Origin: a virus | Reading direction: 5' to 3' (one strand) | Virus record (IMG/VR): IMGVR_UViG_3300024289_000019 | Location: 32,001 to 96,000 of that record | DNA: 64,000 bases | Shown here: piece after piece, positions 1 through 64,000 of the stretch | Numbering within the stretch: position 1 is the stretch's first letter | How the letters are laid out: each line of letters opens with the position of its first letter | Notes under the pieces: generated by a model | Seen by the model: only the letters and a program-made list of their open reading frames with translations | What the model was told of the DNA's origin: nothing | Database searches by the model: none | Program-made: the position numbers and the translations under genes

Positions 1-52
1 GAAATACAACTGGGTATCCAGTGGTTGGTTTAAATGCAAAGGTGCCAAAACA

Positions 53-928
53 ATGATAACTAAATTTGGAAGAAGATTTATAGCTCAATACTTAGCTGGA
101 CAAACATCTTTTCCAGCCCAAGATCTTGCGGTTGGGATAGATAGTACTCCTACAAATGTAAATGGAAACGATACAAGGCTTGGTTTTGAGTTTTATAGAA
201 TTCCTATAACATTGGGAACAATTGATATTCAAACTGATCAAAATGGTAACAGCACATATGCGGTAGTTTATAAAACTACTTTGCCACAAGATGTTGCTGG
301 CAAAATAAAAGAGATAGGATTGTATCCTTCTTCAAGATTATCAGTTAATAATTATGATAGCAAATTTATTTCAGATTTTGAAAACAATTTGCTTTGGACA
401 GATTCAAATGGGAACAATCCAGAATTGGTTACAAGTCCATCGGCAAGAATTGGTGCTACTTTAGCTAAATGCAATGTTGTAAGTTCTCAAACAAGAGAAT
501 TTATAACAAAAATTAATTCCTTAGATATGTCTGGATACAGCGCAAATGACACGCTTACATTTGCATTAAATCAATCAGACATAAATTTAAATTCAATAAA
601 GATTAAATTTTATAGCTCAGATACATCCTATTCCTACATTAACTTTACTTCATTGTCTGGAACTGGAGAAAAAATCTTATCAGCTAATTTGTCTCAAATT
701 CAAACATTTGGAAGCCCAGATGTTTCATCAATAAACAAAGTTGGTGTAGAAGTGGTTGCAAAAAATACTGGAGATACCGTAGTTTATTTTGATGGAATAC
801 GAATAAATGATGAAGACACATTTGATCCTAGATTTGGCCTAATTGCTCGTTCTGTTTTAAGCGAAACATTAGACAAAAAAGCTGGAAGGCCAGCTGATAT
901 TGAATTTAGATTAGGAATTAATTTCTAA
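53..928 (+). CDS. Putative virion structural (tail/baseplate) protein
   Basis: 291 aa ORF directly upstream of large tail-like genes; no specific family recognised. Confidence 0.5.
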   Translation: MITKFGRRFIAQYLAGQTSFPAQDLAVGIDSTPTNVNGNDTRLGFEFYRIPITLGTIDIQTDQNGNSTYAVVYKTTLPQDVAGKIKEIGLYPSSRLSVNNYDSKFISDFENNLLWTDSNGNNPELVTSPSARIGATLAKCNVVSSQTREFITKINSLDMSGYSANDTLTFALNQSDINLNSIKIKFYSSDTSYSYINFTSLSGTGEKILSANLSQIQTFGSPDVSSINKVGVEVVAKNTGDTVVYFDGIRINDEDTFDPRFGLIARSVLSETLDKKAGRPADIEFRLGINF

Positions 929-3300
929 TGGCAGATCCAAATGTTCTAATTCCAGCAGATCTTAACTTTAATGGCTATCCAGATCCCAGCGATAAAAATT
1001 ATTGGGACGTAAAGATAACTGGATTAAAACCAAATACTGGCTACGGAATACAATTCCAATGGGTATTTGAAGGTGGAAAGCTTGGCCTTTGGTCTGCAAC
1101 AAGATATATTTTAACTAATGCAGTTCCAGCTCCAGGTGAACCAGAATTATCTTTAAGCAATGTTCAAGGTGGACAAGGTGTAATTAAAGTTACATGGAGT
1201 GGAAAAGATTCTGGTGGAAATACAATTCCAAATGTTAAACGTGTCAACATTCATATATCTGGCGGAAAGTTTGGGGATGGATCTACTCCAGCAGATTATT
1301 TTTTAGAGCCTGGAACCAAAATAATTGCAGCAGAAGCTGGCGTTTATATGGTTCAGTTAAAAGCTTTAGCTGCAGATGAAAAAACATATTCGGTATTTAG
1401 TCAAGTAAGAACAGTTACAGTTACTGGAACTTCTGTAATTGTAGAAACCCCAACTCTTCCAACTGGTCTATCCGTTTCTCAAAGTGCTTTTGCGGTTGCT
1501 GTTAACTGGGGAGGAACATATTCTGGAAATAATTTTGAAGGATTTAAATCAATAGATGTTCATGTAAGCGGATCCGATCTTGGAGCAACGACTACTTCTG
1601 GATTTAGTGCATCAACTCAAGTAGCAACGTTAACTGTTAATTCAACTACAAACAGACAAAATGTTGGGCTAGATAATTTAAGAGTTGCTTTAGGCTTAGC
1701 TTCAAATAATGATGCTTATACTGCGCCAATGTTTTTTTATTACATTGCAAGAAACTCTAAAGACGAATTGTATAGTGTAAATGGAAATCCAACTTACACT
1801 AGAATAAACTCTACTTCAGTTAATCCTAAAAAAGCTAATTTAATAGATTTAGAAAACGGATTAATATCTATTCAAAATCTTGTTGCTGGTAATGGCCAGT
1901 TTGCTTCTTGGCTACGTGCAGGCGGAGATGGCGGAGCAAGGATAGAATTAAGTGGAACAGATACAACAACTCCATCAGGATCAAGCTATCCAGTTAAAAA
2001 GGGTTTGGTTGCATATTCTACTGGCAATGTAGAAATATTTAATTTAGATATTGGAACTTCTCCAAAACTTACAATTAGGGGAGATGGGGAATTTAGCGGT
2101 AGCCTTGCAATTGGTGCTGGAAATAATATTTTTAAGGCTGAACCAAATGCTGGTTCAAGTGTAAGAGGAATTTGGCTCGGACACGCTGATTTTGGTTCTG
2201 CCCCATTTAGCGTTGCCAACACTGGAATTATAAAAGCAGAGTCTGGAACAGTAGGTGGACTTACTCTTTCAGCTCAATCAATTGGAAATACTGGAAATAC
2301 TTTTAAAATTGATAAAGACGGAATAATAACTTTAGGTGCAACTAGTGGAAATCATATAAGAATTGCTTCTGATGGAACTGAAGCTGGAATTTATCATAAA
2401 CTAAATAATAATACTGTTGGAAATTTTAAAATAACAACTTCAGGAACTATGCAATTAGGCAATGACATTGGAACTCAAAACTTTTTAACTTGGAATGGCA
2501 ACTCTTTAACCATGCGAGGAAATATTGAAATTATTGGTGGAGTTACAAAGCAAGCAATTGATGAAGCGGCTCAAAAAGCACAACAAGCAAAAGATGCACA
2601 AGAAGGTTTTGCAGGATCTCTTGCAGGACTATCGATTACTGTTAGCGGAAATACAAGTAGTATTGGTCAATTAAATACATTTAAAGAAGGTGTAGCGGAT
2701 CCAAATACAAACTATACCACTATTAATGGTGGTAAAATATCAACTGGAGTTATAGCTTCAAATGCACAACTTGGAGGTCTTCCGTATACAGCAATAGATT
2801 TAGATTCAGGAGACCTCTATCTTGCTGGAGGTGCATTAACATTTGATTCAAATCCATTAAATAATTCGTTTATTATGACAATTGGAAATATGAAAATTGG
2901 TAGAAATTTATTTCCTTCAAGTGGCACAAGTACTGAAGGTATATGGATTAATACTACAAATTATTGGCAAAGCGATGGAAAATTTGCTCTTGGGGATAAT
3001 ATACTTTCATTTGGCGGAGGAACAGCTGTAAGAGGGAATCCTCTTTTTATTAATAGTGGATATATAAGATTTACTAATTTTACTAATTCTATTTTAGAAA
3101 GTGATGGAAATAATTATGCTGGAGATAATACTGTAGTATTAAATACCAGTGGAGAATTAACTAGAGGTAGAGCTTTTTATTATGGATCTACAACAACTCC
3201 AACATCTGCAAATACTTCAAGACAGGTCTACGATTCCTATACTGGAGGTTATGTAAGTGTAGCTTTTAGGGCAGGAGATATATGGATGACGGTGGATTAA
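928..3300 (+). CDS. Minor tail / tail fibre protein with FN3-like N-terminal domains
   Basis: 790 aa, Gly/Ser/Thr-rich beta repeats, short coiled coil (AIDEAAQKAQQAKDAQE), structural context. Confidence 0.65.
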   Translation: MADPNVLIPADLNFNGYPDPSDKNYWDVKITGLKPNTGYGIQFQWVFEGGKLGLWSATRYILTNAVPAPGEPELSLSNVQGGQGVIKVTWSGKDSGGNTIPNVKRVNIHISGGKFGDGSTPADYFLEPGTKIIAAEAGVYMVQLKALAADEKTYSVFSQVRTVTVTGTSVIVETPTLPTGLSVSQSAFAVAVNWGGTYSGNNFEGFKSIDVHVSGSDLGATTTSGFSASTQVATLTVNSTTNRQNVGLDNLRVALGLASNNDAYTAPMFFYYIARNSKDELYSVNGNPTYTRINSTSVNPKKANLIDLENGLISIQNLVAGNGQFASWLRAGGDGGARIELSGTDTTTPSGSSYPVKKGLVAYSTGNVEIFNLDIGTSPKLTIRGDGEFSGSLAIGAGNNIFKAEPNAGSSVRGIWLGHADFGSAPFSVANTGIIKAESGTVGGLTLSAQSIGNTGNTFKIDKDGIITLGATSGNHIRIASDGTEAGIYHKLNNNTVGNFKITTSGTMQLGNDIGTQNFLTWNGNSLTMRGNIEIIGGVTKQAIDEAAQKAQQAKDAQEGFAGSLAGLSITVSGNTSSIGQLNTFKEGVADPNTNYTTINGGKISTGVIASNAQLGGLPYTAIDLDSGDLYLAGGALTFDSNPLNNSFIMTIGNMKIGRNLFPSSGTSTEGIWINTTNYWQSDGKFALGDNILSFGGGTAVRGNPLFINSGYIRFTNFTNSILESDGNNYAGDNTVVLNTSGELTRGRAFYYGSTTTPTSANTSRQVYDSYTGGYVSVAFRAGDIWMTVD

Positions 3301-3301
3301 T

Positions 3302-6300
3302 ATGGGCATGTATAGAAAAACAGATCCAGACACAGCATCTGGTGCAGCCAGTAATTATACAGATTCTGGTAAAAATTGGAGAAAGCATTCAAATTTTTTT
3401 AGAAAAACAAATGATAATGAGACTGCATCTTTAACTGCAGTACCAGGAAGATATACAGATAATACTAGAACTTGGAGAAGAATAAATTCTTTATGGATGT
3501 ATAATTTTTGGTACGATTCATTATCTTGGGGATGGAAAAGAATACATTATAAAAATGCTAACGTACCATATGCAACAACTGCACCAACGCTTAGATACAA
3601 TTCTTATAATGGCAAAATAATAGATACTTATGAAACTGATGCGGTAGCATGGTGGGCATCAGATCCTTACCAGCCTCAATGGGCTCAAATGGGTCCAGGT
3701 CCAGCAGGAATTGGTCAAGATGTATGGTATTTAGACAGCAATGGTAATCAAGTTGGATCATCAACTCCAACATTTTTATGGGGAAAAGATGGGGTATGGT
3801 TTAATTCTTCTACTGCAACAACTGATGGAACAATTGTTTATAATAGCGAATTTGCTACGCCAGAACTTGCTGCATATTCTTATGATGACGAAGGAAACTA
3901 TAATGGCGACAAGTTAAGAAATTCTCAAGCGGTGCTAGAAGCATATGATAGATATTATATTTGGTACAAGGTAAGCAAAAGTCGTACAGTTGGAGGAAAT
4001 ACATTAACTGGACAAGCATTTAGTCAGGCGGTATATATTACCAGACAAGAACCTGTAGTAACATCTTTTGTAATGCAATCTCCAGAAACAGTTGCAGTAG
4101 GTACCGCAAAAACTGTAACATTTAATATTAGAAATGAATGGTGGAGAAAGGCAAGTCAAACACAATCATATATTGAGTGGCACGAACTTGATACACCTAC
4201 ACAAACTCCAACATACTCTACTTTAAAAAAATCAGATTTATTATATCTAACAACAATAACAACAGAAAATTCTACCTCTTTACAAGGATCGTACTCTTAC
4301 ACGCCAGTAGGCGTTGGTAAATACGTGCTTGCTAAACTTGTTGTAAAAAATAGTTATACAGATAAACCTCCAGTAACCGATATAGTTAGAACTCAAATAA
4401 CTTCTGTTGCAACTGCAGCAACAAGTGGTCCATTTACAATTAGTGGTGTAACTAAAAATTATCCATCTTATGATTCCACTTATGGATACCAAAGATCTGT
4501 ATCTGTTAACATAGGTCAATCTGCAAATGCAACAAAATATGAAGTACAGATAGAAGGGCAATATCCGTTTGATGGTAGCGGGTATGGAGGAGGATCCTAT
4601 TCCACATGGACTGTTTTACAAAGTTATGCTAGTGCTCCTTATGTAAACGAGTCTAGTCGTTCTGGAGGAATATTAACATATTCAAAAAATGTTGCAGATT
4701 ATCAATTTTATAGGGTTACAGTAAGAGCAAGTGTTGACGGAAATAGTGCTACTTATGCATATAGTAATAATGGAACAAGTAGTACTCCATCTTATGTTTA
4801 TGCAGAAGGATTTGGCCCATCTACACCTTATATTTCAAACATAACCACCAGTTCTAATACAATTGGAACATACATTAATTTTGATGTAAGTTTATCAAGT
4901 GAGGGAAGTAATAGATTATCTTATTGGCAATACTCAATGGATGGCGGATATAGCTGGAATACCCCAAGCGGTTATGATTACATAGCGTTTAATGGAGCAA
5001 GGTTTTATGTGTCTTCTGGAACATATTATTCTTTTATGATTAGGGCAAATAATATGGATGGATTTACATCTTCATCTAGTAATCAGCTTTCAATAACATC
5101 TTTTCAAAAACCAGGAGACCCTACAAATGTTGTTTTCCATACGTACAACAATTATGAAGGAACAATATACTTTACGACTGGAAGTAATACTCAATCAGTT
5201 CAGTACTATTTAGATTATGAATCTGGACTACAATATGAAAGCAAAGATACTTATATAAATATTGGTTCTAACGATTATGGAAGTATGACAATTTCTGGAA
5301 TGTCTTCTCTTAGCAGATCTTATACGCCGTACCTTCTTGCTTATTCTGGTACAAATAAAACTGGTGGACAAGGAAACTCTTTATCATATTCACCTAGATC
5401 TTTAAATGGTACAAATAAACCAACGGCAACTTTTAGTGGTACTCCTACAGTTTCTAATCAAAGGACCGTAACAGCTTCTTGGACGGGCGGAGGAGCAGCA
5501 AACGAATATTATGTTCAGCTTTATGATTACTATGGAGGTTATGTTGTAGCCTCAACAACCACAACTTCAACTTCAGCATCTTTTGGACCATCAGATGGAA
5601 CCGATTATGCAAAAACATATTATTTCTTTATTACGCCAAGATATAGATATGCTGGAAGCATTTATACTGATGGACAACCAGCGGCGTCTAGTAACGTTAC
5701 AACATATGCAAATTTGACTGCTCCCACAATTACTGATGTTCAAACATCTGATGGTAATAATTGGACAATTACTGTAAGTGGTGGAGGGCCATACTATCAA
5801 GTTTATTGGTTATCATCAACCCCTGGCCCATCAAATACACTAACCAATTATGATGCCGCAAGTACATCTACTACAATTTCTGAAACTTATTCAACTACAG
5901 GAAGCGTTTATTGGTGGGCCAGATCTTCTACAGAAAATAGAGGAAATACAACAACTAGTGGTAATGCAACAATTGGAACATTTTCAGACTGGTCTTCATA
6001 TTATTTGGCGCATCAAGTTACGTATAATTATAATGGCGGGTCTGGAAGTACTTCTAGAGCAACAGTAAAAGATTCAACATACACACAATTACCAACCCCA
6101 AATAATAGATCAGGATATACATTTAATGGCTGGTATACAGCATCTTCAGGAGGCACCTATCTTGGAGGAAGTGGAAGTTATGTATATATAACTTCAACCC
6201 AAACAATATATGCCCAATGGACTTTAAACCTTTCTTCTCCAACAATTTCAAGTGTTACTTTTAATTCATCTAATAATACATGGACTGTTAATTATTCTGG

Positions 6301-7612
6301 AGGATCTGGTCCATACTATCACATATGGTATCAAACAACTTCATCAACAACTACAGTGCCATCTTTATCTGGTACTAAAAATAGTGTTGCAGATCAAACT
6401 TCTAGCTCTGCTTCTTCAACAGATAAAGTTTTGTCTCCATCAGCTGGATACGCATATTATTGGTGGGTGAGATCATCAACTACGTTAAATGGAACTGGTG
6501 ATGGAGTTGTAAGCGATTGGAATGGTCCAGTAACAATGTCCCCAATGAATACATCTGCCCCTACATTATCTGGAACAACAAAAGTTGGACAGACACTCAC
6601 ATTTGGTGTTGGCTCGTGGGTTAATGCTACGTATTACGATCTTGAATTATATAGAGGAACCGCAGGAGTTATTACGTCTGAAACACAGTCAAAAGATGCT
6701 GGAAATTCAACAAGCAGCACTTATGTTATTCCTTCTTCAGATTTTACAGATCCCAATAATAGAAAGTATTATAGATCGTTTGCTAAAGGATTTAATCCAT
6801 CATATACAAACACCTCATTTGTTGCTGGTACTGAACTTGGACCACTTGTAAACCTTACCTTGTATACAATTTCATTTGATAGCAAGGGTGGTTCTGCTGT
6901 ATCTGATTTAACTCAGTCTACAGAAGGTGGGTCAATTGCAAAGCCATCAGATCCAACATTGAGTGGTCAAAATTTTGGTGGCTGGTCTACAACCAATGGC
7001 GGTACCACAGCGGTATCTTGGCCAAGAACTCCATCCTCAAATGAAACACTATATGCTATTTGGACTTCAGCAGCATCATATTCTATTACATATAATGGAA
7101 ATGGAAACACTGGTGGAAGTACTACAGCAACAACTGGTAATGGTTCTGTTACTGTAAGAGCAAACGGGTTTACGAGAACAAATTGTACATTTTCAAGTTG
7201 GAATACTTCAGCGGATGGTAGTGGAACAACCTACTCACCTAATGATAGTTATAATTTAACAGCCAACGTTACCTTCTATGCTATCTGGACTGCTGTTACA
7301 AACTCAGCTACTGCACCTACTGGATTTAAATTTGATGGAAATAACCTTCCAACTTCGGGAAGAAAACGATGGTCTTGGACTGGTGTTGGAACAGTTACTG
7401 GTGGAACAGCAACTGGTATTAGGGTACAGATAAGTTCAACAAGTTCTACTTCTGGATTTTCCATAGCAACTGGCTCACCACTCGCTCTAACTGCAAGATC
7501 TTATGATATTGCAGTTAGCCCAGTTACCAGTGCCAGATGGTTAAGAATAGCAATGGAGTATACTGATGGTCTTGGAGTAACTAGGGTTGGAACATATACA
7601 AGTGCACTATAA
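3302..7612 (+). CDS. Large receptor-binding/tail protein with Ig/FN3-like and InlB B-repeat (Listeria-Bacteroides repeat) domains
   Basis: 1436 aa, S/T/Y-rich; repeats such as VTYNYNGG...PTPNNRSGYTFNGWYT and ISFDSKGG...PSDPTLSGQNFGGWST. Confidence 0.7.
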   Translation: MGMYRKTDPDTASGAASNYTDSGKNWRKHSNFFRKTNDNETASLTAVPGRYTDNTRTWRRINSLWMYNFWYDSLSWGWKRIHYKNANVPYATTAPTLRYNSYNGKIIDTYETDAVAWWASDPYQPQWAQMGPGPAGIGQDVWYLDSNGNQVGSSTPTFLWGKDGVWFNSSTATTDGTIVYNSEFATPELAAYSYDDEGNYNGDKLRNSQAVLEAYDRYYIWYKVSKSRTVGGNTLTGQAFSQAVYITRQEPVVTSFVMQSPETVAVGTAKTVTFNIRNEWWRKASQTQSYIEWHELDTPTQTPTYSTLKKSDLLYLTTITTENSTSLQGSYSYTPVGVGKYVLAKLVVKNSYTDKPPVTDIVRTQITSVATAATSGPFTISGVTKNYPSYDSTYGYQRSVSVNIGQSANATKYEVQIEGQYPFDGSGYGGGSYSTWTVLQSYASAPYVNESSRSGGILTYSKNVADYQFYRVTVRASVDGNSATYAYSNNGTSSTPSYVYAEGFGPSTPYISNITTSSNTIGTYINFDVSLSSEGSNRLSYWQYSMDGGYSWNTPSGYDYIAFNGARFYVSSGTYYSFMIRANNMDGFTSSSSNQLSITSFQKPGDPTNVVFHTYNNYEGTIYFTTGSNTQSVQYYLDYESGLQYESKDTYINIGSNDYGSMTISGMSSLSRSYTPYLLAYSGTNKTGGQGNSLSYSPRSLNGTNKPTATFSGTPTVSNQRTVTASWTGGGAANEYYVQLYDYYGGYVVASTTTTSTSASFGPSDGTDYAKTYYFFITPRYRYAGSIYTDGQPAASSNVTTYANLTAPTITDVQTSDGNNWTITVSGGGPYYQVYWLSSTPGPSNTLTNYDAASTSTTISETYSTTGSVYWWARSSTENRGNTTTSGNATIGTFSDWSSYYLAHQVTYNYNGGSGSTSRATVKDSTYTQLPTPNNRSGYTFNGWYTASSGGTYLGGSGSYVYITSTQTIYAQWTLNLSSPTISSVTFNSSNNTWTVNYSGGSGPYYHIWYQTTSSTTTVPSLSGTKNSVADQTSSSASSTDKVLSPSAGYAYYWWVRSSTTLNGTGDGVVSDWNGPVTMSPMNTSAPTLSGTTKVGQTLTFGVGSWVNATYYDLELYRGTAGVITSETQSKDAGNSTSSTYVIPSSDFTDPNNRKYYRSFAKGFNPSYTNTSFVAGTELGPLVNLTLYTISFDSKGGSAVSDLTQSTEGGSIAKPSDPTLSGQNFGGWSTTNGGTTAVSWPRTPSSNETLYAIWTSAASYSITYNGNGNTGGSTTATTGNGSVTVRANGFTRTNCTFSSWNTSADGSGTTYSPNDSYNLTANVTFYAIWTAVTNSATAPTGFKFDGNNLPTSGRKRWSWTGVGTVTGGTATGIRVQISSTSSTSGFSIATGSPLALTARSYDIAVSPVTSARWLRIAMEYTDGLGVTRVGTYTSAL

Positions 7613-7621
7613 GGAGAAAAT

Positions 7622-7834
7622 ATGATAACAAAAGATGATAAAATACAAATTGTGAATAATAAAATAAGCATACTTGAGGGTGTGATTTATAATTTAGACA
7701 TTGAGATGGCTGCAGAATCAGCCAAATCTAATCCAAATAATGAACATATTGAAAATCTTTTATCTGAAAAAAACGACAATTTACTAGCGTTAAACGCTAT
7801 TAATGAGATCCTAGACATTCTAGTTTTAGAATGA
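7622..7834 (+). CDS. Small coiled-coil protein (paralog of next gene)
   Basis: AGGAG RBS; shares the DK..I.N..I..LE..IY.L motif with 7857..8087. Confidence 0.6.
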   Translation: MITKDDKIQIVNNKISILEGVIYNLDIEMAAESAKSNPNNEHIENLLSEKNDNLLALNAINEILDILVLE

Positions 7835-7856
7835 TATAATATGAAAGGAGGAAACA

Positions 7857-8087
7857 ATGACAGAAACAACAGAAACACTGCTTACCACTGAGGATAAGCA
7901 TGCTATTTTAAATCAACATATTAAAAGCCTAGAATATAATATATATGGTCTTGAGCTTGACCTTATGGTTGAGAATGCTGGAACACCAGATCCAGATAGA
8001 GTTACATCTATTAATGCACAGATATCAACTGCTAATGCAAAAAGAGATGTACTGGTTGCAGAACGAGCAGAAGTATTAGGATTGTAG
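7857..8087 (+). CDS. Small coiled-coil protein
   Basis: AGGAGG RBS and upstream TGATATAAT; paralog of previous gene. Confidence 0.65.
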   Translation: MTETTETLLTTEDKHAILNQHIKSLEYNIYGLELDLMVENAGTPDPDRVTSINAQISTANAKRDVLVAERAEVLGL

Positions 8088-8093
8088 GATACA

Positions 8094-8282
8094 ATGGCTG
8101 AAAAAGCAGAATTAATAATTACAGCACTGCAACAAAGAATGGGTGAAATAGTAGCAAACTATGAAACTCAAATTGCAGTATTGAGAGCAGAAATAACTAT
8201 TCTTATGGAGCAGTCAAAGAAGCAGGATGCCCTTGCGGAATATGCAAATTCATTAGAAGAAAAAATTAGTGGGGTAGAGTAA
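8094..8282 (+). CDS. Hypothetical coiled-coil protein
   Basis: ORF in operon. Confidence 0.55.
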   Translation: MAEKAELIITALQQRMGEIVANYETQIAVLRAEITILMEQSKKQDALAEYANSLEEKISGVE

Positions 8283-8283
8283 A

Positions 8284-8718
8284 ATGGCAGATACAAGTTT
8301 TAATTTTGAAGATGGGGCACCAATTTCTGCTTCAGAGTTAAGAAAACTTGTCGAGTATATTAACAAGGTAAATGCACAGGCCATATCCTTGCCAAGTCAG
8401 TTTGGTACTTTAGCTGATAAAGCTATTGCACAAAAAATGACTGCTGGATCTGTTTCTGTTCCAAGCCTAAGTTTAACGGCAGCAAAAGAAGTGCCAATTG
8501 TATTTACCCCACCACTTACTTCGGTTCCAGCAGGAGTCCAATTAACTGTAGAGACAAGTTCTGTTGACTCAGAAATAATTGTTTTTTTGAAAGCAAATAC
8601 TGCAACTTCTACAGGATGCACTGCAGTTTTAACCAGAGCCGCTAACGCTATTGGAAAATCTATAACAAGCCCAGGTTCTGTAAAAATACATTATTTTGCC
8701 ATAGCAAAATCTTCTTGA
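8284..8718 (+). CDS. Hypothetical structural protein
   Basis: 144 aa ORF ending the tail operon. Confidence 0.5.
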   Translation: MADTSFNFEDGAPISASELRKLVEYINKVNAQAISLPSQFGTLADKAIAQKMTAGSVSVPSLSLTAAKEVPIVFTPPLTSVPAGVQLTVETSSVDSEIIVFLKANTATSTGCTAVLTRAANAIGKSITSPGSVKIHYFAIAKSS

Positions 8719-8751
8719 CAAAATATAAAGTAATAGTAAAATTATACAACC

Positions 8752-8775
8752 AAAGTCACTGACGTGACTTTTTTC
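8752..8775 (+). terminator. Rho-independent terminator
   Basis: AAAGTCAC-tgac-GTGACTTT followed by a T tract. Confidence 0.6.
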
Positions 8776-8789
8776 ATGTTAGGATTTAA

Positions 8790-9590
8790 ATGACAAATGA
8801 TTTAAAATGGATGCTGTCGTCAGACCAGCAGTTCCCTTATCAAGATGATAAGATGATTGAATTATGGTTTAAGGTTTTAAAATGGTTTAAGCCAGATGTA
8901 GTAGACTATTTAGGTGACACAGACGATCAGGCATGCTATAGCAAATATACTGAAGGTCGTTCAGCAGAGTTTTTAAATCTTCACAAAACAGACAGCGCTG
9001 ACCTTATTGTTCCTATGATGAGACACGAAGCTAAAGGTGCAAGAGATTTTTATGCTAAGACTCGTGAGATGCTTCCAGACGCACAATTATTTTCTGCATT
9101 AGGAAACCATGACATACGTATCTTTGATTATATAGATAAAAAACTTCCAGAGTATGCAGCACAAGTAACACCAGAAGCGCTATGGTCTTTGGATTCATTA
9201 GGGTATGAATATATTTATTATAACGAACTCCCTAAGCGCCGTTTTGGCGATATACATGTTCATCATGGAATTTCTATTGCCGCAACTGGGTCAGTTCGCA
9301 AGGATATGGAAGATCTTCAAGTTTCATTAATACGTGGTCATTCACATAGAATTGCATCACATTTAGTTACATATGAATTAAGAAACAATGGAGAAGGAGA
9401 AACTCTTCGTGGTTATGAAATTGGACATATGTGTGATGAAAAGGGTCCAGGCATGAAGTATACCCAACATCACGATTGGCAAAAAGGATTTGCAATTGCA
9501 CATATTGTCAACGATTATCCTCATATTCAAATGATTCACGTAGCACCAGATTATTCATGTGTTGTAGATGGGAAAGTATTTAAACTATGA
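8790..9590 (+). CDS. Calcineurin-like metallophosphoesterase
   Basis: Motifs SD, GD, GNHD, HHG, GHSH. Confidence 0.85.
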   Translation: MTNDLKWMLSSDQQFPYQDDKMIELWFKVLKWFKPDVVDYLGDTDDQACYSKYTEGRSAEFLNLHKTDSADLIVPMMRHEAKGARDFYAKTREMLPDAQLFSALGNHDIRIFDYIDKKLPEYAAQVTPEALWSLDSLGYEYIYYNELPKRRFGDIHVHHGISIAATGSVRKDMEDLQVSLIRGHSHRIASHLVTYELRNNGEGETLRGYEIGHMCDEKGPGMKYTQHHDWQKGFAIAHIVNDYPHIQMIHVAPDYSCVVDGKVFKL

Positions 9591-9775
9591 TGCATTGTAG
9601 AAGATGTGGCGGACGAGTTTTTATAGATAGAGTCTTTTCACAAAAACTACATATTGAATTGTATTGTCTGCTTTGTGGAAGACGTTGGATGATTAATAAA
9701 GAAATGAGTATATTTGGAAGATGGCTAGACGAAAAAGAGCTAGAACAAAGAAAAACTTTCGGTATTTCTTCTTAA
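9587..9775 (+). CDS. Small zinc-ribbon protein
   Basis: CRRCGG...CLLCG. Confidence 0.6.
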   Translation: MMHCRRCGGRVFIDRVFSQKLHIELYCLLCGRRWMINKEMSIFGRWLDEKELEQRKTFGISS

Positions 9776-10209
9776 ATGAAAAATTACATAAAGTTTTAAA
9801 ATCTTCTAGAGTAAAAGATCAGATCATTGCCTGGTCTTATTTAGATAAAAAAAGAGTTTTATACTCATATGCTGAAGTAATCAAATATATGGAAAGAGCG
9901 TATTCTCTTAAAGAAGTGTGCTTTATTTTAGATAAACATGTTGTAACTGTAAAAGACTATATTGGTGAAGGCAAAATTAGACAGCCACAAAAAATATATC
10001 CTATAGGAAATTCTGAAAGCACAAAATGGTCTCAATATATGTTTAATCAAAAAGACATATTAGAGTTACATGATTACATATTGAGCAGCGGTAGAAATAC
10101 TGAGAACCTGCCAACAAAAACTGAATTACTGGCCTTGCTAAATCATAATGTCATATTGTATACTAAGACATCCGAAGGCACCTTTGTCCCAGTATGGAAA
10201 GCAGAATGA
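9721..10209 (+). CDS. Putative DNA-binding protein (MerR-like HTH)
   Basis: AYSLKEVCFILDKHVVTVKDYIGEGKI resembles a MerR/Xis-type HTH. Confidence 0.55.
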   Translation: MARRKRARTKKNFRYFFLNEKLHKVLKSSRVKDQIIAWSYLDKKRVLYSYAEVIKYMERAYSLKEVCFILDKHVVTVKDYIGEGKIRQPQKIYPIGNSESTKWSQYMFNQKDILELHDYILSSGRNTENLPTKTELLALLNHNVILYTKTSEGTFVPVWKAE

Positions 10210-10499
10210 GAAAAAAACAAGAAGAAGAATTTGAAAAGCTTGACAGTTCTACGGCTTTTACTAGAATTGCAGGCAACCTAGATCTTGCATCTATGCATGC
10301 AAATAAAAAGAAAGATGTGCAAGGGCTAATCACAGTCGCAGTTGCTTGGATGCAATTTTCTGATTTTATTGCTAATGGAGAGATGCCAAAAAAGAAATTT
10401 ACAATAGGATTTGGACCAGAAGAGGAGGAGCAAGATGAAAGACCAATCAACCGTCGTAAAGGTAGATCTTCAATTCACAAGAAATCTAGGGAACTATGA
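10194..10499 (+). CDS. Hypothetical protein
   Basis: ORF in operon; exact start uncertain. Confidence 0.45.
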   Translation: MESRMRKKQEEEFEKLDSSTAFTRIAGNLDLASMHANKKKDVQGLITVAVAWMQFSDFIANGEMPKKKFTIGFGPEEEEQDERPINRRKGRSSIHKKSREL

Positions 10500-10659
10500 A
10501 AGTATTAAGATTGGTATAGGCGTAGAAGATATTGTTCGTGACGGCGAAAATGTTGATTCTGCCACAAATAGAGTTTATAAATTTGTTGAAGATAAATTAA
10601 TTCAAAAAGCTTCCGAGATAGAAGAGGAATTGAAAGTTGGCAAGCAAGGAAAACAGTAA
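10435..10659 (+). CDS. Hypothetical phage protein
   Basis: GAGGAG RBS before ATG 10435; contains TRNLGNYESIKI motif typical of a phage family. Confidence 0.6.
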   Translation: MKDQSTVVKVDLQFTRNLGNYESIKIGIGVEDIVRDGENVDSATNRVYKFVEDKLIQKASEIEEELKVGKQGKQ

Positions 10660-11014
10660 ACAGGCTCACGCTCTGCTTACACATTATATTTATTTGTTTA
10701 AGGATAAATATAATCGTGACCCAATTTTAAATAGGTATAGAGAAAAATGGGGTATGCAAGACGTTATAGATACTGTTGGATATGAACGTGCCAAAGATTT
10801 GATAGAATATTATTTTACTTTTAATAGATATAATCATCCCTTACAATGGTTTTTTTATAATTTTGATAAATTAGATAAGCTTTGGAAAGATATAGAGGAT
10901 GACAAAGTGCATAGAGATATGCTAAGATTAAAGACCAAAGAAATGGTGGAAGAGAGAGAAAGGCGGTTAGATGAACACGGAAGCAACGCTGATATCAGCA
11001 GTATGCAAAAATAA
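10637..11014 (+). CDS. Hypothetical protein upstream of helicase
   Basis: 125 aa ORF overlapping its neighbours. Confidence 0.6.
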   Translation: MASKENSKQAHALLTHYIYLFKDKYNRDPILNRYREKWGMQDVIDTVGYERAKDLIEYYFTFNRYNHPLQWFFYNFDKLDKLWKDIEDDKVHRDMLRLKTKEMVEERERRLDEHGSNADISSMQK

Positions 11015-12197
11015 AGATATAGCCACTTTACTTGCCGATAATGTTGACGATTTATTTACCTCCCATAAAGATGTTTGGGAAGGCTTAAAGTCTTATTATT
11101 ATAAATTTAAAGCAGTTCCAGATATCGGAATCCTTACGGATAGGTTCAGAGACTTTGACCCATCAGAGGTTAAAGGTGAAACTGGATATTATTTAGACCA
11201 ACTTAAAGCAGAATATCTTTCTAGCAAATTAAAGGGCATTATATTACGTGGAGGGTCTGCGTTAAAAGAAGATGCTCCTTCTAGAATTATTGCTAATATG
11301 CAAGCGGAGCTTGCAAGCCTTTCTAAATTTACTAGCAACGTAAGAGATTTAGATGTTACCGATTTTGAATCTGCAGAAAAATATTTTGAGCAAGTCAGAA
11401 AACGTTCTGGCATTATGGGTGGAAGTCCAGGAATTCCTACTGGCTTTAAAGCAATTGATACAGCATATGCAACTGGAATGGCTCCAGGACATTTAATTGT
11501 TGCTATTGGTTGGCCAGGTAGAGGAAAGACTTGGTTTACTTCCTACCTTGCATGCAAAGCATGGGAACAAGGTTTTAAACCCATGATTATATCTCTTGAA
11601 ATGTCTCCAGAAGATATGCGTAATCGTATTTACACAATGATGGGATCTGGATTGTTTAAGGCAAGTGATTTTTCTAGAGGCGATGTAAATGTTGATGACT
11701 TCAGGTCCTGGAGTAAAAAGAATTTTGAAAACAAGAATGGTTTCATACTTGTTTCAAATGAAGGAATGGGTTCGGTAAATGCAAATACTGTTCAAGCTAA
11801 AATTGACCAGCATAAACCAGATATTGTAATCCTTGATTACCACCAGTTGTTTGCTGATACAAAAGGAAGCACTGGGGCTACTGAGAGAAATATGAACGTT
11901 TCTCGTGAATTTAAAATGTTGGCAATGAACAATAATATTCCTATTATTGACATTACCGCTGCAACTATGGATGATGTATCAGATCAAGACAATCCGCCTA
12001 TGCTGTCACAAGTGGCATGGTCAAAAGCTATTGAGTATGATGCTGATATGGCAATAGCCATTCATAAATATAATGACACAAACATGATTGAAATTGTGTC
12101 CAGAAAGAACCGCCACGGCAGCGACTTTGGCTTCTATTTGGACTGGGATATTAATAGGGGTATAATTAAGGAGATATATGAAAATATACCTAAATGA
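10971..12197 (+). CDS. dnaB: Replicative DNA helicase (DnaB-like)
   Basis: Walker A GWPGRGKT, SLEMS, ILDYHQL, IEYDADM, KNRHG. Confidence 0.93.
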   Translation: MNTEATLISAVCKNKDIATLLADNVDDLFTSHKDVWEGLKSYYYKFKAVPDIGILTDRFRDFDPSEVKGETGYYLDQLKAEYLSSKLKGIILRGGSALKEDAPSRIIANMQAELASLSKFTSNVRDLDVTDFESAEKYFEQVRKRSGIMGGSPGIPTGFKAIDTAYATGMAPGHLIVAIGWPGRGKTWFTSYLACKAWEQGFKPMIISLEMSPEDMRNRIYTMMGSGLFKASDFSRGDVNVDDFRSWSKKNFENKNGFILVSNEGMGSVNANTVQAKIDQHKPDIVILDYHQLFADTKGSTGATERNMNVSREFKMLAMNNNIPIIDITAATMDDVSDQDNPPMLSQVAWSKAIEYDADMAIAIHKYNDTNMIEIVSRKNRHGSDFGFYLDWDINRGIIKEIYENIPK

Positions 12198-12496
12198 CCC
12201 ATCAACGTATACAACGATTTCAGGTCAGAGCAGAATTCAATAGTGATGCAGATATCATCCGAGTTCGTGCTCAGTACGAGTCACTTCTAATACAGGAAAT
12301 GAGAGACAAAGGATTTGTAAGAGTCCTAGATATTGATCCATCATTTTCAACATCATATGAAAACAACATATGGTCTTTTATATTAACAATGCATAGCGTA
12401 TACGTAGGAAAGAAGAAAGCATGGGAATCAGAGGGAATCTCGCAAGGAAAGTTGATTCCACGAGATACACGTCGTCACACATTAAATCAATTCTAA
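12194..12496 (+). CDS. Hypothetical protein
   Basis: ORF between helicase and primase. Confidence 0.55.
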   Translation: MTHQRIQRFQVRAEFNSDADIIRVRAQYESLLIQEMRDKGFVRVLDIDPSFSTSYENNIWSFILTMHSVYVGKKKAWESEGISQGKLIPRDTRRHTLNQF

Positions 12497-13413
12497 AGTC
12501 ATTAAATGTTTCTGTAGTTGGAGAGACTGGCAATGACTTCCTGTGCTATTGTCCATTCCATTCCAATAGACATAGTGCCAGCTTTAGCGTTTCTAAAGAA
12601 ATAGGTGCTTGGCTATGTTTTAATCCTGCTTGTGGCGAGAGCGGAACATTAATTGATTTAGTTAAAAAAATAACTAAAAGAAATGATTTTGAGGCTTTAA
12701 GATTTGTATCTCTTAAAGAAGCAGAAGTTCTTTCAAATTTTGATGAACTTTTAGAAAGTGCCGTGGAGGAAAAAGAAGATTTTATTGAGTTTGATTCAAG
12801 CACACTTGACAAACTATCTTTAGAAATGAAAGAATATTCTGAAGGAAAAGAGTATATGTATACTCGTGGATTTAAAGATGAGACATTGGAGTACTTTAAT
12901 GTTGGATATTCTAAAAACCGTAATATGGTTACAGTTCCTGTTCATAGCCCAGACGGCATTTGTGTTGGCGTTGTTGGGCGCAGTGTTACACAAAAAGAAT
13001 TTAAAAACTCACCAGGGCTACCTCGCAATTCTACTCTTTTTAACATTCACCGTGCTAAGCGTGTGGGGGCAAATTGTATTATTGTTGAATCTTCGTTCGA
13101 TGCAATGAGAGTGCATCAGGCTGGATTTCCAAATGTTGTTGCTACTTTAGGCGGACATATATCTTCAAATAATTTATCTTTATTGAATAGATATTTCAAT
13201 AGACTTATAATTATGACAGATAATGATGAGGCTGGCAGATCTTTGGGAAATAATATTTTTAATAAATTAAGAAACAAAGACATCTTGTGGGCATCCTATG
13301 AATATGGTAAGATATACCCACATAACGCAAAAGATGCTGGTGATATGACTGACGAAGAGATAAAGCTTTGTATAAATAACTCTGCATCACATATTGAATA
13401 TATCAACTGGTAG
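12421..13413 (+). CDS. dnaG: DNA primase (CHC2 zinc finger + TOPRIM)
   Basis: CPFH...CFNPAC zinc finger; IVESSFDAM; DNDEAG; KDAGD. Confidence 0.92.
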   Translation: MGIRGNLARKVDSTRYTSSHIKSILKSLNVSVVGETGNDFLCYCPFHSNRHSASFSVSKEIGAWLCFNPACGESGTLIDLVKKITKRNDFEALRFVSLKEAEVLSNFDELLESAVEEKEDFIEFDSSTLDKLSLEMKEYSEGKEYMYTRGFKDETLEYFNVGYSKNRNMVTVPVHSPDGICVGVVGRSVTQKEFKNSPGLPRNSTLFNIHRAKRVGANCIIVESSFDAMRVHQAGFPNVVATLGGHISSNNLSLLNRYFNRLIIMTDNDEAGRSLGNNIFNKLRNKDILWASYEYGKIYPHNAKDAGDMTDEEIKLCINNSASHIEYINW

Positions 13414-13470
13414 TGATATAATAATAATACAGATGGATATATACCATCACCTATATAGCAAAGGAATAAA

Positions 13471-14145
13471 ATGGGAATAGTAAAAGGTCTAAAAGACCTA
13501 AATAAAACATTAGACAAGCCGCAATCTTCTGGCGGAGACTCAGCAAAAGGTCGCTGGCTCAAACTTGAAGATGGAGAAAGCATCAAAGTAAGATTTCTTC
13601 AAGAGTTGGATCCAGATTCTCCAACGTACAACGATAAGCTTGGACTGGGCTTTATTGCAGTCGAACACACAAATCCAAAAGATTATCGCCGTAAAGCGCT
13701 ATGCTCTATTGACGACCAAGGAAAGTGTTGGGGTTGTGAGCAACACCGCAAAGATTATAAGGCTGGCTGGAAAGGTCGTTCACGACTTTACATCAATGTT
13801 CTTGTTGATGATGGCAAAGAAGAGCCATATGTAGCAATCCTTTCTCAGGGCAGTAGTGGGAAAACAATTACTCCAACTCTTATTGAGTATGCTGGAGAAA
13901 TGGGATCCATTACAAATCTCATGTGGAGAATTAAGCGCTCTGGCACAAAAACAGACACCAGTTATACAATCATTCCTCTTGCTAAAGACGAGGTAGAATT
14001 TGATGCGTCAAAGCTTGAGATTTTTGAATTGGAAAAGACAGCAATTCGTGATCTTCCATATTCAGAACAAGAAACATTTTATCTATTCGGAGATAATGAA
14101 AAGAGCGAAGGCTCAGAAAATACCACCAGTAATTTAGAGTGGTAA
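13471..14145 (+). CDS. Single-stranded DNA-binding protein (gp32-like)
   Basis: WLKLEDGESIKVRFL, Cys cluster, acidic C-terminal tail, replication context. Confidence 0.7.
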   Translation: MGIVKGLKDLNKTLDKPQSSGGDSAKGRWLKLEDGESIKVRFLQELDPDSPTYNDKLGLGFIAVEHTNPKDYRRKALCSIDDQGKCWGCEQHRKDYKAGWKGRSRLYINVLVDDGKEEPYVAILSQGSSGKTITPTLIEYAGEMGSITNLMWRIKRSGTKTDTSYTIIPLAKDEVEFDASKLEIFELEKTAIRDLPYSEQETFYLFGDNEKSEGSENTTSNLEW

Positions 14146-14205
14146 CTATTGACAGTTCATGGGGGAAAGTGTTAAGCTTTCCCCCTATAACTTTTTAGGA
14201 GTAAT

Positions 14206-14700
14206 ATGCAAACTTTTTTACCTTATCCGTCTAAGCGTGAAAGCTTAGATGCTTTAGACAATAAACGACTTAATAAACAAATCTTAGAGTGCTATCAGAT
14301 ACTTAATATATTAACTGGCAACTCAAAATCAAATGCTTGGCGTCATCACCCTGCCGTTTTAATGTGGGAAGGCGCTGAATCAGAATTGTATCGCTATGCT
14401 ATGACTGCTGTTGTTTTAGCCGATATGCGTGGTATCAAAACAGATAAAAATAAGGAAAACCTAGAACGTCTATCTCGTTCTCGTGCTTCTTTAATATGGG
14501 AAGATAATACTCCTTTATGGGCTATTAATCCAACTACAATTAAACGTGTAAATGCTACACACAAGGCCAACCTATATCGTAAAGATCCTATATTCTATGT
14601 AGATTTTGCAGATTCAGTTGATAGCGAATACAACAAGCCTTGTTGCGATAAATGCTTGTACTATTGGCCAACACATGTTTTGAGGTCAATTGCAGCATGA
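14206..14700 (+). CDS. Pyrimidine dimer DNA glycosylase / endonuclease V family protein
   Basis: MQTFLPY...LDNKRLNKQILECYQI...HHPAVLMW...YYWP. Confidence 0.8.
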   Translation: MQTFLPYPSKRESLDALDNKRLNKQILECYQILNILTGNSKSNAWRHHPAVLMWEGAESELYRYAMTAVVLADMRGIKTDKNKENLERLSRSRASLIWEDNTPLWAINPTTIKRVNATHKANLYRKDPIFYVDFADSVDSEYNKPCCDKCLYYWPTHVLRSIAA

Positions 14701-17700
14701 GTTTTGCACACCTTCACGTACATTCGTACTACTCTTTAATGGATGGATACAATTCTCCAAAAGAGTTATTGGAGGCTGCAAAAAATGTAGGGCAAACGGC
14801 ATTAGCAATTACAGACCATGGAACCCTGTCTTCTCACAGAGAAATGCAAATTGCTGCAAAAGAATTAGGAATCAAACCAATACTTGGAGTAGAAGCATAC
14901 ATTTCTCCAACAGATAGGTTTGATAGATCTTCTGGAACAGATAAAAGCATACAGGCATATAACCATATTATTTTGTTAGCTAAAAATGACGTAGGCCTTA
15001 AAAATATAAATAGATTACAAGAAATTGCTTGGACTGAAGGATTTTATTCTAAGCCACGTATTGATAGAGAAATATTAAAAGAGTTTTCTAAAGATATTAT
15101 AATCCTTTCTGGATGCTTGAATGGTCTTATTTCAAAATGTATTGAAAAGAATGAATTTGCTGATGCCAAAATGATGGTCAAATGGTTTAAAACAAATTTT
15201 GGAGACAACTTTTTTATTGAAGTTCAGCCTGCTAATCCACCAGAAATTAATAAAAAGCTTTTAGAATTGGCTGATGAATTTAATGTCAGGCCAGTAGCAA
15301 CTGCCGATGCTCATTTTTCTAAAGAAGAAGAAAGGGCATTAGAAGAAGCAATGCTTATTCTTTCAACTTCTCCAAAAGTAAACAAGGATCTTGATTTTGA
15401 TAAATCTCGCAAGTTTGACAATATGTTCGATAGATTCAACTACCTTTGGCCAGATAGAAGAATCTCGTTTGAGCATTTAGACCTGTTTATTATGAGCAGA
15501 GAACAGATGTCTGAAAGATTTAATAAACAAGGAATTAGTAGAACCGATATTTATGACAACACCATGTATATTGCAGACATGGTTGAAGAATATACCTTTA
15601 AAGAGAATCTAGACCTTCTGCCAGTCCCAAAGACTAATGCTGATAAGAAGCTTAAGGAGATGGCTGAAGAGGGTCTTAAAAGGCTTGGAAGGGCTTCTGA
15701 TGGGGTCTACAGAGAGCGCCTAGAGGAAGAACTTGGGGTTATCAAGGATAAAAATTTTGCCTCCTACTTTCTTATTGTTTCAGACATGATCAATTGGGCC
15801 AAAGACAATGGCATAAGAGTTGGACCAGGTCGTGGCTCTGCAGCAGGATCTTTAGTTTGTTATACATTGGGAATTACAGATGTAGACCCAATTAAATATG
15901 ATCTACTGTTTTTCCGATTTATTAATCCAGAACGTAATGACTTTCCAGATATTGATACGGATTTTGAAGACCGCCGCAGAAAAGAAGTTAAAGATTATCT
16001 AAAAAAGAAGTTTAAACACGTAGCGTCTATTTCTACATTTACTTACTTTAAAGATAAAGGTGTAGTTCGTGATGCTGCTCGTGTATTTATGATTCCACTG
16101 CAAGAAGTTAATCGTGCATTAAAAACCGTAGACACGTTTGAAGATTATATGGAGTCTCCAAATACAAAAGAGTTTAGAATGAAATACCCAGAGGTCGGTT
16201 GGCTTGCTGAAAATTGGAGAGGCCGAATTAGAAGTACTGGTGTTCATGCCGCTGGAGTTGTTGTTGCTAAAGATGAATTAAGAAACTATGCACCAATTGA
16301 AACTCGTGAAGATCCAAAAGATAAGGTATCTGGAAGAATTCCAGTGGTTGGTTATGAAATGGAAACCGTTGCAGACATAGGTTTGATTAAGATGGATGCT
16401 CTTGGACTCAAGGCATTGTCTATTCTCTCAGACACTTTGTCATCAATTAAAGATAGATACGATAAAGACATTGTTCTTTCTGATTTAGACTTAGAAGATA
16501 AAAAGGTTTATGAAAGTTTAAACCAAGGCTACACCAAAGGCATATTTCAGGCTGAAGCAACTCCGTATACAAACCTTCTAATTAAAATGGGCATAGATAA
16601 GTTTGAGGATTTGGTAGCTTCAAATGCTTTGGTTAGACCTGGTGCAATGAATACTGTTGGAGCTTCCTATATTAACAGAAAAAACGGTAAAGAAGCAGTT
16701 GAATATACGCATCCAATACTAGAGCCTTTTACAAAAAATACCTACGGTGTTATTATATATCAAGAGCAAGTTATGCAGGCTTGCGTACATTTGGGAGGCA
16801 TGACTTGGTCTGAGGCTGATAAAGTTCGTAAGATCATTGGTAAGAAAAAAGATGCAAAAGAATTTGACCAATTCAAGGATAAGTTTGTTACTGGGGCTTC
16901 AAAACACATTTCTAAGAAACAGGCAGAGGAACTCTGGCATACTTTTGAGGCTCATGCTGGCTATTCCTTTAATCGTTCTCACGCTGTTGCTTATTCCATG
17001 GTATCTTATTACACTGCTTGGCTTAAGACTTACTATCCCCTTGAGTTTATGTTTGCGGTTCTTAAAAACGAAACTGATAAAGATGCTAGGACGGAATATT
17101 TAATTGAGTCTAAAAGATTAGGCTTAAAGGTATTGTTGCCACATATTAACGAATCGGAAGTTGATTTTTGTTTGCAAAAAGACTCTATGCGATTTGGACT
17201 AGCAGACATTAAATATATTTCAAATAATATTGCTAATAAGATTATAAAACATCGTCCATACATGAATTATGCAGATTTTACTCAAAAAGCTGCAATGAAG
17301 AACAGTGGAATTAATAGTCGTGCAATTTCAGCATTAAATTCAATTGGTGGCGCTGCATTTAAAGATAATGAGCGTAGAGGAAATGAACAAGAAAACTTTT
17401 ATGAATATCTAGGTATTCCTCAGTTTAATCTGCAAGATTTACCTCCAAGAATTAAAGCTCAAGCAAAACCAATAGAGGATTTTGATGACCTAGGTTCTTT
17501 TGTAATGTTTGGTATGGTTAAAAACATTAAGCGTGGCACTGGCTGGGCTAGAGTTGAACTAGTAGATGAAACTGGTTCTATTGGGTTATTTCATAACGAA
17601 CAAACGCAAATAGAGACTGGACAGATGTACTTTGTGCTTGTTGGAGACAATCGCATTGCTAGATACGTAAAGGTTTCAGAAATAAATAAAGAAAATGACG

Positions 17701-17969
17701 ACGTATTTGTTGACTATTTGTATAGAAAAGAGTACGAAGATTTAGATGAAGACAAGTATCTGGTATTAAATTTTACTCCATATAAGACAAAGGCTGGGAA
17801 AATGATGGCCCACATTGTTTTAACAAATAAAAATAAAGAGTTAAAAAGAGCTATTGTTTTCTCTACTATGTATAAAATTGCTTTGGCAAAAATGAGAGAG
17901 GGAATGGTATGCGACGTTGTTATCAATAAACTTGACGATGGAACACTAATGATAAAGGAAATAAAATGA
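14697..17969 (+). CDS. dnaE: DNA polymerase III alpha subunit
   Basis: PHP domain HLHVHSYYSLMDG, GRGSAAGSLV, PDIDTDF, YSFNRSHA; start placed at ATG 14697. Confidence 0.96.
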   Translation: MSFAHLHVHSYYSLMDGYNSPKELLEAAKNVGQTALAITDHGTLSSHREMQIAAKELGIKPILGVEAYISPTDRFDRSSGTDKSIQAYNHIILLAKNDVGLKNINRLQEIAWTEGFYSKPRIDREILKEFSKDIIILSGCLNGLISKCIEKNEFADAKMMVKWFKTNFGDNFFIEVQPANPPEINKKLLELADEFNVRPVATADAHFSKEEERALEEAMLILSTSPKVNKDLDFDKSRKFDNMFDRFNYLWPDRRISFEHLDLFIMSREQMSERFNKQGISRTDIYDNTMYIADMVEEYTFKENLDLLPVPKTNADKKLKEMAEEGLKRLGRASDGVYRERLEEELGVIKDKNFASYFLIVSDMINWAKDNGIRVGPGRGSAAGSLVCYTLGITDVDPIKYDLLFFRFINPERNDFPDIDTDFEDRRRKEVKDYLKKKFKHVASISTFTYFKDKGVVRDAARVFMIPLQEVNRALKTVDTFEDYMESPNTKEFRMKYPEVGWLAENWRGRIRSTGVHAAGVVVAKDELRNYAPIETREDPKDKVSGRIPVVGYEMETVADIGLIKMDALGLKALSILSDTLSSIKDRYDKDIVLSDLDLEDKKVYESLNQGYTKGIFQAEATPYTNLLIKMGIDKFEDLVASNALVRPGAMNTVGASYINRKNGKEAVEYTHPILEPFTKNTYGVIIYQEQVMQACVHLGGMTWSEADKVRKIIGKKKDAKEFDQFKDKFVTGASKHISKKQAEELWHTFEAHAGYSFNRSHAVAYSMVSYYTAWLKTYYPLEFMFAVLKNETDKDARTEYLIESKRLGLKVLLPHINESEVDFCLQKDSMRFGLADIKYISNNIANKIIKHRPYMNYADFTQKAAMKNSGINSRAISALNSIGGAAFKDNERRGNEQENFYEYLGIPQFNLQDLPPRIKAQAKPIEDFDDLGSFVMFGMVKNIKRGTGWARVELVDETGSIGLFHNEQTQIETGQMYFVLVGDNRIARYVKVSEINKENDDVFVDYLYRKEYEDLDEDKYLVLNFTPYKTKAGKMMAHIVLTNKNKELKRAIVFSTMYKIALAKMREGMVCDVVINKLDDGTLMIKEIK

Positions 17970-18214
17970 TAGAAGTTATATTAACAGAGGATGAGGCAAA
18001 AGATCTAGAAGATACACTGATTCATCACATGGAGCAGTGCTATAACACTCTTTATGATTTAGAAGGAGTAGAAGAAAATTTTGAGCCGTATAATCCCTTT
18101 GACGGTTGCTCAAATTGTGAAACAAGAGAATTTTTGATGAAAACTGTAGAATGGTTTAGAAATAACAAAGACCTAGCAATTTGGGTCGGAGAAAAGGAAA
18201 TAAAGCATGACTGA
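17966..18214 (+). CDS. Hypothetical protein
   Basis: AAGGA RBS, acidic 82 aa ORF. Confidence 0.55.
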   Translation: MIEVILTEDEAKDLEDTLIHHMEQCYNTLYDLEGVEENFEPYNPFDGCSNCETREFLMKTVEWFRNNKDLAIWVGEKEIKHD

Positions 18215-18407
18215 AACAACAGAAATGTCGCAAGAGATAAACGTAACTAGCCTTCTCGTGGCTATATTAAAAACACTTAAGTCTGTAGAAGTTTCTTCAG
18301 AACTGATTTTAAATCCAGCAAATGAAGATACTGGCTTAATGGTTACATACAATGAAGAAAATAGAACTTTTATTATATCGCTAGGAGAGATAAATGGGAG
18401 TAATTAA
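18207..18407 (+). CDS. Hypothetical protein
   Basis: ORF with RBS. Confidence 0.55.
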   Translation: MTETTEMSQEINVTSLLVAILKTLKSVEVSSELILNPANEDTGLMVTYNEENRTFIISLGEINGSN

Positions 18408-18798
18408 GACAGATAATTTTAGAACACCACCAAATACAGAAAAAACTACTCAAACTGCATCAAGTGTGCTTTTAGATTATGGTTTAGATGCATTATCTGC
18501 AATTTTGCATGAATCTGCAGTAGAAAAAGGTTTTTGGGATGGAGAATATGATTATGATAAGTTTGGAAATAAATTAGCATTAATTCATTCAGAAGTAACA
18601 GAAATGCTTGAGGCTATCAGAAAACAAAAGGGTAGCCGTGAAATTACTGAAGAAGCAGCCGATATTCTAATTAGACTTTTAGATCTATATGCGGCTCTAA
18701 GAAATGCTGGATTAATTGAAGATTCACTAGACGATATATTAGACTATAAAGTTGATAAAAATAGAGGTCGTCCAAGACTTCACGGCAATTTATTTTAA
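18394..18798 (+). CDS. MazG-like nucleotide pyrophosphohydrolase
   Basis: KLALIHSEVTEMLEA...EEAADILIRLLDL. Confidence 0.82.
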   Translation: MGVIKTDNFRTPPNTEKTTQTASSVLLDYGLDALSAILHESAVEKGFWDGEYDYDKFGNKLALIHSEVTEMLEAIRKQKGSREITEEAADILIRLLDLYAALRNAGLIEDSLDDILDYKVDKNRGRPRLHGNLF

Positions 18799-18831
18799 TG
18801 CTATACTATGTAAACAAAAGAAGGAAAATCA

Positions 18832-19830
18832 ATGGATATAGAAGAAATTTTAGCGGGACTGGATCCCAAAACTCGTAAAAGAGTTCAAATAGCAGTAGAA
18901 GTAGAAAATCATAAACAAAAAACTCCTAGCATAGGCCTATCGCTTGCGCTTAAAGGTGGATTTGGTTATGGCAGACAAGTCCTTGTATGGGGAAATAAAT
19001 CTGCAGGAAAGTCTTCATTTTGTTTACAAATGATTGGTATGGCACAAAAAGAAGGAAAAACTTGTGCATGGATTGATTCTGAAGAGTCTTATGACCCACA
19101 GTGGGCAGAAAAACTAGGAGTTGATTCATCAAAGCTTATATATTCTACAGCTAAATCTGTAAACGATATGGTAGATGTTGCTACTCAATTAATGAATGCT
19201 AATGTGGATGTTATAGTAGTAGACTCAATATCAGCGTTGCTACCAGCCATTTACTTTGAAAAAGATAGCGATGAATTGAAAAAGCTTGAAGATACTAAGC
19301 AAATTGGTGCTGAGGCAAAAGACATGACTCATGCAGTCAAAATGCTTAATTACGCAAATAAAAACACGCTGCTTGTTCTTATATCACAACAGCGTAATCA
19401 ATTTGGAAGTATGCATGCTTCACACATTCCAACTGGTGGAATGGCAGTCAAGTTCTTTTCTTCAACAGTTGTAAAGCTTTGGTCTTCTGAAGCTGAGGCT
19501 AATGCTATCAAGTCTGGGGTTAAGGTTGGAGATAAAATTATTGAGCAAAGAGTAGGCAGACCAGTTAATTGGATTATTGACTATAATAAACAAGGTCCTC
19601 CAAATCTTTCTGGTCAATACGATTTTTACTTCCAGGGAGACGTACTTGGTATAGATCAAGTTGGAGAAACTTTAGACGTTGCAGAAATGTATGGCATCAT
19701 AGAAAAAGGCGGAGCATGGTATACAATTGGAAAAGAACGTTTTCAAGGTAGAGCAAAAGCAGTCGAATATTTAAAGTCTAATCCAGATGTAGTTTCTGAG
19801 TTACAGGAGAAAATATATGCCAGATCTTAA
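18832..19830 (+). CDS. recA: RecA-like recombinase
   Basis: GNKSAGKS Walker A, IVVDSISAL, PTGGMAVKF, KGGAWY...FQGR. Confidence 0.92.
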   Translation: MDIEEILAGLDPKTRKRVQIAVEVENHKQKTPSIGLSLALKGGFGYGRQVLVWGNKSAGKSSFCLQMIGMAQKEGKTCAWIDSEESYDPQWAEKLGVDSSKLIYSTAKSVNDMVDVATQLMNANVDVIVVDSISALLPAIYFEKDSDELKKLEDTKQIGAEAKDMTHAVKMLNYANKNTLLVLISQQRNQFGSMHASHIPTGGMAVKFFSSTVVKLWSSEAEANAIKSGVKVGDKIIEQRVGRPVNWIIDYNKQGPPNLSGQYDFYFQGDVLGIDQVGETLDVAEMYGIIEKGGAWYTIGKERFQGRAKAVEYLKSNPDVVSELQEKIYARS

Positions 19831-20020
19831 TGATTTTTTAAATAATCAAAAAGAAGAAGTTGTTGAAAATTACATTGATTCTGATATTCCAACTATGGGT
19901 GGTTCTTTTATGTGCCAAGAGTGTGGAACTGAGGTTAATAATGCATTCTTTAGACACAAGGAGGAAAGACTTACTTGGACATGTCCAATTGGTCATGTTT
20001 CATCAGTCCCATTTAAATAA
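19817..20020 (+). CDS. Small zinc-binding protein
   Basis: CQEC...CPIGH. Confidence 0.55.
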   Translation: MPDLNDFLNNQKEEVVENYIDSDIPTMGGSFMCQECGTEVNNAFFRHKEERLTWTCPIGHVSSVPFK

Positions 20021-20328
20021 TGTCGGAAATATCGGAAGCAAAAAGAGACGGCGCAAGACAACATAAAAACAGCGGACGTGGTAATTATCAGAAGGGTGAC
20101 GCTACGTGGAAAGATTTCGTGGTGGATTATAAAGAGTACGAAAAATCAATCTCTATTTCGCAAGATATCTGGGCTAAGATTTGTACAGACACTTTTAAAG
20201 TTAGTAGGGATAAATATCCAGTACTTAAACTCATCCTTGGCGGAGCTAGTAGCAAAACAAGGTTGGCGGTAATAGAATGGTCTTTGTTAGAACAATTAGT
20301 AGAAGAATGGGAGAAACGAAATGTCTAG
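20020..20328 (+). CDS. PD-(D/E)XK Holliday junction resolvase-like nuclease
   Basis: NSGRG...KGDA...VDYK pattern. Confidence 0.6.
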   Translation: MSEISEAKRDGARQHKNSGRGNYQKGDATWKDFVVDYKEYEKSISISQDIWAKICTDTFKVSRDKYPVLKLILGGASSKTRLAVIEWSLLEQLVEEWEKRNV

Positions 20329-20461
20329 CGGACAATATAAACCACATTATGGATTTAATAGTGTTCAAATTAAAAATGGAAGAATTGTAAGAATGAGAAA
20401 AGATGGAACAATCAAGGCGGATCTTGGTCCATATCCTAAAGAGAAAAGAGATAAAAAGTGA
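20321..20461 (+). CDS. Small basic hypothetical protein (not in ORF track)
   Basis: 46 aa MSSGQYKPHYGFNSVQIKNGRIVRMRKDG..., overlaps both neighbours. Confidence 0.5.
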   Translation: MSSGQYKPHYGFNSVQIKNGRIVRMRKDGTIKADLGPYPKEKRDKK

Positions 20462-20616
20462 GAGATGTTTTGTTGACCACTCTTGTTGGAGCAGTTGTTG
20501 GCGCAGTATTCAGTGCATTTAAATTGCCAATTCCTGCCCCGCCAGTATTTGCAGGACTAATGGGAATTGTTGGTTTGTGGATTGGATACGCTTTAATTAC
20601 TAAGGTATTGGCATGA
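20458..20616 (+). CDS. XapX/DUF1427-like small membrane protein (not in ORF track)
   Basis: GTG start; LVGAVVGAVFSAFKLPIPAPPVFAGLMGIVGLWIGY. Confidence 0.7.
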   Translation: MRDVLLTTLVGAVVGAVFSAFKLPIPAPPVFAGLMGIVGLWIGYALITKVLA

Positions 20617-20700
20617 TTCAATTTTTGTTTGGCGTAATGCTTGGGTTTATTGTAGGATACCCCATGGGACTTTGGGCAATAGGATATACAAGGAGATTTA

Positions 20701-21036
20701 ATGAGCGACAAAAGTAGTCTGGAATTAATTAGTGATATAACAGAGTTTAACGATCTTCATGACTTTATGAAGGACGAACAACTTGATAGGGCCATGGCAG
20801 TAATAATTAATATTATTGCTAAGCCAGATATTCCTGCAGCAAAAGCACATTTATTGATTGTTGAGTTGCAGGGTATCTCTGCAAAATTCGGTGTTCTTGC
20901 AGCATACTACACAACAATAGCTAAAGACAAAGCTGGCACTATCAACAATAATAAAAAAAATATTTATTATTCAGTAAAGGAGTCGATAGACAAACTTGTA
21001 GACGCTCTCAAGTATGTTGTTCGTTATAATGGCTAG
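20701..21036 (+). CDS. Hypothetical protein
   Basis: AGGAG RBS, 111 aa. Confidence 0.6.
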   Translation: MSDKSSLELISDITEFNDLHDFMKDEQLDRAMAVIINIIAKPDIPAAKAHLLIVELQGISAKFGVLAAYYTTIAKDKAGTINNNKKNIYYSVKESIDKLVDALKYVVRYNG

Positions 21037-21823
21037 AGAAATAGTTAAAAATCTTAAATTTAAAAAATATGAAGGAAGCTTTGACGTTCAAGAGTTTTCC
21101 AGTCTTTTAGACGAGGCGTACCTTTCTACTAAACGACCAGATGGAGAGATGACAAAAAAATCTTTTAGCCCAAGCTCATTTGGTTATGGTCAAGGGAACT
21201 GTCCTAGGTATTGGTATATGGCTTTTAGTGGGGCTTATTTTATAGACAATAATGATGCTCAAGCCGTTGCAAATATGTCTCAAGGAACTCAAGCACACGA
21301 AAGATTGCAAAAATTAATATCTAGTCAATCTAGCGATTTATTTAAATCTACTAAAATAAACTCAGTTAGTACTGAAATTGAGATTACTAACGAGTATCCA
21401 CCAATTAGAGGTTTTATAGATCTATCAATTGATTGGGATGGCACACCAGTATTGGGAGAAATTAAAACAGCAAAACAAGAAGTCTGGGATACTAGACAGG
21501 CAGAAATGTCAGCATCATCCAATCACATTTTACAACTCCTTACATATATGAAATTAAAAAATGTTAAAGAGGGCTTCTTCTTGTATGAAAATAAAAATAC
21601 GCAAGAGATTCTTATAATTCCAATTTATATGACACCAAAAAATGAAAAATTAATTGATGATTTATTTAATTGGCTATGCAAAGTTTATGACAATTTTAAA
21701 GCAGGATTACTCCCAGAAAGACCTTTTCAAAAGACATCCTATGCTTGCAAAAACTGCCCTATTAGAAAAGAATGCTGGAAAGGCAAAGACGGAGATGTTG
21801 TGATAGAGGCATATCAAACATGA
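21029..21823 (+). CDS. Cas4-like / PD-(D/E)XK exonuclease
   Basis: CPRYWY, GFID...GEIKT, QLLTY, C-terminal CKNCPIRKEC Fe-S ligands. Confidence 0.85.
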   Translation: MAREIVKNLKFKKYEGSFDVQEFSSLLDEAYLSTKRPDGEMTKKSFSPSSFGYGQGNCPRYWYMAFSGAYFIDNNDAQAVANMSQGTQAHERLQKLISSQSSDLFKSTKINSVSTEIEITNEYPPIRGFIDLSIDWDGTPVLGEIKTAKQEVWDTRQAEMSASSNHILQLLTYMKLKNVKEGFFLYENKNTQEILIIPIYMTPKNEKLIDDLFNWLCKVYDNFKAGLLPERPFQKTSYACKNCPIRKECWKGKDGDVVIEAYQT

Positions 21824-22095
21824 TATGTTCAAATAAAGATTGCAAAAAAGAGTTCGAGAAGAAAACTCATAATCAAAAATATTGCTCTGATGAATGTTGT
21901 AGGGTTGCTACTAATAAACGAATCATGGAAAAATATTATGAGAAAAAAGCAATCCGAAATGGTGCTGTAAGGCTATGTAAATGTGGCAATAGGCTTAGTA
22001 GATATACAGAAAAAACAGTATGTGTCATGTGTGTTGCTAAAAGTAAAAAAGAAACCAGGAAAAAATTAAAGGAAATGATTGATGGGATTAGCTGA
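21820..22095 (+). CDS. Cys-rich zinc-finger protein
   Basis: CSNKDC...QKYCSDECC...CKCG...CVMC. Confidence 0.6.
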   Translation: MICSNKDCKKEFEKKTHNQKYCSDECCRVATNKRIMEKYYEKKAIRNGAVRLCKCGNRLSRYTEKTVCVMCVAKSKKETRKKLKEMIDGIS

Positions 22096-22648
22096 TCTAG
22101 TAAAAACAAAAGCTCATAGAGTTTTAGGTATAGATGCCTCAACAAACTCTGTGGCTTTCTGTTTAATGGAAAATGATATTCCAATTAAGTGGGGAAAAAT
22201 TGAATTTACTGGATCAGATATATATGAAAAAATATATGACGCAAAAATTAAAACCCATGCAATGCTTAATGAATTAAAGGCAGATTATATTGTTGTAGAG
22301 GGGGCAGTGTTTGTCAAATCCCCAGATGCTGTGATAAAATTGTCCTATGTATATGGTGTCATCATTGCTGAGCTTATGTCTACTGGGGCTAGTGTTATTA
22401 CTATATCTCCTACATCTTGGCAGGCTTATATTGGAAATAAAAACCCAACAAAGCTGGAGAAAGACAAACTTAGGTTTGAAAATCCAGGACATGCTGACTC
22501 TTGGTACAAAGCAAAAATGCGGGAGATCAGAAAGCAAAGGACTGTAGATTATTTTAATAAAAAGTATAACTTACAGTTAGACGATTTTGACGTAGCAGAT
22601 GCATTCGGCATCGCTCATTATTCGAATACGGTGTTAACACAAAGATGA
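22079..22648 (+). CDS. ruvC: RuvC-like Holliday junction resolvase
   Basis: VLGIDAST, IVVEG, DVADAFGIA. Confidence 0.82.
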   Translation: MMGLADLVKTKAHRVLGIDASTNSVAFCLMENDIPIKWGKIEFTGSDIYEKIYDAKIKTHAMLNELKADYIVVEGAVFVKSPDAVIKLSYVYGVIIAELMSTGASVITISPTSWQAYIGNKNPTKLEKDKLRFENPGHADSWYKAKMREIRKQRTVDYFNKKYNLQLDDFDVADAFGIAHYSNTVLTQR

Positions 22649-22791
22649 AATTGTATCAAAGCCAGACATGGTTATATAGAAGATATGTAGTTCAGAAAAA
22701 AACTGTTACGGAAATTGCTGATGAGTGTAAAGTTTCAGCAATGACTATACAGAGATATTTAGAAAAATTTGGAATGATAAAGAGGAGATAG
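22645..22791 (+). CDS. Small HTH protein (not in ORF track)
   Basis: WLYRRYVVQKKTVTEIADECKVSAMTIQRYLEKFG. Confidence 0.7.
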   Translation: MKLYQSQTWLYRRYVVQKKTVTEIADECKVSAMTIQRYLEKFGMIKRR

Positions 22792-22792
22792 T

Positions 22793-23116
22793 ATGCTAGA
22801 GCCAGTATTTGCAGACATGAAGGAATTTAAGTGTGACGACCTTTATTTATTAACTGTTGGAACGGAAGCGGGTAGAGAAATTTATAATGCTTGCCACGAA
22901 ATTGCTCACATGCTAATTAAAAAGAACATTGCTTATGGCAACTCCGCCCTTGACCCAGTTAGAGTATTTTCAAAAGCGGGGCCACGAGAGCAGTTATATG
23001 TTCGTATTGATGATAAATTAAATAGGTTAATGAAGGGTACAGAATACCCAGGCGACAACGATATTGATGATTTGATTGGATATCTAATTCTGCTAAAAAT
23101 AGCTAAATCGATTTGA
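22793..23116 (+). CDS. DUF1599-like / nucleotide-modification associated domain protein
   Basis: KKNIAYGNS...VRIDDKLNRL...DDLIGYLIL. Confidence 0.7.
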   Translation: MLEPVFADMKEFKCDDLYLLTVGTEAGREIYNACHEIAHMLIKKNIAYGNSALDPVRVFSKAGPREQLYVRIDDKLNRLMKGTEYPGDNDIDDLIGYLILLKIAKSI

Positions 23117-23147
23117 TTTTTTAGTCGACTAAGATTATAATATTAAT

Positions 23148-23687
23148 ATGGAAATAGAATTAGCAGACCATTTTGATAAAATGAACAAGGTGGTTTCAGA
23201 ACTACTAAAGGGTAATAACCCAACTCAAATTGCTACAATAACTGGATACAAAAGAGCAGAAGTACTGGACTTAATAGACGAATGGAAGAGCGTTGTCCAT
23301 AACGACTCAAGCGCAAGAGAACGTGCTAAAGAGGCTGTCTCTGGTGCTGATCAACATTATGCAATGCTTATTAAAGAGGCATGGAGCACTGTAGAGGCTG
23401 CCGATGCTCAAGGTCAACTTAATGTTAAGGCTAATACATTAAAGCTAATTGCTGATATTGAAACAAAAAGAATTGGCATGCTTCAGCAGGTAGGGCTATT
23501 AGACAATGCAGAGTTGGCAAATCAAATTGCAGAAACTGAAAAGAAACAAGAAATTCTTGTAGGCATATTAAAAGAAGTTACTGCTGGTTGTCCAAAATGT
23601 AAACTAGATGTTGCAAAAAGATTGTCGCAGATTACTGGAGTGGTAGAACCAGTTGTAATTGATACAGAGGAAGCAAGTGGATCTTAA
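23148..23687 (+). CDS. Putative terminase small subunit (HTH)
   Basis: N-terminal HTH, helical, directly upstream of the terminase large subunit. Confidence 0.55.
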   Translation: MEIELADHFDKMNKVVSELLKGNNPTQIATITGYKRAEVLDLIDEWKSVVHNDSSARERAKEAVSGADQHYAMLIKEAWSTVEAADAQGQLNVKANTLKLIADIETKRIGMLQQVGLLDNAELANQIAETEKKQEILVGILKEVTAGCPKCKLDVAKRLSQITGVVEPVVIDTEEASGS

Positions 23688-25473
23688 TTTTAATGATCTT
23701 ATTGATATCCTAGACGGAGAGGAATTTGATGAAAGACCAGTCGATTTACGAACATTCGTTACAAGCCAAGATTTCCTTGGACTCCCTGAACTTTCGGAGT
23801 ACCAGTATACACTCATTGAGAAGAGCAGCCAGATCTACAAAGAATCCACACTTATCAAACTATTTGGACAAGAAGAAGGAACCCGCAGATACAAGCAAAC
23901 TTGCAATGAAGTAATTGCACAATTGGGCAAGGGTAGTGGTAAAGATTATTGCTCAACAATATCTGTAGCGTATATAGTTTATTTACTATTATGCTTAAAA
24001 GATCCAGCAACATATTATGGAAAACCAGCTGGAGACTCAATTGATATTATTAATATTGCTATTAACGCACAGCAAGCAAACAATGTTTTCTTCAAGGGAT
24101 TTAGAACTAGAATTACTAGATGCGGGTGGTTTGCTGGGAAATATACAGAAAAAGCTTCCGAAATAAAATTTGATAAAAATGTAAATGTTTATTCTGGCCA
24201 TTCAGAGAGAGAAGCATTTGAAGGATATAACGTTATAGTTGTTGTTCTAGACGAGATAGCAGGCTTTGCGGTAGAAAATACAACTGGACACGATCAGGCT
24301 AAAACAGCAGATGCAATATATGAAATGTATAGAGGATCAGTTGACTCTCGTTTTCCAGATTATGGAAAAGTAATTCTTTTGTCTTTTCCAAGATTTAAGG
24401 GTGATCCAATTCAAAAGTTCTACGATCAAGCAATTGCTGAAAAAACTGTAACAATAAGAAAACATAAGTTTAAAATAGACCAAGACCTTCCAGATGGAAT
24501 TACTGGCAATGAATTTGAAATAGAATGGGAAGAAGACAATATAATTTCTTATAGAGTGCCTAAAGTATATGCTTTAAAAAGACCAACTTGGGAAATTAAT
24601 CCAACAAGATCTTTAGAAGATTTTAAAATTCCTTTTTACAAAAATGCTTTAGACGCACTAGGGAGATTTGCATGTATGCCGCCAGAAATGGTTGATGCAT
24701 TTTTTAAGTCTAGAGAAAAAGTAGAAAAAGCTTTCAACAAGGCACACCTTGCTGTGGATGGATTTGGAAGGATCGAAGAGTGGTTTATACCAGATCCAGA
24801 CAAAGATTATTTCATACACGTAGACCTTGCACAAAAACATGACCATTGCGCTGTTGCAATGTCTCATGTTAATAAATGGGTTAACGTAAAGGTTACAGAT
24901 AATTATTCTCAGCCAGCACCAGTAATTGAAGTTGATGCAATTAGATATTGGACGCCTACACCAGATAAGTCTGTAGATTTTACTGAGGTAAAAGATTTTA
25001 TATTGGCTTTAAAAACTCGTGGATTTAAAATTCGTGTGTGCACATTTGATAGATGGAACTCTCATGACATGATGCAACAGTTAAAAACTTATGGCATCAA
25101 TACAGAAATATTATCTGTTGCCAAAAAACATTATGACGATATGGCTATGGTAGTTTTAGAAGAAAGATTAAATGGTCCGCACATCCCTTTACTCATTGAT
25201 GAATTATTACAGTTAAAAATTATGAGAGATAAAGTTGACCATCCAAGAAAAGGTTCTAAGGACTTGGCGGATGCTGTATGTGGATCAATATTTAATTGTA
25301 TAAGCATGAGCAGATTTGACACCAATCAAGAAGTAGAAATTCACACATACGAATCAATGAATTATAAAGCTGACTTTGGAGAAGAAAAAGAGGAATCTAT
25401 TAATCTTATTAAGCCTCCAAAAGCAATGCCAAATGACTTACAAGACGCTATAGGAAGAATGATGGTTTTATGA
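23677..25473 (+). CDS. Terminase large subunit
   Basis: GKGSGKD Walker A, VVLDE Walker B, nuclease HVDLA...FDRWNS...DHPRKGSKDLADA. Confidence 0.9.
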   Translation: MDLNFNDLIDILDGEEFDERPVDLRTFVTSQDFLGLPELSEYQYTLIEKSSQIYKESTLIKLFGQEEGTRRYKQTCNEVIAQLGKGSGKDYCSTISVAYIVYLLLCLKDPATYYGKPAGDSIDIINIAINAQQANNVFFKGFRTRITRCGWFAGKYTEKASEIKFDKNVNVYSGHSEREAFEGYNVIVVVLDEIAGFAVENTTGHDQAKTADAIYEMYRGSVDSRFPDYGKVILLSFPRFKGDPIQKFYDQAIAEKTVTIRKHKFKIDQDLPDGITGNEFEIEWEEDNIISYRVPKVYALKRPTWEINPTRSLEDFKIPFYKNALDALGRFACMPPEMVDAFFKSREKVEKAFNKAHLAVDGFGRIEEWFIPDPDKDYFIHVDLAQKHDHCAVAMSHVNKWVNVKVTDNYSQPAPVIEVDAIRYWTPTPDKSVDFTEVKDFILALKTRGFKIRVCTFDRWNSHDMMQQLKTYGINTEILSVAKKHYDDMAMVVLEERLNGPHIPLLIDELLQLKIMRDKVDHPRKGSKDLADAVCGSIFNCISMSRFDTNQEVEIHTYESMNYKADFGEEKEESINLIKPPKAMPNDLQDAIGRMMVL

Positions 25474-25721
25474 CAAATATATATCAAGAGAGAGCAAAAG
25501 AGTGTAAATGTTGTGGAAAACATGTGCCACTACCAACTGTTTTACGTGAATATAATGGAGTAATGATGTGCCCAACTACCTATGCAAACGTTTTGGAGTA
25601 TACTAGGATATGGAAGCAAATAGGTTCTAGACCAGCTGGGAGTATTAGAAAACATTTTTCTGAATATGTCCAACAAGTTGTTGAAACAACTATTGACATA
25701 TCTGATCAGACAAAGATATAA
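25470..25721 (+). CDS. Hypothetical Cys-containing protein
   Basis: ORF with ATGA overlap. Confidence 0.5.
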   Translation: MTNIYQERAKECKCCGKHVPLPTVLREYNGVMMCPTTYANVLEYTRIWKQIGSRPAGSIRKHFSEYVQQVVETTIDISDQTKI

Positions 25722-25730
25722 TATTCCAAC

Positions 25731-25804
25731 GTGGCAGTAGCTTAGTTGGTTAGAGCCCCGAACTCATAATTCGGTAGTCGTAGGTTCGAGTCCTACCTGC
25801 CGCA
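25731..25804 (+). tRNA. tRNA with CAT anticodon (Met or Ile2)
   Basis: Cloverleaf GTGGCAG/CTGCCGC, anticodon arm CCGAA-CTCATAA-TTCGG, GGTTCGAGTCC; TTGACA/TATAAT promoter upstream. Confidence 0.9.
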
Positions 25805-25817
25805 CAAGGAGAAAGAA

Positions 25818-26126
25818 GTGGAAAACATGAATAACATGGAACACTATATTGAAATAGGCGCTATTGAAATAGAGGGCGTTGATGAAACTGGTGAATTAGT
25901 TCTTTCAATTAGTGAAAGGGCAAAAGATATTGCTCCAGAACTATGGGCTGCTCATGTTCAACATATTGACGAAACTCTTCTTGAGCTGTATAAGTCTGGT
26001 TACATGGATGTAGAATACGATGAAGATCTTGAACCAAACTTTAAATTAAGTGATGAAGGAATAAAAATTGCAAAAGAAATGGGGTTAATTCCTATGGATA
26101 AACAAAGGAATATCCCAAATAATTAG
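25818..26126 (+). CDS. Hypothetical acidic protein
   Basis: AGGAG RBS. Confidence 0.6.
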   Translation: MENMNNMEHYIEIGAIEIEGVDETGELVLSISERAKDIAPELWAAHVQHIDETLLELYKSGYMDVEYDEDLEPNFKLSDEGIKIAKEMGLIPMDKQRNIPNN

Positions 26127-26134
26127 GAGGAATT

Positions 26135-26380
26135 ATGCCTTGGAAAGTTGAAAAAGGTGCAGCAGGTTGTAATGGGTATGCAGTAGTAAAAGAAGATACT
26201 GGTGAGCTTGTTGGGTGTCATCCAACAAAAACAGCAGCAACAGCACATCTAAAAGCTTTATATGCAAATGAGGTAGAAAAGGCAAACCCTTGTTGGGACG
26301 GGTATGAAATGATTGGGTGGAAAACCCAAAATGGAAAAAGAGTTCCAAACTGTGTAAAAACAAAAAAAGTTTTTTCATAA
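26135..26380 (+). CDS. Small phage protein (CWxGY...RVPNCV motif)
   Basis: AGGAGG RBS; motif typical of phage proteins. Confidence 0.6.
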   Translation: MPWKVEKGAAGCNGYAVVKEDTGELVGCHPTKTAATAHLKALYANEVEKANPCWDGYEMIGWKTQNGKRVPNCVKTKKVFS

Positions 26381-26461
26381 TTGATTTAGTAATATAATTA
26401 TCCTGTAGGCGCTAACCCCCCTACGCATTCGGGCTCGCTACCTTGGGATGATTATGGTTAC

Positions 26462-26489
26462 GTAAAGGCTAACTTCGGTTAGCCTTTAC
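26462..26489 (+). terminator. Stable hairpin / terminator with UUCG loop
   Basis: GTAAAGGCTAAC-TTCG-GTTAGCCTTTAC. Confidence 0.7.
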
Positions 26490-26493
26490 TTAT

Positions 26494-26566
26494 GCCCTTG
26501 TAGCTCAGTGGATAGAGCGAGACTCTTCTAAGGTCTGCGTCGGAGGTTCGATTCCTTTCAGGGGCG
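26494..26566 (+). tRNA. tRNA-Arg (TCT)
   Basis: GCCCTTG/CAGGGGC acceptor, AGACT-CTTCTAA-GGTCT anticodon arm, GGTTCGATTCC. Confidence 0.92.
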
Positions 26567-26585
26567 CTTTTTGGTATAATAGCTT

Positions 26586-26640
26586 TGGATCGCCATTAGG
26601 GGTCCATTAATTAACTTATTCGCTTAAAAGGAGGAATAAA
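26586..26640 (+). promoter_or_regulatory. ROSE-like RNA thermometer in hsp20 5' UTR
   Basis: Two hairpins; the 3' one pairs UUAUUC(G)CUU with GAGGAAUAA over the SD and carries the UCGCU ROSE signature. Confidence 0.6.
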
Positions 26641-27066
26641 ATGGTAACACAATTCGCAATGGATTTTTTTAATGATCCATTTTTTATCGGGTTCAATCGT
26701 GATTTTGACAAATTGTCAAGAATTCACACCCATGCAGCAGGAACAAATTATCCACCATACAATGTAATCACAACAGACAATGAAGATAAATTCTTTATTG
26801 AAATTGCGGTTGCTGGATTTTCAAGAGAAGACCTTGATGTATCTGTAAAAGAACAGGTATTGACCGTAAAGGGAGAAATCAAGGATTCTAAAGAAGAGAC
26901 AAAGTATGCTCACCGTGGAATTGCAGCACGTAAGTTTGTTCGTGAATTTGCCCTAGGTGAATTTATTGAAGTAACTGGTGCTACAGCGGAAAACGGAATG
27001 CTAAAAATTTCGTTGGAACGTATTGTTCCTGAAGACAAAAAGCCAAAATCAATTAGAATCAAGTAA
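26641..27066 (+). CDS. Small heat shock protein (Hsp20/IbpA-like)
   Basis: NYPPYNV, IEIAVAGF, HRGIAARKF, ENGMLKISL. Confidence 0.93.
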   Translation: MVTQFAMDFFNDPFFIGFNRDFDKLSRIHTHAAGTNYPPYNVITTDNEDKFFIEIAVAGFSREDLDVSVKEQVLTVKGEIKDSKEETKYAHRGIAARKFVREFALGEFIEVTGATAENGMLKISLERIVPEDKKPKSIRIK

Positions 27067-27133
27067 TAGGTCTAGACAGACCTATTTGTTTGAGGTATAA
27101 TTATATTGTGTACCGCCTAAGTTGCGGACATAA

Positions 27134-27164
27134 GGGCCCTGGGCATGGCCAAGTAAACTGCCCA
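27134..27164 (+). ncRNA. Predicted H-type pseudoknot element, copy 1
   Basis: GGCC/GGCC and UGGGCA/UGCCCA stems; covaries with the copy at 49896-49923. Confidence 0.55.
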
Positions 27165-27181
27165 TTTTATAATGGAGAGCC

Positions 27182-27916
27182 ATGGAGATTATTGATTTAG
27201 AGCAACCAAATGTATTAATCATTAAAAATTTCTTTTCTAAAGAAGAAGTTGAAAAAGTTTTAATTCCAATGAAAGAAACTTCTGAAGAAATTTGGAATCT
27301 TCAGGGTGAAGCCAAAAAAGAAGATTCTACTAGAATTAAAAGAATGTCAGAAAGACTTATTGAATCTGATAACATGAATTGGTATGGAATGACTATGGAT
27401 ATTACAAGTCGTGTTGATGCCTATAGAATGTATTCACATCTCCCACATGCTTTTTTAATAGAAAAAGAGCAACAAATAAAAAAAATAATAACAAATAAAT
27501 TTAAACAAAATGTTGTTTTACAGCTCTCTGGTCTTCATAGGTGGAGGCCAGGAAGAGAGCAAAAGCCTCATATAGATTATTATGATTCTAGTGAACAGCA
27601 TGATTTTGATATGTTAGAAAAATATAATCTGACAAAAGATCGTTTAGAAGAATTTGAGCATTCTTTTAATGACAAACATTATTCTTCATTAGTTTATTTT
27701 AATGAAGATTATATGGGTGGAGAACTATATATGCCTCAATGGGATTGGGAAATAAAACCTGAGACAGGTATGTTAATTGCTTTTGAGGGAAATCAAAATC
27801 ATTTACACGGAGTAAAGATGATGGAAGAAGGAATAAGATATACTTGGTCTATTTTTTGGACAAGATTTGAGTGGGCTATGAAAAACAAAATTAAAGATAG
27901 TAAAGTGAGCATGTAA
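27182..27916 (+). CDS. 2OG-Fe(II) oxygenase (prolyl 4-hydroxylase-like)
   Basis: HID...YFNEDYMGGEL...HGVK...RYT. Confidence 0.85.
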   Translation: MEIIDLEQPNVLIIKNFFSKEEVEKVLIPMKETSEEIWNLQGEAKKEDSTRIKRMSERLIESDNMNWYGMTMDITSRVDAYRMYSHLPHAFLIEKEQQIKKIITNKFKQNVVLQLSGLHRWRPGREQKPHIDYYDSSEQHDFDMLEKYNLTKDRLEEFEHSFNDKHYSSLVYFNEDYMGGELYMPQWDWEIKPETGMLIAFEGNQNHLHGVKMMEEGIRYTWSIFWTRFEWAMKNKIKDSKVSM

Positions 27917-27920
27917 TCTT

Positions 27921-28103
27921 ATGCCTATTTATGAATACAAATGTATTATTTGTGAACATATCAAAGAAATAAACAAATCAATTGATGAAGCAACAATGAC
28001 AGAGATTTGTGAAAAATGTGGTGCCGCAATGGTTAAGCAATATGGATCTTTTGGTATTCAGTTCAAAGGTTCTGGTTTCTATAAAACAGATAACGCTAAG
28101 TAG
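27921..28103 (+). CDS. FmdB-family zinc ribbon protein
   Basis: MPIYEYKC..C...CEKCG...FKGSGFYKTD. Confidence 0.88.
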   Translation: MPIYEYKCIICEHIKEINKSIDEATMTEICEKCGAAMVKQYGSFGIQFKGSGFYKTDNAK

Positions 28104-28153
28104 TCCAATGATATAATTAATTAAGCAAACATAGTTTGCTTAGGAGATTATAG

Positions 28154-30115
28154 TTGACTAGAACTAAGTTATGGAGATTATCTTTAGCCGCCATTTTAGG
28201 ATTTGGTTGGCTATTTCTCACACCCGCTTCTTATAGCGACGATCCACTTGGAACTGCCGCTCAGCAGATAGATCAACTTGAGGTGGATGTTCAAAAACTC
28301 AATGATAAGGTTTCAACACAGGCTAAGATAGATATAGCCAATTCAAAATATGATTCCGCCGTTGCTGCAAAGTCTGACATGGATTCTAAACAGGCAATTA
28401 AAGCAACGAAACAAACTGAATATGATAACGCAGTTTCTGCATTAGCAACAGCATTATCAGAAAAAAATGCAGCACAATCGGCAGTAGATGGACAAACTGT
28501 TGTAGTTGCTACAGCAAATACTAATAAGCAAAATAAAAAAGATACCTTAGATGCTGCTAACATAAATTTACAAACTCAAGCATCTGGCAATAGCTCACAA
28601 ACAAATACGCTAGATGCTTATTTATACGACTGTTACACTTGGTATAACAAATATAATTCTGCACCAGATCTTGAATGTCCAGATGGAAGAGGTGGCGGAA
28701 ATGCTATAGCAATGGGTCCTTGGTCAGGTATTAATTTTAATTTTGGTAGTGGTGGTCCAGCAGGGTTGTACGATGACTATCAAATTAAATGGGTAGGATA
28801 TATTAAAACTACACAGCATTGGACTCCACAATTTAGATTATGTTCTGATGATGGAATGATATTAAAAATTAGTGGACTTACTGTTGTTAATAATTGGTAT
28901 GATCGTGGTGGTCAATGTGGAGCGTCAAACGGATACTATATGGCATCAAATGGGTGGGAGCCTATAGAAGTATGGTGGTATGAAAATGGTGGAGGAGCCA
29001 ATGGAAGCCTACAATGGAATATAGGTAATGGATGGACAGTTATTCCTGCTAATGTATTTTCAATTACATTACCACAAAATAGTCCAGAATATGAAGCAGC
29101 GTTAGCTGCACAAATTACTGCACAACAAGAGTATGCCGCTGCTCTTGCTACATATAATACTGAAAATGATAAATTAACTCAATATAATCAAACTCTTTCT
29201 AGTAAAACAACTGCATATAATACTGCTGTTACAGATAAAAATACTGCACAGACTTCTTTGGCTACTGCTACAACAAATTATAATAATTCAGTAACTACAT
29301 ATAATACGTCAATTACTGAATTAAATACTGCAATTACTGATGCACAAAATGAATATAATAGTCAATGGAATTTAGAAGAGCAGCAGAGAATTCAAGCAGC
29401 TATTGCACAGGCTTTAGCAAATCAACCACAGCCTACTCCAGAGCCAACTACTGAATCTACTCCAGAGCCATCGCCTGAGCAAACAACACCAGTCGATCCC
29501 ACTCCAACTCCAGATTCTGAAACCACAGATGAACCGAAGCCAGATATAACTGCTGATCCTGAGCCCACTGTTGAGCCTTCACCAGAACCTTCACCTCTGC
29601 CATCGGATATAAATCCAGATCCAACTCCTGAACCAGAGCCAACTCCTGCTGAACCTTCTTCAAAACCATCTGCTAATACTATCACAGAAGAGACAGCAAA
29701 TCTAATTGCAGATTTAACAAGTAAAGATACATTAACTAAATTAACTCCAGAACAAAAGCAGGCGGTAGCACAGGGTCTTGGAATTAAAACAGAAGAATTA
29801 GCAAAGGTAGCAGCATTGGCAGCTACTGATAAAAATTTAGCAACAGCCTTACAAGAATTTGGCGATAGAATTAAAGAAAATACTAATGCTCCTATGCCAT
29901 ATACATTAGCAGATGCAACAACAGAGGTTGCCACAGAAGCATTTTTATCAGACCCAATTGGAGCCATTACAGATATTGATTTTAAAAAATTACTTAGCCC
30001 ATCAGAATGGGGTAAGGATATGACAGATGACCAAAGAGAAAAAGCGCAGGAAGTAATTGTTCCTGTAGTTATTGCAGCAAATATTGTGGCAGCAGCCATG
30101 ACAAGGAGGATATAA
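28154..30115 (+). CDS. Secreted/membrane protein with PA14 domain, coiled coils and Pro-rich linker
   Basis: Signal peptide; PA14 motifs SDDG and IEVWWYENGGGA; PTPEP repeats; hydrophobic C-terminus. Confidence 0.75.
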   Translation: MTRTKLWRLSLAAILGFGWLFLTPASYSDDPLGTAAQQIDQLEVDVQKLNDKVSTQAKIDIANSKYDSAVAAKSDMDSKQAIKATKQTEYDNAVSALATALSEKNAAQSAVDGQTVVVATANTNKQNKKDTLDAANINLQTQASGNSSQTNTLDAYLYDCYTWYNKYNSAPDLECPDGRGGGNAIAMGPWSGINFNFGSGGPAGLYDDYQIKWVGYIKTTQHWTPQFRLCSDDGMILKISGLTVVNNWYDRGGQCGASNGYYMASNGWEPIEVWWYENGGGANGSLQWNIGNGWTVIPANVFSITLPQNSPEYEAALAAQITAQQEYAAALATYNTENDKLTQYNQTLSSKTTAYNTAVTDKNTAQTSLATATTNYNNSVTTYNTSITELNTAITDAQNEYNSQWNLEEQQRIQAAIAQALANQPQPTPEPTTESTPEPSPEQTTPVDPTPTPDSETTDEPKPDITADPEPTVEPSPEPSPLPSDINPDPTPEPEPTPAEPSSKPSANTITEETANLIADLTSKDTLTKLTPEQKQAVAQGLGIKTEELAKVAALAATDKNLATALQEFGDRIKENTNAPMPYTLADATTEVATEAFLSDPIGAITDIDFKKLLSPSEWGKDMTDDQREKAQEVIVPVVIAANIVAAAMTRRI

Positions 30116-30312
30116 TGAAAATAATTAAAGGTTTCTTTAATTGGATATGGGAAGCGATCAAGGAAAGTATAGCCCAGCTATGGACCCTCCTCGGATTTTT
30201 CATAGCCTGGTTGACCCTTACAGGGACAGCACAGGATGTAGTGGGCCTAGCAACAGTGATAGTTACTGTAATTTGGCTAATAACCATCCCTTTAAGAAAA
30301 AATGAGGAATAA
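30115..30312 (+). CDS. Small membrane protein
   Basis: Two hydrophobic helices. Confidence 0.6.
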   Translation: MKIIKGFFNWIWEAIKESIAQLWTLLGFFIAWLTLTGTAQDVVGLATVIVTVIWLITIPLRKNEE

Positions 30313-30326
30313 GGTATAATAGTGGT

Positions 30327-30545
30327 ATGAAAAGAATAATTGCTATTGCTTTATCAGGTCTATTAATGCTATCATTAAGTAGCTGTGGCTTTCAGGGTTC
30401 ATACAGATACCCATGCCAAGACCCTGCGAATTGGGAGAAGGCGGAATGCAATCCTCCAATTTGTGAAGCAACAGGAACATGCACTAAAGATATAATTGGT
30501 AAAGCATCAACTACTACTACTGAAACAGGTACAACAAATGGCTAG
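30327..30545 (+). CDS. Putative lipoprotein
   Basis: Signal peptide with lipobox LSSC; Cys-rich mature part. Confidence 0.65.
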   Translation: MKRIIAIALSGLLMLSLSSCGFQGSYRYPCQDPANWEKAECNPPICEATGTCTKDIIGKASTTTTETGTTNG

Positions 30546-30978
30546 AGAAAGATTAAGTCCACAGGATTTGGACGCTAGATTAAAATTTATTTTAGGAATT
30601 ACATTAGGGTCTATTCTATTCCTTACAGCAGTAGGAATTTTATACGGACTTTTGTTTGTAACGCAACCAATCGGAGCACAGTCAGAAAATGATAAAATGT
30701 TTTTTAATGTGCTTGGATCTGTAGCAACTTTTATTACAGGAACGTTGGCTGGCCTACTAATTGGTCAATCAGGTGCTAAAGATATTATGAAAGCACAACT
30801 TGATAATAAAGAAATGGATGCTAAAAATACCCAAGCAGATAAAAAGCTTGAATCAGAATTATCAATTAATGAATTAAAGGCTGATGTAGAAGCAGACGCA
30901 GTTCGTGCTCGTCTTGCAGCAAAACCTGATGGTGCAATGCCAGCAGAGCAACCAGTTGATACAGAATGGGATAAATAA
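30538..30978 (+). CDS. Two-TM membrane protein, holin candidate
   Basis: Two TM helices, immediately upstream of the lysin. Confidence 0.5.
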   Translation: MARERLSPQDLDARLKFILGITLGSILFLTAVGILYGLLFVTQPIGAQSENDKMFFNVLGSVATFITGTLAGLLIGQSGAKDIMKAQLDNKEMDAKNTQADKKLESELSINELKADVEADAVRARLAAKPDGAMPAEQPVDTEWDK

Positions 30979-30980
30979 TT

Positions 30981-31571
30981 ATGACAGATTTTCCAGTCCC
31001 AGCAGAAACATCTAAAGCGCCAGCAGGTACTGCTGCACGTTTAATCCAAGTTGCTAAATCCCAGGTAGGTTATATCGAGGGACCAAAAGACAACGAGACA
31101 AAATATGGAGCGTACACCAAGGCAAATTTCCAACCTTGGTGTGGAAGTTTTGTAATGTGGTGTGCAAACGAAGCAGGCGTCAAAGTTCCAAATACAGTTT
31201 ATACTCCAGGTGGTGCAGCGGCATTTAAAAAAGCTGGATCTTGGATTGACGGAGACATTGCTGATCCTGAGCCAGGAGATATTGCCTATTTTGATTTTCC
31301 CTCAGATGGCGTTGATCGTATATCTCATGTCGGAATTGTTATTGAAGATAATGAAGACGGGACCGTTTGGTGTGTTGAAGGAAATACTACTGGAGACGGT
31401 AAAAAAGGAAGTCAAAGGAATGGCGGAGAAGCCTGCAAAAAATTACGTGCATATAAGAAAAATAAGAAAAATGTACAAGTTTCAATTGTAGGTTTTGGAA
31501 GGCCAAAATTTAAATCTGGATTATCAACAACTAATGCATCTGGGGCAAAATGCCCTACTTGTGGAAAGTAA
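30981..31571 (+). CDS. CHAP-domain endolysin
   Basis: PWCGSFVMW catalytic Cys, SHVGIV, VEGNT. Confidence 0.85.
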   Translation: MTDFPVPAETSKAPAGTAARLIQVAKSQVGYIEGPKDNETKYGAYTKANFQPWCGSFVMWCANEAGVKVPNTVYTPGGAAAFKKAGSWIDGDIADPEPGDIAYFDFPSDGVDRISHVGIVIEDNEDGTVWCVEGNTTGDGKKGSQRNGGEACKKLRAYKKNKKNVQVSIVGFGRPKFKSGLSTTNASGAKCPTCGK

Positions 31572-31636
31572 TATAAAAATAGTATTGACAATGCCCTGTG
31601 GGAATATGTATAATGTATACCACAGGGTTTCCCCTT

Positions 31637-31709
31637 TGATCCATAGCTCAGTCGGCAGAGCGGGAAGCTGTTAACTTCTAGGTCCCTGGTTCGAGTCCAG
31701 GTGGATCAG
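31637..31709 (+). tRNA. tRNA-Asn (GTT)
   Basis: TGATCCA/TGGATCA acceptor, CTGTTAA loop, GGTTCGAGTCC. Confidence 0.92.
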
Positions 31710-31725
31710 CGAGAGAAAGAAAAAA

Positions 31726-31956
31726 ATGATTGCTCAAGAAAACAAAGTAAACAAGTTAATTAAAAACTTTAAAACAGATTACCAAGAAGCATTTTGGGAC
31801 GGGTATACACTTGTAGTGTGGAAACGTGATCCTTCTGGCTTTTCAAATAAACGTGGAATGTTTAGAAATGAAACTTGGGGCTTAACAACTAGATTTAATA
31901 TGACAGACGGCGGAGTTTGGGATTTGCCTGAGCGTTATGTCAAATATATTAAATGA
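31726..31956 (+). CDS. Hypothetical protein
   Basis: ORF after tRNA. Confidence 0.55.
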   Translation: MIAQENKVNKLIKNFKTDYQEAFWDGYTLVVWKRDPSGFSNKRGMFRNETWGLTTRFNMTDGGVWDLPERYVKYIK

Positions 31957-32248
31957 TCTAGGCGTAGACTCAGATGATTTTGAATGGTGGCATCTAGCGG
32001 CTTGTAATGGAATGGAAACAAATTTATTTTATGATAAATATGAGTCTGATTTCAATATAGCCAAAAATATAGATGAGATGTGTTTGAGTTGTCCAGTTAT
32101 ACAAGAATGTCTGATTGCTGGATATCAAAACAATGAATATGGTGTATGGGGTGGAATATACTTAAATTCTGGTTCAACAGATAAAGCACGTAATGTGCAC
32201 AAAAAACCAGAAATATGGAAAAGATTAAAAGATAAACATGGACATTAA
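31937..32248 (+). CDS. whiB: WhiB-family transcription factor
   Basis: AAC...CLSCPVIQEC...YGVWGG. Confidence 0.9.
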   Translation: MSNILNDLGVDSDDFEWWHLAACNGMETNLFYDKYESDFNIAKNIDEMCLSCPVIQECLIAGYQNNEYGVWGGIYLNSGSTDKARNVHKKPEIWKRLKDKHGH

Positions 32249-32522
32249 TCAATGGACAGGTGAACTCAATAAGCCAGTTTTTTATACAAAAGAAATGGCT
32301 AAAAGAGTTAGAGAAATCAAACAACCAGTTTATGGATTGCAGATGGACATAGTGAAGTTCCCAGAGTTTTTAGCTATAAGATTATATGAAAATAATTTTA
32401 TGCAATACGGAGACGCAGAGAGAATTAGAATTATTGACTATATAGAAATGGTCAAAAAAGTTTTAGAATCTTATGGAGTTCGTGTTGAACTGGAGGGAGC
32501 TAAGGGTGAAAGAATACTATGA
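32238..32522 (+). CDS. Hypothetical protein
   Basis: ORF in operon. Confidence 0.55.
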   Translation: MDINQWTGELNKPVFYTKEMAKRVREIKQPVYGLQMDIVKFPEFLAIRLYENNFMQYGDAERIRIIDYIEMVKKVLESYGVRVELEGAKGERIL

Positions 32523-32699
32523 CAAGATACTTATAGTATGGTTGCATGAAGAGCAGGTATACGGAGATATAGAATCTCTTGGAACCTATGCTTCAAAAGT
32601 CAGGTGGTCAAAAAATGGAGTCGATCACGAAGAATTAATGGAAAATTCAGATTTCACAATAATGGATGAGTTTGTCATCTCACACGTAGAGGAAGAATA

Positions 32700-32936
32700 A
32701 TGGAAAAAATATTATGCTATTCTTGCAGTAAAAGTAAGAATAAATTAAATACTAGACGTTCTGGTTTACTAACAATTAATTTGTTGATGTGCGAAACCTG
32801 TATTGTCTCAAAATATGAACCTAGATGGGTAATTATTTTGGCTGGAAGACAATTTGGGCCAGATCATGTAAAAGATTATATAATTAAAAAAAGATATATT
32901 GGTCAACCAATTTTAGCAGATGAGCTATTAGTTTAA
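32700..32936 (+). CDS. Hypothetical zinc-binding protein
   Basis: CYSC...CETC. Confidence 0.55.
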   Translation: MEKILCYSCSKSKNKLNTRRSGLLTINLLMCETCIVSKYEPRWVIILAGRQFGPDHVKDYIIKKRYIGQPILADELLV

Positions 32937-32964
32937 TAAACATTTTTGGTATAATTGTTATATT

Positions 32965-33261
32965 ATGATTCATATGACAATGACAGAAATGCTACTAATG
33001 CTGGCTATGGCGGTATTTGGTGGTTCCGCAGCAAGACTTATAGAAGTTTGGGGCAAAAGACAAAATAAAAAAAATTTTGATCTTGAAATTGAGCATGAGC
33101 GTACCAATTTAAGGCTAGAACTTGAAAAAGTAAAAAATGCTTTATTAGTTTCTGAAAATGAATTATTAGTCTGGCAAGCAAAATATTATGAAACGCTAGA
33201 AAAGCTTGCCAAAGTAAATTATGAATTATCCCAAATTATGCATAAACTTGATATAAAATAG
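32965..33261 (+). CDS. Membrane-anchored coiled-coil protein
   Basis: N-terminal hydrophobic helix then coiled coil; likely leaderless after TGGTATAAT. Confidence 0.55.
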   Translation: MIHMTMTEMLLMLAMAVFGGSAARLIEVWGKRQNKKNFDLEIEHERTNLRLELEKVKNALLVSENELLVWQAKYYETLEKLAKVNYELSQIMHKLDIK

Positions 33262-33299
33262 GGCTGGACAGTAAATTTTAATTATTATACAATAGGTAT

Positions 33300-33536
33300 A
33301 TGATATCTGAAAAAAGATTAAAGATGTACGCTTTTGGGTTTACTATATTGGTAAATCTTGGAATTGTTTGGTTTATGTATGAAAGATGGAAGTCTGGTCA
33401 AGATCTACTAGTACCAATAATTTTATTTCTAGTTTTAAAAATTAGAATTAACCAATATCTTCAAGAACAAAAAGTTCAGAACCTGATTGAACTACTAAAT
33501 AAAACAAGCAACCTAAGAATCAGAAAGAATAGTTAA
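33300..33536 (+). CDS. Small membrane protein
   Basis: Two hydrophobic segments. Confidence 0.55.
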   Translation: MISEKRLKMYAFGFTILVNLGIVWFMYERWKSGQDLLVPIILFLVLKIRINQYLQEQKVQNLIELLNKTSNLRIRKNS

Positions 33537-33539
33537 TTA

Positions 33540-34100
33540 ATGACTTGTGTTGTTGGTCTCATAAAGAGTGGCAAAGTGTTCCTGGGTTCAGACTCTGCAG
33601 CAGTTGATGAAAAGGGCGGACATATATTTGCCCAAAAAAACCCTAAAGTTTTTACTGTTGGGCAGTATGGTATAGCGTTTATAGATAGTTTTAGAATGGG
33701 CCAAATTCTTCAATATGATTGGTCTCCTCCTAGATTTACTGGAAATGCAAAAGCTTTAGACAAATTTATGAGAACAAAGTTTATTGAATCTGTTAAAGAT
33801 GCATTCAAAGCAGGTGGCTTTGGTAGCATCGGAGCAAACAATGGTGAGGAAGACACTGGCGGTATATTTTTGGTAGCAGTTAGAGGAACAGGTAGATTGT
33901 TTTACATTGATGAAGATTATCAAGTTGGAGAAAACATTATTCCATACTATGCCGAAGGCGCTGGCCAGGACTATGCTTTAGGGTCTTTATTTACTTCACA
34001 GAATATGCGTGATCCGTATAAAAGAATGGAGTTGGCTTTAAATGCAGCATCCCAATTCTCCACAGCAGTCTGTCCACCATATCATTTTATTGAACTATAA
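33540..34100 (+). CDS. Ntn-hydrolase (proteasome beta/HslV-like) protein
   Basis: N-terminal MTCVVG, GSDS, KVF, EGAGQDYALG. Confidence 0.78.
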   Translation: MTCVVGLIKSGKVFLGSDSAAVDEKGGHIFAQKNPKVFTVGQYGIAFIDSFRMGQILQYDWSPPRFTGNAKALDKFMRTKFIESVKDAFKAGGFGSIGANNGEEDTGGIFLVAVRGTGRLFYIDEDYQVGENIIPYYAEGAGQDYALGSLFTSQNMRDPYKRMELALNAASQFSTAVCPPYHFIEL

Positions 34101-34139
34101 CTATTGACAAGATCTATAAAATTTACTAGAATAGTACAC

Positions 34140-35066
34140 ATGAAAACTAAAATAGCTTTATCTTTAATTATCATATTGACAACTATAGCAGGATGTTCTG
34201 CTCTAAAAGCTCAGGCTACTGAGCCTATTAAGCCTTCCGTTGTGATTCTAGATACTTCTGTTAACTCGTCCTTGCCAATTTTTAAGGAAAGAATTATACA
34301 AGAGGTATGTACTTTAGAATGGCCAGTATGCTCAAATCAAACAGGATTCCAGGAAGGACCTGGATCAGCATCTAGCCTATCTTTGGACATTATGAAAACT
34401 AACTCTTTTAAACATGGAACCATTATGGCTTCTATTTCAGCACAAACAAACGCCTATGTTAATATTGTTTTTGTAAGAATTGTAGGATATAAAGATGGTT
34501 ATAGATATAACCCAACTGCAAAATCTGTAATGCAAGCATTGGATTGGGTAATTGCAAATCAATCTAAATACAATATTGTTGCTGTTGCAATGAGTCAAAG
34601 CACTCATGATAAATTAACTTTGGCAAAGCTTTGCCCAACAAATGAATTGTCTCCATATGTAGATAATTTAATTTCAAAAAATATTGCTTTGTTTTTGCCA
34701 GCAGGAAATGATGCAGATTTAAAAAATGTAGATTATCCCTCATGTATTCCTAATGCTATTACAGTAGGTGCTTTAGACAAAAAGGGTAACATTGCCACTT
34801 ATAGCAATGGAAATCCATCTAACGTAGATTTTTATGCTTTAGGACACATAACAACCGCTATTAACCCTACAGGTCAGGTAGAGGCTGTTGTAGGAACCTC
34901 AGCATCTACACAGATTGCTGCAATGCAGTGGGCCACCGTTAAAATGATGAAGCCTGCGTTAACATATAGTGAATTGTTAAATTTGTTAAATACTACCTCA
35001 AATACTGTAATTAATGGTACAATTAAGGGTGGAAAATCAATTAACATAGAAAAGGCGATAAAGTAA
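34140..35066 (+). CDS. Secreted subtilisin-like S8 peptidase
   Basis: Signal peptide; triad motifs ILDT, HGT, GTSAS; AGND oxyanion motif. Confidence 0.85.
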   Translation: MKTKIALSLIIILTTIAGCSALKAQATEPIKPSVVILDTSVNSSLPIFKERIIQEVCTLEWPVCSNQTGFQEGPGSASSLSLDIMKTNSFKHGTIMASISAQTNAYVNIVFVRIVGYKDGYRYNPTAKSVMQALDWVIANQSKYNIVAVAMSQSTHDKLTLAKLCPTNELSPYVDNLISKNIALFLPAGNDADLKNVDYPSCIPNAITVGALDKKGNIATYSNGNPSNVDFYALGHITTAINPTGQVEAVVGTSASTQIAAMQWATVKMMKPALTYSELLNLLNTTSNTVINGTIKGGKSINIEKAIK

Positions 35067-35320
35067 TGGAAAAAGATCCAGCAATAGAAAAGCAACAGTC
35101 AATGCTTGAGGGTATTGTAGCCGATATTGTAGGAGAAGTATTTAGAAAGTGGTTTGACCAGTTGCCAGATGAACAAAAAAATAATGAAGAATCTGTGGCA
35201 ACTTTAGGTAAAAACGCTTCAGACGTTACCTATTTTATTGTTCAGCGCTTTATGGAAAAGTTTAATGAGGCAGCAGAACAGATAAAGAAAGAAGAAGAGC
35301 AAATAAATAATAATGCCTAG
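35066..35320 (+). CDS. Hypothetical protein
   Basis: ORF in operon. Confidence 0.55.
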   Translation: MEKDPAIEKQQSMLEGIVADIVGEVFRKWFDQLPDEQKNNEESVATLGKNASDVTYFIVQRFMEKFNEAAEQIKKEEEQINNNA

Positions 35321-35491
35321 AATTGCTCTTGTAAATTCTGCGATATATGATATCCTAGAGCCTGATAGTTCTTTTGAAACAGAACTTGTTGATATTCCTC
35401 AACAGATACTTGACAAGTATGATAAAGTTATGGAAGAATTTTGGGAAGTTCAAAACCAATTAGAACAGTACCAAAGGGCTCAGGAAACAGA

Positions 35492-35794
35492 ATGATCATA
35501 ACAGATGAAAACTTTGATTCTGTTATAGAATCAAATCAATTAGTATTAGTAGATTTTTGGGCGGAATGGTGCGGTCCATGCCGTAAAGTTTCGCCAATAC
35601 TTGATGAAATATCTCAAGAAAAGAATCTACTTGTGGCTAAGCTTAATGTTGATGACAATATAGTTAAGCCAAAAGATTATGGAGTGGTTTCAATACCGAC
35701 CATGATCTTGTTTAAAGATAGAACCCCAGTAATAAAAATTATCGGGGCAAAGCCAAAACATGTTTTGCTAAAAGAATTAGCAGAATATATATAG
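35492..35794 (+). CDS. trxA: Thioredoxin
   Basis: VDFWAEWCGPC, SIPT. Confidence 0.93.
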   Translation: MIITDENFDSVIESNQLVLVDFWAEWCGPCRKVSPILDEISQEKNLLVAKLNVDDNIVKPKDYGVVSIPTMILFKDRTPVIKIIGAKPKHVLLKELAEYI

Positions 35795-35837
35795 TCTCTA
35801 CGCTCAAATTGAGGTAGATTAAGAAGGAGAAAAAAGA

Positions 35838-36890
35838 ATGAAATCATTCAAGAAAATCGCTCTAGCCGTGGTTGCAGCCATGACAATGAGCACTCTTGTT
35901 GCAACATCTGCAAGTGCTGCACCTATGGTAGTAACTTCTGTCAAGAAGGCAGGAACAACCACTACACTGGGAACCGCAGCAACTACACCGATTACTTTGC
36001 CAGTACCAACAGATAACTCTGTTGATACAGCAGACACAGTCGAGTTTGTTGTAACAGTTGATACAGGAACAGTAGTTTCCGTAGTAGCAACAAATGCAGT
36101 AATTATTGATGCCGTAGCAACAACTGCTGCACCAAAGACAGCGACATCTGGCGCTGCTACATGGTCACAGAATGTTGGAACAGGTACAACAGCAACGTTT
36201 TATGTATATACTAAAACGACAGCAATTGGTTCAGTAGCCATTACAAATGGTGGAACTACAACAACATATTATGTACAAGGAATTGCAGGCGCTATTGATA
36301 AGCTTACACTCGCAGGTGTAGATGCAGCAGCAGCAGGCACATCCGTAACTGTTACAATTGGCGCAGTTGACGTATTCGGAAACAAGATTTCTGGAAAGTC
36401 GATTTCAGCAATTGCTAATGGTGCAACTTTAGATACAGCAACAGTAACAACTGGATCTGGTCTAACTAATTTTGGTGTAGCAGACGTTAAGTTTGTTGCT
36501 CCAGCAACTGGTCCTGTAACAGTAGTTGCATATGCTGCTTCAGCAGATATGGCAACAGCAGTTACTGGTTTCAGTACACCTAATTCTTCAGCAGTCAAGG
36601 TAATCTCTGTTCGTGATATCACAGCAGAACTTGCTGCAGTAACCGCACAACTTGCAGCAGAGAAGGCTGCTCGTGCAACAGATAAGGCAGCAGCAGATGC
36701 TGCCCTTGCAGCAGAGAAGGCTGCTTCTGCTAAGGCTCTTGCCGATGCAGCAGCAAAATCTGCAGCAGATCTTGCTAAGGTAAAGGCAGACAATGATGCC
36801 GCTGTTAAGGCTCTAAAGGATGCTTTCAATGCACTCGCTAAGAAGTGGAATGCAAAGAATCCAAAGGCCAAGGTAACTTTGGTCAAGTAA
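35838..36890 (+). CDS. Secreted Ala/Thr-rich surface protein with Ig-like domains and C-terminal coiled coil
   Basis: Signal peptide MKSFKKIALAVVAA...ASA; AAEKAA repeats; strong RBS. Confidence 0.7.
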   Translation: MKSFKKIALAVVAAMTMSTLVATSASAAPMVVTSVKKAGTTTTLGTAATTPITLPVPTDNSVDTADTVEFVVTVDTGTVVSVVATNAVIIDAVATTAAPKTATSGAATWSQNVGTGTTATFYVYTKTTAIGSVAITNGGTTTTYYVQGIAGAIDKLTLAGVDAAAAGTSVTVTIGAVDVFGNKISGKSISAIANGATLDTATVTTGSGLTNFGVADVKFVAPATGPVTVVAYAASADMATAVTGFSTPNSSAVKVISVRDITAELAAVTAQLAAEKAARATDKAAADAALAAEKAASAKALADAAAKSAADLAKVKADNDAAVKALKDAFNALAKKWNAKNPKAKVTLVK

Positions 36891-36970
36891 TAGGTTTACC
36901 CTATTTACAATCAATTGGGGATATTGTATACTTGTTGTATGATATCCCCAATTTTAGTTAGAGAGAGAAA

Positions 36971-38557
36971 ATGAAACCAAGTCAAAAAATTGTTATTGTA
37001 GGTGGAGGATCTGCTGGCTGGATGGCAGCCTCATCATTGGTAAGTCAATTAGAATCAGCAGACATTACATTAATTGAAAGCCCTTATGTACCATCAATTG
37101 GAGTAGGGGAAAGCACACTTGCTGGGCTACCAGCCTGGTTAAGAGCAATAGGCGTAGACCATAAAGACTTTATGGAGTTTACTGACGCATCATATAAATT
37201 TAGTATTAGGTTTGTTGATTTCCATAAGCTTGGCGACGGAGGATTTCATTACCCATTTGGACATCCAACACTAGAAAATTGCCAACTTCCAGGCGCAAAC
37301 GATTGGCATGTAATGAAGTTACTTTTGCCAGAAACTACAACAACACAAAGTTATGTAGATTCATTATTTCCTCAATCGGTACTGTTTAACAACAGAAAGT
37401 TAAAAAATCCTAAAGACGGCGAACTTGGACCATTCAGATTAGACAGAGATTACGCATTGCATTTTGATGCAATTAAATTTGCTGAATGGCTTTCTGAAAG
37501 ATTTGCAAAGCCGAGAGGCGTCAAGCACATAGAAGCAAATGTAAATGATATTATTACAAATGAAAATGGAATTGAAAAAATAATTCTTGAAGACGGTACA
37601 GAAGTATTTGCTGACATATTTGTTGACTGTACAGGATTTAAGAGCATGTTGCTTGGAAAAGCAATGAATGAGCCTTTTGTAAGTTGGAGCGATAGACTTC
37701 CTGTAAATCATGCTTGGGCAGTACAATTACCATATGAAAATCCAGATGAAGAAGTAGATCTTTACACAAATTGTACAGCATTGGGGCATGGATGGGTATG
37801 GAACGCCCCTTTATATTCTAGAATCGGAACTGGATACGTATATTCGGATAAGTTTACTACAAAAGAAGAAGCCCTAGAAGAATTTAAAGTATATTTAGCT
37901 AAAGATAAGGGGGCTCATCGTGTCCCAGCAGATTCAGCATTTAGACATATTGATTTTAAAACTGGCACATATGCTAGAACTTGGGTAAAAAATGTTGTTG
38001 GAATTGGACTTTCTGCAGCATTCTTAGAGCCACTAGAGTCTAATGGTTTATTCTTTATTCATGAATCCTCAATGATGCTTGCAAGATTGTTGTCTAGAGG
38101 ATATGTTAATGCTATTGATCGTGATTTTTTTAATGGTATAACTAGAAAACACTTTGAATCATTTGCTACATTTTTAGAGTATCATTATTGTTTAAGTTCA
38201 AGAAGAGATACAAAATTCTGGGAATACATGACAACTATGGAAAGAGCTCCAGAACTTTGGAGTGCTCCACCAAATACTCCGTTCCTTGAAGAACTTATAG
38301 ATAAAACTCAAGGTCAGTCTTGGAGGGCAGCAATAGATAGCGGATTCCACTGTATTGCTGTAGGCCATGAGTACTATCCAATATTTAAAGCATCAATTCC
38401 TTATTGGGAGCATGCTAATCATGGAGCAAATTATGAACAAATTGCTGGAAACTTCTATATTAGAACAGAAAAACTACAAAAAAAGTGGAATGATTTTATT
38501 AAAAATGCACCAACTCATTATCAATTCTTAAAGGAGAATTATCATAATGAAAAATAA
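36971..38557 (+). CDS. Flavin-dependent (tryptophan) halogenase family protein
   Basis: GGGSAG FAD motif, IGVGEST, catalytic Lys region ASYKFSI, DCTGF, WVWNAP, FLEPLES. Confidence 0.9.
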   Translation: MKPSQKIVIVGGGSAGWMAASSLVSQLESADITLIESPYVPSIGVGESTLAGLPAWLRAIGVDHKDFMEFTDASYKFSIRFVDFHKLGDGGFHYPFGHPTLENCQLPGANDWHVMKLLLPETTTTQSYVDSLFPQSVLFNNRKLKNPKDGELGPFRLDRDYALHFDAIKFAEWLSERFAKPRGVKHIEANVNDIITNENGIEKIILEDGTEVFADIFVDCTGFKSMLLGKAMNEPFVSWSDRLPVNHAWAVQLPYENPDEEVDLYTNCTALGHGWVWNAPLYSRIGTGYVYSDKFTTKEEALEEFKVYLAKDKGAHRVPADSAFRHIDFKTGTYARTWVKNVVGIGLSAAFLEPLESNGLFFIHESSMMLARLLSRGYVNAIDRDFFNGITRKHFESFATFLEYHYCLSSRRDTKFWEYMTTMERAPELWSAPPNTPFLEELIDKTQGQSWRAAIDSGFHCIAVGHEYYPIFKASIPYWEHANHGANYEQIAGNFYIRTEKLQKKWNDFIKNAPTHYQFLKENYHNEK

Positions 38558-38846
38558 TAAACATATGCAGTGGTTAGAAGCTTTAAAAACTATGAGACAT
38601 AGAAAATATTGGACTAAAGCAAATACGGTTGAGTTTTTTGCTTTTGTTACTAAAGGAACTATTATTATTCCTGGACTACTTTTTGATATGTCAATATGGT
38701 GGCTATATATATTTGCTTTAGTTTCAAGTCTTGGCCTTATTTGGTCGTCAACTGTAAAAACAATACCAACTTTAATTTGGTTTAACATACTTTGGTCAGG
38801 ATTAGCAATAGCTTACATTGCTAAGCATTTTGGACTAATTTTGTAA
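38547..38846 (+). CDS. Membrane protein
   Basis: Three hydrophobic helices; AGGAG RBS. Confidence 0.6.
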   Translation: MKNNKHMQWLEALKTMRHRKYWTKANTVEFFAFVTKGTIIIPGLLFDMSIWWLYIFALVSSLGLIWSSTVKTIPTLIWFNILWSGLAIAYIAKHFGLIL

Positions 38847-39040
38847 TGAATGATATGCGTGGAGTACCCACAGCCGCTTGCCCAAACTGTGGGTCTACCA
38901 TGCTAAATATAAATGCTGTATTTGATCCAGAAACCTACTTAGTAGGATTTTATATGTTAGACTGTAAGTGTGCAGAATGCAATACTTTATTGACTGCACC
39001 TACACCAGTAGATTTGGAGGAAAGAAGATTAGATGCTTGA
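38846..39040 (+). CDS. Small zinc-binding protein
   Basis: CPNCG...CAEC. Confidence 0.6.
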   Translation: MNDMRGVPTAACPNCGSTMLNINAVFDPETYLVGFYMLDCKCAECNTLLTAPTPVDLEERRLDA

Positions 39041-39195
39041 ATTAAAATCTCAGATAGAGATCCAGTCCTTTAATTATGATGTTTGTAGAATTAAAGGATG
39101 TTGGGGTCATGCAGAAGTTTTATGGAGCGGAAAAGAAACTCCAATTATAGATGTTTGTGTAGAACATAGAAAAAGACTTATGGAAGGAGATATAA

Positions 39196-39399
39196 ATGTC
39201 TGATACTAATAGAAAAACCTTGTTAAAAACAGCAAGTTGGGAAACATTTCACTTAGTTGGTGTTGCTGGAGTAATTTATTTATTTACTGGCGAATGGGAA
39301 TATGCTAGTCTTGGAGCCTTGATATATATAGGTTGGGAAGCTCTTGGATATTATATTCATGAAAGAGTTTGGGCTAAATTTGGAAAGAAAATTAAATAG
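39196..39399 (+). CDS. DUF2061-like membrane protein
   Basis: KTLLKTASW...YYIHERVW. Confidence 0.72.
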   Translation: MSDTNRKTLLKTASWETFHLVGVAGVIYLFTGEWEYASLGALIYIGWEALGYYIHERVWAKFGKKIK

Positions 39400-40118
39400 T
39401 GATTAAATCAAAAAAGCTTAAAGTCTCAACAGATTTTGATCATATTCCTAATTTAAAACCATCTAAAAATTACGTACCAGAATGGTACGCAAAGACACCC
39501 ATGTTTATAGGTGGCAAAATGGAATTTACTAAATGGGGAATGAATCCAGGATTAAGAGCATGTGTTCCTTTTATGGATGCATTTTTAACTGGATATACAG
39601 TAGAGTTATGGACTGATTTAGTTGTTGAACAAACTCAATATGGATCGATGATTAGATGGCCAGGGCAAACAGCAGAGCAGGGTCCAGATTATTGGGAGCC
39701 ATTGCAAGCAAGGGGTCCAGAAATTACACATCCAATGCCAGCACCAAATGGTTACGAAAATAAACATTATGCATGGCACAATCCACATTTAATTAAAGCT
39801 CCTCCTGGGTATAGCATTTTGATCACTCAACCGTTAAATCAATACGATTTGCCATTTTTTACAATGAGTGCTGTTGTAGATTGTGATGCTGATTTATTAG
39901 GTTCTGGAAGAATACCTTTCTACGTTAAAGAAGGATTTGAAGGACTTGTTCCTAAAGGCACTCCACTTTATCAGATTATTCCAATTAAAAGAGAGCGTTG
40001 GGAAACAGAAGATAGCCCAGAATTAAAAAAGGACAATAAGAGAAGGATATGGCAAGTAGGGTCTGTTTTGACTGGATGGTATAGAAATAACCTCTGGAAC
40101 AAAAAAGAATACCACTAA
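39399..40118 (+). CDS. Hypothetical beta-rich protein (DUF6065-like)
   Basis: CVPFMDAFLTGY, PPGYSILITQP, GTPLYQIIPIKRE. Confidence 0.5.
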   Translation: MIKSKKLKVSTDFDHIPNLKPSKNYVPEWYAKTPMFIGGKMEFTKWGMNPGLRACVPFMDAFLTGYTVELWTDLVVEQTQYGSMIRWPGQTAEQGPDYWEPLQARGPEITHPMPAPNGYENKHYAWHNPHLIKAPPGYSILITQPLNQYDLPFFTMSAVVDCDADLLGSGRIPFYVKEGFEGLVPKGTPLYQIIPIKRERWETEDSPELKKDNKRRIWQVGSVLTGWYRNNLWNKKEYH

Positions 40119-40181
40119 TGCTATAATTGTAGTAGACCAAAAGCATGCTGGTCTAATTAATAAAACCTATAGGAGAGAAAA

Positions 40182-40382
40182 ATGACAGACGGTATTAACA
40201 CCACAGGGTTTACAGACCCAAAGATTAACCCATCTTCGCCATGGGCAACAGAGTCTTATACAGAAGCACCTGCTTCGGCATTTCCAGCTAAGGATATGTC
40301 AACTCAAGGTAATGCAGGATTGAACCAAGAAGGTTCTTCTGCTGCAGGAGAATCTGCTGGCGATTATTCGGAGTCACTATAA
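40182..40382 (+). CDS. Low-complexity acidic peptide
   Basis: Own TGCTATAAT promoter, AGGAG RBS. Confidence 0.6.
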   Translation: MTDGINTTGFTDPKINPSSPWATESYTEAPASAFPAKDMSTQGNAGLNQEGSSAAGESAGDYSESL

Positions 40383-40744
40383 TGTGCGACATGTGCGGAT
40401 GCTCAACTGTATCATCACCAACAGTTTCTGATCAATCAATCCAAAATGAATCTTCAATTTATCTTGGAGCAATAATGGGAATTGATTCAGAGAACGTATT
40501 GGGTGCTGTCGGAGACGCCGCCAACCGTGGATAACGGAACTGGCGTAACTCCGCCACCAAATAACGAATCTTCTGGAGCAACAACATCCAAAGACACTAT
40601 TAATTTAAATGCTGATCAGGGTGGCAAGCGAAAGAAAAATTCGTTACATATTGGTTCAGTTTCAGATTCTATAAAGAATCCTAACTGATAGTATTAAAAT
40701 GCGGCCCCATAGAGATATGGGGCTGTATTAATTTAGGGAGAAGA

Positions 40745-41338
40745 ATGAAATCTTTTTATAAAGAAAACCCATTTGGAGAAGATCTATTTAGCAGAATACT
40801 TTCTGAGTGTAATGAAATAGATAAAAGCTTTAATATTGGTCAGTACTCTACTAGATTTGGAAGATATGATTCTGTTTTTGAATTTAGCAAAGATATCGAG
40901 TCCAAACTTATTGAGATTGCTAAAAAAGAATTTAATGAACCAGATCTTGAAATTACATATAACCAAGTAACAAGATATCAAATAGTTGATGGGAATGTAC
41001 CACAATTATTTATGCACGTAGATACTCTTCCATCTACACATACAATAGATGTTTGTTTGGACACAACTGTTCCAGAATGGGGACTTGAGGTAAAAGATGG
41101 AGAAAATGTATTATTATTTAAAGATAAAAAAGGATCTGCAGTATTTTTAAAAGGCGATGAAGATGAGCATGGTAGACCACCGTATCCATCTCAAAGCCCA
41201 TCAGATTACTGTAAGATGTTGTTTATAAATCTTGCTCCATCTACACATTGGTCAGCAATAGCACGTAAAAAACTAGGGCCAACAGCGATAAAACAACAAT
41301 ATTACCCTTTGAGTGTAACTCTTGACAGCCCTAAATAA
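40745..41338 (+). CDS. Putative 2OG-Fe(II) oxygenase
   Basis: HVD...GSAVFLKG...HGRP pattern. Confidence 0.6.
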   Translation: MKSFYKENPFGEDLFSRILSECNEIDKSFNIGQYSTRFGRYDSVFEFSKDIESKLIEIAKKEFNEPDLEITYNQVTRYQIVDGNVPQLFMHVDTLPSTHTIDVCLDTTVPEWGLEVKDGENVLLFKDKKGSAVFLKGDEDEHGRPPYPSQSPSDYCKMLFINLAPSTHWSAIARKKLGPTAIKQQYYPLSVTLDSPK

Positions 41339-41359
41339 ATAATATAAAATACTATAGTT

Positions 41360-41433
41360 GCGGATGTTGCATATTGGTAGTGCCTCTGCCTTCCAAGCAG
41401 AAGGGGTGAGTTCGATTCTCATCATCCGCTCCA
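41360..41433 (+). tRNA. tRNA-Gly (TCC)
   Basis: GCGGATG/CATCCGC acceptor, CTTCCAA loop, encoded CCA. Confidence 0.92.
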
Positions 41434-41434
41434 G

Positions 41435-41507
41435 GCCTTGTTAGCTCAGTGGCCAGAGCATCCGCCTTGTAAGCGGAGGGTCATCAGTTCGACTCTGATA
41501 CGAGGCT
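41435..41507 (+). tRNA. tRNA-Thr (TGT)
   Basis: GCCTTGT/ACGAGGC acceptor, TCCGC-CTTGTAA-GCGGA anticodon arm. Confidence 0.92.
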
Positions 41508-41525
41508 CGACCAGATAGGAATATA

Positions 41526-41879
41526 ATGAAAGATCTCAAAATAAATAAGACAAGAATAGTTCCACTTCGTTGGTTTGCGAATATGTGTGGTGATATTGCA
41601 GGTTGGGCAATTCTGCGTATTTCATATCAGGATGAATTAGAAGATTTTGGTTGGCGCTATAAATTTCATGCATTTGTCTGGAAGATTACATGGCCAGTGT
41701 ATTATAAGTTTGGCACATTCTATGAATTTGATTTTGATATGAGTGGAGATGGATGGAATGACTATGACGAGGATGGTGTTCCATACTGGGAAAAGACAGG
41801 TTTTGTAGATCCAGAATACGAAAAGCCATGGGACTTTATTGATGGCGATGGAGATGCATTTAGAATTATACATAAATAA
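41526..41879 (+). CDS. Hypothetical protein
   Basis: 117 aa Trp/Asp-rich ORF with RBS. Confidence 0.55.
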   Translation: MKDLKINKTRIVPLRWFANMCGDIAGWAILRISYQDELEDFGWRYKFHAFVWKITWPVYYKFGTFYEFDFDMSGDGWNDYDEDGVPYWEKTGFVDPEYEKPWDFIDGDGDAFRIIHK

Positions 41880-42273
41880 TAGTATGTTGATCGAATCTGG
41901 TAAATAGTGAAGCGAAAAGTGCGGCGGCAGAGAAGAAAAAATGCTAAAATATAATGACTACGTCAGGAGAATTATGAGGAAAAAGATGATTGCATCGTTG
42001 TTGCTGATATCCAGCATAATTGCAGGAATCTTCTATTTGTTTAATAGTTTAAAAAATTTGGATGACGCATTTGCTGTAGATTTCAGCGATGACGATGAAT
42101 CTGATCTATGAGCGGATACCCGCTACCTAAAGATCCAGTACAGGCTGCCTATTTAGATTATTTAAGAAAGAAAAATATAGAAAAATCTAAATATTGTCAA
42201 TACTGTAAAAATGAAACGGTAGGGATAAATTCGGACGGGTACAGAATAATATTTGTTTGTAAGGAGCACATAA

Positions 42274-42768
42274 ATGATATATCATAAGCATCTACTTGTA
42301 AATGCTAAGGTAAAAGAGCCAATGAATAATGAAATAATGGCTGAGAATTTTTTACGTATTTTAGTTGACCAGATTAATATGAAGATTATAAAAGGACCAT
42401 TTGCATCTTATGTAAATGTTGAGGGCAATAGGGGTCTAACCGCAATTGTTATGATCGAAACTAGCCATATTGCATTTCATATTTGGGATGAACCAGATCC
42501 AGGATTACTTCAATTTGATCTATATACTTGCGGATCTTTAGACCTAAATATAGCCCTATCAACCCTAAAGAAGTTCTTTAATGTTGTAGAACTTGATTAT
42601 GTAGTCTATGACAGAGAGAATGGATTTGTAGTTGAACAAGAAGGATATGAAAGAGATGGCATATTCTATGCCAATCATCCACAAGGAAAAGGTCCAGGAT
42701 TAATGGATCCATCTGTTGGTGGATTTTTAGGCGGGAAGACCGATATAGACGGTACTTACCATGATTAA
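42274..42768 (+). CDS. speD: S-adenosylmethionine decarboxylase proenzyme-like
   Basis: GLTAIVMIETSHIAFHIW...FDLYTCG. Confidence 0.82.
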   Translation: MIYHKHLLVNAKVKEPMNNEIMAENFLRILVDQINMKIIKGPFASYVNVEGNRGLTAIVMIETSHIAFHIWDEPDPGLLQFDLYTCGSLDLNIALSTLKKFFNVVELDYVVYDRENGFVVEQEGYERDGIFYANHPQGKGPGLMDPSVGGFLGGKTDIDGTYHD

Positions 42769-43345
42769 ACGTATCTTCAAGTGTAAGGAATGTAAAACTA
42801 TATTATCTATAGAGACAGAATTACCAGAAGATAAGATCCATAAACATCCACCATGCATATGTGGCAAAGCTAGGATGATATCCTTGAATTCGCCAGAATA
42901 TGCATACAATCTCTGGGATTAGATCTCCTATTCCCCCTCCCATTTTCTCCTTTGTATAGGCCTTATAGAGCCTTTTAAAGTGGAGTATTGTGGAGTAAAG
43001 TGGAGAATATGACTACTGTATATATTTATAATACTATTGATTATTTAATTTAACATTATATGAGTATTTGAGCATATCATAAACTCCCCCGTAATGTCAA
43101 CATGGGGCATTTGGGCCATATCATATTATATTGGGCATGTCAATACATTCCCGTGATATAAAAAATATGCCCGTAAATATGCATATTGGCCCGTATTTGT
43201 CAAGCATTTTCTGGTAAATTCTGACCAATTTATATATATTTATAATAGTTTTATTATACATTTTATATTATTCTGGTCAAAATTCCAGTGATTTTATTAG
43301 ATTTATCGTAAATGGGGAAATTGGCCCGTATTTTTAAAATAAAAA

Positions 43346-43369
43346 ACCCCCTGGATTTCTCCAGGGGGA
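43346..43369. terminator. Terminator hairpin ending the leftward gene block
   Basis: CCCCCTGGA-tttc-TCCAGGGGG with an A tract on the left (U tract on the minus strand). Confidence 0.7.
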
Positions 43370-43383
43370 TCAATGATTAATTA

Positions 43384-43668
43384 CTAATACATCTCTAATT
43401 CCAATTGGTCATTCTCTGCAAGTAATCTAAACCAATCTCTTGCTTTGATTAGACCATAACTTGTTTCCGCCGAATTGTCCCAATCTTGGTTATATCTCAT
43501 ATATTGATATGTGACAATTGCCTCAACGAGTTCCATTATTTTATCTTGTGTATAATGTGGAGAATGATTAATTAAATAATTAGCCACTAATGTAGCATTG
43601 AAGTTAACATCATTCATTGCTTGATACATGGCTTCCGCCAATTTTTGTTCAGGTATTCGTTTTGCCAT
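43384..43668 (-). CDS. Hypothetical protein
   Basis: GGAG RBS, 94 aa. Confidence 0.6.
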   Translation of the reverse strand: MAKRIPEQKLAEAMYQAMNDVNFNATLVANYLINHSPHYTQDKIMELVEAIVTYQYMRYNQDWDNSAETSYGLIKARDWFRLLAENDQLELEMY

Positions 43669-43758
43669 TTATCTCCATTCTCTTTCGTGGGGGTAATTGT
43701 ATCATTGGGTGGGGGAAGTTGGCAACGAAAGGGTAAGAACCAACCTCCCCCATGGATC

Positions 43759-43911
43759 CTACTTCTTACGGTTTGAAGTAGGCTTCTCAGCGGTGAACTG
43801 AATGCCCTTTTGAGTTGCCTCTGCTAGGGCCTGCTTTGCTGCGGATGAAAAACGTCCACGGGCACCAACGGTGATGCCTTGAGCTTTTAGATAGTCACGC
43901 TTTGTTGTCAT
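43759..43911 (-). CDS. Lsr2-like DNA-binding mini-protein (not in ORF track)
   Basis: 50 aa MTTKRDYLKAQGITVGARGRFSSAAKQALAEA...; RGR AT-hook; GAAAGGA RBS. Confidence 0.7.
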   Translation of the reverse strand: MTTKRDYLKAQGITVGARGRFSSAAKQALAEATQKGIQFTAEKPTSNRKK

Positions 43912-44129
43912 TTACTTGTCCTTTCTAGACAGTTTTATTTTGGTATATTTTACCAGTTTTTGGCGAATTTGTAAATACCCTCGTAAGAAGCTCCGCCTGC
44001 CCTTACGAATCCTTATTTTGTTCCATTCCATCATTGATTAATTTAGTAATGATCGACCTAGCCATGTCTTCATGACCATTTTGAATCCAGGCACGAGCCA
44101 GCTCCAGTTTAAACTTAGTTAACTCATCT

Positions 44130-44474
44130 CTAGTCATCTAGCCACCCGTCATCATCCAGAGCAACAATGAAGTCATTCTCCCTCATCCAATCTCTGATTG
44201 TCTCCTCCATGATTTCGCCGCCTGTGTCCATGCTAAGACCAAGGCTGTCGGAATCTTCATAGAACTTATCGAAGATTTGTTTTAATGTAACACCTTCTGT
44301 GATTGCTTCATCATAGCCAGTATCAGTGTTGTCGTAGATATCTTTGATGATGTCAAAGCACCATGCCCAACATAACGACGGGAATAGGTCCAGATTGCTC
44401 AACTGCTCATTAATAGATAACAATTGATTAAATGCATCGTCCCTACGTGTTGCTTCTTGTAGATCTAAACTCAT
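44130..44474 (-). CDS. Hypothetical acidic protein
   Basis: ORF in leftward operon. Confidence 0.6.
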   Translation of the reverse strand: MSLDLQEATRRDDAFNQLLSINEQLSNLDLFPSLCWAWCFDIIKDIYDNTDTGYDEAITEGVTLKQIFDKFYEDSDSLGLSMDTGGEIMEETIRDWMRENDFIVALDDDGWLDD

Positions 44475-44734
44475 TTCTTGTCCCTTTCTGCGATTGCAAA
44501 TGATAATGCATATGTAAGGCTATACACATGCGCTAGAGCGTCTACTTGGCCTTCCCAGTACTTCCGCTCCATAGATTCCATAGCGTCGTCATAGTCGTTT
44601 TCCTCTTCGGTCTCTTGGGCCATACGTAGTTCGTCTTCAGCGTCTACCATGAGCACCTTCAATGCACCGTGCAAGATGTCGAGCCCAGATGAACCGTGGT
44701 CCACTTGTCTCTGCAGGCTATCTGTTAGTTCCAT
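44471..44734 (-). CDS. Hypothetical acidic protein
   Basis: AAGGAG RBS and TGTCAG-N10-TATAAT promoter. Confidence 0.6.
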   Translation of the reverse strand: MELTDSLQRQVDHGSSGLDILHGALKVLMVDAEDELRMAQETEEENDYDDAMESMERKYWEGQVDALAHVYSLTYALSFAIAERDKK

Positions 44735-44949
44735 TATTTCTCCTTTGTTTCTTCCATTATATCAAGAGCCACTGACAAAATGTGGTCACAAGCAGATACC
44801 TGGCCACTCGTCCAATTGTATTCAATATCTAATTCAGCAAAGTCTTTTGAGGCGGGGTCCAAAGCATCCATCTGATTAGATAATTGCTCTAAATCCTGGT
44901 TTAAAGACATTATATGTAGTTTGATATATTCAATTAGTTTATGAGACAT
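44734..44949 (-). CDS. Hypothetical protein
   Basis: Shares a W.GQV.A..H motif with the previous gene. Confidence 0.55.
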   Translation of the reverse strand: MSHKLIEYIKLHIMSLNQDLEQLSNQMDALDPASKDFAELDIEYNWTSGQVSACDHILSVALDIMEETKEK

Positions 44950-45074
44950 GGCCTTCCTCCATTAATCCAATTAAAAAGTCGGCGGCTAACCAAACTTCTT
45001 CCTTATCCCTAGAATCAGGTAAAGATTCATGTACATTCAATAAACCCTCAACCATTTCTTCTACATCTTTTAAT

Positions 45075-45329
45075 TTATAACCCAACATTAAAATACTCCT
45101 CATCTTCAGGTGTTAATTCATAGAATAGATTAAACTTAGATTGTAAATATGGGTCTGATGACATTAAAGCAATTTGATAATCTGCATAAAATGTCCCTTC
45201 ATCTAAATTAGAACTATTCCATTGTTCAAATAGATGTTCAGATATTTCAGTAATGACAGCGTCAATTACCATTTGATTCTCATCATCTAAAAATGACCCA
45301 CGGTCATTTAGTTCCAGCCTATCAGCCAT
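45075..45329 (-). CDS. Hypothetical acidic protein
   Basis: ORF overlapping upstream gene. Confidence 0.55.
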   Translation of the reverse strand: MADRLELNDRGSFLDDENQMVIDAVITEISEHLFEQWNSSNLDEGTFYADYQIALMSSDPYLQSKFNLFYELTPEDEEYFNVGL

Positions 45330-46074
45330 TTACTTGCTCCATTCTATAATCAGGGACATGCTCGGAATCCAAGTATATCTTATGGGTCTGACATTCTTTG
45401 ACACAATCAAGGTCTGCCTCGCCTAAATAATTACAAGCAGAGCAAATTTGACCACAATCATTATCGCAATAATCTAATGTATCTTCTGCATCACAATCTC
45501 TACATTTAGATTCATATTCAGAACCTTCTAATTGTTCACCACGAAGGAACTCGCATTCGCCACCCCAACCTGTCTCTTCTTCATAACTAAGAGTAAATAG
45601 GAGTGCTGGATATTGTGCTGATAATTTAGCAATGGCAGGAAACGGTGGAGACCAAGCAGTATTGAAATTATAATAAACTACAAGGTTCTCTCCATTTTCA
45701 GTAGGACCCTCCATATATGTTTCAGGATATTCATCATCTGAAGATACAGCGACATCCCATTTTGTGCCCCATTCACGAACATTGAATGAATACCAGTCAT
45801 TTGTTTGGAATTTCATTTGCTCTTCAATAGGCAATTTATGGTCGGGTTGCTGAAGATACTCATACTCAGTAATACCTGCTTGTAAATGATTATAGATATT
45901 ATGAAAAGCAAATACAGGATTAGGATATGTAGTTTGTTTCTTTTGCATTTGTCCAGTTTCCATGTTCCATGAATCATGGACCTGTGCAAATGGCTTATTC
46001 AATTGTGCTACTAATGTATTGACAAGTTGTGGATTTCCCTCTATGGTCAATCCGTTATATACCCAGTTCGGCAT
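45322..46074 (-). CDS. DUF1281/YubB ferredoxin-like family protein
   Basis: MPNW..N, WYSFNVREWGTKWD, FNTAWSPP, LSYEE. Confidence 0.75.
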   Translation of the reverse strand: MPNWVYNGLTIEGNPQLVNTLVAQLNKPFAQVHDSWNMETGQMQKKQTTYPNPVFAFHNIYNHLQAGITEYEYLQQPDHKLPIEEQMKFQTNDWYSFNVREWGTKWDVAVSSDDEYPETYMEGPTENGENLVVYYNFNTAWSPPFPAIAKLSAQYPALLFTLSYEEETGWGGECEFLRGEQLEGSEYESKCRDCDAEDTLDYCDNDCGQICSACNYLGEADLDCVKECQTHKIYLDSEHVPDYRMEQVNG

Positions 46075-46254
46075 ATATATTCCTTTCGTTCGGTTATTGG
46101 CATAATTATAATGCCTACCACCGACATTTGTCTATATGATGTGGATCACATAAAATGACTAATAGGTTTATTTATCTTATATATTGAGAATTTCAGTGAA
46201 TATAGTTGACAAACGTAAAAAGATCAATCTATCCTCCGCTTTTACGGGCAGCTA

Positions 46255-46375
46255 TAAAAAAAGCGGGGGCCCCAACAGTCTCTCCCTCTGTTGGGCCCCC
46301 TGTGTTTGGCTGCATCCACACTATGCATATTTAAAGACTGGGGCGAAAGGAACCCTGAAAGCCTCACCAAACGTT
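46255..46375 (-). ncRNA. Predicted small RNA with anti-Shine-Dalgarno loop
   Basis: TGATATAAT upstream, GUUUGG/CCAAAC closing stem, loop UUCCUUUCG, GC-rich terminator plus U tract. Confidence 0.6.
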
Positions 46376-46388
46376 ATTTATCATTATA

Positions 46389-46754
46389 TCATACTGAGGC
46401 AGGTTCAAGAGGTGGTACAGTTATACCAGCATGATAAGCGATAAACTCTTCCCATGAATGTCCTTCAACGGTTTTGCCAACCATATCAACATCCACGGTA
46501 AAATCCCAAGCAGCAAAATTGCTAGGTTTAGATACTGCGCCAATGCCATAACCAGTTTCGTCCAGGACCTCATGCTGAATCATATGACTAATAATCATAC
46601 GAATGCAATATGGTGTGTCATTCCACCTTGGACGAGCATGTGCTAATGCTGTAGCAAGTTTAACTTGCCATTCATCTTCTCCCCAATGTGAATATAACCA
46701 AACTGCAGGCTCATTTTCGCCTTCGTTAAAAATATAATTAATTCGTGCTCCCAC
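46389..46754 (-). CDS. Hypothetical phage protein
   Basis: MGARINY...LYSHWG motif. Confidence 0.65.
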   Translation of the reverse strand: MGARINYIFNEGENEPAVWLYSHWGEDEWQVKLATALAHARPRWNDTPYCIRMIISHMIQHEVLDETGYGIGAVSKPSNFAAWDFTVDVDMVGKTVEGHSWEEFIAYHAGITVPPLEPASV

Positions 46755-46944
46755 TGATTTCCGCCTTTTCTCTAGTGTCCTCTTCGATTTTGTCCAATTC
46801 TACTACTTCATAGGACCATTTGTCAAGGCCCTCTTTGAACTCGTTGTAGTGGTGTCCACAGAAAAATAAATCTCCAGCTAAACCTTTAGCCTGATACATT
46901 GCTTTTGCTGTAACACATTTATCACAATTTAATCTTTCTGTCAT
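46738..46944 (-). CDS. Small zinc-binding protein
   Basis: CDKC...LFFCGHH. Confidence 0.65.
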   Translation of the reverse strand: MTERLNCDKCVTAKAMYQAKGLAGDLFFCGHHYNEFKEGLDKWSYEVVELDKIEEDTREKAEISGSTN

Positions 46945-47089
46945 AGTTTTCCGCCTTCTATCATGTCTGATAATCTATCTAAGATCCAAGAGTCGATATC
47001 GTTGATGTCAATCTCACGTAATTTCTCCATGATTTCATCACGGGCATATTTGTAACCATCATCCCAACCGCTCTTATAATCTGACATAT

Positions 47090-47302
47090 TTATCTCCTTG
47101 TGTATCCAGTTTCTTCGTATTCTGATACATAAGTTTCTGTTAAATTAAACTTATCACGAATACGACTTACTTTCTCTATGCTACCAGTTCCAATGTTGAA
47201 TGTCAATGGTGGCATGAAATGTGGGTCCAGTCCAATTACTTGTGCCTCCCAATAGGCCATCTCTAAAGACAGCCTATCAGGAGCGGTAAGTTCAAAGTAC
47301 AT
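47090..47302 (-). CDS. Hypothetical protein
   Basis: ORF in leftward operon. Confidence 0.55.
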   Translation of the reverse strand: MYFELTAPDRLSLEMAYWEAQVIGLDPHFMPPLTFNIGTGSIEKVSRIRDKFNLTETYVSEYEETGYTRR

Positions 47303-47952
47303 TACCAGCGCACATCCGCATCTTCAACATCAAATGATTGAACAACAACATCTCCGTTGTATGCATCAAGAGTTAAAGTATCTTGTAAGAAGTAACGTGC
47401 ATCAAAATCTTCTACGTCCTCCATTGGAATATCGTATTCAACCTCAAATGACATGCTTCCAGTAATACGAACTGTTTGCTTTGGTTCATGACCAAGAATT
47501 TCGCAAAGGTCTCTAAGGACATCTTCCTTTTCAACGTTTGGGTTGTACCAGCCATCAGTATCTAGATTATTAATAATACGACGTATTTGGTCGTTACTAA
47601 TAGTTAGTTGTTTTTCAAGGCGGACCAAGGAATCTAATTTACCTTCTAGGTCCACAGTCTTGATACTTGGGTAAGTTATATCATAACCATTAATAGACTT
47701 ATATGTTGTAAGTGCATTAGGGTTATAGGTCTCAGGGACCGTTGATGTTTCTTGCATTTCTTTCCTTTCGTTAATTGGTGTAATTGTAGCAGGCTCCACC
47801 GACAAAAGGTTGGGCCTACGTCCACATGGACATGTGACATTCATCACACTTCCAGATGGGAATCCGAATTTATCTGATGATGTTACTTCAATTAAAGTAT
47901 CACATTCATCAGGATCGCATGCATATGTATTTTTAGTCCAGGTTTCTGACAT
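47302..47952 (-). CDS. Hypothetical protein with internal promoter and RBS (second start near 47757)
   Basis: N-terminal Cys motif; internal TGTCGG-N10-TACAAT and AACGAAAGGAA before an in-frame ATG. Confidence 0.55.
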   Translation of the reverse strand: MSETWTKNTYACDPDECDTLIEVTSSDKFGFPSGSVMNVTCPCGRRPNLLSVEPATITPINERKEMQETSTVPETYNPNALTTYKSINGYDITYPSIKTVDLEGKLDSLVRLEKQLTISNDQIRRIINNLDTDGWYNPNVEKEDVLRDLCEILGHEPKQTVRITGSMSFEVEYDIPMEDVEDFDARYFLQDTLTLDAYNGDVVVQSFDVEDADVRW

Positions 47953-48173
47953 TAGACATCCGCCATTTGCTTGTGGTATGCTTTGAGGTCCATAACATTA
48001 ATGTTAAGTTCCTCTTCAGGGTACTCATTAATCAAGAAGTTTAATGCTTCTCCTGCTGACTTAAAGTCAGTATAATTAGTTGAATAACCATATCCATATA
48101 TGGTTGCTTCCCAGCAGTCTACCCCTCCAGGAGAGACAGAATATTCCATTTCATATATCTGTGCGTTTATCAT
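47952..48173 (-). CDS. Hypothetical protein, probably leaderless
   Basis: ATG lies just downstream of the TGTCAG-N10-TATAAT promoter at 48181-48202. Confidence 0.5.
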   Translation of the reverse strand: MINAQIYEMEYSVSPGGVDCWEATIYGYGYSTNYTDFKSAGEALNFLINEYPEEELNINVMDLKAYHKQMADV

Positions 48174-48322
48174 GGCCCAAATTATACACGAGACGACTGA
48201 CATTTACAAGCATTTCCAGGGATTTTTTCTAGATTCCCGTATTATCTACATCACATCCGTAAAAGCTCTGGGCGATCCTTAGTATATTGCGGGCGTCTCA
48301 TTATGTGAAACATTTTATCTTG

Positions 48323-48397
48323 CGATGCGTACGGGATTTGAACCCGTGATCTCCACAGTGACAGTGTGGTGAAATAACCAAGCTATTCTAACGCACC
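48323..48397 (-). tRNA. tRNA-Asp (GTC)
   Basis: Reverse complement folds as a cloverleaf: GGTGCGT/ACGCATC, CCACA-CTGTCAC-TGTGG, GGTTCAAATCC. Confidence 0.9.
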
Positions 48398-48442
48398 AAA
48401 TAAAAACGGGGGAGATTTATCTCCCCCGCTAGTTTATCATTC

Positions 48443-49447
48443 TTAGAATGATTTTACTAACTTGAGAAGTTTATTTTTCTCAGCAGTAAGAATTGGGTCA
48501 AAGCCACTCGCACCCGCCATTAGCGTTTCAGAATTGCCACGACCAGAACGGAAATAATCAAGGCGTTCAGTAAGCGCATTGAAAGCACCCCATTTTGTTC
48601 CCTTGATATTAGCGTTAGTTGGTGAGTTATGATAAAGTTCATCAATCAAGATAACTTTATTTTCCCACTTTTTCAAAGCACCCTTAGCGTCTTTTTCAGG
48701 CTTAGGATAAATTGTGCGAATTAGTTTAGAGAATTCGGCATCAGTAATTTCCTGCTTGAAAAGTTCCTGCGCTTCTTTCTCGAATTCATCAAAGTATCCA
48801 AGAGCAAGACCCAAAGTTTCACGAGCAACTTGAATTCTGCCTTCGACAGATTGAGTATGGCGAATTTTGAATGATTGCTTAGCATTACGCATAGCAAGAT
48901 TCAAAGTGTTTTGGCATACAACACGAACAGGTGTAATTGCTGCCTGAACAGCAACAGAACCATCATGTGAAGTCCATACGATTAGATAAAGTTTTGTTTG
49001 GTCATTAGCACCTTGTGGGTCTAACACCATAGTTCTAGGAACATCAACAGTTCCGAAAACTACTTTACCATTTTTGAGAGAACCAGCAGATTCCCAGCGA
49101 CACTCAGGGTTAGCATCATGAATGTTATCTGCGAAAGCAAATAATTCTTCATTCTGAACAGGCTTGTATCGCTTACCAACAGTAGCGAGAACATCAGTTC
49201 CACCATTGAATGGATTTGTGCGAATAACTAACTGAGCGTTAGATACATCATTCCAAGATTCTGAAATGTGGTCGGTCAATGGAGATAAGCGAACATTCCA
49301 ATTAGAAAGTTTTGCTTCATCGAGCATTGTTTGAGTAGTTACATTTTCATCTTGATTGAAAATGCGATTAGCGAGATTGTGCCATGCGGGTTTTCCACGC
49401 AAAGCAAAGGCAACTTCGTTGCCATTTGTTTCTAGGTTATGAGCCAT
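48443..49447 (-). CDS. DUF932 family (phage/plasmid-like protein TIGR03299)
   Basis: MAHNLE...PAWH, YKPVQNEE, ESAGSL, TSHDGS, TPVRVVCQNTL, IRHT, GTKWGAFNA. Confidence 0.88.
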   Translation of the reverse strand: MAHNLETNGNEVAFALRGKPAWHNLANRIFNQDENVTTQTMLDEAKLSNWNVRLSPLTDHISESWNDVSNAQLVIRTNPFNGGTDVLATVGKRYKPVQNEELFAFADNIHDANPECRWESAGSLKNGKVVFGTVDVPRTMVLDPQGANDQTKLYLIVWTSHDGSVAVQAAITPVRVVCQNTLNLAMRNAKQSFKIRHTQSVEGRIQVARETLGLALGYFDEFEKEAQELFKQEITDAEFSKLIRTIYPKPEKDAKGALKKWENKVILIDELYHNSPTNANIKGTKWGAFNALTERLDYFRSGRGNSETLMAGASGFDPILTAEKNKLLKLVKSF

Positions 49448-49686
49448 AGATTTTTCCTTTCATTAGTTAGATTGAGCCTAAGTATAACAGACCCCACCGA
49501 CATTGTAAATAGTTAGATAGACATTGTGGGCAAATCGGACATGTGATCAATATCATAAATTCCTGTGGTTATCCACAGTTTGCCGTAACGCTGTGGATAA
49601 CCCCGCAAGTTGTTGCGGGCCACAAGATCGGGGAAGCTGGGGCGGGAATCTAGATGATTACACAGTTCAAACCCGCCCCAAGATTA

Positions 49687-49869
49687 TTACTTACCGACTT
49701 TTACCATAGCATAACGCAAACCGCTGCCAGTATCTAATCTTAATTTAGTTAGATTAGGTCTGATAGAAATTATTTCGCTAATAGTGCCAGTAATTCCTGA
49801 TTTACCAGTTGTAAAAACATCGCCTTTGCGATAGAAGCGACCTTTCTTGGTATCTAGAATTGGTGACAT
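49687..49869 (-). CDS. Small SH3/KOW-like protein
   Basis: Y.KGD.FTT.KS..TG.I.EI; paralog of 50441..50620. Confidence 0.6.
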   Translation of the reverse strand: MSPILDTKKGRFYRKGDVFTTGKSGITGTISEIISIRPNLTKLRLDTGSGLRYAMVKVGK

Positions 49870-49895
49870 TTTATTTCCTTTCGTTTGTTGGTTGG

Positions 49896-49923
49896 TGAGT
49901 AGTTTATAGTCATACTCAGGACT
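49896..49923 (-). ncRNA. Predicted H-type pseudoknot element, copy 2
   Basis: AGUC/GACU and UGAGUA/UACUCA stems, UAAAC loop. Confidence 0.55.
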
Positions 49924-49934
49924 TTGTTCGTTAT

Positions 49935-50357
49935 TTATAGATAACGAGCAATAGCGTTGTAAGTAGAAGTAGAAACTACTTCCTCATCGGTCATCTTGAG
50001 AATACGAATAGCGTTCTCAATCTCCTCTACCATTTCGTTATACTGCCAATCGTGGAAAGTCTGAAAGTCTTTCTTTGGTTCAGCAGGTAGTTCAATAGCA
50101 TTAGCAGGAAGGTAGAAATCTACATTTATCCTTCCGTCATAACGCTTGTTAGCAGACAAGTTTTCTGCCTTAGAGATAGCAGTTAGAGCAAGTTTAGCGA
50201 CTTCCTTGTTCCACTTCTCTTGGGCTTTCTCAAACTTAGCCTCGTTAGTTGCTTGGTTCTCTCTATCCTTTTGGAGTTGAGCGAGTTTTGTTTCTAAGGC
50301 TTTGATAACCTTAGTTGTAGCGATTTTTACATTTATCGCTTTTCCGTTTCTTGCCAT
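49935..50357 (-). CDS. Hypothetical coiled-coil protein
   Basis: Strong RBS and motif promoter. Confidence 0.7.
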   Translation of the reverse strand: MARNGKAINVKIATTKVIKALETKLAQLQKDRENQATNEAKFEKAQEKWNKEVAKLALTAISKAENLSANKRYDGRINVDFYLPANAIELPAEPKKDFQTFHDWQYNEMVEEIENAIRILKMTDEEVVSTSTYNAIARYL

Positions 50358-50440
50358 TTATTTATTTTCCTTTCGTTGTTTGTTTGGGAGTTTATTATAG
50401 CAGGGACTACCGACATTTTCGGTAATCCCTGCTTGTCTAT

Positions 50441-50620
50441 TTAGTTAGATAGACTTTCCGCTGAGATGGTTGTCCAGCGAGTTTCTTTTGTTGGTAGTTC
50501 CAACAAAACACGCACCGAGCCAGATGCGTTAGGCACAATCTCTTTGATTACGCCTGTTTTCTTTGACTTTAGGGTGGTGAATAAATCGCCAACCTTGTAA
50601 GTATAACCATTTATGGTCAT
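50441..50620 (-). CDS. Small SH3/KOW-like protein (not in ORF track)
   Basis: 59 aa MTINGYTYKVGDLFTTLKSKKTGVIKEIVP...; GAAAGGA RBS. Confidence 0.65.
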   Translation of the reverse strand: MTINGYTYKVGDLFTTLKSKKTGVIKEIVPNASGSVRVLLELPTKETRWTTISAESLSN

Positions 50621-50698
50621 TTTGCTTCCTTTCTGTTAGTAGTTGGGTTGTATTTTAGCATACCCCACCGACAATCGGCAAGGTATAGCGGTGTGAGA

Positions 50699-50965
50699 TT
50701 AGTCACACCAAGCCTCTAGGTGGTGCTGTTCGATAATAGCCCATGCGGGTGCGGTATCTCTGCCTTTATAGGATACGCCTTCGGGCATTGGTATCTCACG
50801 ATCAGTTTCGCCCTCATCATAAGCAAAAATAGCCTCAATACAAGGTTCTACCATGCTAGTAGGAACGGGCGGGTAATGATTAGCAGTTAGATGAATTGAG
50901 ATAGCAGTAGATAAATCTAATCCTAAATCATAGTCAGCTAAATCGTGTGCGAAATTACTTCCCAT
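50699..50965 (-). CDS. Hypothetical phage protein
   Basis: HLTANHYPPVP...HHLEAW. Confidence 0.65.
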   Translation of the reverse strand: MGSNFAHDLADYDLGLDLSTAISIHLTANHYPPVPTSMVEPCIEAIFAYDEGETDREIPMPEGVSYKGRDTAPAWAIIEQHHLEAWCD

Positions 50966-51236
50966 TATTTTCCTCCAATACTGAGTTTTTCATTTGTTCC
51001 ATTTCGTCAATAGTTTCGATTAGTTCCCTGAATTGTGTTTCAGTTAGTAATACTTTAGTAATTTTATCAGTTGTAGCAGAAGCAATAGCAGTAGCATACA
51101 TAAACATAGCCCTAGCGAATTGTTCTTGGTCTAAGTCATGGCGAGAATGGACAATAAAAGAAGCGAGTTCCATTTGTTCATCGCCAATAATTCCCTCTTG
51201 AGTAGCCTCAAGTAGAGCAGAAGCAGTAGATAACAT
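50955..51236 (-). CDS. Hypothetical protein
   Basis: RBS and motif promoter. Confidence 0.65.
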   Translation of the reverse strand: MLSTASALLEATQEGIIGDEQMELASFIVHSRHDLDQEQFARAMFMYATAIASATTDKITKVLLTETQFRELIETIDEMEQMKNSVLEENNGK

Positions 51237-51291
51237 TTATTTCCTTTCGTTGTGGTAGTGGGCTAGATTATACACTAGCCCACCGACATTA

Positions 51292-51546
51292 TTAGGCTAG
51301 GGCTAAGATAGCCTGAGAAGCACCGTCATTTACACGGGCGAGTTCTGCCTCTAACTCATTACGAGTAAATTTGGCAGGATTACCGATAAGTTCTGATACC
51401 ATGCGAGAATTTTCCTCAACAAAGATACCTGCGGGCAGGCGCTTTACTGCTGAATAGAAAGAGCCTTGTGGGTCAAGCATAGAAACAAATTCTACGCCTG
51501 CAACGGAGAATGGGTACTTTACCCAGTTAGTTGTATCTAAAGACAT
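51292..51546 (-). CDS. Hypothetical protein
   Basis: RBS and motif promoter. Confidence 0.65.
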   Translation of the reverse strand: MSLDTTNWVKYPFSVAGVEFVSMLDPQGSFYSAVKRLPAGIFVEENSRMVSELIGNPAKFTRNELEAELARVNDGASQAILALA

Positions 51547-51805
51547 TTATTTTCCTTTCGTTTGTCGTTAGACTAGGAATTATACACGAAGCCTGCGACA
51601 TTTTACATTTGAGTATCGGCGTGTCGGGCATTTGTGAGATTTCTCACAAAATCCCGTGATTATCCACAGGCCCACTTAAACATGTGGAAAACCCCGCACA
51701 TACTGCGGGCCTTTTATATTTTAAAAAATAAATATAAAAATAAAAGTAACGGAGAAATTAAAAAACCGATAAAGATCAACGTTGTCAGAGCTGCAAAAAA
51801 TTCTA

Positions 51806-52528
51806 TCATTTTTTACTCGCAGAAAATCTAACATCCGCTTTACCGTACACACATAAGCCGCATGATACGCATGCGCTGCCATTGGTGGAGATAAGTGGAA
51901 TTTGTTTATTATTTTCAGGACATTTTGCACCAGGCTTACCAATTAATTCTTTCATAGTATTTTCGGTGACTGCAAAAGTTTTACCTAGATACGCTAATTT
52001 AATTCCAGAATTATTTTTGCGTAAGTCATGAGCAATTTCTTTATTCTCATCATCGGTAGAAAAATAAAGAGAGAGGTTAGAAATATCCTTAAGGATAAGC
52101 GCTGCAGACTTTACACGAGTATATACCCAAAATTGCACATCGGGATTATTTTGGATAACCGCTTTCCACGCATATGCATAGGTATCATTAAAGAAATCGC
52201 CATCCCAGTGTATACGGAATAACTTTTCTGCATTACGCTTTTCACAATCTGCAACAAAATCAGCAATCATATCGCTAAGCAATAGAGACATGGTATCCAT
52301 ATCTGCATTGCGTAGCAATTCCCAGTTATGCAGAAGAGTATTCTTTACTCCTTTGTATACTCTTTCAAGTTTTCCTGCATAGCAAACGCTTTCACAAACA
52401 CTAGTGGCACCAGGACACGAGAAATCTTTTCCAGCAGGTAATCCAAAAGTGTTAGCGATTGTTGGGGTTTTTCCATTTTTTGAGACAGCATTAGCGACCT
52501 TCCTATCATTAGACCTTTTTAGTTTCAT
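51806..52528 (-). CDS. Gene product 88 (GP88)-family protein
   Basis: SCPGATSVCESVCYA, FRIHWDGDF, FWVYTR, CVSCGLC. Confidence 0.75.
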   Translation of the reverse strand: MKLKRSNDRKVANAVSKNGKTPTIANTFGLPAGKDFSCPGATSVCESVCYAGKLERVYKGVKNTLLHNWELLRNADMDTMSLLLSDMIADFVADCEKRNAEKLFRIHWDGDFFNDTYAYAWKAVIQNNPDVQFWVYTRVKSAALILKDISNLSLYFSTDDENKEIAHDLRKNNSGIKLAYLGKTFAVTENTMKELIGKPGAKCPENNKQIPLISTNGSACVSCGLCVYGKADVRFSASKK

Positions 52529-52576
52529 TATACACCTTTCGTTATGGGCCCTATTGTAGCAGGGCCCACCGACATT

Positions 52577-53074
52577 TTACCAAGAGGACTGATAGTAGTA
52601 GGATAAATCCTTATACTCATCATTTTCTACTAGTGGGGCTATCTGCTTGATAGTGTCCTTGATATCAGACCAATAGTATTCATCGATATCATATGAGCCG
52701 AAAAAGAAACCAGCAGACGGCATTAGTTCGCTAGGGTCTTTCTTGAATAAGGCTTGACGGCAGGTAGTAAGTAATTCTTTTAGTTTATCACGAGATACAT
52801 AGTATTCACCGCAATTATCTTCACCGCCTTGTACATTATCGACAAACCATTTGTGTATCTGATTAGCCTTACGCCAATACGCCACATTTACGCTAACATC
52901 TACGCCATAGATACTTTCAGTATCTACAAGAGTATCAACACCAGCAGCATTTACTACATCATTCCATTGTGGATAAGTTGCAGCAGAGTATTTAGTGTCT
53001 AAATCTCTATCTAATTTAGACCAGTCAATTTTAGCAATATGCTTACGAGCAGAGAGGTACATATCTAAACCCAT
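52577..53074 (-). CDS. Conserved phage protein
   Basis: MGLDMYL...YWRKANQIHKWF...GFFFGS...YYQSSW. Confidence 0.75.
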   Translation of the reverse strand: MGLDMYLSARKHIAKIDWSKLDRDLDTKYSAATYPQWNDVVNAAGVDTLVDTESIYGVDVSVNVAYWRKANQIHKWFVDNVQGGEDNCGEYYVSRDKLKELLTTCRQALFKKDPSELMPSAGFFFGSYDIDEYYWSDIKDTIKQIAPLVENDEYKDLSYYYQSSW

Positions 53075-53368
53075 TATTTTATTCCTTTCGTTAGGTTAGG
53101 CTGCTATTATAGCGGAAGCCACCGACAAATTCCACGACACGCCGAAAAAATTCCTGTGAAAAAAATCACATCTACTTAACGACACGCCCGACCCCGCAAG
53201 ATCTGCGGGCTTGTTGAAATTTCAACTAATCCCAATTAGTTTTCAAACCAGCTGCGGTTTTTTTATGTTTTGTTTTTCTTGAATAAATTTTTTTAGATTT
53301 TATTGGCGTTGCGGCATTTGACCTCCGCAATTCCAAAATTCTTTTTATTCTTTCTTTATTTGGTAATT

Positions 53369-53560
53369 TCATTTTGTTCCTAACTTTGGTAATTTGTAAT
53401 TTGAAGCGTCATAGAATTTATTTGCGTCAAATCTTGGATTATCTTTCGCAAACATTTCCGCAAAATCTATAACCATTTTTGAAAAAACGGCTGGGTGAGT
53501 TTTATCGCTAACATAGTTTAGAATTTTAGCGGTTTCAACATAGTGTTTTTTAGATGTCAT
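53369..53560 (-). CDS. Hypothetical phage protein
   Basis: KKHY...FAKDNPRFD motif. Confidence 0.65.
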   Translation of the reverse strand: MTSKKHYVETAKILNYVSDKTHPAVFSKMVIDFAEMFAKDNPRFDANKFYDASNYKLPKLGTK

Positions 53561-53763
53561 TTTTCCACGACCCTTCTGCCTTCACGATAAAAGATTTTGG
53601 TATAGCATTTTCCGCTAGGTGTGTAGAGATTTACAGTTGAGTAATCCATAGCAAATCCCCAATCCACATAACTAGCAAAACTCTTGTGAGCCTCTAGTTC
53701 ATCAGCGATTTGTTGTGTGAAGTGTGGAGAATTTTCATCATAAGCAACAGTTATTTTATACAT
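53557..53763 (-). CDS. Hypothetical protein
   Basis: ORF in leftward operon. Confidence 0.6.
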   Translation of the reverse strand: MYKITVAYDENSPHFTQQIADELEAHKSFASYVDWGFAMDYSTVNLYTPSGKCYTKIFYREGRRVVEK

Positions 53764-53984
53764 TAGTTAGCCTCCTGAGTAGCAAAAATTGAAAGTTCAT
53801 TTTCGGAAAGCAATCCGTTATCCCAAATCACATCTCCGTCATTATCTAAAATAAGTTCATAGGGATTACACTCGCAAGTTTCATAGTCAAAATAATCCTC
53901 GCCATTTCCCCAATAAATAGCACCCATACCACGACAGGCATCACAATTTTTTATTGCTCTTAGAGCAGTTTCAAGTTTATCCAT
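53763..53984 (-). CDS. Small zinc-binding protein
   Basis: CDACRGMG...CEC; paralog at 55729..55848. Confidence 0.6.
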   Translation of the reverse strand: MDKLETALRAIKNCDACRGMGAIYWGNGEDYFDYETCECNPYELILDNDGDVIWDNGLLSENELSIFATQEAN

Positions 53985-54144
53985 TTTCTTTTTCCTTTCT
54001 TTCTTGAATTGTAGCAGTTAGCACCGACAACGCTTCCGCCTTAGAGGCTTCACGCTGGGCGTTGATAAAGTTTCTGAATTCGATCAAATCCATTTTAGTT
54101 TTCCTTTCGTTTATTGGTTAGATTATAGCGGAAGCCACCGACAT

Positions 54145-54357
54145 TTAGTCGGGAAGCCTAACCGCAACAGTAGCCCACTCATCTTTGAGCGAACCCGTAG
54201 GGCGGTAGCGAATTGAATAGGCTTCGTAGCCCTCAGATAAATAGACATCATCTCGCTTTTCCGCAAAGTTGATAATTCCGCCATTGTATCTCCTACGCAT
54301 AGAAGTAGGCGCATAGTATTGGTCAATTAGTAAATCAACAATAGAATATGAACGCAT
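54145..54357 (-). CDS. Hypothetical protein
   Basis: Paralog of 56010..56204. Confidence 0.6.
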   Translation of the reverse strand: MRSYSIVDLLIDQYYAPTSMRRRYNGGIINFAEKRDDVYLSEGYEAYSIRYRPTGSLKDEWATVAVRLPD

Positions 54358-54881
54358 TATCCTAGTATCCTTTCTCCATAGTAATTCTCAAAATCAGCAA
54401 TAGTCATCAGACCTTTATACTCATTACAAAATCCGCAGAATTTAGTATCCGCAGAGTATTCAGTTTCGCAGAAGCAACAAATTAGTTTCATTTAGTTATC
54501 CTTTCTAACTTTCTTGGCGAAAGTTTATCAGAAAGCACCGACATTTTCAAATCCAAATCGTAATTTCTCAAATAGTAAGACGGCGTGTCGTGTGATAAAA
54601 ATCACAAATTTTTTTTGTGATAAATCTCACAAAATTCCCGTGATTTTTAAAATTGGACATAAAAGACAAATCGCCCCCACACTACGTACGGGCGTGATCG
54701 AGCTTTGTCAAGACGACACGCCGCTTAGGCGGTGTGAGTTGCCTCACATTCCGCAGAGCATTCGGCGGGAAGGCTAAAGAGATACTTTAGCAGAGCCTTA
54801 CGCTCAGACATAGATATTTCAGGGTGATATTGTTTTACACCACCATGTTGATATTCAAAGATGATTTTATCTAAAGTTTTT

Positions 54882-55088
54882 TTAGTTAGCATTTACTTTA
54901 TTCCTTTCTAAATCTTTATGTGCGTAGTAGCAACGCATTTCGTGAAGTCTAATCCACTTTGAGATTTGAAATCTTGAACAGATGTAGCATTTATGCCACT
55001 TTTGTTTTAGCCAAATTTTATTGTTATCTGAATTGTATAAATCCAACATTGTGTGTTGTTTTTCGCATTTACATTTTTTGTTAGTCAT
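54882..55088 (-). CDS. Small Cys/His-rich protein
   Basis: GAAAGG RBS and motif promoter. Confidence 0.5.
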   Translation of the reverse strand: MTNKKCKCEKQHTMLDLYNSDNNKIWLKQKWHKCYICSRFQISKWIRLHEMRCYYAHKDLERNKVNAN

Positions 55089-55728
55089 TTTCTAAACCAA
55101 CCTTTCTAACTTTCTAATAACTGAAGTCTAGCAGGGGGGTCTGACATTCTACTGACCAGTATGCGTACAAATCGGACATTTCGTTTTGTGATTTACACCA
55201 CATTTTCCAGGCATTTAGACAAAACGGACATAAGGGTACAAAACGCCCGCAAAAGACTGCGGGCAGCTGCCGATTTTGTCAAATCGACACGCCGCTTTTA
55301 TTTTATTTTTTTATTTCTTTTGTTGCCAATCTGATCGTGTAAATTACGCTAAGAATTAGCGCAATTTGAACAGCGGAAGTTAGAAGTCTATTCATTAGAA
55401 CATTTCACCGCTTTCTAGTAGAGCATCAAACTCAGCATCAATTTCTTTTTCTAGCAGAACATCAAGAGAGATTTCATCTGCCTCATCATCAAAGTATTCA
55501 TTTACTACATAACTATCTTGAATACTTTCATATTTATATTCACTAGGGTTTCTTTCCCAACTCATAGCATACATTATTTATTTTCCTTTCTTATTGCGGT
55601 AAATCTTATACGCTACCACCGACAAAATAACTAGACCTAGACCTAGCCAAGAAGCGTAGAAATCAAATTGAGCGGTCTCAAAGGCAATTCCATCTGACCC
55701 TAATTCTATTAGTAAGTATCTATCCATT

Positions 55729-55848
55729 TTAGTTATTCTCCTTTATACATTCGCAAGTTTCTACATCATAGTCTAAGTCATTACCCCAAAAGATAAGACC
55801 TACGCCATTACATTCATCACATTCAATTCTAGTTAGAGAGTTTATCAT
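55729..55848 (-). CDS. 39 aa zinc-binding peptide (not in ORF track)
   Basis: MINSLTRIECDECNGVGLIFWGNDLDYDVETCEC; AACGAAAGGAA RBS. Confidence 0.6.
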   Translation of the reverse strand: MINSLTRIECDECNGVGLIFWGNDLDYDVETCECIKENN

Positions 55849-55884
55849 TTATTTATTTCCTTTCGTTAGTGTGATAGTAGGTCT

Positions 55885-55924
55885 TATTTGCTAGGCTCAC
55901 CTTTCGGATTATTTGCTAGGCTCA
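55885..55924. repeat. Two 16-bp direct repeats TTATTTGCTAGGCTCA inside an inverted repeat
   Basis: Seen directly; flanked by ATAGTAGG...CCTACTAT. Confidence 0.9.
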
Positions 55925-56009
55925 TACCTACTATTCAATTTTGTTATGTCGTTAGACTATCAGACCTGACCGACATTTTCAAGCCGACACGCCGAAGCGT
56001 GGGTGTGAC

Positions 56010-56204
56010 TTATGCCACACTTACCGCTACTGAGCGGTAGGTATAACCTCCGCCATTCTTACGGATTTCTACAAGATACGCCTCAGCGTTTTCATACCAT
56101 ACACAAGACGGATGTTTTTCAGCCGATACGATTTCGCCCTCAACGGAGCGGGAACGATAAGTTTTACCTACTAGGAGGTTTTCGATAGAGTATAGATTAG
56201 CCAT
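56010..56204 (-). CDS. Hypothetical protein
   Basis: GAAAGGAG RBS; paralog of 54145..54357. Confidence 0.6.
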   Translation of the reverse strand: MANLYSIENLLVGKTYRSRSVEGEIVSAEKHPSCVWYENAEAYLVEIRKNGGGYTYRSVAVSVA

Positions 56205-56921
56205 TATGGTAATCTCCTTTCATTAAGTTAATCGGTATTATTTCAGATTTATTAAGTTTTTTCAAGTCGACACGCCGTTAAGAGAGTGTGATTTGTATCA
56301 CTTGTGGATACAATCACTTTCAATCTCATGACCGAATTCATCTACTAATTCTTCATAGATTTCATCTAGATAATCAAGATAATCAGACATTATTTCTCCT
56401 TTCATTATGTATAGAATACTAACATAGACCACCGACATTTTGACCCGTTTTTCGGGCGTGTCGCAAAACTATTTTTGTGAGATACCTCACATTATGGGCG
56501 CACTATCTATTTTTAAAAAATTTTAAAATAACGTGTATCATACAAATTAAAAATATATTAACATTTTAGAAAAATGAAATTACTAGTTGACTAAAATAAT
56601 ATTAGCATGATAAGATTTATCCAATGTCAGCTAATAGAGTATATATCTGCGATAAATGCGGAGCGGAAATCCAAGTAAGATCTAATTTTGTGTTAAAAAC
56701 ACACTACAATCACATCAGGGAATGTAAAGCTCAATAAAAGCGAAAATCCCTTCGGAGGCGGATCCTAGGGGATTTTCTAATGTAAGGGAGAATGGTGGTT
56801 CTCAACCAAACACTTCTATAATAATAACATATGTGTAATTTGTAGTCAACTAGGAAGAGTATCTGCTATATCAACTGCATCATCTATAGTACGTGGATGC
56901 TCTGATGTGCAATCTCCACAA

Positions 56922-57143
56922 TTACGACACATGCATCTCCTCTGGCCATTTATTTAATGGACAACTAGCATTTAATAGTTGTGTCTTTAATGGCATAATG
57001 CACAAACATTCTTTACATTGTTTTGTTGGTTTAAAAAATTCGGGGCAGGAAGAACAAGTCTCCATTCTTCTCTCTTGCACATGTTTAGGAGCTCTAGGAG
57101 AATTTGGATCTAATAAATCCCATGGTCTAACTTCTCTTGCCAT
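56922..57143 (-). CDS. Small Cys-rich protein
   Basis: CSSCP...QCKECLC...CPLNKW. Confidence 0.65.
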   Translation of the reverse strand: MAREVRPWDLLDPNSPRAPKHVQERRMETCSSCPEFFKPTKQCKECLCIMPLKTQLLNASCPLNKWPEEMHVS

Positions 57144-57273
57144 TTAGAATTCCCCAATTGGACAAGAGAAATCTATATCTGAATAATACTCCGAACTGTG
57201 CTTGTCTACCATAGTACATTTTAATTCTAGTTGACTAAATTCTAGACAAGATTGACAAGTTTTAGAACGAAAT

Positions 57274-57546
57274 TCAGCTAGTAAGGTTTTCTGTAATTGT
57301 GGGTTCAGATTGTCCATTGTCTTCCTTCGGTTTAAATGCTGGCATTGGGCCTAGGATATGACCTTGTTCGTGCAAGTTGACTACATTCTGAATTAGTTCA
57401 GGCTTCTCTGTCATATGTGATGTCAAAATTGACAATAGGTCATAAATTCTGGCCAACATGATATATTGTGCCATTTGTAAATTATCTTCTAAATTGACGT
57501 TTTCTTCGCTCATTTTCGTAATACTTTCTAAGATGTCCTCTAGCAT
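57274..57546 (-). CDS. Hypothetical protein
   Basis: 90 aa ORF. Confidence 0.55.
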   Translation of the reverse strand: MLEDILESITKMSEENVNLEDNLQMAQYIMLARIYDLLSILTSHMTEKPELIQNVVNLHEQGHILGPMPAFKPKEDNGQSEPTITENLTS

Positions 57547-57655
57547 ATTTTCTAGAGTTTAAATGTTTTCGTATTTTAGTATAGCATATAAAGTTGACTC
57601 TTTCTAGTCCGCCGAGCACTTTTTTACTCACTATGCGGCTAAAAAAATTTTCATA

Positions 57656-57922
57656 TTATTTTTCAAGTATAAATATGGCTAATGTACAACCAGTATCGCC
57701 AAATGCATAAATTTTATCTTCTGGCCCAAGATCAACTTTAAAAAATTCTAAAGGTTCAAGTTTAACTCCATAGTTAGTTGGAGAAACATTTCCGTTTCCA
57801 AGATAAGCATGCTTTGAGTTGTCTACATTTTGGATGGATATAAAATTTGGACCATCTATAGCATCGTCAATAGTAAGTTCTACTGGTGTTGCAGACATGG
57901 ATACAAGTTTTGTTCTTAACAT
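57656..57922 (-). CDS. Hypothetical beta-rich protein
   Basis: 88 aa ORF. Confidence 0.55.
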   Translation of the reverse strand: MLRTKLVSMSATPVELTIDDAIDGPNFISIQNVDNSKHAYLGNGNVSPTNYGVKLEPLEFFKVDLGPEDKIYAFGDTGCTLAIFILEK

Positions 57923-57929
57923 ATGTCTA

Positions 57930-58199
57930 TTATATCACTTTTTCTTCTGGCGCCGAAGCACTTTCAATTATTTCGTGTAGCAAAATAGCTGTATTACTGG
58001 CAATTACAGAATTATCTACATTCAGTCTTATCCAAGGACCGTAGGAATCCATTCTGGTAGATCCCTGGTATACCTGACCAGTTTCTTGGTCAATCAATAT
58101 CCATTTTTCTGGAACTCTAGTTCTCACTAAAAGATTAATTGGAGTTTGTAAAGGGGTAAGACTTGTCCCGTCCTTCAATTTTCTTTTTGATGTTTTCAT
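57930..58199 (-). CDS. Hypothetical protein
   Basis: P.KWILID.ETGQ.Y.G shared with the adjacent gene. Confidence 0.6.
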   Translation of the reverse strand: MKTSKRKLKDGTSLTPLQTPINLLVRTRVPEKWILIDQETGQVYQGSTRMDSYGPWIRLNVDNSVIASNTAILLHEIIESASAPEEKVI

Positions 58200-58449
58200 C
58201 TTTAGTAACTTCTTTCAATATCTCAACAATATCTTGTGGTACATCAAAGTAAACGTTTTGAAGTTTCCATTCATGACATCTACGTACATTTAATCCTCTT
58301 GGACGAATTTCATCACAGCCACGATAAATTTGTCCTGTTTCAGAATCTATTAAAATCCACTTAGTAGGAGATTTTGTCTCTACCATCAATTGTACTTTAT
58401 CAGATAGTTCTTCTGATGTTTTACCATTAACTAATTTTCTGTCCGCCAT
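58135..58449 (-). CDS. Hypothetical protein (tandem paralog)
   Basis: PTKWILIDSETGQIYRG. Confidence 0.6.
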   Translation of the reverse strand: MADRKLVNGKTSEELSDKVQLMVETKSPTKWILIDSETGQIYRGCDEIRPRGLNVRRCHEWKLQNVYFDVPQDIVEILKEVTKDENIKKKIEGRDKSYPFTNSN

Positions 58450-58633
58450 GTTTTTCTATGTATTTTCCTATCTTTTCGTAAAGATCTAATCCAACATAAT
58501 TTTTATATGAGCACGACAAACAATATAAAAATAGTTTGTCGTCATCTGTTAAATTTGGATACAGTTGCAGCTGATCCATTGGGCAAATCAGCGGAGGAAC
58601 TTTTTGCTCCTCCGCTAACTTTTGATATGCCAC
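58427..58633 (-). CDS. Small zinc-binding protein
   Basis: CPMD...CLSC. Confidence 0.55.
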   Translation of the reverse strand: MAYQKLAEEQKVPPLICPMDQLQLYPNLTDDDKLFLYCLSCSYKNYVGLDLYEKIGKYIEKHGGQKIS

Positions 58634-58646
58634 GACTAATTGTGTT

Positions 58647-59225
58647 TTAATTTACTGCCTCTATCTTGTTTTGTTTTGTTATTTTTAAACACGATTCAGG
58701 AAATTCATTTAAGAACTTCTTATATCTAACAGTTTGGTAGCTAGGCCAAGAACTCCAGTCTTTGCCACCTTTTGTCATTCTATATGCTATTTCAGCGTTT
58801 AAAATAGGGTTTAATAGGTTCGAATTGGAAGTGAGCCCATATTGGTCTCTTCTTTCAACTCCAAGGTTGCCAAGCATGTTAACTTGAAAAATCCCATATG
58901 AGTTGTCCCCTGTTTTTCTGTTTCCGTTATAAGCAAGCGGTCTTCCGTTGGACTCTGTTTTTGACACAGCCCACGCTTTTTTTAGAGCTTGACCTTCAAA
59001 GCCAGCAATGCTTAAAACATCTACTAGTTCGCAGTCACTTAAATCTGTTGCTACAGAATAAGCTTCTACTTTTTGCGCCAATAGTTCAGCAGATTTTTTC
59101 TGTTCAACCATTAAAGCGTACGCAGGTCCGTCTGTATTTGCTATTAAATATACCGCTACCATAAGTAGAACGAATATGGTAGAATTACTAAATAACTCGT
59201 ACAAACGTTTTATATTTTTCTCCAT
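58647..59225 (-). CDS. Membrane-anchored lytic transglycosylase (SLT/lysozyme-like)
   Basis: N-terminal TM; TES catalytic Glu, SYGIFQVN, NAEIA...WSSW. Confidence 0.8.
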   Translation of the reverse strand: MEKNIKRLYELFSNSTIFVLLMVAVYLIANTDGPAYALMVEQKKSAELLAQKVEAYSVATDLSDCELVDVLSIAGFEGQALKKAWAVSKTESNGRPLAYNGNRKTGDNSYGIFQVNMLGNLGVERRDQYGLTSNSNLLNPILNAEIAYRMTKGGKDWSSWPSYQTVRYKKFLNEFPESCLKITKQNKIEAVN

Positions 59226-59308
59226 AGGTGTTACCTCCTAAGAGACAGTAAATATAATTTTACTAAACAATGTAAGGTGTTGTCAAGCTAGTCAACCAGA
59301 AAGTTTTT

Positions 59309-60307
59309 ATGAATATTTCTTATTACACAGTAAAAGCAGGATTAAATCCTGCTGTTGGCTTTGGCTATGCTGGACAAAATATTGTAAAATCATTGCAAAG
59401 TTTAGGACACAAAGTAACTTTTGCGGATCCAAGAGCTCATGTACAATTAATGTTTACACAGCCAGATAATTTTAAATTTCATAGAAATCAATACCAAATT
59501 GGTTATACACCATGGGAATCAACATCTATGGATCCCGCCTGGGCAGATAAATTTAATCTATGTGATGAAGTTTGGGCTACATCACAATGGACTGCAGATG
59601 TTTTTAAACAAAACGGTGTAGAAAAAGATATCAAAGTATATCGTCATGGAATTGAAAGTTTATGGAAACCAAAGAAAAGAATTTTAAAAGATGATGGAGT
59701 TTTTAAATTTCTTCATATTGGTGAACCTTCTCCAAGAAAAGATGGTCAATTAGTTGTTGACACATTTATTAAATTGTTTGGTAATAACCCAAAATATCAC
59801 TTAACAATCAAGGCGCATCTATTTAATACTATTAGAGTATATAATAATTATAATATATTATCTTTACCTAATATATATAATAATATATCTATTATAACAG
59901 ATGAATATGACACTAGTCAACTATTATTTTTATATCACTCTCATCATGCACTTGTTTATCCAACTTGGGGAGAAGGATTTGGATTTATTCCATTACAAGG
60001 TTTAGCAACTGGAATGCCAGTTATTTCAACTTATGATTGGGCAGATTACAAAGAATTTCTTGGACCTCTAAAGCTAAAGTCAACATTGACAGATGATTCA
60101 CTTCCAAAATCAGTAGGACATACTTATGTTGGGAAAATGTATCGTCCAGATAAACAACATCTTGAAGAATTAATGTTAGAGTGTGTTATAAATTATAAAG
60201 CTTATTCTGGTTATTATTTTGCTCAATCAGAAAAAGTACATGAAAAATATAATTGGATCCAGTTGACTAAGAATGCTTTTGAAGATTTAAATAAAAAATT
60301 TTCTTAA
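59309..60307 (+). CDS. Glycosyltransferase family 4
   Basis: PRKDG...VYPTWGEGFGFIPLQGLATGMPVI. Confidence 0.88.
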   Translation: MNISYYTVKAGLNPAVGFGYAGQNIVKSLQSLGHKVTFADPRAHVQLMFTQPDNFKFHRNQYQIGYTPWESTSMDPAWADKFNLCDEVWATSQWTADVFKQNGVEKDIKVYRHGIESLWKPKKRILKDDGVFKFLHIGEPSPRKDGQLVVDTFIKLFGNNPKYHLTIKAHLFNTIRVYNNYNILSLPNIYNNISIITDEYDTSQLLFLYHSHHALVYPTWGEGFGFIPLQGLATGMPVISTYDWADYKEFLGPLKLKSTLTDDSLPKSVGHTYVGKMYRPDKQHLEELMLECVINYKAYSGYYFAQSEKVHEKYNWIQLTKNAFEDLNKKFS

Positions 60308-60394
60308 CTCTTGCCCTCTAAAAAATTTTTAGGTATACTTAGACTTACCCAAAAAACATAACAGTCGAAAATCGGCGGAAAGAGTATTTTAAAA

Positions 60395-62329
60395 ATGTCT
60401 AGAACTATTGATAACCCTTATGAAAACTTCATAGCCTTGTCTCGATATGCGAGATGGATTGAAGATGAAAATCGTCGTGAGACTTGGGGTGAAACCGTAG
60501 ATAGATATTTTTCTTTTATGCTTGATCATTTAAAGAATAACTACAACTATTCTCCTGAATCAAAATTTGTTGAAGAATTAAAAGAAGCAGTTTATAGCAG
60601 AAATGTTATGCCATCAATGAGGGCTGTAATGACTGCAGGAACAGCTCTTGCAAGAGACAATGTTGCAGGATATAACTGTTCATTTGTTCCAGTAGATTCT
60701 CCAAGATCTTTTGACGAAACAATGTATATACTAATGTGTGGAACAGGTGTAGGTTTTTCTGTTGAATACAAGTATGTTAATAAACTTCCTGCCGTCCCAG
60801 AATCATTTGAAAAATCAACCACTACTATCGTTGTAGAAGATTCAAAGAATGGTTGGGCAAAATCTTATCGTGAACTTCTAGCAATGCTTTGGGCAGGACA
60901 AATTCCTTCTATTGATGTTTCTAAACTTCGTCCAGCAGGTGCACGTCTTAAGACTATGGGTGGTAGATCATCTGGTCCACAGCCACTAATCAACCTTTTT
61001 GATTTTACTATTGCTAAATTTAAGCAAGCAGCAGGACGTCAATTAAAGCCCATTGAAGCACATGACATAATGTGTAAGATTGGTGAAGTAGTAGTTGTTG
61101 GTGGAGTTCGTCGTTCTGCAATGATTTCTCTATCTAATATTAATGATATTGAAATGGCTGCAGCAAAATCTGGTAATTGGTGGGAACAAAATTCTCAACG
61201 TGCCTTGTCCAACAATTCAGTAGCATACTCTCGTAAACCAGCAATGGAACAATTTATTGCGGAATGGAAAAATTTATATGACTCAAAATCTGGTGAGCGT
61301 GGCATATACAATGTTGCCGCTGCTCAAAAACAAGCAGCAAGATGGGGACGTAGAGACCCTGAAATTCACTACGGAACTAACCCCTGTTCAGAGATTATTC
61401 TCAGACCTTACCAGTTTTGCAACTTATCTGAAGTTGTAATTCGTGAAAAAGATACAAAAAAGGATATTGAGCGAAAAGTTGTTTTAGCTACAATTCTTGG
61501 AACATGGCAATCAACTTTAACTGACTTTAAATATCTTCGTAAAGTATGGAAAGATAATACAGAAGAAGAGCGCCTATTAGGTGTTTCTATTACTGGACAA
61601 TTTGGACATAAGTTTATGTCTGGTCAAGAAGGGCTTGATAAACTTGGAAAGTTCTTAAATGAACTCAGAGATCTTGCTAGAGCTTGGAATAAAGAAGAAG
61701 CAGAGTCTTTAGGCATTAATCCATCTGCTGCAATTACTTGTGTAAAACCATCAGGAACCGTTTCACAATTAACTGGAGTTTCTTCAGGAATGCATCCCTG
61801 GCATTCTCCATATTACATTCGCACAGTTCGTGGAGATAAAAAAGATCCACTTTCAACTTTCTTAAAAGAAGTTGGAATTCCATATGAAGATGATTTCATG
61901 AAGCCAAATGACACTTATGTATTTTCATTTCCAGTAAAAGCACCAGAAGGTGCAATTGTTCGTGATGATTTAACAGCCTTGGATCATTTGAATACTTGGC
62001 TTGTGTATCAACGTGAATGGTGTGAACATAAACCTTCTATTACCGTATCAGTAAAAGAAGATGAGTGGATGGAGGTAGGCGCTTGGGTTTATCATTATTT
62101 TGATGAAGTATCTGGTATTTCATTTTTGCCCCATTCCGATCATTCATATAAGCAGGCTCCATATCAAGAAATTACAGAAACAGAATACTTAGAGTTACTT
62201 GCTAAAATGCCTTCTAATATTCGCTGGGAAGATTTGTCTTTTTACGAGACAGAGGACGGGACAAGTGGCACACAGACGCTTGCCTGTACATCAGACGGTA
62301 ACTGTGAAATTGTAGATATTACCGCCTAG
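60395..62329 (+). CDS. nrdJ: Adenosylcobalamin-dependent (class II) ribonucleotide reductase
   Basis: YNCS, GTNPCSEI, TCVKPSGT, C-terminal CTSDGNC; no adjacent beta subunit. Confidence 0.9.
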   Translation: MSRTIDNPYENFIALSRYARWIEDENRRETWGETVDRYFSFMLDHLKNNYNYSPESKFVEELKEAVYSRNVMPSMRAVMTAGTALARDNVAGYNCSFVPVDSPRSFDETMYILMCGTGVGFSVEYKYVNKLPAVPESFEKSTTTIVVEDSKNGWAKSYRELLAMLWAGQIPSIDVSKLRPAGARLKTMGGRSSGPQPLINLFDFTIAKFKQAAGRQLKPIEAHDIMCKIGEVVVVGGVRRSAMISLSNINDIEMAAAKSGNWWEQNSQRALSNNSVAYSRKPAMEQFIAEWKNLYDSKSGERGIYNVAAAQKQAARWGRRDPEIHYGTNPCSEIILRPYQFCNLSEVVIREKDTKKDIERKVVLATILGTWQSTLTDFKYLRKVWKDNTEEERLLGVSITGQFGHKFMSGQEGLDKLGKFLNELRDLARAWNKEEAESLGINPSAAITCVKPSGTVSQLTGVSSGMHPWHSPYYIRTVRGDKKDPLSTFLKEVGIPYEDDFMKPNDTYVFSFPVKAPEGAIVRDDLTALDHLNTWLVYQREWCEHKPSITVSVKEDEWMEVGAWVYHYFDEVSGISFLPHSDHSYKQAPYQEITETEYLELLAKMPSNIRWEDLSFYETEDGTSGTQTLACTSDGNCEIVDITA

Positions 62330-62375
62330 TGGTAGAATATATCTATGGGCCAAAAACCCATTAAGGAGAAAATAT

Positions 62376-62561
62376 ATGAATGAAAAACTAAAAGCAGTAC
62401 TAGCATCATATGCACGTACAGCAGTATCAGCAGCATTAGCTGTTTACATGACTGGAAATACAGACGCTAAGGCAATGGCAACAGCTGCCCTTGCAGCAAT
62501 TGTAGGACCTCTAGCAAGAGCATTGAATCCAAAAGACGGAGCTTTTGGCATTGTAAAGTAA
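62376..62561 (+). CDS. Small membrane protein, holin-like
   Basis: Two hydrophobic helices ending LNPKDGAFG. Confidence 0.6.
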   Translation: MNEKLKAVLASYARTAVSAALAVYMTGNTDAKAMATAALAAIVGPLARALNPKDGAFGIVK

Positions 62562-62634
62562 ATTACTTTAGAGTGGTCCCTGTGCTAAAATTGGCATAGG
62601 GACCATTTTTTTAAATAAAATAAGGCAGGTTATT

Positions 62635-62979
62635 GTGGCATCAATAAAAAATTTTGACGTTGACCAAGGCGCAACTTTTACATTTCAAGTTGAGTATTTA
62701 GACTCAACAAATGCCCCTATTGATTTAACTGGAAGTACGGCTAAAATGCAGATCCGTGATACAAAAGGCGGAAAACAATTGATTGCTACATTAACAACCC
62801 CATCAACAAATGGAATATCTATAGTTGGAAATAAAGTAAATGTTACAGTCCCCGCATCTGCAACAAACAAGTTAATATTTCCAAAGTCTGCTTACGACAT
62901 TCTTGTAACAGATACAAATGGAAATAAAATTCGTTTATTAGAAGGATTTTTAACTCTAGATAGGTCGGTAACGGTTTGA
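62635..62979 (+). CDS. Putative structural protein
   Basis: DQGATF...PIDLTGSTAKMQIR...YDI...RLLEG pattern. Confidence 0.6.
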   Translation: MASIKNFDVDQGATFTFQVEYLDSTNAPIDLTGSTAKMQIRDTKGGKQLIATLTTPSTNGISIVGNKVNVTVPASATNKLIFPKSAYDILVTDTNGNKIRLLEGFLTLDRSVTV

Positions 62980-63434
62980 TGGCCAACGAAAAAGTAATAG
63001 TTAATGAAACAGTAAATAAAGTTGTTATTTCTGGAACGGGTGCCCAGGGACCAAGAGGAAAAGGAATCCTAAATGGAAATGGGACTCCATCAAACAGCTT
63101 GGGTCTTCAAGGCGATTTTTATTATGATAAAGACACGACAAGATTTTATGGCCCAAAGCCAAACGATTTAAGTTGGCAAGGTGCTCCAAATTATCTATTG
63201 AATACAGAGGTAGCCCTTGTATTTCCTTGGGAATTAGCTCAGGTTCATCCACCAGATGCACAACATCCAGGCGTTTATTGGGTTCCTATAGAACATAATT
63301 TACAATTTCATCCAAATGTAACTGTAAAAGCTAGTAGCGGGGACGTATTGGAAACAGGAATAGACTATAATAGTATTAATATGCTGACATTAACCATGAC
63401 GCAACAATTTTCTGGGACAGCCTACCTGTCCTAA
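62979..63434 (+). CDS. Putative structural protein with short collagen-like motif
   Basis: GAQGPRG, G.G.P....G..GDFY, IEHNL..HP. Confidence 0.6.
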   Translation: MANEKVIVNETVNKVVISGTGAQGPRGKGILNGNGTPSNSLGLQGDFYYDKDTTRFYGPKPNDLSWQGAPNYLLNTEVALVFPWELAQVHPPDAQHPGVYWVPIEHNLQFHPNVTVKASSGDVLETGIDYNSINMLTLTMTQQFSGTAYLS

Positions 63435-63451
63435 AAGAGGAGTAACAAAAT

Positions 63452-64000
63452 ATGGCAAGAAAATTTTTAGTTAGTTTAGATCTCTCAAAGAATGAGCTTT
63501 TGAATGCTCGTATTCAAAACCTTCCTTCTGCATCTAAACCACAAAATCCAGTCACTGGTCAAATTTATTATGATACCACTGACAACTTCCTCTATTTCTG
63601 GAATGGCACAACATGGCTAAGAGCATCAGGTGATTTTGGAAACGGTGGACTCACATCCTCTCTATTCTTTGGTAATACAAATTCCGACGGCGTAGCAACA
63701 TCGGTTGCTCGTGCAGATCATACACACGATATTCCAGACGTACTAGGTACAGCTGGTCAAATTGATGTTTCTAAAAATGAAATTACTGGAGATGCAACAT
63801 TCTCTCTTATTAATACTGGCGTAACAGCTGGTACTTATGGTGCAGTAGATACATCAGTAACATTTACAGTTGATGCTAAAGGTAGAATTACTTCTGCATC
63901 ACAAGCAGCAATTTCAATTTCAACAGATCAAGTAAATGGACTTCAAGAATATATTGAAGACAAGGTTGGAAATCTTGTTGTTGCTGGAGAAGGCATTGAT
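63452..64000 (+). CDS. Tail fibre-like protein, truncated by window end
   Basis: GAGGAG RBS; MARKFL...GQIYYDT...WNG; ARADHTH; TVDAKGRIT. Confidence 0.7.
   Translation, partial: MARKFLVSLDLSKNELLNARIQNLPSASKPQNPVTGQIYYDTTDNFLYFWNGTTWLRASGDFGNGGLTSSLFFGNTNSDGVATSVARADHTHDIPDVLGTAGQIDVSKNEITGDATFSLINTGVTAGTYGAVDTSVTFTVDAKGRITSASQAAISISTDQVNGLQEYIEDKVGNLVVAGEGID

Follow-up and report, generated by a model that had tools for sequence, protein, structure and literature searches.

An uncultured river phage (whole record 112,301 bp, 35% G+C) carries, within a block of small leftward genes, an array of promoter-like sites of the PafBC type, and the signals in its sequence suggest that it probably borrows PafBC, the single-stranded-DNA alarm of its host. 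If this is true, no earlier virus would be known to exploit sigma adaptation by a host WYL activator, and viruses would have a new way of programming transcription that needs no virus-encoded factor, a whole gene class being timed by the host alarm for single-stranded DNA that infection itself makes. It would also extend sigma adaptation past DNA repair and bear on the WYL regulators of anti-phage defence. These phages are plentiful in river and lake water, and their hosts are probably among the commonest freshwater bacteria. Our literature search for PafBC or RecA-NDp in combination with phage promoters found no description of such a pattern.

A one-strand array of PafBC-type promoters

Within the window (the whole stretch of 64,000 nt that was analysed), the strict pattern TGTCRG-N10-TANNNT occurred 18 times, always on the minus strand and between 44756 and 56437, whereas shuffles of the window gave 0.97 strict matches on average and never more than 4. 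The initial annotation had listed 18 sites by coordinate, 17 of which were exact; the remaining one, 51595, reads TGTCGC-N10-TATAAT rather than TGTC(G/A)G, and one strict match, 45372–45393, was missing from that list. The sites are as follows, those called PafBC-type being strict matches.

44756–44777, minus: PafBC-type promoter, TGTCAGTGG, TATAAT
45372–45393, minus: weaker candidate, strict match, within ORF 45322–46074, 43 nt ahead of the ATG at 45329
46105–46126, minus: PafBC-type promoter ahead of a 250-aa gene; TAGACA 18 nt upstream of the −10
47783–47804, minus: PafBC-type promoter
48181–48202, minus: PafBC-type promoter, TGTCAGTCG
49481–49502, minus: PafBC-type promoter of the DUF932 gene
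50394–50415, minus: PafBC-type promoter
50652–50673, minus: PafBC-type promoter
51267–51288, minus: PafBC-type promoter
51579–51600, minus: variant promoter TGTCGC-N10-TATAAT
52553–52574, minus: PafBC-type promoter of the GP88-family gene
53106–53127, minus: PafBC-type promoter
54008–54029, minus: PafBC-type promoter
54122–54143, minus: PafBC-type promoter
54522–54543, minus: PafBC-type promoter
55125–55146, minus: PafBC-type promoter, TGTCAGACCCC subclass
55603–55624, minus: PafBC-type promoter
55954–55975, minus: PafBC-type promoter with a long leader (105 nt)
56416–56437, minus: PafBC-type promoter, first of the array

The strict 10-bp spacing, the extended TG and the confinement of the box to leftward genes, all described in the initial annotation, held on inspection. 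An N10 spacing between box and hexamer gave 20 matches, compared with no more than 5 at each other spacing from 4 to 17, and single-base variants of the box core were rare in the phage. The box, located at about −28 to −23, was commonly followed by TGG, and the −10 was near consensus and mostly of the extended form TGnTAtAAT, with TG one base ahead of the −10 at most sites. At the 11 sites assigned by a simple gene call, 24–36 nt separated the end of the −10 from the ATG, which was preceded by the ribosome site GAAAGGA; the printed sequence contexts of the remaining sites were similar, with outliers at 55975 (105 nt) and 45393 (43 nt). None of the plus-strand genes of the window had a copy of the box ahead of it, and several were preceded by TTGACA-N17–19-TAnnnT.

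The published PafBC consensus, tGTCgg(N10)tA(N3)T, is a −26 element of promoters in which the −35 is absent, and its GTC is read by two PafB arginines (PMC8635444). The phage sites are promoter-like and equal this consensus in sequence and in spacing, in agreement with the RecA-NDp likeness noted at the outset. The initial annotation had also proposed scanning the whole phage and its relatives and looking for pafBC in the predicted host. Over the whole record the strict pattern was found 20 times on the minus strand and 0 times on the plus strand, and no genes for WYL, HTH_PafC, sigma or Crp proteins and no PafB/PafC-like frames were found anywhere in the phage. This search for a phage adaptor used sigma r2/r4, WYL and HTH_PafC models; Sigma70_r2 was not found, and the single sigma r4-like helix-turn-helix (HTH), at 22669–22755, was weak and sub-threshold (16.4 bits).

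The leftward block and its other elements

The array lies within a block of small genes that also contains the following features.

44130–56438, minus: about 40 small leftward genes (~12 kb), nearly all function-unknown
48322–48397, minus: tRNA-Asp
48443–49447, minus: DUF932 gene
51806–52528, minus: GP88-family gene
46135–56491, no strand: 13 CRP/GlxR-type palindromes, TGTGA-N6-TCACA with at most 1 mismatch, upstream of box promoters

Helically phased CRP-type sites were present at 60% of the promoters of the phage family. No LexA boxes were found in the window, and the phage boxes are not followed by a LexA operator, whereas several host boxes in the candidate host order are. A partial −35-like hexamer was also seen at 6 of the 18 window sites, and sites 46126, 49502, 54543 and 55975 have a 5/6 −35-like hexamer 17–18 nt away; in the logo of the family, positions −4 to −1 show A/T alone and a conserved hexamer is lacking. 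When scanned for generic sigma-70 promoters, the block gave 69 matches versus 62 in shuffles, which is not above chance. Metatranscriptome contigs cover the block, some reaching upstream of the promoters, although such contigs cannot show starts, strand or level. A small-RNA candidate at 46255–46395 was rejected, its fold being no better than that of shuffles (z −1.18).

Conservation of the array among relatives

In 80 close relatives, 1148 sites were located on the gene strand versus 6 on the opposite strand, with TG ahead of the −10 in 76% of the family sites. The arrays were kept in relatives sharing only ~50% protein identity in DUF932 and no DNA similarity. Across the relatives, the box and −10 of the DUF932 promoter were fixed while the spacer varied, and in some of them the orthologous promoter carried TTGACA in place of the box.

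A near-identity DNA search with the block against cultured phages gave zero matches. The Streptomyces phages of the BE cluster (e.g. Jay2Jay; DUF932 51% identity) contain a homologous block of small leftward genes, each with its own promoter, and in these cultured phages, which we take to be lytic, the block sits in the long direct terminal repeat, with a copy at both ends. In contrast to the river phage, their promoters read TTGTAT/TTGCAT-N17–18-tgTAGACT, an ordinary −35/−10 arrangement, and the PafBC-type pattern was not enriched in BillNye and Peebs, the two Streptomyces relatives scanned. This difference counts against a PafBC reading, for Streptomyces hosts have PafBC and yet the cultured relatives use ordinary −35/−10 promoters. 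The terminal-repeat homologues with ordinary promoters, the LexA-free phage boxes and the phased CRP-type sites are new in this analysis.

Phage affiliation and PafBC in a candidate host order

Judged from its genes, the phage has a host that is an actinobacterium: a WhiB protein is encoded, and the nearest matches of its DnaE and DUF932 proteins show that its relatives are Streptomyces phages.

31937–32248, plus: whiB phage gene, marker of an actinobacterial host

A comparison of the phage WhiB with bacterial genomes found no relative, and its homologues (358/358) all fell within the phage family; these homologues therefore gave no host clue. One candidate host order, represented by 41 small freshwater actinobacterial genomes, was searched, and tandem WYL genes (pafB-pafC) were present in 41/41. 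Genome G007 was examined for the domains, a PDB match and the RMFERDK helix; in it a WYL+WCX protein adjoins an HTH_PafC+WYL+WCX protein, and the first of these matched M. smegmatis PafB (7P5X) with an E value of 1e-38 and had the RMFERDK helix intact.

The extended box was matched 120 times in the candidate order versus 9 in the control, and was located ahead of recA (3 genomes), radA, and LexA-boxed LysM and DUF6504 genes. A rarer TGTCAG(A/T)CCC subclass was common to the phage and this order (16 versus 0 in the control). The plain 12-base motif showed no genome-wide enrichment in five candidate hosts, being enriched only with the TGG or (A/T)CCC extension, and is therefore not a general promoter feature. 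A search of 185,579 genomes with the exact 17-base phage-type promoter gave 42 matches, which is near chance, 5 of them in Actinomycetota. The sole direct link between phage and host was a phage contig binned in a MAG of the candidate order, and the phage G+C content was at least 10 points below that of the candidate-order genomes.

Proposed mechanism and alternative readings

We consider it reasonably likely that the promoters of the leftward block are read by host PafBC activated by single-stranded DNA. The 19 sites would act as the promoters of the small-gene block, each combining a −10, mostly extended, with a TGTC(A/G)G box 10 nt upstream. Host PafBC, which would always be present, would be activated by single-stranded DNA arising when the phage DNA enters the cell, is attacked by nucleases or begins to replicate. 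Lodged between the box and housekeeping sigma domain 4 (“sigma adaptation”), it would then cause host RNA polymerase to fire the promoters. From sequence patterns we infer that PafBC is the reader, and likewise what triggers the block, when it is expressed and which bacteria are the host. Chances seem about even that the family swapped the −35 promoters of its terminal block for LexA-free host PafBC boxes and phased CRP-type sites, making the single-stranded-DNA alarm, perhaps together with cAMP state, the switch for these genes.

The near-consensus −10 with its TG counts against this mechanism, since such promoters might fire without an activator, and so do the partial −35-like hexamers at 6 of the 18 window sites, the G+C gap to the candidate-order genomes and the near-chance count of the exact 17-base pattern in bacterial genomes. 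The promoters might work independently of PafBC as extended −10 promoters, perhaps CRP/GlxR-aided, the box being the target of something else, such as a repressor or a different host protein, or only tuning promoter strength; this appears unlikely to us, even though it is favoured by the TG frequency in the family, by the phased CRP-type sites together with Crp genes in 5/5 candidate hosts, and by the TTGACA that replaces the box in some relatives. For a box to stay invariant at one spacing in more than 1100 sites, something sequence-specific must read it at −26, out of reach of sigma domain 4, and PafBC is the only described reader of this box (PMC8635444). Such a reader could instead be a phage-encoded or virion-delivered activator that binds TGTCRG and bridges to host sigma, the likeness to PafBC being mimicry or coincidence. 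The upstream box replacing the −35 ahead of a −10 matches T4 middle promoters (comparison in PMC8635444), most phage proteins have no known function, and the weak r4-like HTH points the same way; however, the host recA/radA sites have an equal box and spacing and the same TGG or (A/T)CCC flank, and WYL, PafB/PafC-like and sigma genes were not found in the phage, so that we regard a phage activator as quite improbable.

Highly improbable, in our estimate, is an array serving mainly as a sponge, whose numerous strong boxes, carried on a genome in replication, would divert PafBC and polymerase from the repair or defence genes of the host. A genome with some 19 sites, or perhaps twice as many if they lie in a terminal repeat, would suit such a role, and pafBC has reportedly been linked to mycobacteriophage resistance in a 2025 study. 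Nearly every box, however, has its own −10, RBS and ORF, none of which a pure decoy would need. A sponge can coexist with activation of the block by host PafBC.

Comparison with known systems

Early-gene modules located in long terminal repeats are known from SPO1 (the host-takeover module) and T5 (the pre-early region). They resemble the leftward block in their dense small function-unknown genes and many close promoters, and the homologous block of BE phages likewise lies in a terminal repeat, whereas the SPO1 and T5 modules use ordinary host sigma promoters and end repeats are absent from this phage record. In prophage induction circuits, found mostly in temperate phages, phage genes are under host LexA/SOS control and are coupled by relief of a repressor. 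Phage expression would here similarly be tied to host DNA-damage sensing, but through a proposed activator pathway, in a phage with lytic-type relatives and without LexA boxes.

The PafBC paper itself likened sigma adaptation to T4 middle promoters (PMC8635444), which combine a MotA box at −30 with a sigma70 −10. As is proposed for the leftward block, a box replaces the −35 in a class of phage genes and is read by an adaptor that also contacts sigma domain 4; T4, however, brings its own adaptor (MotA/AsiA) and remodels sigma, whereas in the river phage none was found with the sigma, WYL and HTH_PafC models and the box equals the site of a host regulator. PafBC-dependent promoters (RecA-NDp, recA P1-type) share with the phage sites the TGTCRG box, the 10 nt, the TAnnnT hexamer, the invariant GTC and, apart from the partial −35-like hexamers at some phage sites, the lack of a conserved −35; genomes of the candidate host order have the same box ahead of recA and radA. 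The phage sites differ from them in forming an array of ~19 on a lytic-type phage with function-unknown genes downstream, in lacking the LexA operator, and in having a stronger −10 (TGnTATAAT) and CRP-type sites upstream.

A one-strand array of PafBC-type promoters

A scan of the window with the strict pattern TGTCRG-N10-TANNNT returned 18 matches between 44756 and 56437, all on the minus strand, compared to a mean of 0.97 and a maximum of 4 in the shuffled window. All 20 strict copies in the whole 112,301-bp record were on the minus strand; 2 of them fall outside the block and resemble chance matches. Replacing N10, which gave these 20 matches, with any other spacer of 4–17 produced no more than 5 each in the whole record, and TGTCRG cores with one base changed were rare. 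The initial annotation had listed 18 coordinates, 17 of which were exact; the sequence at 51595 is TGTCGC-N10-TATAAT instead of TGTC(G/A)G, and a strict site at 45372–45393 was missing from that list. At the 11 sites assigned by a simple gene call, the distance from the −10 end to the ATG was 24–36 nt, with GAAAGGA preceding the ATG; the unassigned sites showed a similar context on inspection, except those at 55975 and 45393. The sites are promoters of ~17 short transcription units within a block of ~40 small leftward genes. The annotation's TTGACA-type promoters on the plus strand were found at several replication-region and tRNA genes of the phage.

The phage motif and the published in vivo PafBC consensus, tGTCgg(N10)tA(N3)T (PMC8635444), have an equal spacer. 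PafBC fits between the DNA and SigA domain 4, with the GTC of the −26 element read by PafBC; such promoters are not used by RNAP-SigA alone (PMC8635444). PafBC is activated by binding ssDNA (PMC11804915); stress leaves PafBC levels unchanged.

Gene content of the phage

The window (35% G+C) spans positions 32001–96000 of an IMG/VR record rated complete by CheckV, and the block is present in riverine metagenomes. The phage encodes DnaB, primase, six tRNAs and a DnaE-type polymerase with 56% identity to those of Streptomyces phages of Stanwilliamsviridae, together with WhiB, an accepted marker of actinobacterial phages. Block proteins consist of DUF932, a GP88-family protein and unknowns.

31937–32248, WhiB gene
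44130–56438 (−), block of small leftward genes
48443–49447 (−), DUF932 gene
51806–52528 (−), GP88-family gene

Conservation and turnover among relatives

In 80 IMG/VR loci around DUF932 homologues (87–96% identity), the gene strand carried 1148 sites versus 6 on the other strand, and reversed patterns yielded 4–6 in 1.31 Mb. The family logo consisted of an A/T-rich stretch, TGTC(A 88%, G 12%)G, T, G/C and G/C, followed later by TG, one base and TAtAAT. One exact promoter form occurred in more than 115 IMG/VR stretches, some of which carried 7–15 one-strand sites without DNA similarity to the phage, their block proteins showing 25–58% identity. At the orthologous DUF932 promoter the spacer drifts and the box and −10 remain constant, the strict pattern being kept in 4 of the 6 distant relatives. 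In one relative (locus L255) the box is retained, the −10 reads GATAAT and an extra TTGACA lies upstream; another (L318) had a TTGACA −35 only and no box; the promoter class upstream of DUF932 seems to switch during evolution.

Cultured Streptomyces BE phages carry a DUF932 homologue (51% identity; 1.3–2.7 kb, minus strand) twice per record, which therefore lies in the long direct terminal repeat. In Jay2Jay, this region contains 23 small leftward genes with promoters of the form TTGTAT or TTGCAT, N17–18, tgTAGACT. The PafBC-type motif was not enriched in BillNye and Peebs, the two Streptomyces relatives scanned. It therefore seems that the freshwater lineage swapped a −35 for the −26 box.

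CRP-type sites

Thirteen CRP/GlxR-type palindromes (TGTGA-N6-TCACA; 2.55 expected) were located upstream of PafBC-type promoters at 46135–56491. In the family, such a palindrome accompanied 467 of 783 distinct promoters. Measured from the assumed start, the centres peak at −54.5, −64.5, −74.5 and −84.5, spaced by one helical turn and with an offset of ~3 bp from the classical class I positions in E. coli. Crp-family genes were present in 5/5 candidate hosts, and a Crp-type HTH was absent from the phage. These sites are possibly a second layer of control on the block.

A further putative box, CGACACGCCG, occurred in nine copies (≤1 mismatch, either strand; 0.24 expected) at 51617–56463, between the CRP-type sites and the promoters.

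The candidate host order

Pattern matching led to G001, a public 1.3-Mb Actinomycetota MAG, but the host link is only weak because the matched 2.9-kb contig (C195 of G001; L209) derives from a phage related to this one (75–78% nucleotide identity). This phage fragment carries four PafBC-type promoters, is probably misbinned and inflates the G001 motif count.

Genomes of this order measure 1.2–1.5 Mb, many being single-contig. Tandem WYL genes were found in 41/41 sampled genomes. In genome G007, an HTH_PafC+WYL+WCX protein has as its neighbour a WYL+WCX protein that matches M. smegmatis PafB (7P5X; E 1e-38); the RMFERDK helix of the latter is intact, both arginines included. The plain motif was not enriched in the five candidate host genomes scanned for it; with a TGG extension it gave 120 matches (4 from the misbinned phage contig) versus 9 in the control, at least one in each of the 41 genomes, and the second phage flavour, TGTCAG(A/T)CCC, gave 16 versus 0. 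Host-order sites lie upstream of recA (three genomes), radA, LysM and DUF6504 genes, several being followed by a LexA box, in contrast to the phage window, where none was found.

Several host PafBC-type promoters (L238, L244, L248–L250) end 6–7 nt before the ATG, for example at radA, which suggests leaderless mRNAs; unlike these, the phage PafBC-type promoters are all followed by an 18–30-nt leader that carries a strong ribosome site. In candidate host genomes, islands (G007:C1:477–506 kb and G043:C1:822–825 kb; L231–L235, L250) contain several PafBC-type boxes, which precede small genes and VWA, TPR and Rce1/CPBP-like proteins; these are candidates for damage-induced islands or for defence genes.

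Proposed mechanism and rival explanations

We consider it fairly likely, short of confident, that host PafBC drives the block: activated by ssDNA, it would turn on the block through sigma adaptation, possibly with modulation by host Crp. If the trigger is DNA entry or nuclease attack, the block would be early. If it is instead the start of replication, which the canonical-promoter genes would drive, the block would be delayed early.

A rival explanation is an unknown phage adaptor acting at the sites. The annotation's lack of a WYL protein in the window extends to the whole phage, where neither a PafC-type HTH, nor sigma region 2, nor any frame similar to host PafB or PafC was detected. The extended −10 promoters might also be active without an activator. 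The site array could, alternatively, serve as a PafBC sponge. Literature searches turned up no description of phage promoters of PafBC-box type; on the host side, a 2025 study connects pafBC with resistance to mycobacteriophages.

Additional features

3302–7612 (+), 1436-aa protein with Listeria-Bacteroides repeats
36971–38557 (+), tryptophan-halogenase-family gene (E 5e-102)
46255–46395 (−), small RNA candidate with an extended −10, a strong terminator and a hairpin loop, UCCUUUC, complementary to the GAAAGGA ribosome site shared in the block; fold no better than shuffles (z −1.18)
48322–48397 (−), tRNA-Asp inside the block, with a terminator-like hairpin (48405–48430) and the DUF932 gene directly upstream of it

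Follow-up and report, generated by a model that had tools for sequence, protein, structure and literature searches.

Phage early promoters are usually seen as strong, self-sufficient and of host type. The small-gene block of an uncultured, AT-rich river/lake phage (112 kb, 35% GC) raises the question of why so many of its promoters are preceded by the palindrome TGTGA-N6-TCACA, and which protein would read it. We analysed a 64-kb stretch of this genome, referred to here as the window. The nearest cultured kin of the phage are the Streptomyces Stanwilliamsviridae, and both WhiB and a PafBC-like -26 box (positions -28 to -21) signal an actinobacterial host, which would likely be a low-GC member of that phylum.

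The window contains eight perfect copies of the palindrome, as compared with 0.07 expected by chance per 64 kb (close to the earlier rough estimate of 0.1), and five copies with one mismatch. An initial annotation of this DNA had listed seven perfect and five one-mismatch sites, all of which were recovered in place; the eighth perfect site (47833-47848) had been overlooked. All of these sites are confined to 46.1-56.5 kb, with the perfect ones spanning 8.7 kb of the genome, while the remaining 48 kb of the phage carry no perfect palindrome and a single one-mismatch copy (genome position 99768). A reversed-pattern control gave no matches. Likewise, 499 perfect N6 sites occur in the 1.31 Mb of 80 related loci, where eight control patterns gave 0-8 matches each; among these, the N4, N5, N7 and N8 spacings were essentially absent. 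The obligatory N6 spacing of the CRP consensus is thus kept by the window sites and by their relatives. The sites had been placed within intergenic gaps or at their edges, which is mostly correct: four of them (50692, 54733, 56004 and 56287) reach into the final codons or the stop of the gene upstream, and 47833 lies inside a continuous 216-aa ORF. The block and its sites are as follows, with distances measured between the palindrome centre and the final base of the -10.

44756..56437 (-), leftward small-gene block with about 18 TGTC[A/G]G-N10-TAnnnT promoters (-26 box plus -10)
56476..56491 (-), perfect palindrome, 67.5 bp to the -10 of promoter 56437-56416
56287..56302 (-), one-mismatch palindrome overlapping the upstream gene's stop; downstream lies N10-GGCGTGTCG-N2-TTGAAA-N17-AATAAT, 57.5 bp to that possible -10
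56004..56019 (-), one-mismatch palindrome, 57.5 bp to the -10 of promoter 55975-55954
55187..55202 (-), one-mismatch palindrome, 69.5 bp to the -10 of promoter 55146-55125, a variant (TGTCAGAC-N8-TAGACT)
54733..54748 (-), perfect palindrome within the final codons of ORF 54725-54892; a GGCGTGTCG-N2-TTGACA module follows after 10 nt (57.5 bp to its possible -10), and all PafBC-type promoters are more than 130 bp away
54616..54631 (-), perfect palindrome in tandem with 54591 (centres 25 bp apart) and the more distal of the two, 101.5 bp to the -10 of promoter 54543-54522
54591..54606 (-), perfect palindrome directly next to a CGACACGCCG box, 76.5 bp to the -10 of promoter 54543-54522
53155..53170 (-), perfect palindrome, 56.5 bp to the -10 of promoter 53127-53106
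51633..51648 (-), perfect palindrome, 61.5 bp (off-phase class) to the -10 of promoter 51600-51579, a variant (TGTCGCAG-N8-TATAAT), with a CGACACGCC box in between
50692..50707 (-), perfect palindrome overlapping the stop of ORF 50699-50965, 47.5 bp to the -10 of promoter 50673-50652
49542..49557 (-), one-mismatch palindrome upstream of a DUF932 gene, 68.5 bp to the -10 of promoter 49502-49481
48240..48255 (-), two-mismatch remnant, 66.5 bp to the -10 of promoter 48202-48181
47833..47848 (-), perfect palindrome inside the continuous ORF 47302-47952, 57.5 bp to the -10 of promoter 47804-47783
46135..46150 (-), one-mismatch palindrome, 37.5 bp to the -10 of promoter 46126-46105 and 8 nt from its -26 box

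Leftward promoters of the RecA-NDp/PafBC type (TGTCRGTG-N8-TAnnnT) lie downstream of 12 sites, and GGCGTGTCG-TTGAMA modules downstream of two others (54733 and 56287). The exact pattern TGTC[AG]GT[GC]-N8-TAnnnT occurs 15 times in the block, in addition to variants, always on the minus strand, and each block promoter match is followed after 15-25 nt by an RBS. Approximately 11 of the ~18 block promoters (~60%) have a palindrome upstream; the other ~40% have none. The association extends to more than 190 related IMG/VR loci, where 480 of 507 perfect sites are located ≤ 130 bp upstream of a TGTC..-N10-TAnnnT promoter. None of the window sites overlaps a core promoter, the closest one ending 8 nt upstream of the -26 box, and the match of the -10 to TATAAT is only slightly weaker in palindrome-bearing than in palindrome-free promoters (5.06 versus 5.35).

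In the partner promoters, 10 nt separate the -26 element TGTC[A/G]G from a TAnnnT -10. They share with the PafBC (RecA-NDp) promoters, which act by sigma adaptation, both TGTC[A/G]G at -28 to -23 and TAnnnT at -12 to -7 (PMC8635444). As in PafBC promoters, a canonical -35 is missing from most of them; in several, TTGAAA adjoins the -26 box. A six-frame search of the whole phage detected no WYL domain, which implies that a host protein of the PafBC type would read this box. We know of no upstream CRP-type co-site in chromosomal PafBC promoters.

How strictly are the palindromes positioned? The initial annotation gave distances of 37.5, 47.5, 56.5, 57.5, 61.5, 67.5, 68.5, 69.5 and 76.5 bp and placed all but one on a ladder of ~10 bp. 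We reproduced every one of these values and added 57.5 (47833), 101.5 (54616) and 66.5 bp (remnant 48240). Taken by itself, the window shows a modest ladder (Rayleigh p ~0.007 at 10.5 bp). Related loci show distance peaks at 46.5-47.5, 56.5-57.5, 66.5-67.5, 77.5-78.5 and 87.5-88.5 bp, and across 69 families of spacer sequences without mutual similarity the Rayleigh R reached 0.66-0.67 at 10-10.5 bp (p ~1e-13), as compared with 0.10 at a period of 8 bp. One-mismatch sites, analysed as a separate set, keep the same ladder as perfect ones, and one downstream gene has its site at 47.5, 57.5 or 67.5 bp, depending on the phage. The ladder is therefore very strong in the phage family, but includes a small yet genuine off-phase class at 61.5-63.5 bp (~62.5 bp; 6 of 69 spacer families), mostly from one family in which the palindrome is located 7 nt upstream of a CGACAC box. 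Conservation, whose lack was to have counted against the original proposal, is evident for sites and phasing alike across the phage family; e.g. the orthologue of site 49542 is perfect in most relatives, and the position orthologous to remnant 48240 carries a perfect palindrome in many.

In lac-type class I CRP-dependent promoters of E. coli, CAP is centred near -61.5, -71.5, -82.5 or -92.5. The phage sites share with these promoters the 16-bp TGTGA-N6-TCACA word as a lone dimer site ahead of the -35 region, the restriction to steps of ~10-10.5 bp, i.e. to integral turns on one face of the helix, and the preference for T at position 6. In contrast, the phage core promoter consists of a PafBC-type -26 box and a -10 rather than -35/-10; the phage ladder, with a start site assumed 7 nt after the -10, is displaced by ~3 bp from the E. 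coli optima, and has a rung at ~-54 as well as the minor half-turn class; and the phage sites are perfect consensus copies, repeated 8-14 times in ~10 kb.

The anatomy of the sites likewise resembles that of CRP operators. Only the half-sites TGTGA and TCACA carry sequence information, together with position 6 (T/G) and position 11 (A/C); the flanks add none. Changes in sites with one or two mismatches fall at half-site position 5 (n = 90), 1 (n = 44) or 2 (n = 23), with just three and four cases at positions 3 and 4, such that the GTG-N8-CAC core is kept; CAP contacts G2 and G4 through R180, E181 and R185 (PMC10187061). The earlier identification of the palindrome as the CRP/GlxR consensus agrees with the published consensus (PMC10187061, PMC4117774), and the phage sites thus have their word, as well as the likely host phylum, in common with the operators of M. 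tuberculosis Rv3676 and C. glutamicum GlxR. Chromosomal CRP/GlxR sites, however, are mostly imperfect and scattered, whereas the phage sites form a dense consensus array in which each site is coupled to a damage-type promoter.

Searches of the complete phage genome in six frames returned no HTH_Crp_2, Crp, cNMP-binding, class III cyclase or HTH_3 domain and no Cro-type domain, and none of the ~30 block proteins matched a regulator. Full-length CRPs are encoded on metagenome contigs of low-GC actinobacterial type (36-39% GC; contigs not linked to the phage host). Specifically, the CRP of contig L337 matches M. tuberculosis CRP (3I54) with E 4e-78 and GlxR (4BYY) with 4e-76, and its recognition helix, SRETVNKAL, is identical to theirs. 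The gene order on this contig, crp-nth-thioredoxin-like-CvpA...acs, is what we take to be the M. tuberculosis order. With no CRP-family gene in the phage and the same DNA-reading helix in low-GC actinobacteria, a host factor is the most economical reading. The proposal of a host factor acting from one helix face, made in the initial annotation, thus gains from the promoter link, the ladder, the lack of a phage CRP and the matching helix. The low-GC CRPs retain the RT signature, but AN replaces TN in their C-helix (Ala for the cAMP-contacting Thr). As actinobacterial CRPs such as Rv3676 bind DNA with weak cAMP dependence (PMC10187061), and judging from these residues, cAMP dependence of the low-GC proteins is doubtful.

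Based on the excess of sites, their promoter link, phasing and family conservation, and the lack of a phage CRP, we think it somewhat probable that the palindromes are operators for a host CRP/GlxR-type dimer that serves as a class-I-like co-activator in a low-GC actinobacterium. We infer the identity of the binder, the activation and any role of cAMP from sequence. Against this reading stand the ~3-bp displacement from the E. coli optima, the off-phase class, the -10 hexamers of palindrome-bearing promoters, which are only slightly weaker than the others, and the ~40% of promoters that lack a palindrome. Host CRP would bind at one of several set distances from the end of the -10 (47, 57, 67, 78 or 88 bp upstream), i.e. 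at ~-54 to -95 given a start 7 nt after the -10, on one helix face throughout, and would aid host RNA polymerase at promoters that have a PafBC-type -26 box in place of a -35. As in class I activation, the upstream protein would touch the flexible alpha C-terminal domain and bend the DNA. Two host signals would in this way converge on about 60% of the block promoters, ssDNA/damage through PafBC and global physiology through CRP. More tentatively, this freshwater actinophage family might use such two-input promoters for sensing, the PafBC-type box responding to ssDNA or damage made by infection and the phased CRP site to physiology, so that the first phage genes would fire only in cells of the right state. 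In streamlined hosts, where CRP is perhaps unresponsive to cAMP, the site may instead act as a constitutive recruiter of polymerase.

A whole family of abundant lake/river phages appears to have placed its small-gene block under two global regulators of the host, with positional rules that match laboratory promoter-engineering results for E. coli CRP. Our full-text literature searches found no published description of this CRP/PafBC architecture. If true, this would be the first virus in nature to arrange class-I-type CRP sites as an ordered ladder, and its promoters the first class to depend on both CRP and PafBC. It would also tie infection success in dominant freshwater actinobacteria to host physiology, offer a natural series of spacing variants for the cooperation of an upstream activator with PafBC sigma adaptation, and allow tests of what CRP does in streamlined actinobacteria that may be poor in cAMP.

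Alternatively, the palindrome could be read by a dimeric DNA-binding protein of unrecognised fold, phage-encoded or delivered with the virion, e.g. for timing or shut-off of the small-gene block, and its CRP likeness would be coincidence or mimicry. We regard this as unlikely, although several observations speak for it. Natural CRP regulon sites are mostly imperfect (PMC10187061), so that eight perfect consensus sites are unusual for a CRP regulon, and sites this perfect and numerous are more typical of dedicated phage operators; nearly all block proteins are unannotatable, leaving room for a novel binder. Moreover, the same palindrome is densely arrayed, in other layouts, on unrelated viral contigs, e.g. 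eight copies of ATTGTGA-N6-TCACAAT within 1.2 kb of contig L228, or copies 40 bp apart in an unrelated viral family at ~60% GC, and other proteins may therefore read this word. However, the six-frame searches recovered no CRP-like, Cro/CI-type or other recognisable DNA-binding domain, the information is limited to the CRP core with a CRP-like mismatch spectrum and unextended flanks, and the helically phased position upstream of the core promoter is that of an activator. In addition, an activator of the first promoters to act after injection would be expected to be inside the cell already.

Slightly less probable, in our judgement, is that host CRP binds for a main purpose other than activation: gating or repression under some host states, counter-silencing where an Lsr2-type protein coats the AT-rich phage DNA, or a titration in which replicating phage DNA draws CRP from host promoters. 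GlxR and M. tuberculosis CRP do act as repressors as well as activators (PMC10187061), the AT-rich phage encodes an Lsr2-like fragment, and with 8-14 consensus sites per genome copy, replicating DNA would offer many sites in a small cell. Yet a sponge or counter-silencer needs no fixed phase to the -10, and the phase is kept over 69 unrelated spacers; nearly all perfect sites are promoter-linked; and no site overlaps the -26 box or the -10, where a simple repressor would be expected. Pure titration, which the initial annotation had offered as an option, fits this strict promoter-linked phasing poorly.

The block resembles T4-type PeSL mobile promoter cassettes in that small early genes form self-contained units whose control regions shuffle among relatives, but PeSL cassettes are not defined by helically phased sites for a host global regulator. 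That the palindromes are structural or recombination elements of such mobile cassettes, carried along with promoters and without an operator role in transcription, is very improbable: the regulatory regions are mosaic, with different upstream modules for one gene in different phages, and conserved words (CGACACGCC, ATGTCCGAWTTG) and hairpins travel with the palindromes, but spacers unrelated in sequence converge on the same distances, and the half-sites are fixed around a free centre that is of N6 length only, which together are the signature of a dimeric reader rather than of a hairpin or crossover site.

The virus record is 112,301 bp long, the window covering genome positions 32001–96000, and GC content in the window is ∼36% overall (32–40% per 2-kb window). 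The CRP/GlxR-type 16-bp palindrome TGTGA-N6-TCACA occurs here in eight perfect copies versus 0.07 expected, and in 13 copies with at most one mismatch versus 2.55 expected. The initial annotation had reported seven perfect sites; all seven were recovered in our count, and an eighth, at 47833–47848, had been overlooked. The remaining 48 kb of the phage genome contain no perfect palindrome and one extra one-mismatch site (genome position 99768), so that all perfect sites are confined to 8.7 kb of the leftward block of small genes. Several palindromes overlap the final codons of the gene upstream. One unbroken 216-aa ORF (47302–47952) encloses a palindrome, a PafBC-type promoter, a ribosome-binding site and an internal ATG (∼47757); it represents either an in-frame fusion of two genes in this phage or a small Cys-rich gene whose 3′ part contains a promoter.

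The minus strand of the block carries 15 exact TGTC[A/G]GT[G/C]-N8-TAnnnT motifs, plus variants, and a GAAAGGA ribosome-binding site follows each promoter motif 15–25 nt downstream. When the last T of the −10 hexamer is set to −7, the upstream box occupies −28 to −21, which is where damage promoters of mycobacteria have the PafBC ‘−26 element’ (PMC8635444). Twelve palindromes, including a two-mismatch remnant at 48240, lie upstream of these PafBC-type promoters, at the following distances:

Palindrome centre to last base of the −10 (n = 12): 37.5, 47.5, 56.5, 57.5, 57.5, 61.5, 66.5, 67.5, 68.5, 69.5, 76.5 and 101.5 bp

The palindromes at 54733 and 56287 are each followed after 10 nt by a GGCGTGTCG-N2-TTGAMA module and lie 57.5 bp from a possible −10. 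The −10 hexamers of palindrome-bearing promoters are only slightly weaker than those of the others.

Relatives of the phage were collected with the DUF932 protein of the block (48443–49447), which yielded 277 IMG/VR loci, the best 80 being 87–96% identical. Conservation in related phages, on which the initial annotation had made its reading depend, is pronounced: the best 80 of the 277 loci (1.31 Mb) contain 499 perfect palindromes, compared with 0–8 for each of eight control words, among them the same half-sites at N4, N5, N7 and N8 and an everted arrangement. A PafBC-type promoter lies within 130 bp downstream of 480 of 507 perfect palindromes in the related loci. Conversely, among the 962 unique promoters of the family, the site at 36–100 bp is perfect in 399, has one mismatch in 160 and two mismatches in 43; the others resemble shuffled background, making the site distribution bimodal. 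Scanning IMG/VR for palindrome-N{8,38}-TGTCGGTG returned 113 stretches. Nearly all matches with a proper TAnnnT −10 were low in GC (35–41%) and had DNA in common with the phage; the unrelated matches lacked a −10 and had scattered gaps.

Distances in the relatives form a ladder of ∼10-bp rungs, with peaks at 46.5–47.5, 56.5–57.5, 66.5–67.5, 77.5–78.5 and 87.5–88.5 bp and a smaller peak at 62.5 bp. To limit pseudo-replication, the DNA between palindrome and box was clustered into 71 sequence families, each contributing one modal distance. The 69 that lie within 110 bp, which are perhaps not fully independent because sub-modules recombine, gave a Rayleigh R of 0.665 for a 10-bp period and 0.656 for 10.5 bp (p ∼1e-13); periods of 8 and 13 bp gave 0.10 and 0.21, respectively. 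Equal lengths were found among spacers without detectable similarity, e.g. 47.5 bp arises from six different 18-nt spacers, and orthologous genes have their palindrome at 47.5, 57.5 or 67.5 bp depending on the phage. One-mismatch palindromes obey the same ladder, including the 37.5 rung. The off-phase class around 62.5 bp is mostly a single spacer family, in which 7 nt separate the palindrome from a downstream CGACAC box, which is itself fixed at 26–28 nt upstream of the −26 box. Tandem palindromes occur at 54591–54631 (25 bp centre to centre) and again in relatives at 23–25 bp; the distal member of a pair falls 2–3 bp off the ladder.

Information in 336 unique palindromes is concentrated in the two pentamers. 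Preferences at positions 6 (G/T) and 11 (A/C) mirror each other. A and T prevail in the centre, and there is a weak bias towards T in the upstream flank and towards A in the downstream one. Mismatches fall at half-site positions 5 (90), 1 (44) and 2 (23), and nearly none at positions 3 and 4 (3 and 4 respectively); the protected core is GTG-N8-CAC. In CAP, G2 and G4 are read by R180, E181 and R185 (PMC10187061), and the mismatch spectrum fits this chemistry.

We propose that a host CRP-type dimer binds upstream of the PafBC-type promoters in helical phase, where it would assist RNA polymerase in a class-I-like manner. The sites lie upstream, on one face of the helix, and their ladder extends to about −95, all of which a flexible α-CTD contact predicts. 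Compared with E. coli CRP optima, the phage register is ∼3 bp off, the start site being assumed; this offset, the small off-phase class, the fact that the sites are unusually perfect and the scarcely weaker −10s are caveats to the class-I-like reading. Alternatively, a phage-encoded protein may read the palindrome, a rival that we keep alive and that gains from other viral lineages carrying the same word in different layouts. In six-frame HMM searches for HTH_Crp_2, Crp, cNMP-binding, class III cyclase, WYL and HTH_3 domains, control genomes gave matches and the phage gave none; likewise, ∼30 block proteins scanned against Pfam and PHROG had no regulator-like match. Pure titration of host CRP, the alternative raised in the initial annotation, is disfavoured because the phase of the palindromes is promoter-linked.

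Attempts to reach the host through phage genes failed. The best match of the phage hsp20 was only 38% identical and came from a MAG whose relatives lack WhiB, hence not an actinobacterium and no host handle. The phage also carries WhiB, and all 120 matches listed for it were WhiBs of the phage family.

With regard to a host CRP-type reader, a metagenome scan using a degenerate word for S-RETVNKA-L, the actinobacterial type of recognition helix (PMC10187061), gave 115 CRP loci, several at 32–39% GC. One such protein, on contig L337 (39% GC), has cNMP-binding and HTH_Crp_2 domains, aligns over its full length with M. tuberculosis CRP (3I54, E 4e-78) and GlxR (4BYY, E 4e-76), and has a recognition helix identical to both. 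Its gene is flanked by those for endonuclease III, a thioredoxin-like protein, CvpA and acetyl-CoA synthetase, a neighbourhood that presumably repeats the Rv3676–Rv3667 region of M. tuberculosis. Judged by sequence, low-GC actinobacteria, which are candidate hosts, retain a CRP that would be expected to read TGTGA-N6-TCACA. The 88 kb of low-GC CRP-bearing metagenome contigs held no perfect palindrome and are uninformative on host regulons. The four lowest-GC CRPs (L318, L425, L355 and L337; contigs of 36–39% GC) retain the RT cAMP-phosphate signature, and their C-helix (RLR[K/R]ANDVLSD) has ‘AN’ versus the cAMP-contacting ‘TN’ of high-GC CRPs, which suggests that their response to cAMP may be altered or absent. 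Given also that DNA binding by Rv3676 depends little on cAMP (PMC10187061), the label ‘cAMP-responsive’ is unproven.

Other words recur near the promoters. CGACAC(GCC) boxes (51619–56463 in the window, and related loci) start 26–28 nt upstream of the −26 box; the opposite orientation, GGCGTGTCG-N2-TTGAMA, lies 15 nt upstream. Since this placement is fixed wherever the palindrome sits, a second reader, set by promoter position, is likely at the CGACAC boxes. GACAC corresponds to the WhiA word. A third word, ATGTCC(G/A)WTTTG, often abuts the palindrome (49532–49542, 55169–55179, 55221–55231 and 54650–54660).

In four river metatranscriptome runs, 50–64% of the words of the block were present as contigs, and the ends of these pieces showed no consistent coincidence with predicted starts. 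Contigs reveal neither starts nor strand, so this shows only that the block is present in RNA libraries. At 48572–48955 (DUF932 gene) and 49724–50107, contig word depths in the four libraries were 10–100 times those of neighbouring bins; this contrast speaks for RNA and against carry-over of DNA, although contig depths are a poor measure.

A full-text literature search returned papers on CRP and on PafBC, none of which described an array of CRP-type sites at the promoters of a phage. The nearest cultured kin are Streptomyces Stanwilliamsviridae, whose DUF932 gene sits in the terminal repeat. Among Streptomyces phages, those most similar in their DUF932 and GP88 genes do not have the array (whole genomes: Jay2Jay, no site; BillNye, one), and no cultured test system emerged; the Jay2Jay terminal repeat has no TGTCGG-type promoters. 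Jay2Jay (L202) has TGTCCG...TAGACT ahead of its terminal-repeat genes.

A scan for class-II-like geometry (palindrome-N{16,26}-TATAAT) gave mostly background and exposed two unrelated array-bearing lineages. On one viral contig (L228:32–1202; 37% GC), ATTGTGA-N6-TCACAAT occurs eight times within 1.2 kb, which resembles an array of iterons or operators belonging to a different system. In an unrelated phage family of ∼60% GC (viral contigs L247, L255, L293 and L309), caTGTGAG-N5-TCACAtgg palindromes are spaced 40 bp apart and adjoined by repeated GCTCGAG words, and exactly 22 nt separate an additional palindrome from a downstream TATAAT, a class-II-like geometry.

Follow-up and report, generated by a model that had tools for sequence, protein, structure and literature searches.

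The window analyzed here is the whole stretch of 64,000 nt; it spans positions 32001-96000 of an IMG/VR virus record that has 112,301 bp and is rated complete. On its minus strand, a predicted small-RNA gene lies at the end of the open reading frame (ORF) 46389..46754 and consists of an extended -10 promoter, a structured core and an intrinsic terminator (Table 1). A preliminary description of this DNA had claimed that an extended -10 overlaps the stop of this ORF and is followed by about 120 nt that end in a GC hairpin and a U tract. Both features were found: the TGA inside TGATATAAT (46391-46383) is the stop codon of the ORF, and the terminator stem (46300-46265) is followed by U7 at 46262-46256. 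From the promoter and terminator positions, a primary transcript of about 120 nt is predicted. A simple terminator scan missed this terminator because its loop has 9 nt; the loop is purine-rich and conserved. The small-RNA promoter lacks a TGTCRG element. Thus, its class differs from that of the promoters of the gene block, and the RNA can be regulated separately.

The core of 69 nt, with a G+C content of 49% as compared to 36-39% for the phage genome, was folded as a three-way junction in both the MFE and the centroid prediction. A 7-bp closing stem (GUUUGGU, 46372-46366, with GCCAAAC, 46310-46304) carries two hairpins. The first, a long arm, is built from GAGGCU/AGUCUU (6 bp), an internal loop, GGGU/GCCC (4 bp) and the loop UCCUUUC (46351-46345). 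The second is a 5-bp hairpin (UGCAU-AGUGUGG-AUGCA) that abuts the 3' closing strand. The arm AGGCU..GGG/CCC..AGUCU and its exposed loop, as described before, were therefore recovered, with the loop 7-mer being unpaired at a computed probability of about 0.99 and the opening of the 9-mer costing 1.5 kcal/mol (computed). The U and G that flank CCUUUC are able to close as a U-G pair and are variable in relatives. Since the energy z-score was only -1.5, one sequence by itself is no proof of the fold.

Table 1. Features of the predicted small-RNA gene, of the second hairpin and of the ribosome-binding sites (RBS) complementary to the loop.
Feature	Coordinates	Strand	Basis or remark
Extended -10 promoter TGATATAAT of the small RNA	46383..46391	-	Sequence; TGnTATAAT invariant in homologues
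Structured core, predicted three-way junction	46304..46372	-	MFE and centroid fold; consensus fold
Loop UUCCUUUCG, 9-mer	46344..46352	-	Invariant core CCUUUC at 46350-46345
Predicted intrinsic terminator	46256..46300	-	13-bp GC-rich stem with one bulge, loop AGGGAGAGA, U7
Second anti-ribosome-site hairpin (predicted)	43710..43752	-	Behind gene 43759..43911; 14-bp stem, 15-nt loop
RBS CGAAAGGAA of gene 45322..46074	46080..46088	-	Downstream of promoter 46134-46105
RBS CGAAAGGAA of 150-aa gene starting at 47754	47762..47770	-	Sequence and duplex energy
RBS CGAAAGGAA of gene 49687..49869	49875..49883	-	Sequence and duplex energy
RBS CGAAAGGAA of gene 49935..50357	50367..50375	-	Sequence and duplex energy
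RBS CGAAAGGAA of gene 50955..51236	51241..51249	-	Sequence and duplex energy
RBS CGAAAGGAA of gene 51292..51546	51552..51560	-	Sequence and duplex energy
RBS CGAAAGGAA of gene 52577..53074	53082..53090	-	Sequence and duplex energy
RBS CGAAAGGAA of gene 53977..54093	54101..54109	-	Sequence; genome-wide site listing
RBS CGAAAGGAA of gene 55729..55848	55857..55865	-	Sequence; genome-wide site listing

The only ORF overlapping the RNA (46242..46370, 42 aa) was rejected as coding because indels in relatives, such as a 1-nt insertion in contig L230, break its frame. Kissing of the CCUUUC loop with the purine terminator loop was also discarded; it would require stem nucleotides and G-U pairs. No second copy of the RNA was found in the phage's own genome.

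The region is covered by contigs from four riverine RNA libraries, which do not give strand, ends or level. Contigs from three of the runs, identical or nearly so, extend from 46309/46310 to 47000 or 47207 and thereby connect the upstream ORFs with the -10 box and the initial 63 nt of the core; DNA carry-over is a possible source. These contigs share a common stop at 46309/10, and in two runs the terminator and the downstream promoter were not covered; neither observation enters the argument made here.

The phage encodes a WhiB protein scoring above Pfam's cut-off, GP88, DUF7455 and a DnaE-type polymerase. The closest cultured relatives of its DUF932 protein are Streptomyces phages of the BE/BK clusters (50-56% identity), and nearly all remaining matches are actinophages. 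Since WhiB, GP88 and DUF7455 are present and the nearest relatives are found among actinophages, and with related contigs originating from lake and river metagenomes, the host is very probably a freshwater actinobacterium. A search for the host in reference genomes with the phage WhiB gave no match.

About 160 syntenic loci were recovered by protein-anchored searches with the upstream 121-aa ORF. The RNA was restricted to a sub-clade comprising the window (together with contig L147, 99% identical), L149, the L002/L003/L004 group, L231 and L230. The homologues of the window RNA thus represent four further sequence types, all from river and lake viral contigs, and the alignment consisted of five sequences. 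The covariance model R1 scored 96-105 bits on the homologues and, when applied to about 150 more distant syntenic loci, detected nothing beyond these five sequence types.

Within the alignment, TGnTATAAT was invariant (5/5), with its surroundings and its spacing to the core (10-22 nt) varying. In L149 and L002, the upstream ORF does not include the box; therefore, the conservation of the box is not explained by coding constraint. A covariance search in related phages had been proposed as a check. All 22 pairs of the consensus fold, including the junction closed by GUUUGG/CCAAAC, were kept in each of the five sequences (110/110 cells with standard pairs), as compared to 32-52% paired in slid-partner controls. 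Double-sided compensatory changes were observed in two core helices: the loop-proximal stem exists in three versions (GGGU/GCCC, GGCU/AGCC and GGUC/GGCC), and the 5-bp hairpin shows one U-A to C-G change. In addition, the terminator carries one compensatory A-U to G-C change in L149 and L002. The closing stem and the lower arm were invariant; therefore, covariation is uninformative for both. Sequence identity was 89-96% in the core and 69-77% in the adjacent ORF DNA. CCUUUC was invariant, while 6 of the 10 other hairpin columns varied. Further invariant unpaired positions were found in the internal loop, the linker UAAAUA, the loop AGUGUGG and the terminator loop. We conclude from this comparison, with high confidence, that the locus is a genuine gene for a structured RNA, with a promoter and a terminator of its own, and is under purifying selection.

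Among known families, Rfam at gathering thresholds returned only six tRNAs over the window, and a permissive scan of 46150-46500 (E up to 10) yielded only chance-level matches, e.g., ctRNA_pGA1 (E of 0.17) on the opposite strand of the terminator. Since neither an Rfam nor a tRNA match was obtained, the RNA is, by these sequence criteria, a new family in a clade of freshwater actinophages. A blastn search against 50,697 phage records gave no match. A 23-mer of the core had 0 matches in 185,579 reference prokaryote genomes, and among viral contigs only the same five matched. When viral contigs were scanned with 14- and 15-mers, most of the matches were attributable to chance; two 20-nt matches (L125 and L138) both lie inside a helicase gene and were rejected as homologues.

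The core resembles a tRNA in part, as it shows the RF00005 geometry, in which an acceptor stem of 7 bp and a T stem of 5 bp, the latter with a 7-nt loop, are stacked. It was therefore considered whether the RNA is tRNA-shaped and matures like a tRNA, with RNase P cutting the 5' end and with the 3' end being trimmed and receiving CCA. Such an RNA would act by tRNA mimicry, e.g., as decoy to a host nuclease or enzyme that is directed at tRNAs, instead of by pairing with ribosome sites. The 7-bp closing stem begins with G-C, and no linker separates its 3' strand from the 5-bp hairpin with the 7-nt loop, an arrangement like that of T arm and acceptor stem. N-CCA follows the stem in 3/5 sequences (ACCA in L149 and L002, GCCA in L230), but CCA is absent from the other two (GCUA in L231, ACAG in the window). 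The length of the 5' leader ranges between about 3 and 18 nt, which would fit an end made by processing. In its layout, the locus resembles the tRNA genes of the phage itself: a -10 box precedes these by 8-22 nt, and most of them do not encode CCA. However, ARAGORN was negative in standard and mitochondrial modes except for one low-threshold call in L230, and the Rfam tRNA model (RF00005) remained without a match when E values up to 10 were admitted. The RNA lacks a D arm; the loop in the place of a T loop reads AGUGUGG and not UUCRANY; and the loop in the anticodon position, which has 8 nt in L230, shows neither U33 nor a purine at position 37. Moreover, processing by RNase P would also be compatible with an antisense function, since the antisense RNA C4 is an RNase P substrate (PMC5320573). 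Thus, tRNA mimicry as the function is unlikely. Possibly, the tRNA-like traits represent a processing signal for RNase P and the CCA enzyme, by analogy to the 5' end of C4.

The loop of the long arm offers a candidate function. It had been noted that its exact complement is the RBS of at least nine leftward genes, and the nine sites listed were all confirmed. In the window, TTCCTTTCG occurs at nine + strand sites, each 6-11 nt upstream of an ATG opening a leftward ORF, and in one minus-strand copy, i.e., in the loop of the RNA. These 10 copies compare to 0.39 expected by chance, and 10 copies were reached in 0/100 shuffles; derived from this expectation, any one stretch of 140 nt would contain the 9-mer with a probability of about 4e-4. 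The nine targets form duplexes with the loop at -11.8 to -12.0 kcal/mol (-11.8 kcal/mol for 46080..46088). The same sites reach -9.8 kcal/mol with CCUCCUUUCU, the usual 16S tail of actinobacteria, which was assumed here and may not be that of the host.

The complementarity was confined to one class of genes. Genome-wide, 22 of the 25 GAAAGG sites preceding an ORF were located in the leftward block at 42.9-56.7 kb, and the genes outside this class use AGGAG or GGAGG. When start regions were defined by heuristic gene starts, 18/33 in the block and 3/130 elsewhere paired with the 9-nt loop at -8 kcal/mol or below. Hence, a comparison with the phage's 5' regions, as suggested in the preliminary description, supported complementarity specific to this class. 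The consensus of the ribosome sites is AACGAAAGGAA (11 nt), and the shared promoter TGTCGGTGG-N-TATAAT precedes most of them. The density of CGAAAGG ribosome sites was 3.8 per 10 kb where the RNA is present and 0.26 per 10 kb across 152 loci that lack it; because the RNA carriers form one clade, this co-occurrence counts as a single evolutionary event. The loop AGUGUGG of the 5-bp hairpin was rejected as a second seed, as its complementarity to the 22 leaders (-4.09 kcal/mol) was no greater than that to shuffled leaders (-4.19 kcal/mol).

A second loop of matching sequence was found at the predicted hairpin behind gene 43759..43911. It contains CCUUUCGUU (43732-43724), which is complementary to AACGAAAGG and exists in a single minus-strand copy as compared to 10 + strand copies, all of them ribosome sites. 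In L149 and the L002 group (including L004), this hairpin is retained; its stem differs in sequence, and its loop core is unchanged. CCUUUC has only two copies on the strand along which the whole block is transcribed, one in each loop. The flanks of the ribosome-site consensus (AAC upstream and A downstream) cannot pair with the assumed 16S tail and do pair with the two loops. Two unrelated, conserved loops complementing overlapping parts of one 11-nt consensus, its non-SD flanks included, are hard to ascribe to chance or to 16S-tail mimicry.

Such mimicry has to be considered since the usual anti-Shine-Dalgarno (anti-SD) sequence of actinobacteria also ends in CCUUUC, and a loop of similar sequence might have other roles. 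The RNA would then imitate the 3' tail of 16S rRNA as a decoy for a putative factor acting on the anti-SD, such as an endoribonuclease of the MazF type. The loop is fully exposed, and UCCUUUC matches 7 nt of the usual 16S tail CCUCCUUUCU. The U preceding CC is not conserved, however (A in L231, C in L230), and the idea depends on an assumed specificity of MazF-mt3. A decoy of this kind therefore seems very improbable.

The function that we favor for the RNA is pairing in trans of the CCUUUC loop with the GAAAGG-type sites of the leftward block, to which we assign slightly less than an even chance. According to this model, a host-type extended -10 promoter would start the transcript a few nucleotides upstream of the closing stem, and the intrinsic terminator would end it. 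The long arm would present the unpaired loop with its core CCUUUC (UUCCUUUCG in this phage), which would pair with the GAAAGG-type Shine-Dalgarno (SD) sequence (AACGAAAGGAA) that is predicted almost exclusively at those genes which open the leftward units driven by TGTCGG promoters. The loop would thus be a competitor of the 16S 3' tail for these sites, so that translation initiation, and possibly mRNA stability, would be lowered, with the AGGAG/GGAGG sites of the remaining genes being left largely untouched. The 3' hairpin at 43710-43752 would act as a second loop of the same specificity. We infer the pairing itself, repression as its direction, and the transcription and timing of the RNA from the DNA sequence.

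Comparison between relatives qualified this model. The loop is UACCUUUCA in L231 and ACCCUUUCG in L230, and its flanks belong to the most variable positions of the RNA. Nevertheless, the ribosome sites remain ACGAAAGGA in L231 and GAAAGGN in G001 (the record of L230), so that the complementarity amounts to 6-7 nt and about -5 kcal/mol (nearest-neighbour estimate) in these two. Since the sites do not follow the changes of the loop, there is no compensatory co-variation of loop flanks and targets. Regarding the proposed conservation of the loop, the 6-nt CCUUUC is invariant, but the exact 9-nt complement is specific to the lineage of this phage. Position +1 of the sites is A in 33/36 cases where the RNA has U opposite, as compared to 4/13 in G001, where the RNA has C opposite; this correlation may reflect pairing with the loop, but it is weak and represents one evolutionary contrast, and pairing with a U of the 16S rRNA would be an equally good explanation.

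Moreover, R1 gave no match in the complete relatives G003, G004 and G005. The homologous block of G004 contains 11 TGTCAG-N10-TAnnnT promoters and 8 GAAAGG sites without the RNA, and L247 likewise possesses the promoter and ribosome-site module with no RNA nearby. Therefore, the regulon does not need the RNA. The module predates the RNA, which is thus an addition to it and no obligatory partner. The earlier proposal of a trans-acting small RNA thus held with respect to a real RNA, an accessible loop, class-specific complementarity and, in addition, a second loop; it did not hold with respect to conservation of the 9-nt match. Its extension to an off-switch for the early block is weakened by those relatives that have GAAAGG sites and TGTCRG promoters without the RNA, and that one switch serves the whole block is something we infer from sequence.

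The same observations bear on the possibility that the structured RNA has another function, as a protein scaffold or sponge or in anti-defence, that CCUUUC is kept for a contact with a protein or within a tertiary fold, and that its match to ribosome sites is a by-product of resemblance to the 16S tail or its complement. Nearly all unpaired nucleotides are invariant, not the loop alone. This conservation exceeds the needs of a simple seed-bearing small RNA and thus suggests a protein partner or a tertiary fold. The purine-rich terminator loop is conserved as well, and terminator loops usually drift. Furthermore, a terminator hairpin with the loop AACCUUUCUA is found at the syntenic position in a clade in which AAGGAGG serves the next gene, the conserved complementarity comprises just 6 nt, and relatives of the same ribosome-site class exist without the RNA. 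Left unexplained would be the second, unrelated hairpin complementing an adjacent part of the same 11-nt consensus, the match of the loop flanks in the window lineage to the non-SD flanks of the sites, and the occurrence of a 9-mer with a chance of only about 4e-4 in a given 140-nt stretch. Another function is therefore rather doubtful, without being far-fetched.

If the loop does pair with ribosome sites, its main targets might not be the phage's own mRNAs but GAAAGG-bearing host mRNAs or the early mRNAs of superinfecting phages, which would amount to C4-like immunity. The 6-nt core would suffice only for targets that share the bare GAAAGG. As GAAAGG is found on the homologous block across the family, a resident RNA would recognise relatives, and C4 indeed acts in immunity (PMC5320573). 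On the other hand, searches of reference genomes for a host gave no match, and the 9-nt match observed here is to the phage's own consensus. Foreign targets as the main ones are accordingly regarded as improbable. By weight, we would rank the alternatives to pairing with the phage's own sites in the order of an RNA with another partner, a tRNA-like decoy, host or superinfecting targets, and an anti-SD mimic.

Within the favored model of pairing with the phage's own sites, a wider role can be proposed, albeit tentatively and with less expectation than for pairing as such. The small RNA and the second loop might form a post-transcriptional master switch that silences about 20 separately promoted early units together via AACGAAAGGAA, an extended SD sequence private to them. 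Such a switch might bring the early phase to a close or shut down early genes in superinfecting relatives, with genes having AGGAG/GGAGG sites staying translatable. It may additionally involve maturation by RNase P through the tRNA-like closing stem.

Trans-acting small RNAs of lytic phages are, to our knowledge, poorly known, and we are aware of almost nothing for actinobacterial phages. If pairing with its own sites is correct, this phage would mark one gene class with a distinct ribosome-binding sequence and encode an RNA that reads this mark. Temporal or immunity control would then be exerted at translation initiation over about 20 mRNAs, where T4 uses a protein nuclease. It would also provide a compact, testable case of chaperone-independent loop-to-SD pairing in Actinobacteria, in a phage family that is abundant in rivers and lakes. 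Even without the target idea, the RNA is a well-supported new structured family that can be searched more widely with R1.

Two kinds of phage systems act on ribosome sites by other means. P22 sar and lambda OOP are cis-antisense phage RNAs masking ribosome sites. As is proposed for the RNA described here, these small RNAs pair with phage mRNAs at the ribosome site or close to it and so prevent translation. In contrast to it, they are encoded on the opposite strand of a single target and are fully complementary to this target; the RNA described here is encoded apart from its candidate targets and has 6-9 nt in common with them. The endoribonuclease RegB of T4 cuts GGAG and is likewise a phage device that inactivates many early mRNAs via a shared SD sequence; it is a protein nuclease, whereas the agent proposed here is an RNA masking GAAAGG.

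The 6C RNA of Mycobacterium and other Actinobacteria acts on many targets by chaperone-independent loop pairing without Hfq or ProQ (PMC6486639). C-rich-loop RNAs of Gram-positives are comparable. Both 6C and the RNA described here expose a pyrimidine motif in a hairpin loop against purine-rich regions of mRNAs, and the probable host phylum is the same. They differ in that 6C is host-encoded and pairs by runs of C forming G-C pairs, whereas the motif here is CCUUUC, with four A-U among six core pairs. In addition, there was no Rfam match to 6C (RF01066), and the architecture here is a three-way junction.

The C4 RNA of P1 and P7 has three stems, with one loop occluding a ribosome site, and the 5' end of its closing stem is made by RNase P (PMC5320573). 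Both C4 (RF01695) and the RNA described here are phage-encoded, with a core of roughly 70-77 nt formed by a closing stem and two hairpins, and the closing stem here also begins with G after a leader of variable length. A C4 loop pairs in trans with the ribosome-binding region of an mRNA of its own phage, and the same is proposed here. Unlike C4, the RNA has its own promoter and terminator and would not be cut from a longer mRNA. Rfam RF01695 gave no match, neither at the gathering threshold over the window nor at E up to 10 over 46150-46500, and the hosts belong to different phyla. In C4, two loops act on a single operon, whereas one complementary loop faces 9-22 separate leaders here, and the immunity role of C4 has no known counterpart in the context of this RNA. 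By analogy, pairing of a loop with the SD sequence is a mechanism already known from C4 and 6C, which would here be extended to a whole class of phage transcription units.

The loop of the small RNA's terminator hairpin is kept in all homologues of the small RNA despite changes in the stem. Directly after the closing stem, ACCA is found in the homologues of contigs L149 and L002, GCCA in that of L230, GCUA in that of L231 and ACAG in the window. These four nucleotides may be left over from tRNA-type 3' processing or may serve as a signal for it. Close relatives differ in gene order (window 45322-46093 versus contig stretch L145:3764-4550): the 250-aa DUF1281_C gene follows the small RNA in the window and lies upstream of the small RNA's neighbours in the L002-type phage. 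The small RNA remains together with the 121-aa ORF and with the downstream promoter and ribosome-site module.

Features of the small RNA, its neighbourhood and the relatives
Feature	Location	Strand	Remark
Terminator loop AGGGAGAGA	window 46279-46287	-	all purines, GGAG included
4 nt directly 3' of closing stem	window 46300-46303 and homologues	-	alignment A2 of the homologues
Conserved hairpin, 12-14-bp stem, large loop	window 43710-43752; L149:4834-4869; L004:5296-5331	- (window)	
tRNA-Asp behind terminator	window 48322-48430	-	
13-bp terminator hairpin, loop AACCUUUCUA	L264:2895-2945; L253:2728-2778; four identical loci		syntenic position of the small RNA
tRNA-Glu(UUC) of G004	L312:17612-17687	+	anticodon arm contains CCCUUUCAC
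TGTCRG-N10-TAnnnT promoter type	window 44.7-56.5 kb; L309 (G001) 1-10 kb; L312 (G004)	- (window)	

A second hairpin (window 43710-43752), behind the small Lsr2-like gene, displays CCUUUCGUU, complementary to AACGAAAGG, in its large loop; it is followed by a -10-like TGATACAAT and lacks a U tract. In the clade with the AACCUUUCUA-loop terminator hairpin, the 121-aa ORF shows 51% identity, and the gene after the hairpin uses AAGGAGG. Within the block of G004, a complete relative without the small RNA, the tRNA-Glu(UUC) anticodon arm is the sole structured loop bearing CCUUUC.

Elsewhere in the window, a strong terminator hairpin with its U tract (48430-48405, minus strand) ends 7 nt before the start of the tRNA-Asp, which is an odd layout for a tRNA gene. 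In four riverine metatranscriptomes, the summed contig depth of the DUF932 gene (window 48623-49024) was 80-230, compared with about 5-25 for the genes next to it. The DUF932 gene was represented by several variant contigs, and therefore it is common to many related phages. In the cultured Streptomyces phage Jay2Jay, the DUF932 homologue lies inside the terminal repeat, at two places per record.

Since several leftward leaders in Jay2Jay (L317, 1-12000) read ...TAGACTTAG(T/A)ACATCGAAAGGG(R)G and then carry a complementary run of C, the CGAAAGG leader element is present in cultured relatives too; the start codon is far away there. No TGTCRG-N10 promoters were found in this stretch. The TGTCRG-N10-TAnnnT promoter type is a family-wide feature, with 17 such promoters in the block of G001, the record of L230, and 11 in that of G004. 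Judged by its motif, it appears similar to the RecA-independent (PafBC) promoter motif named for mycobacteria (PMC6789036).
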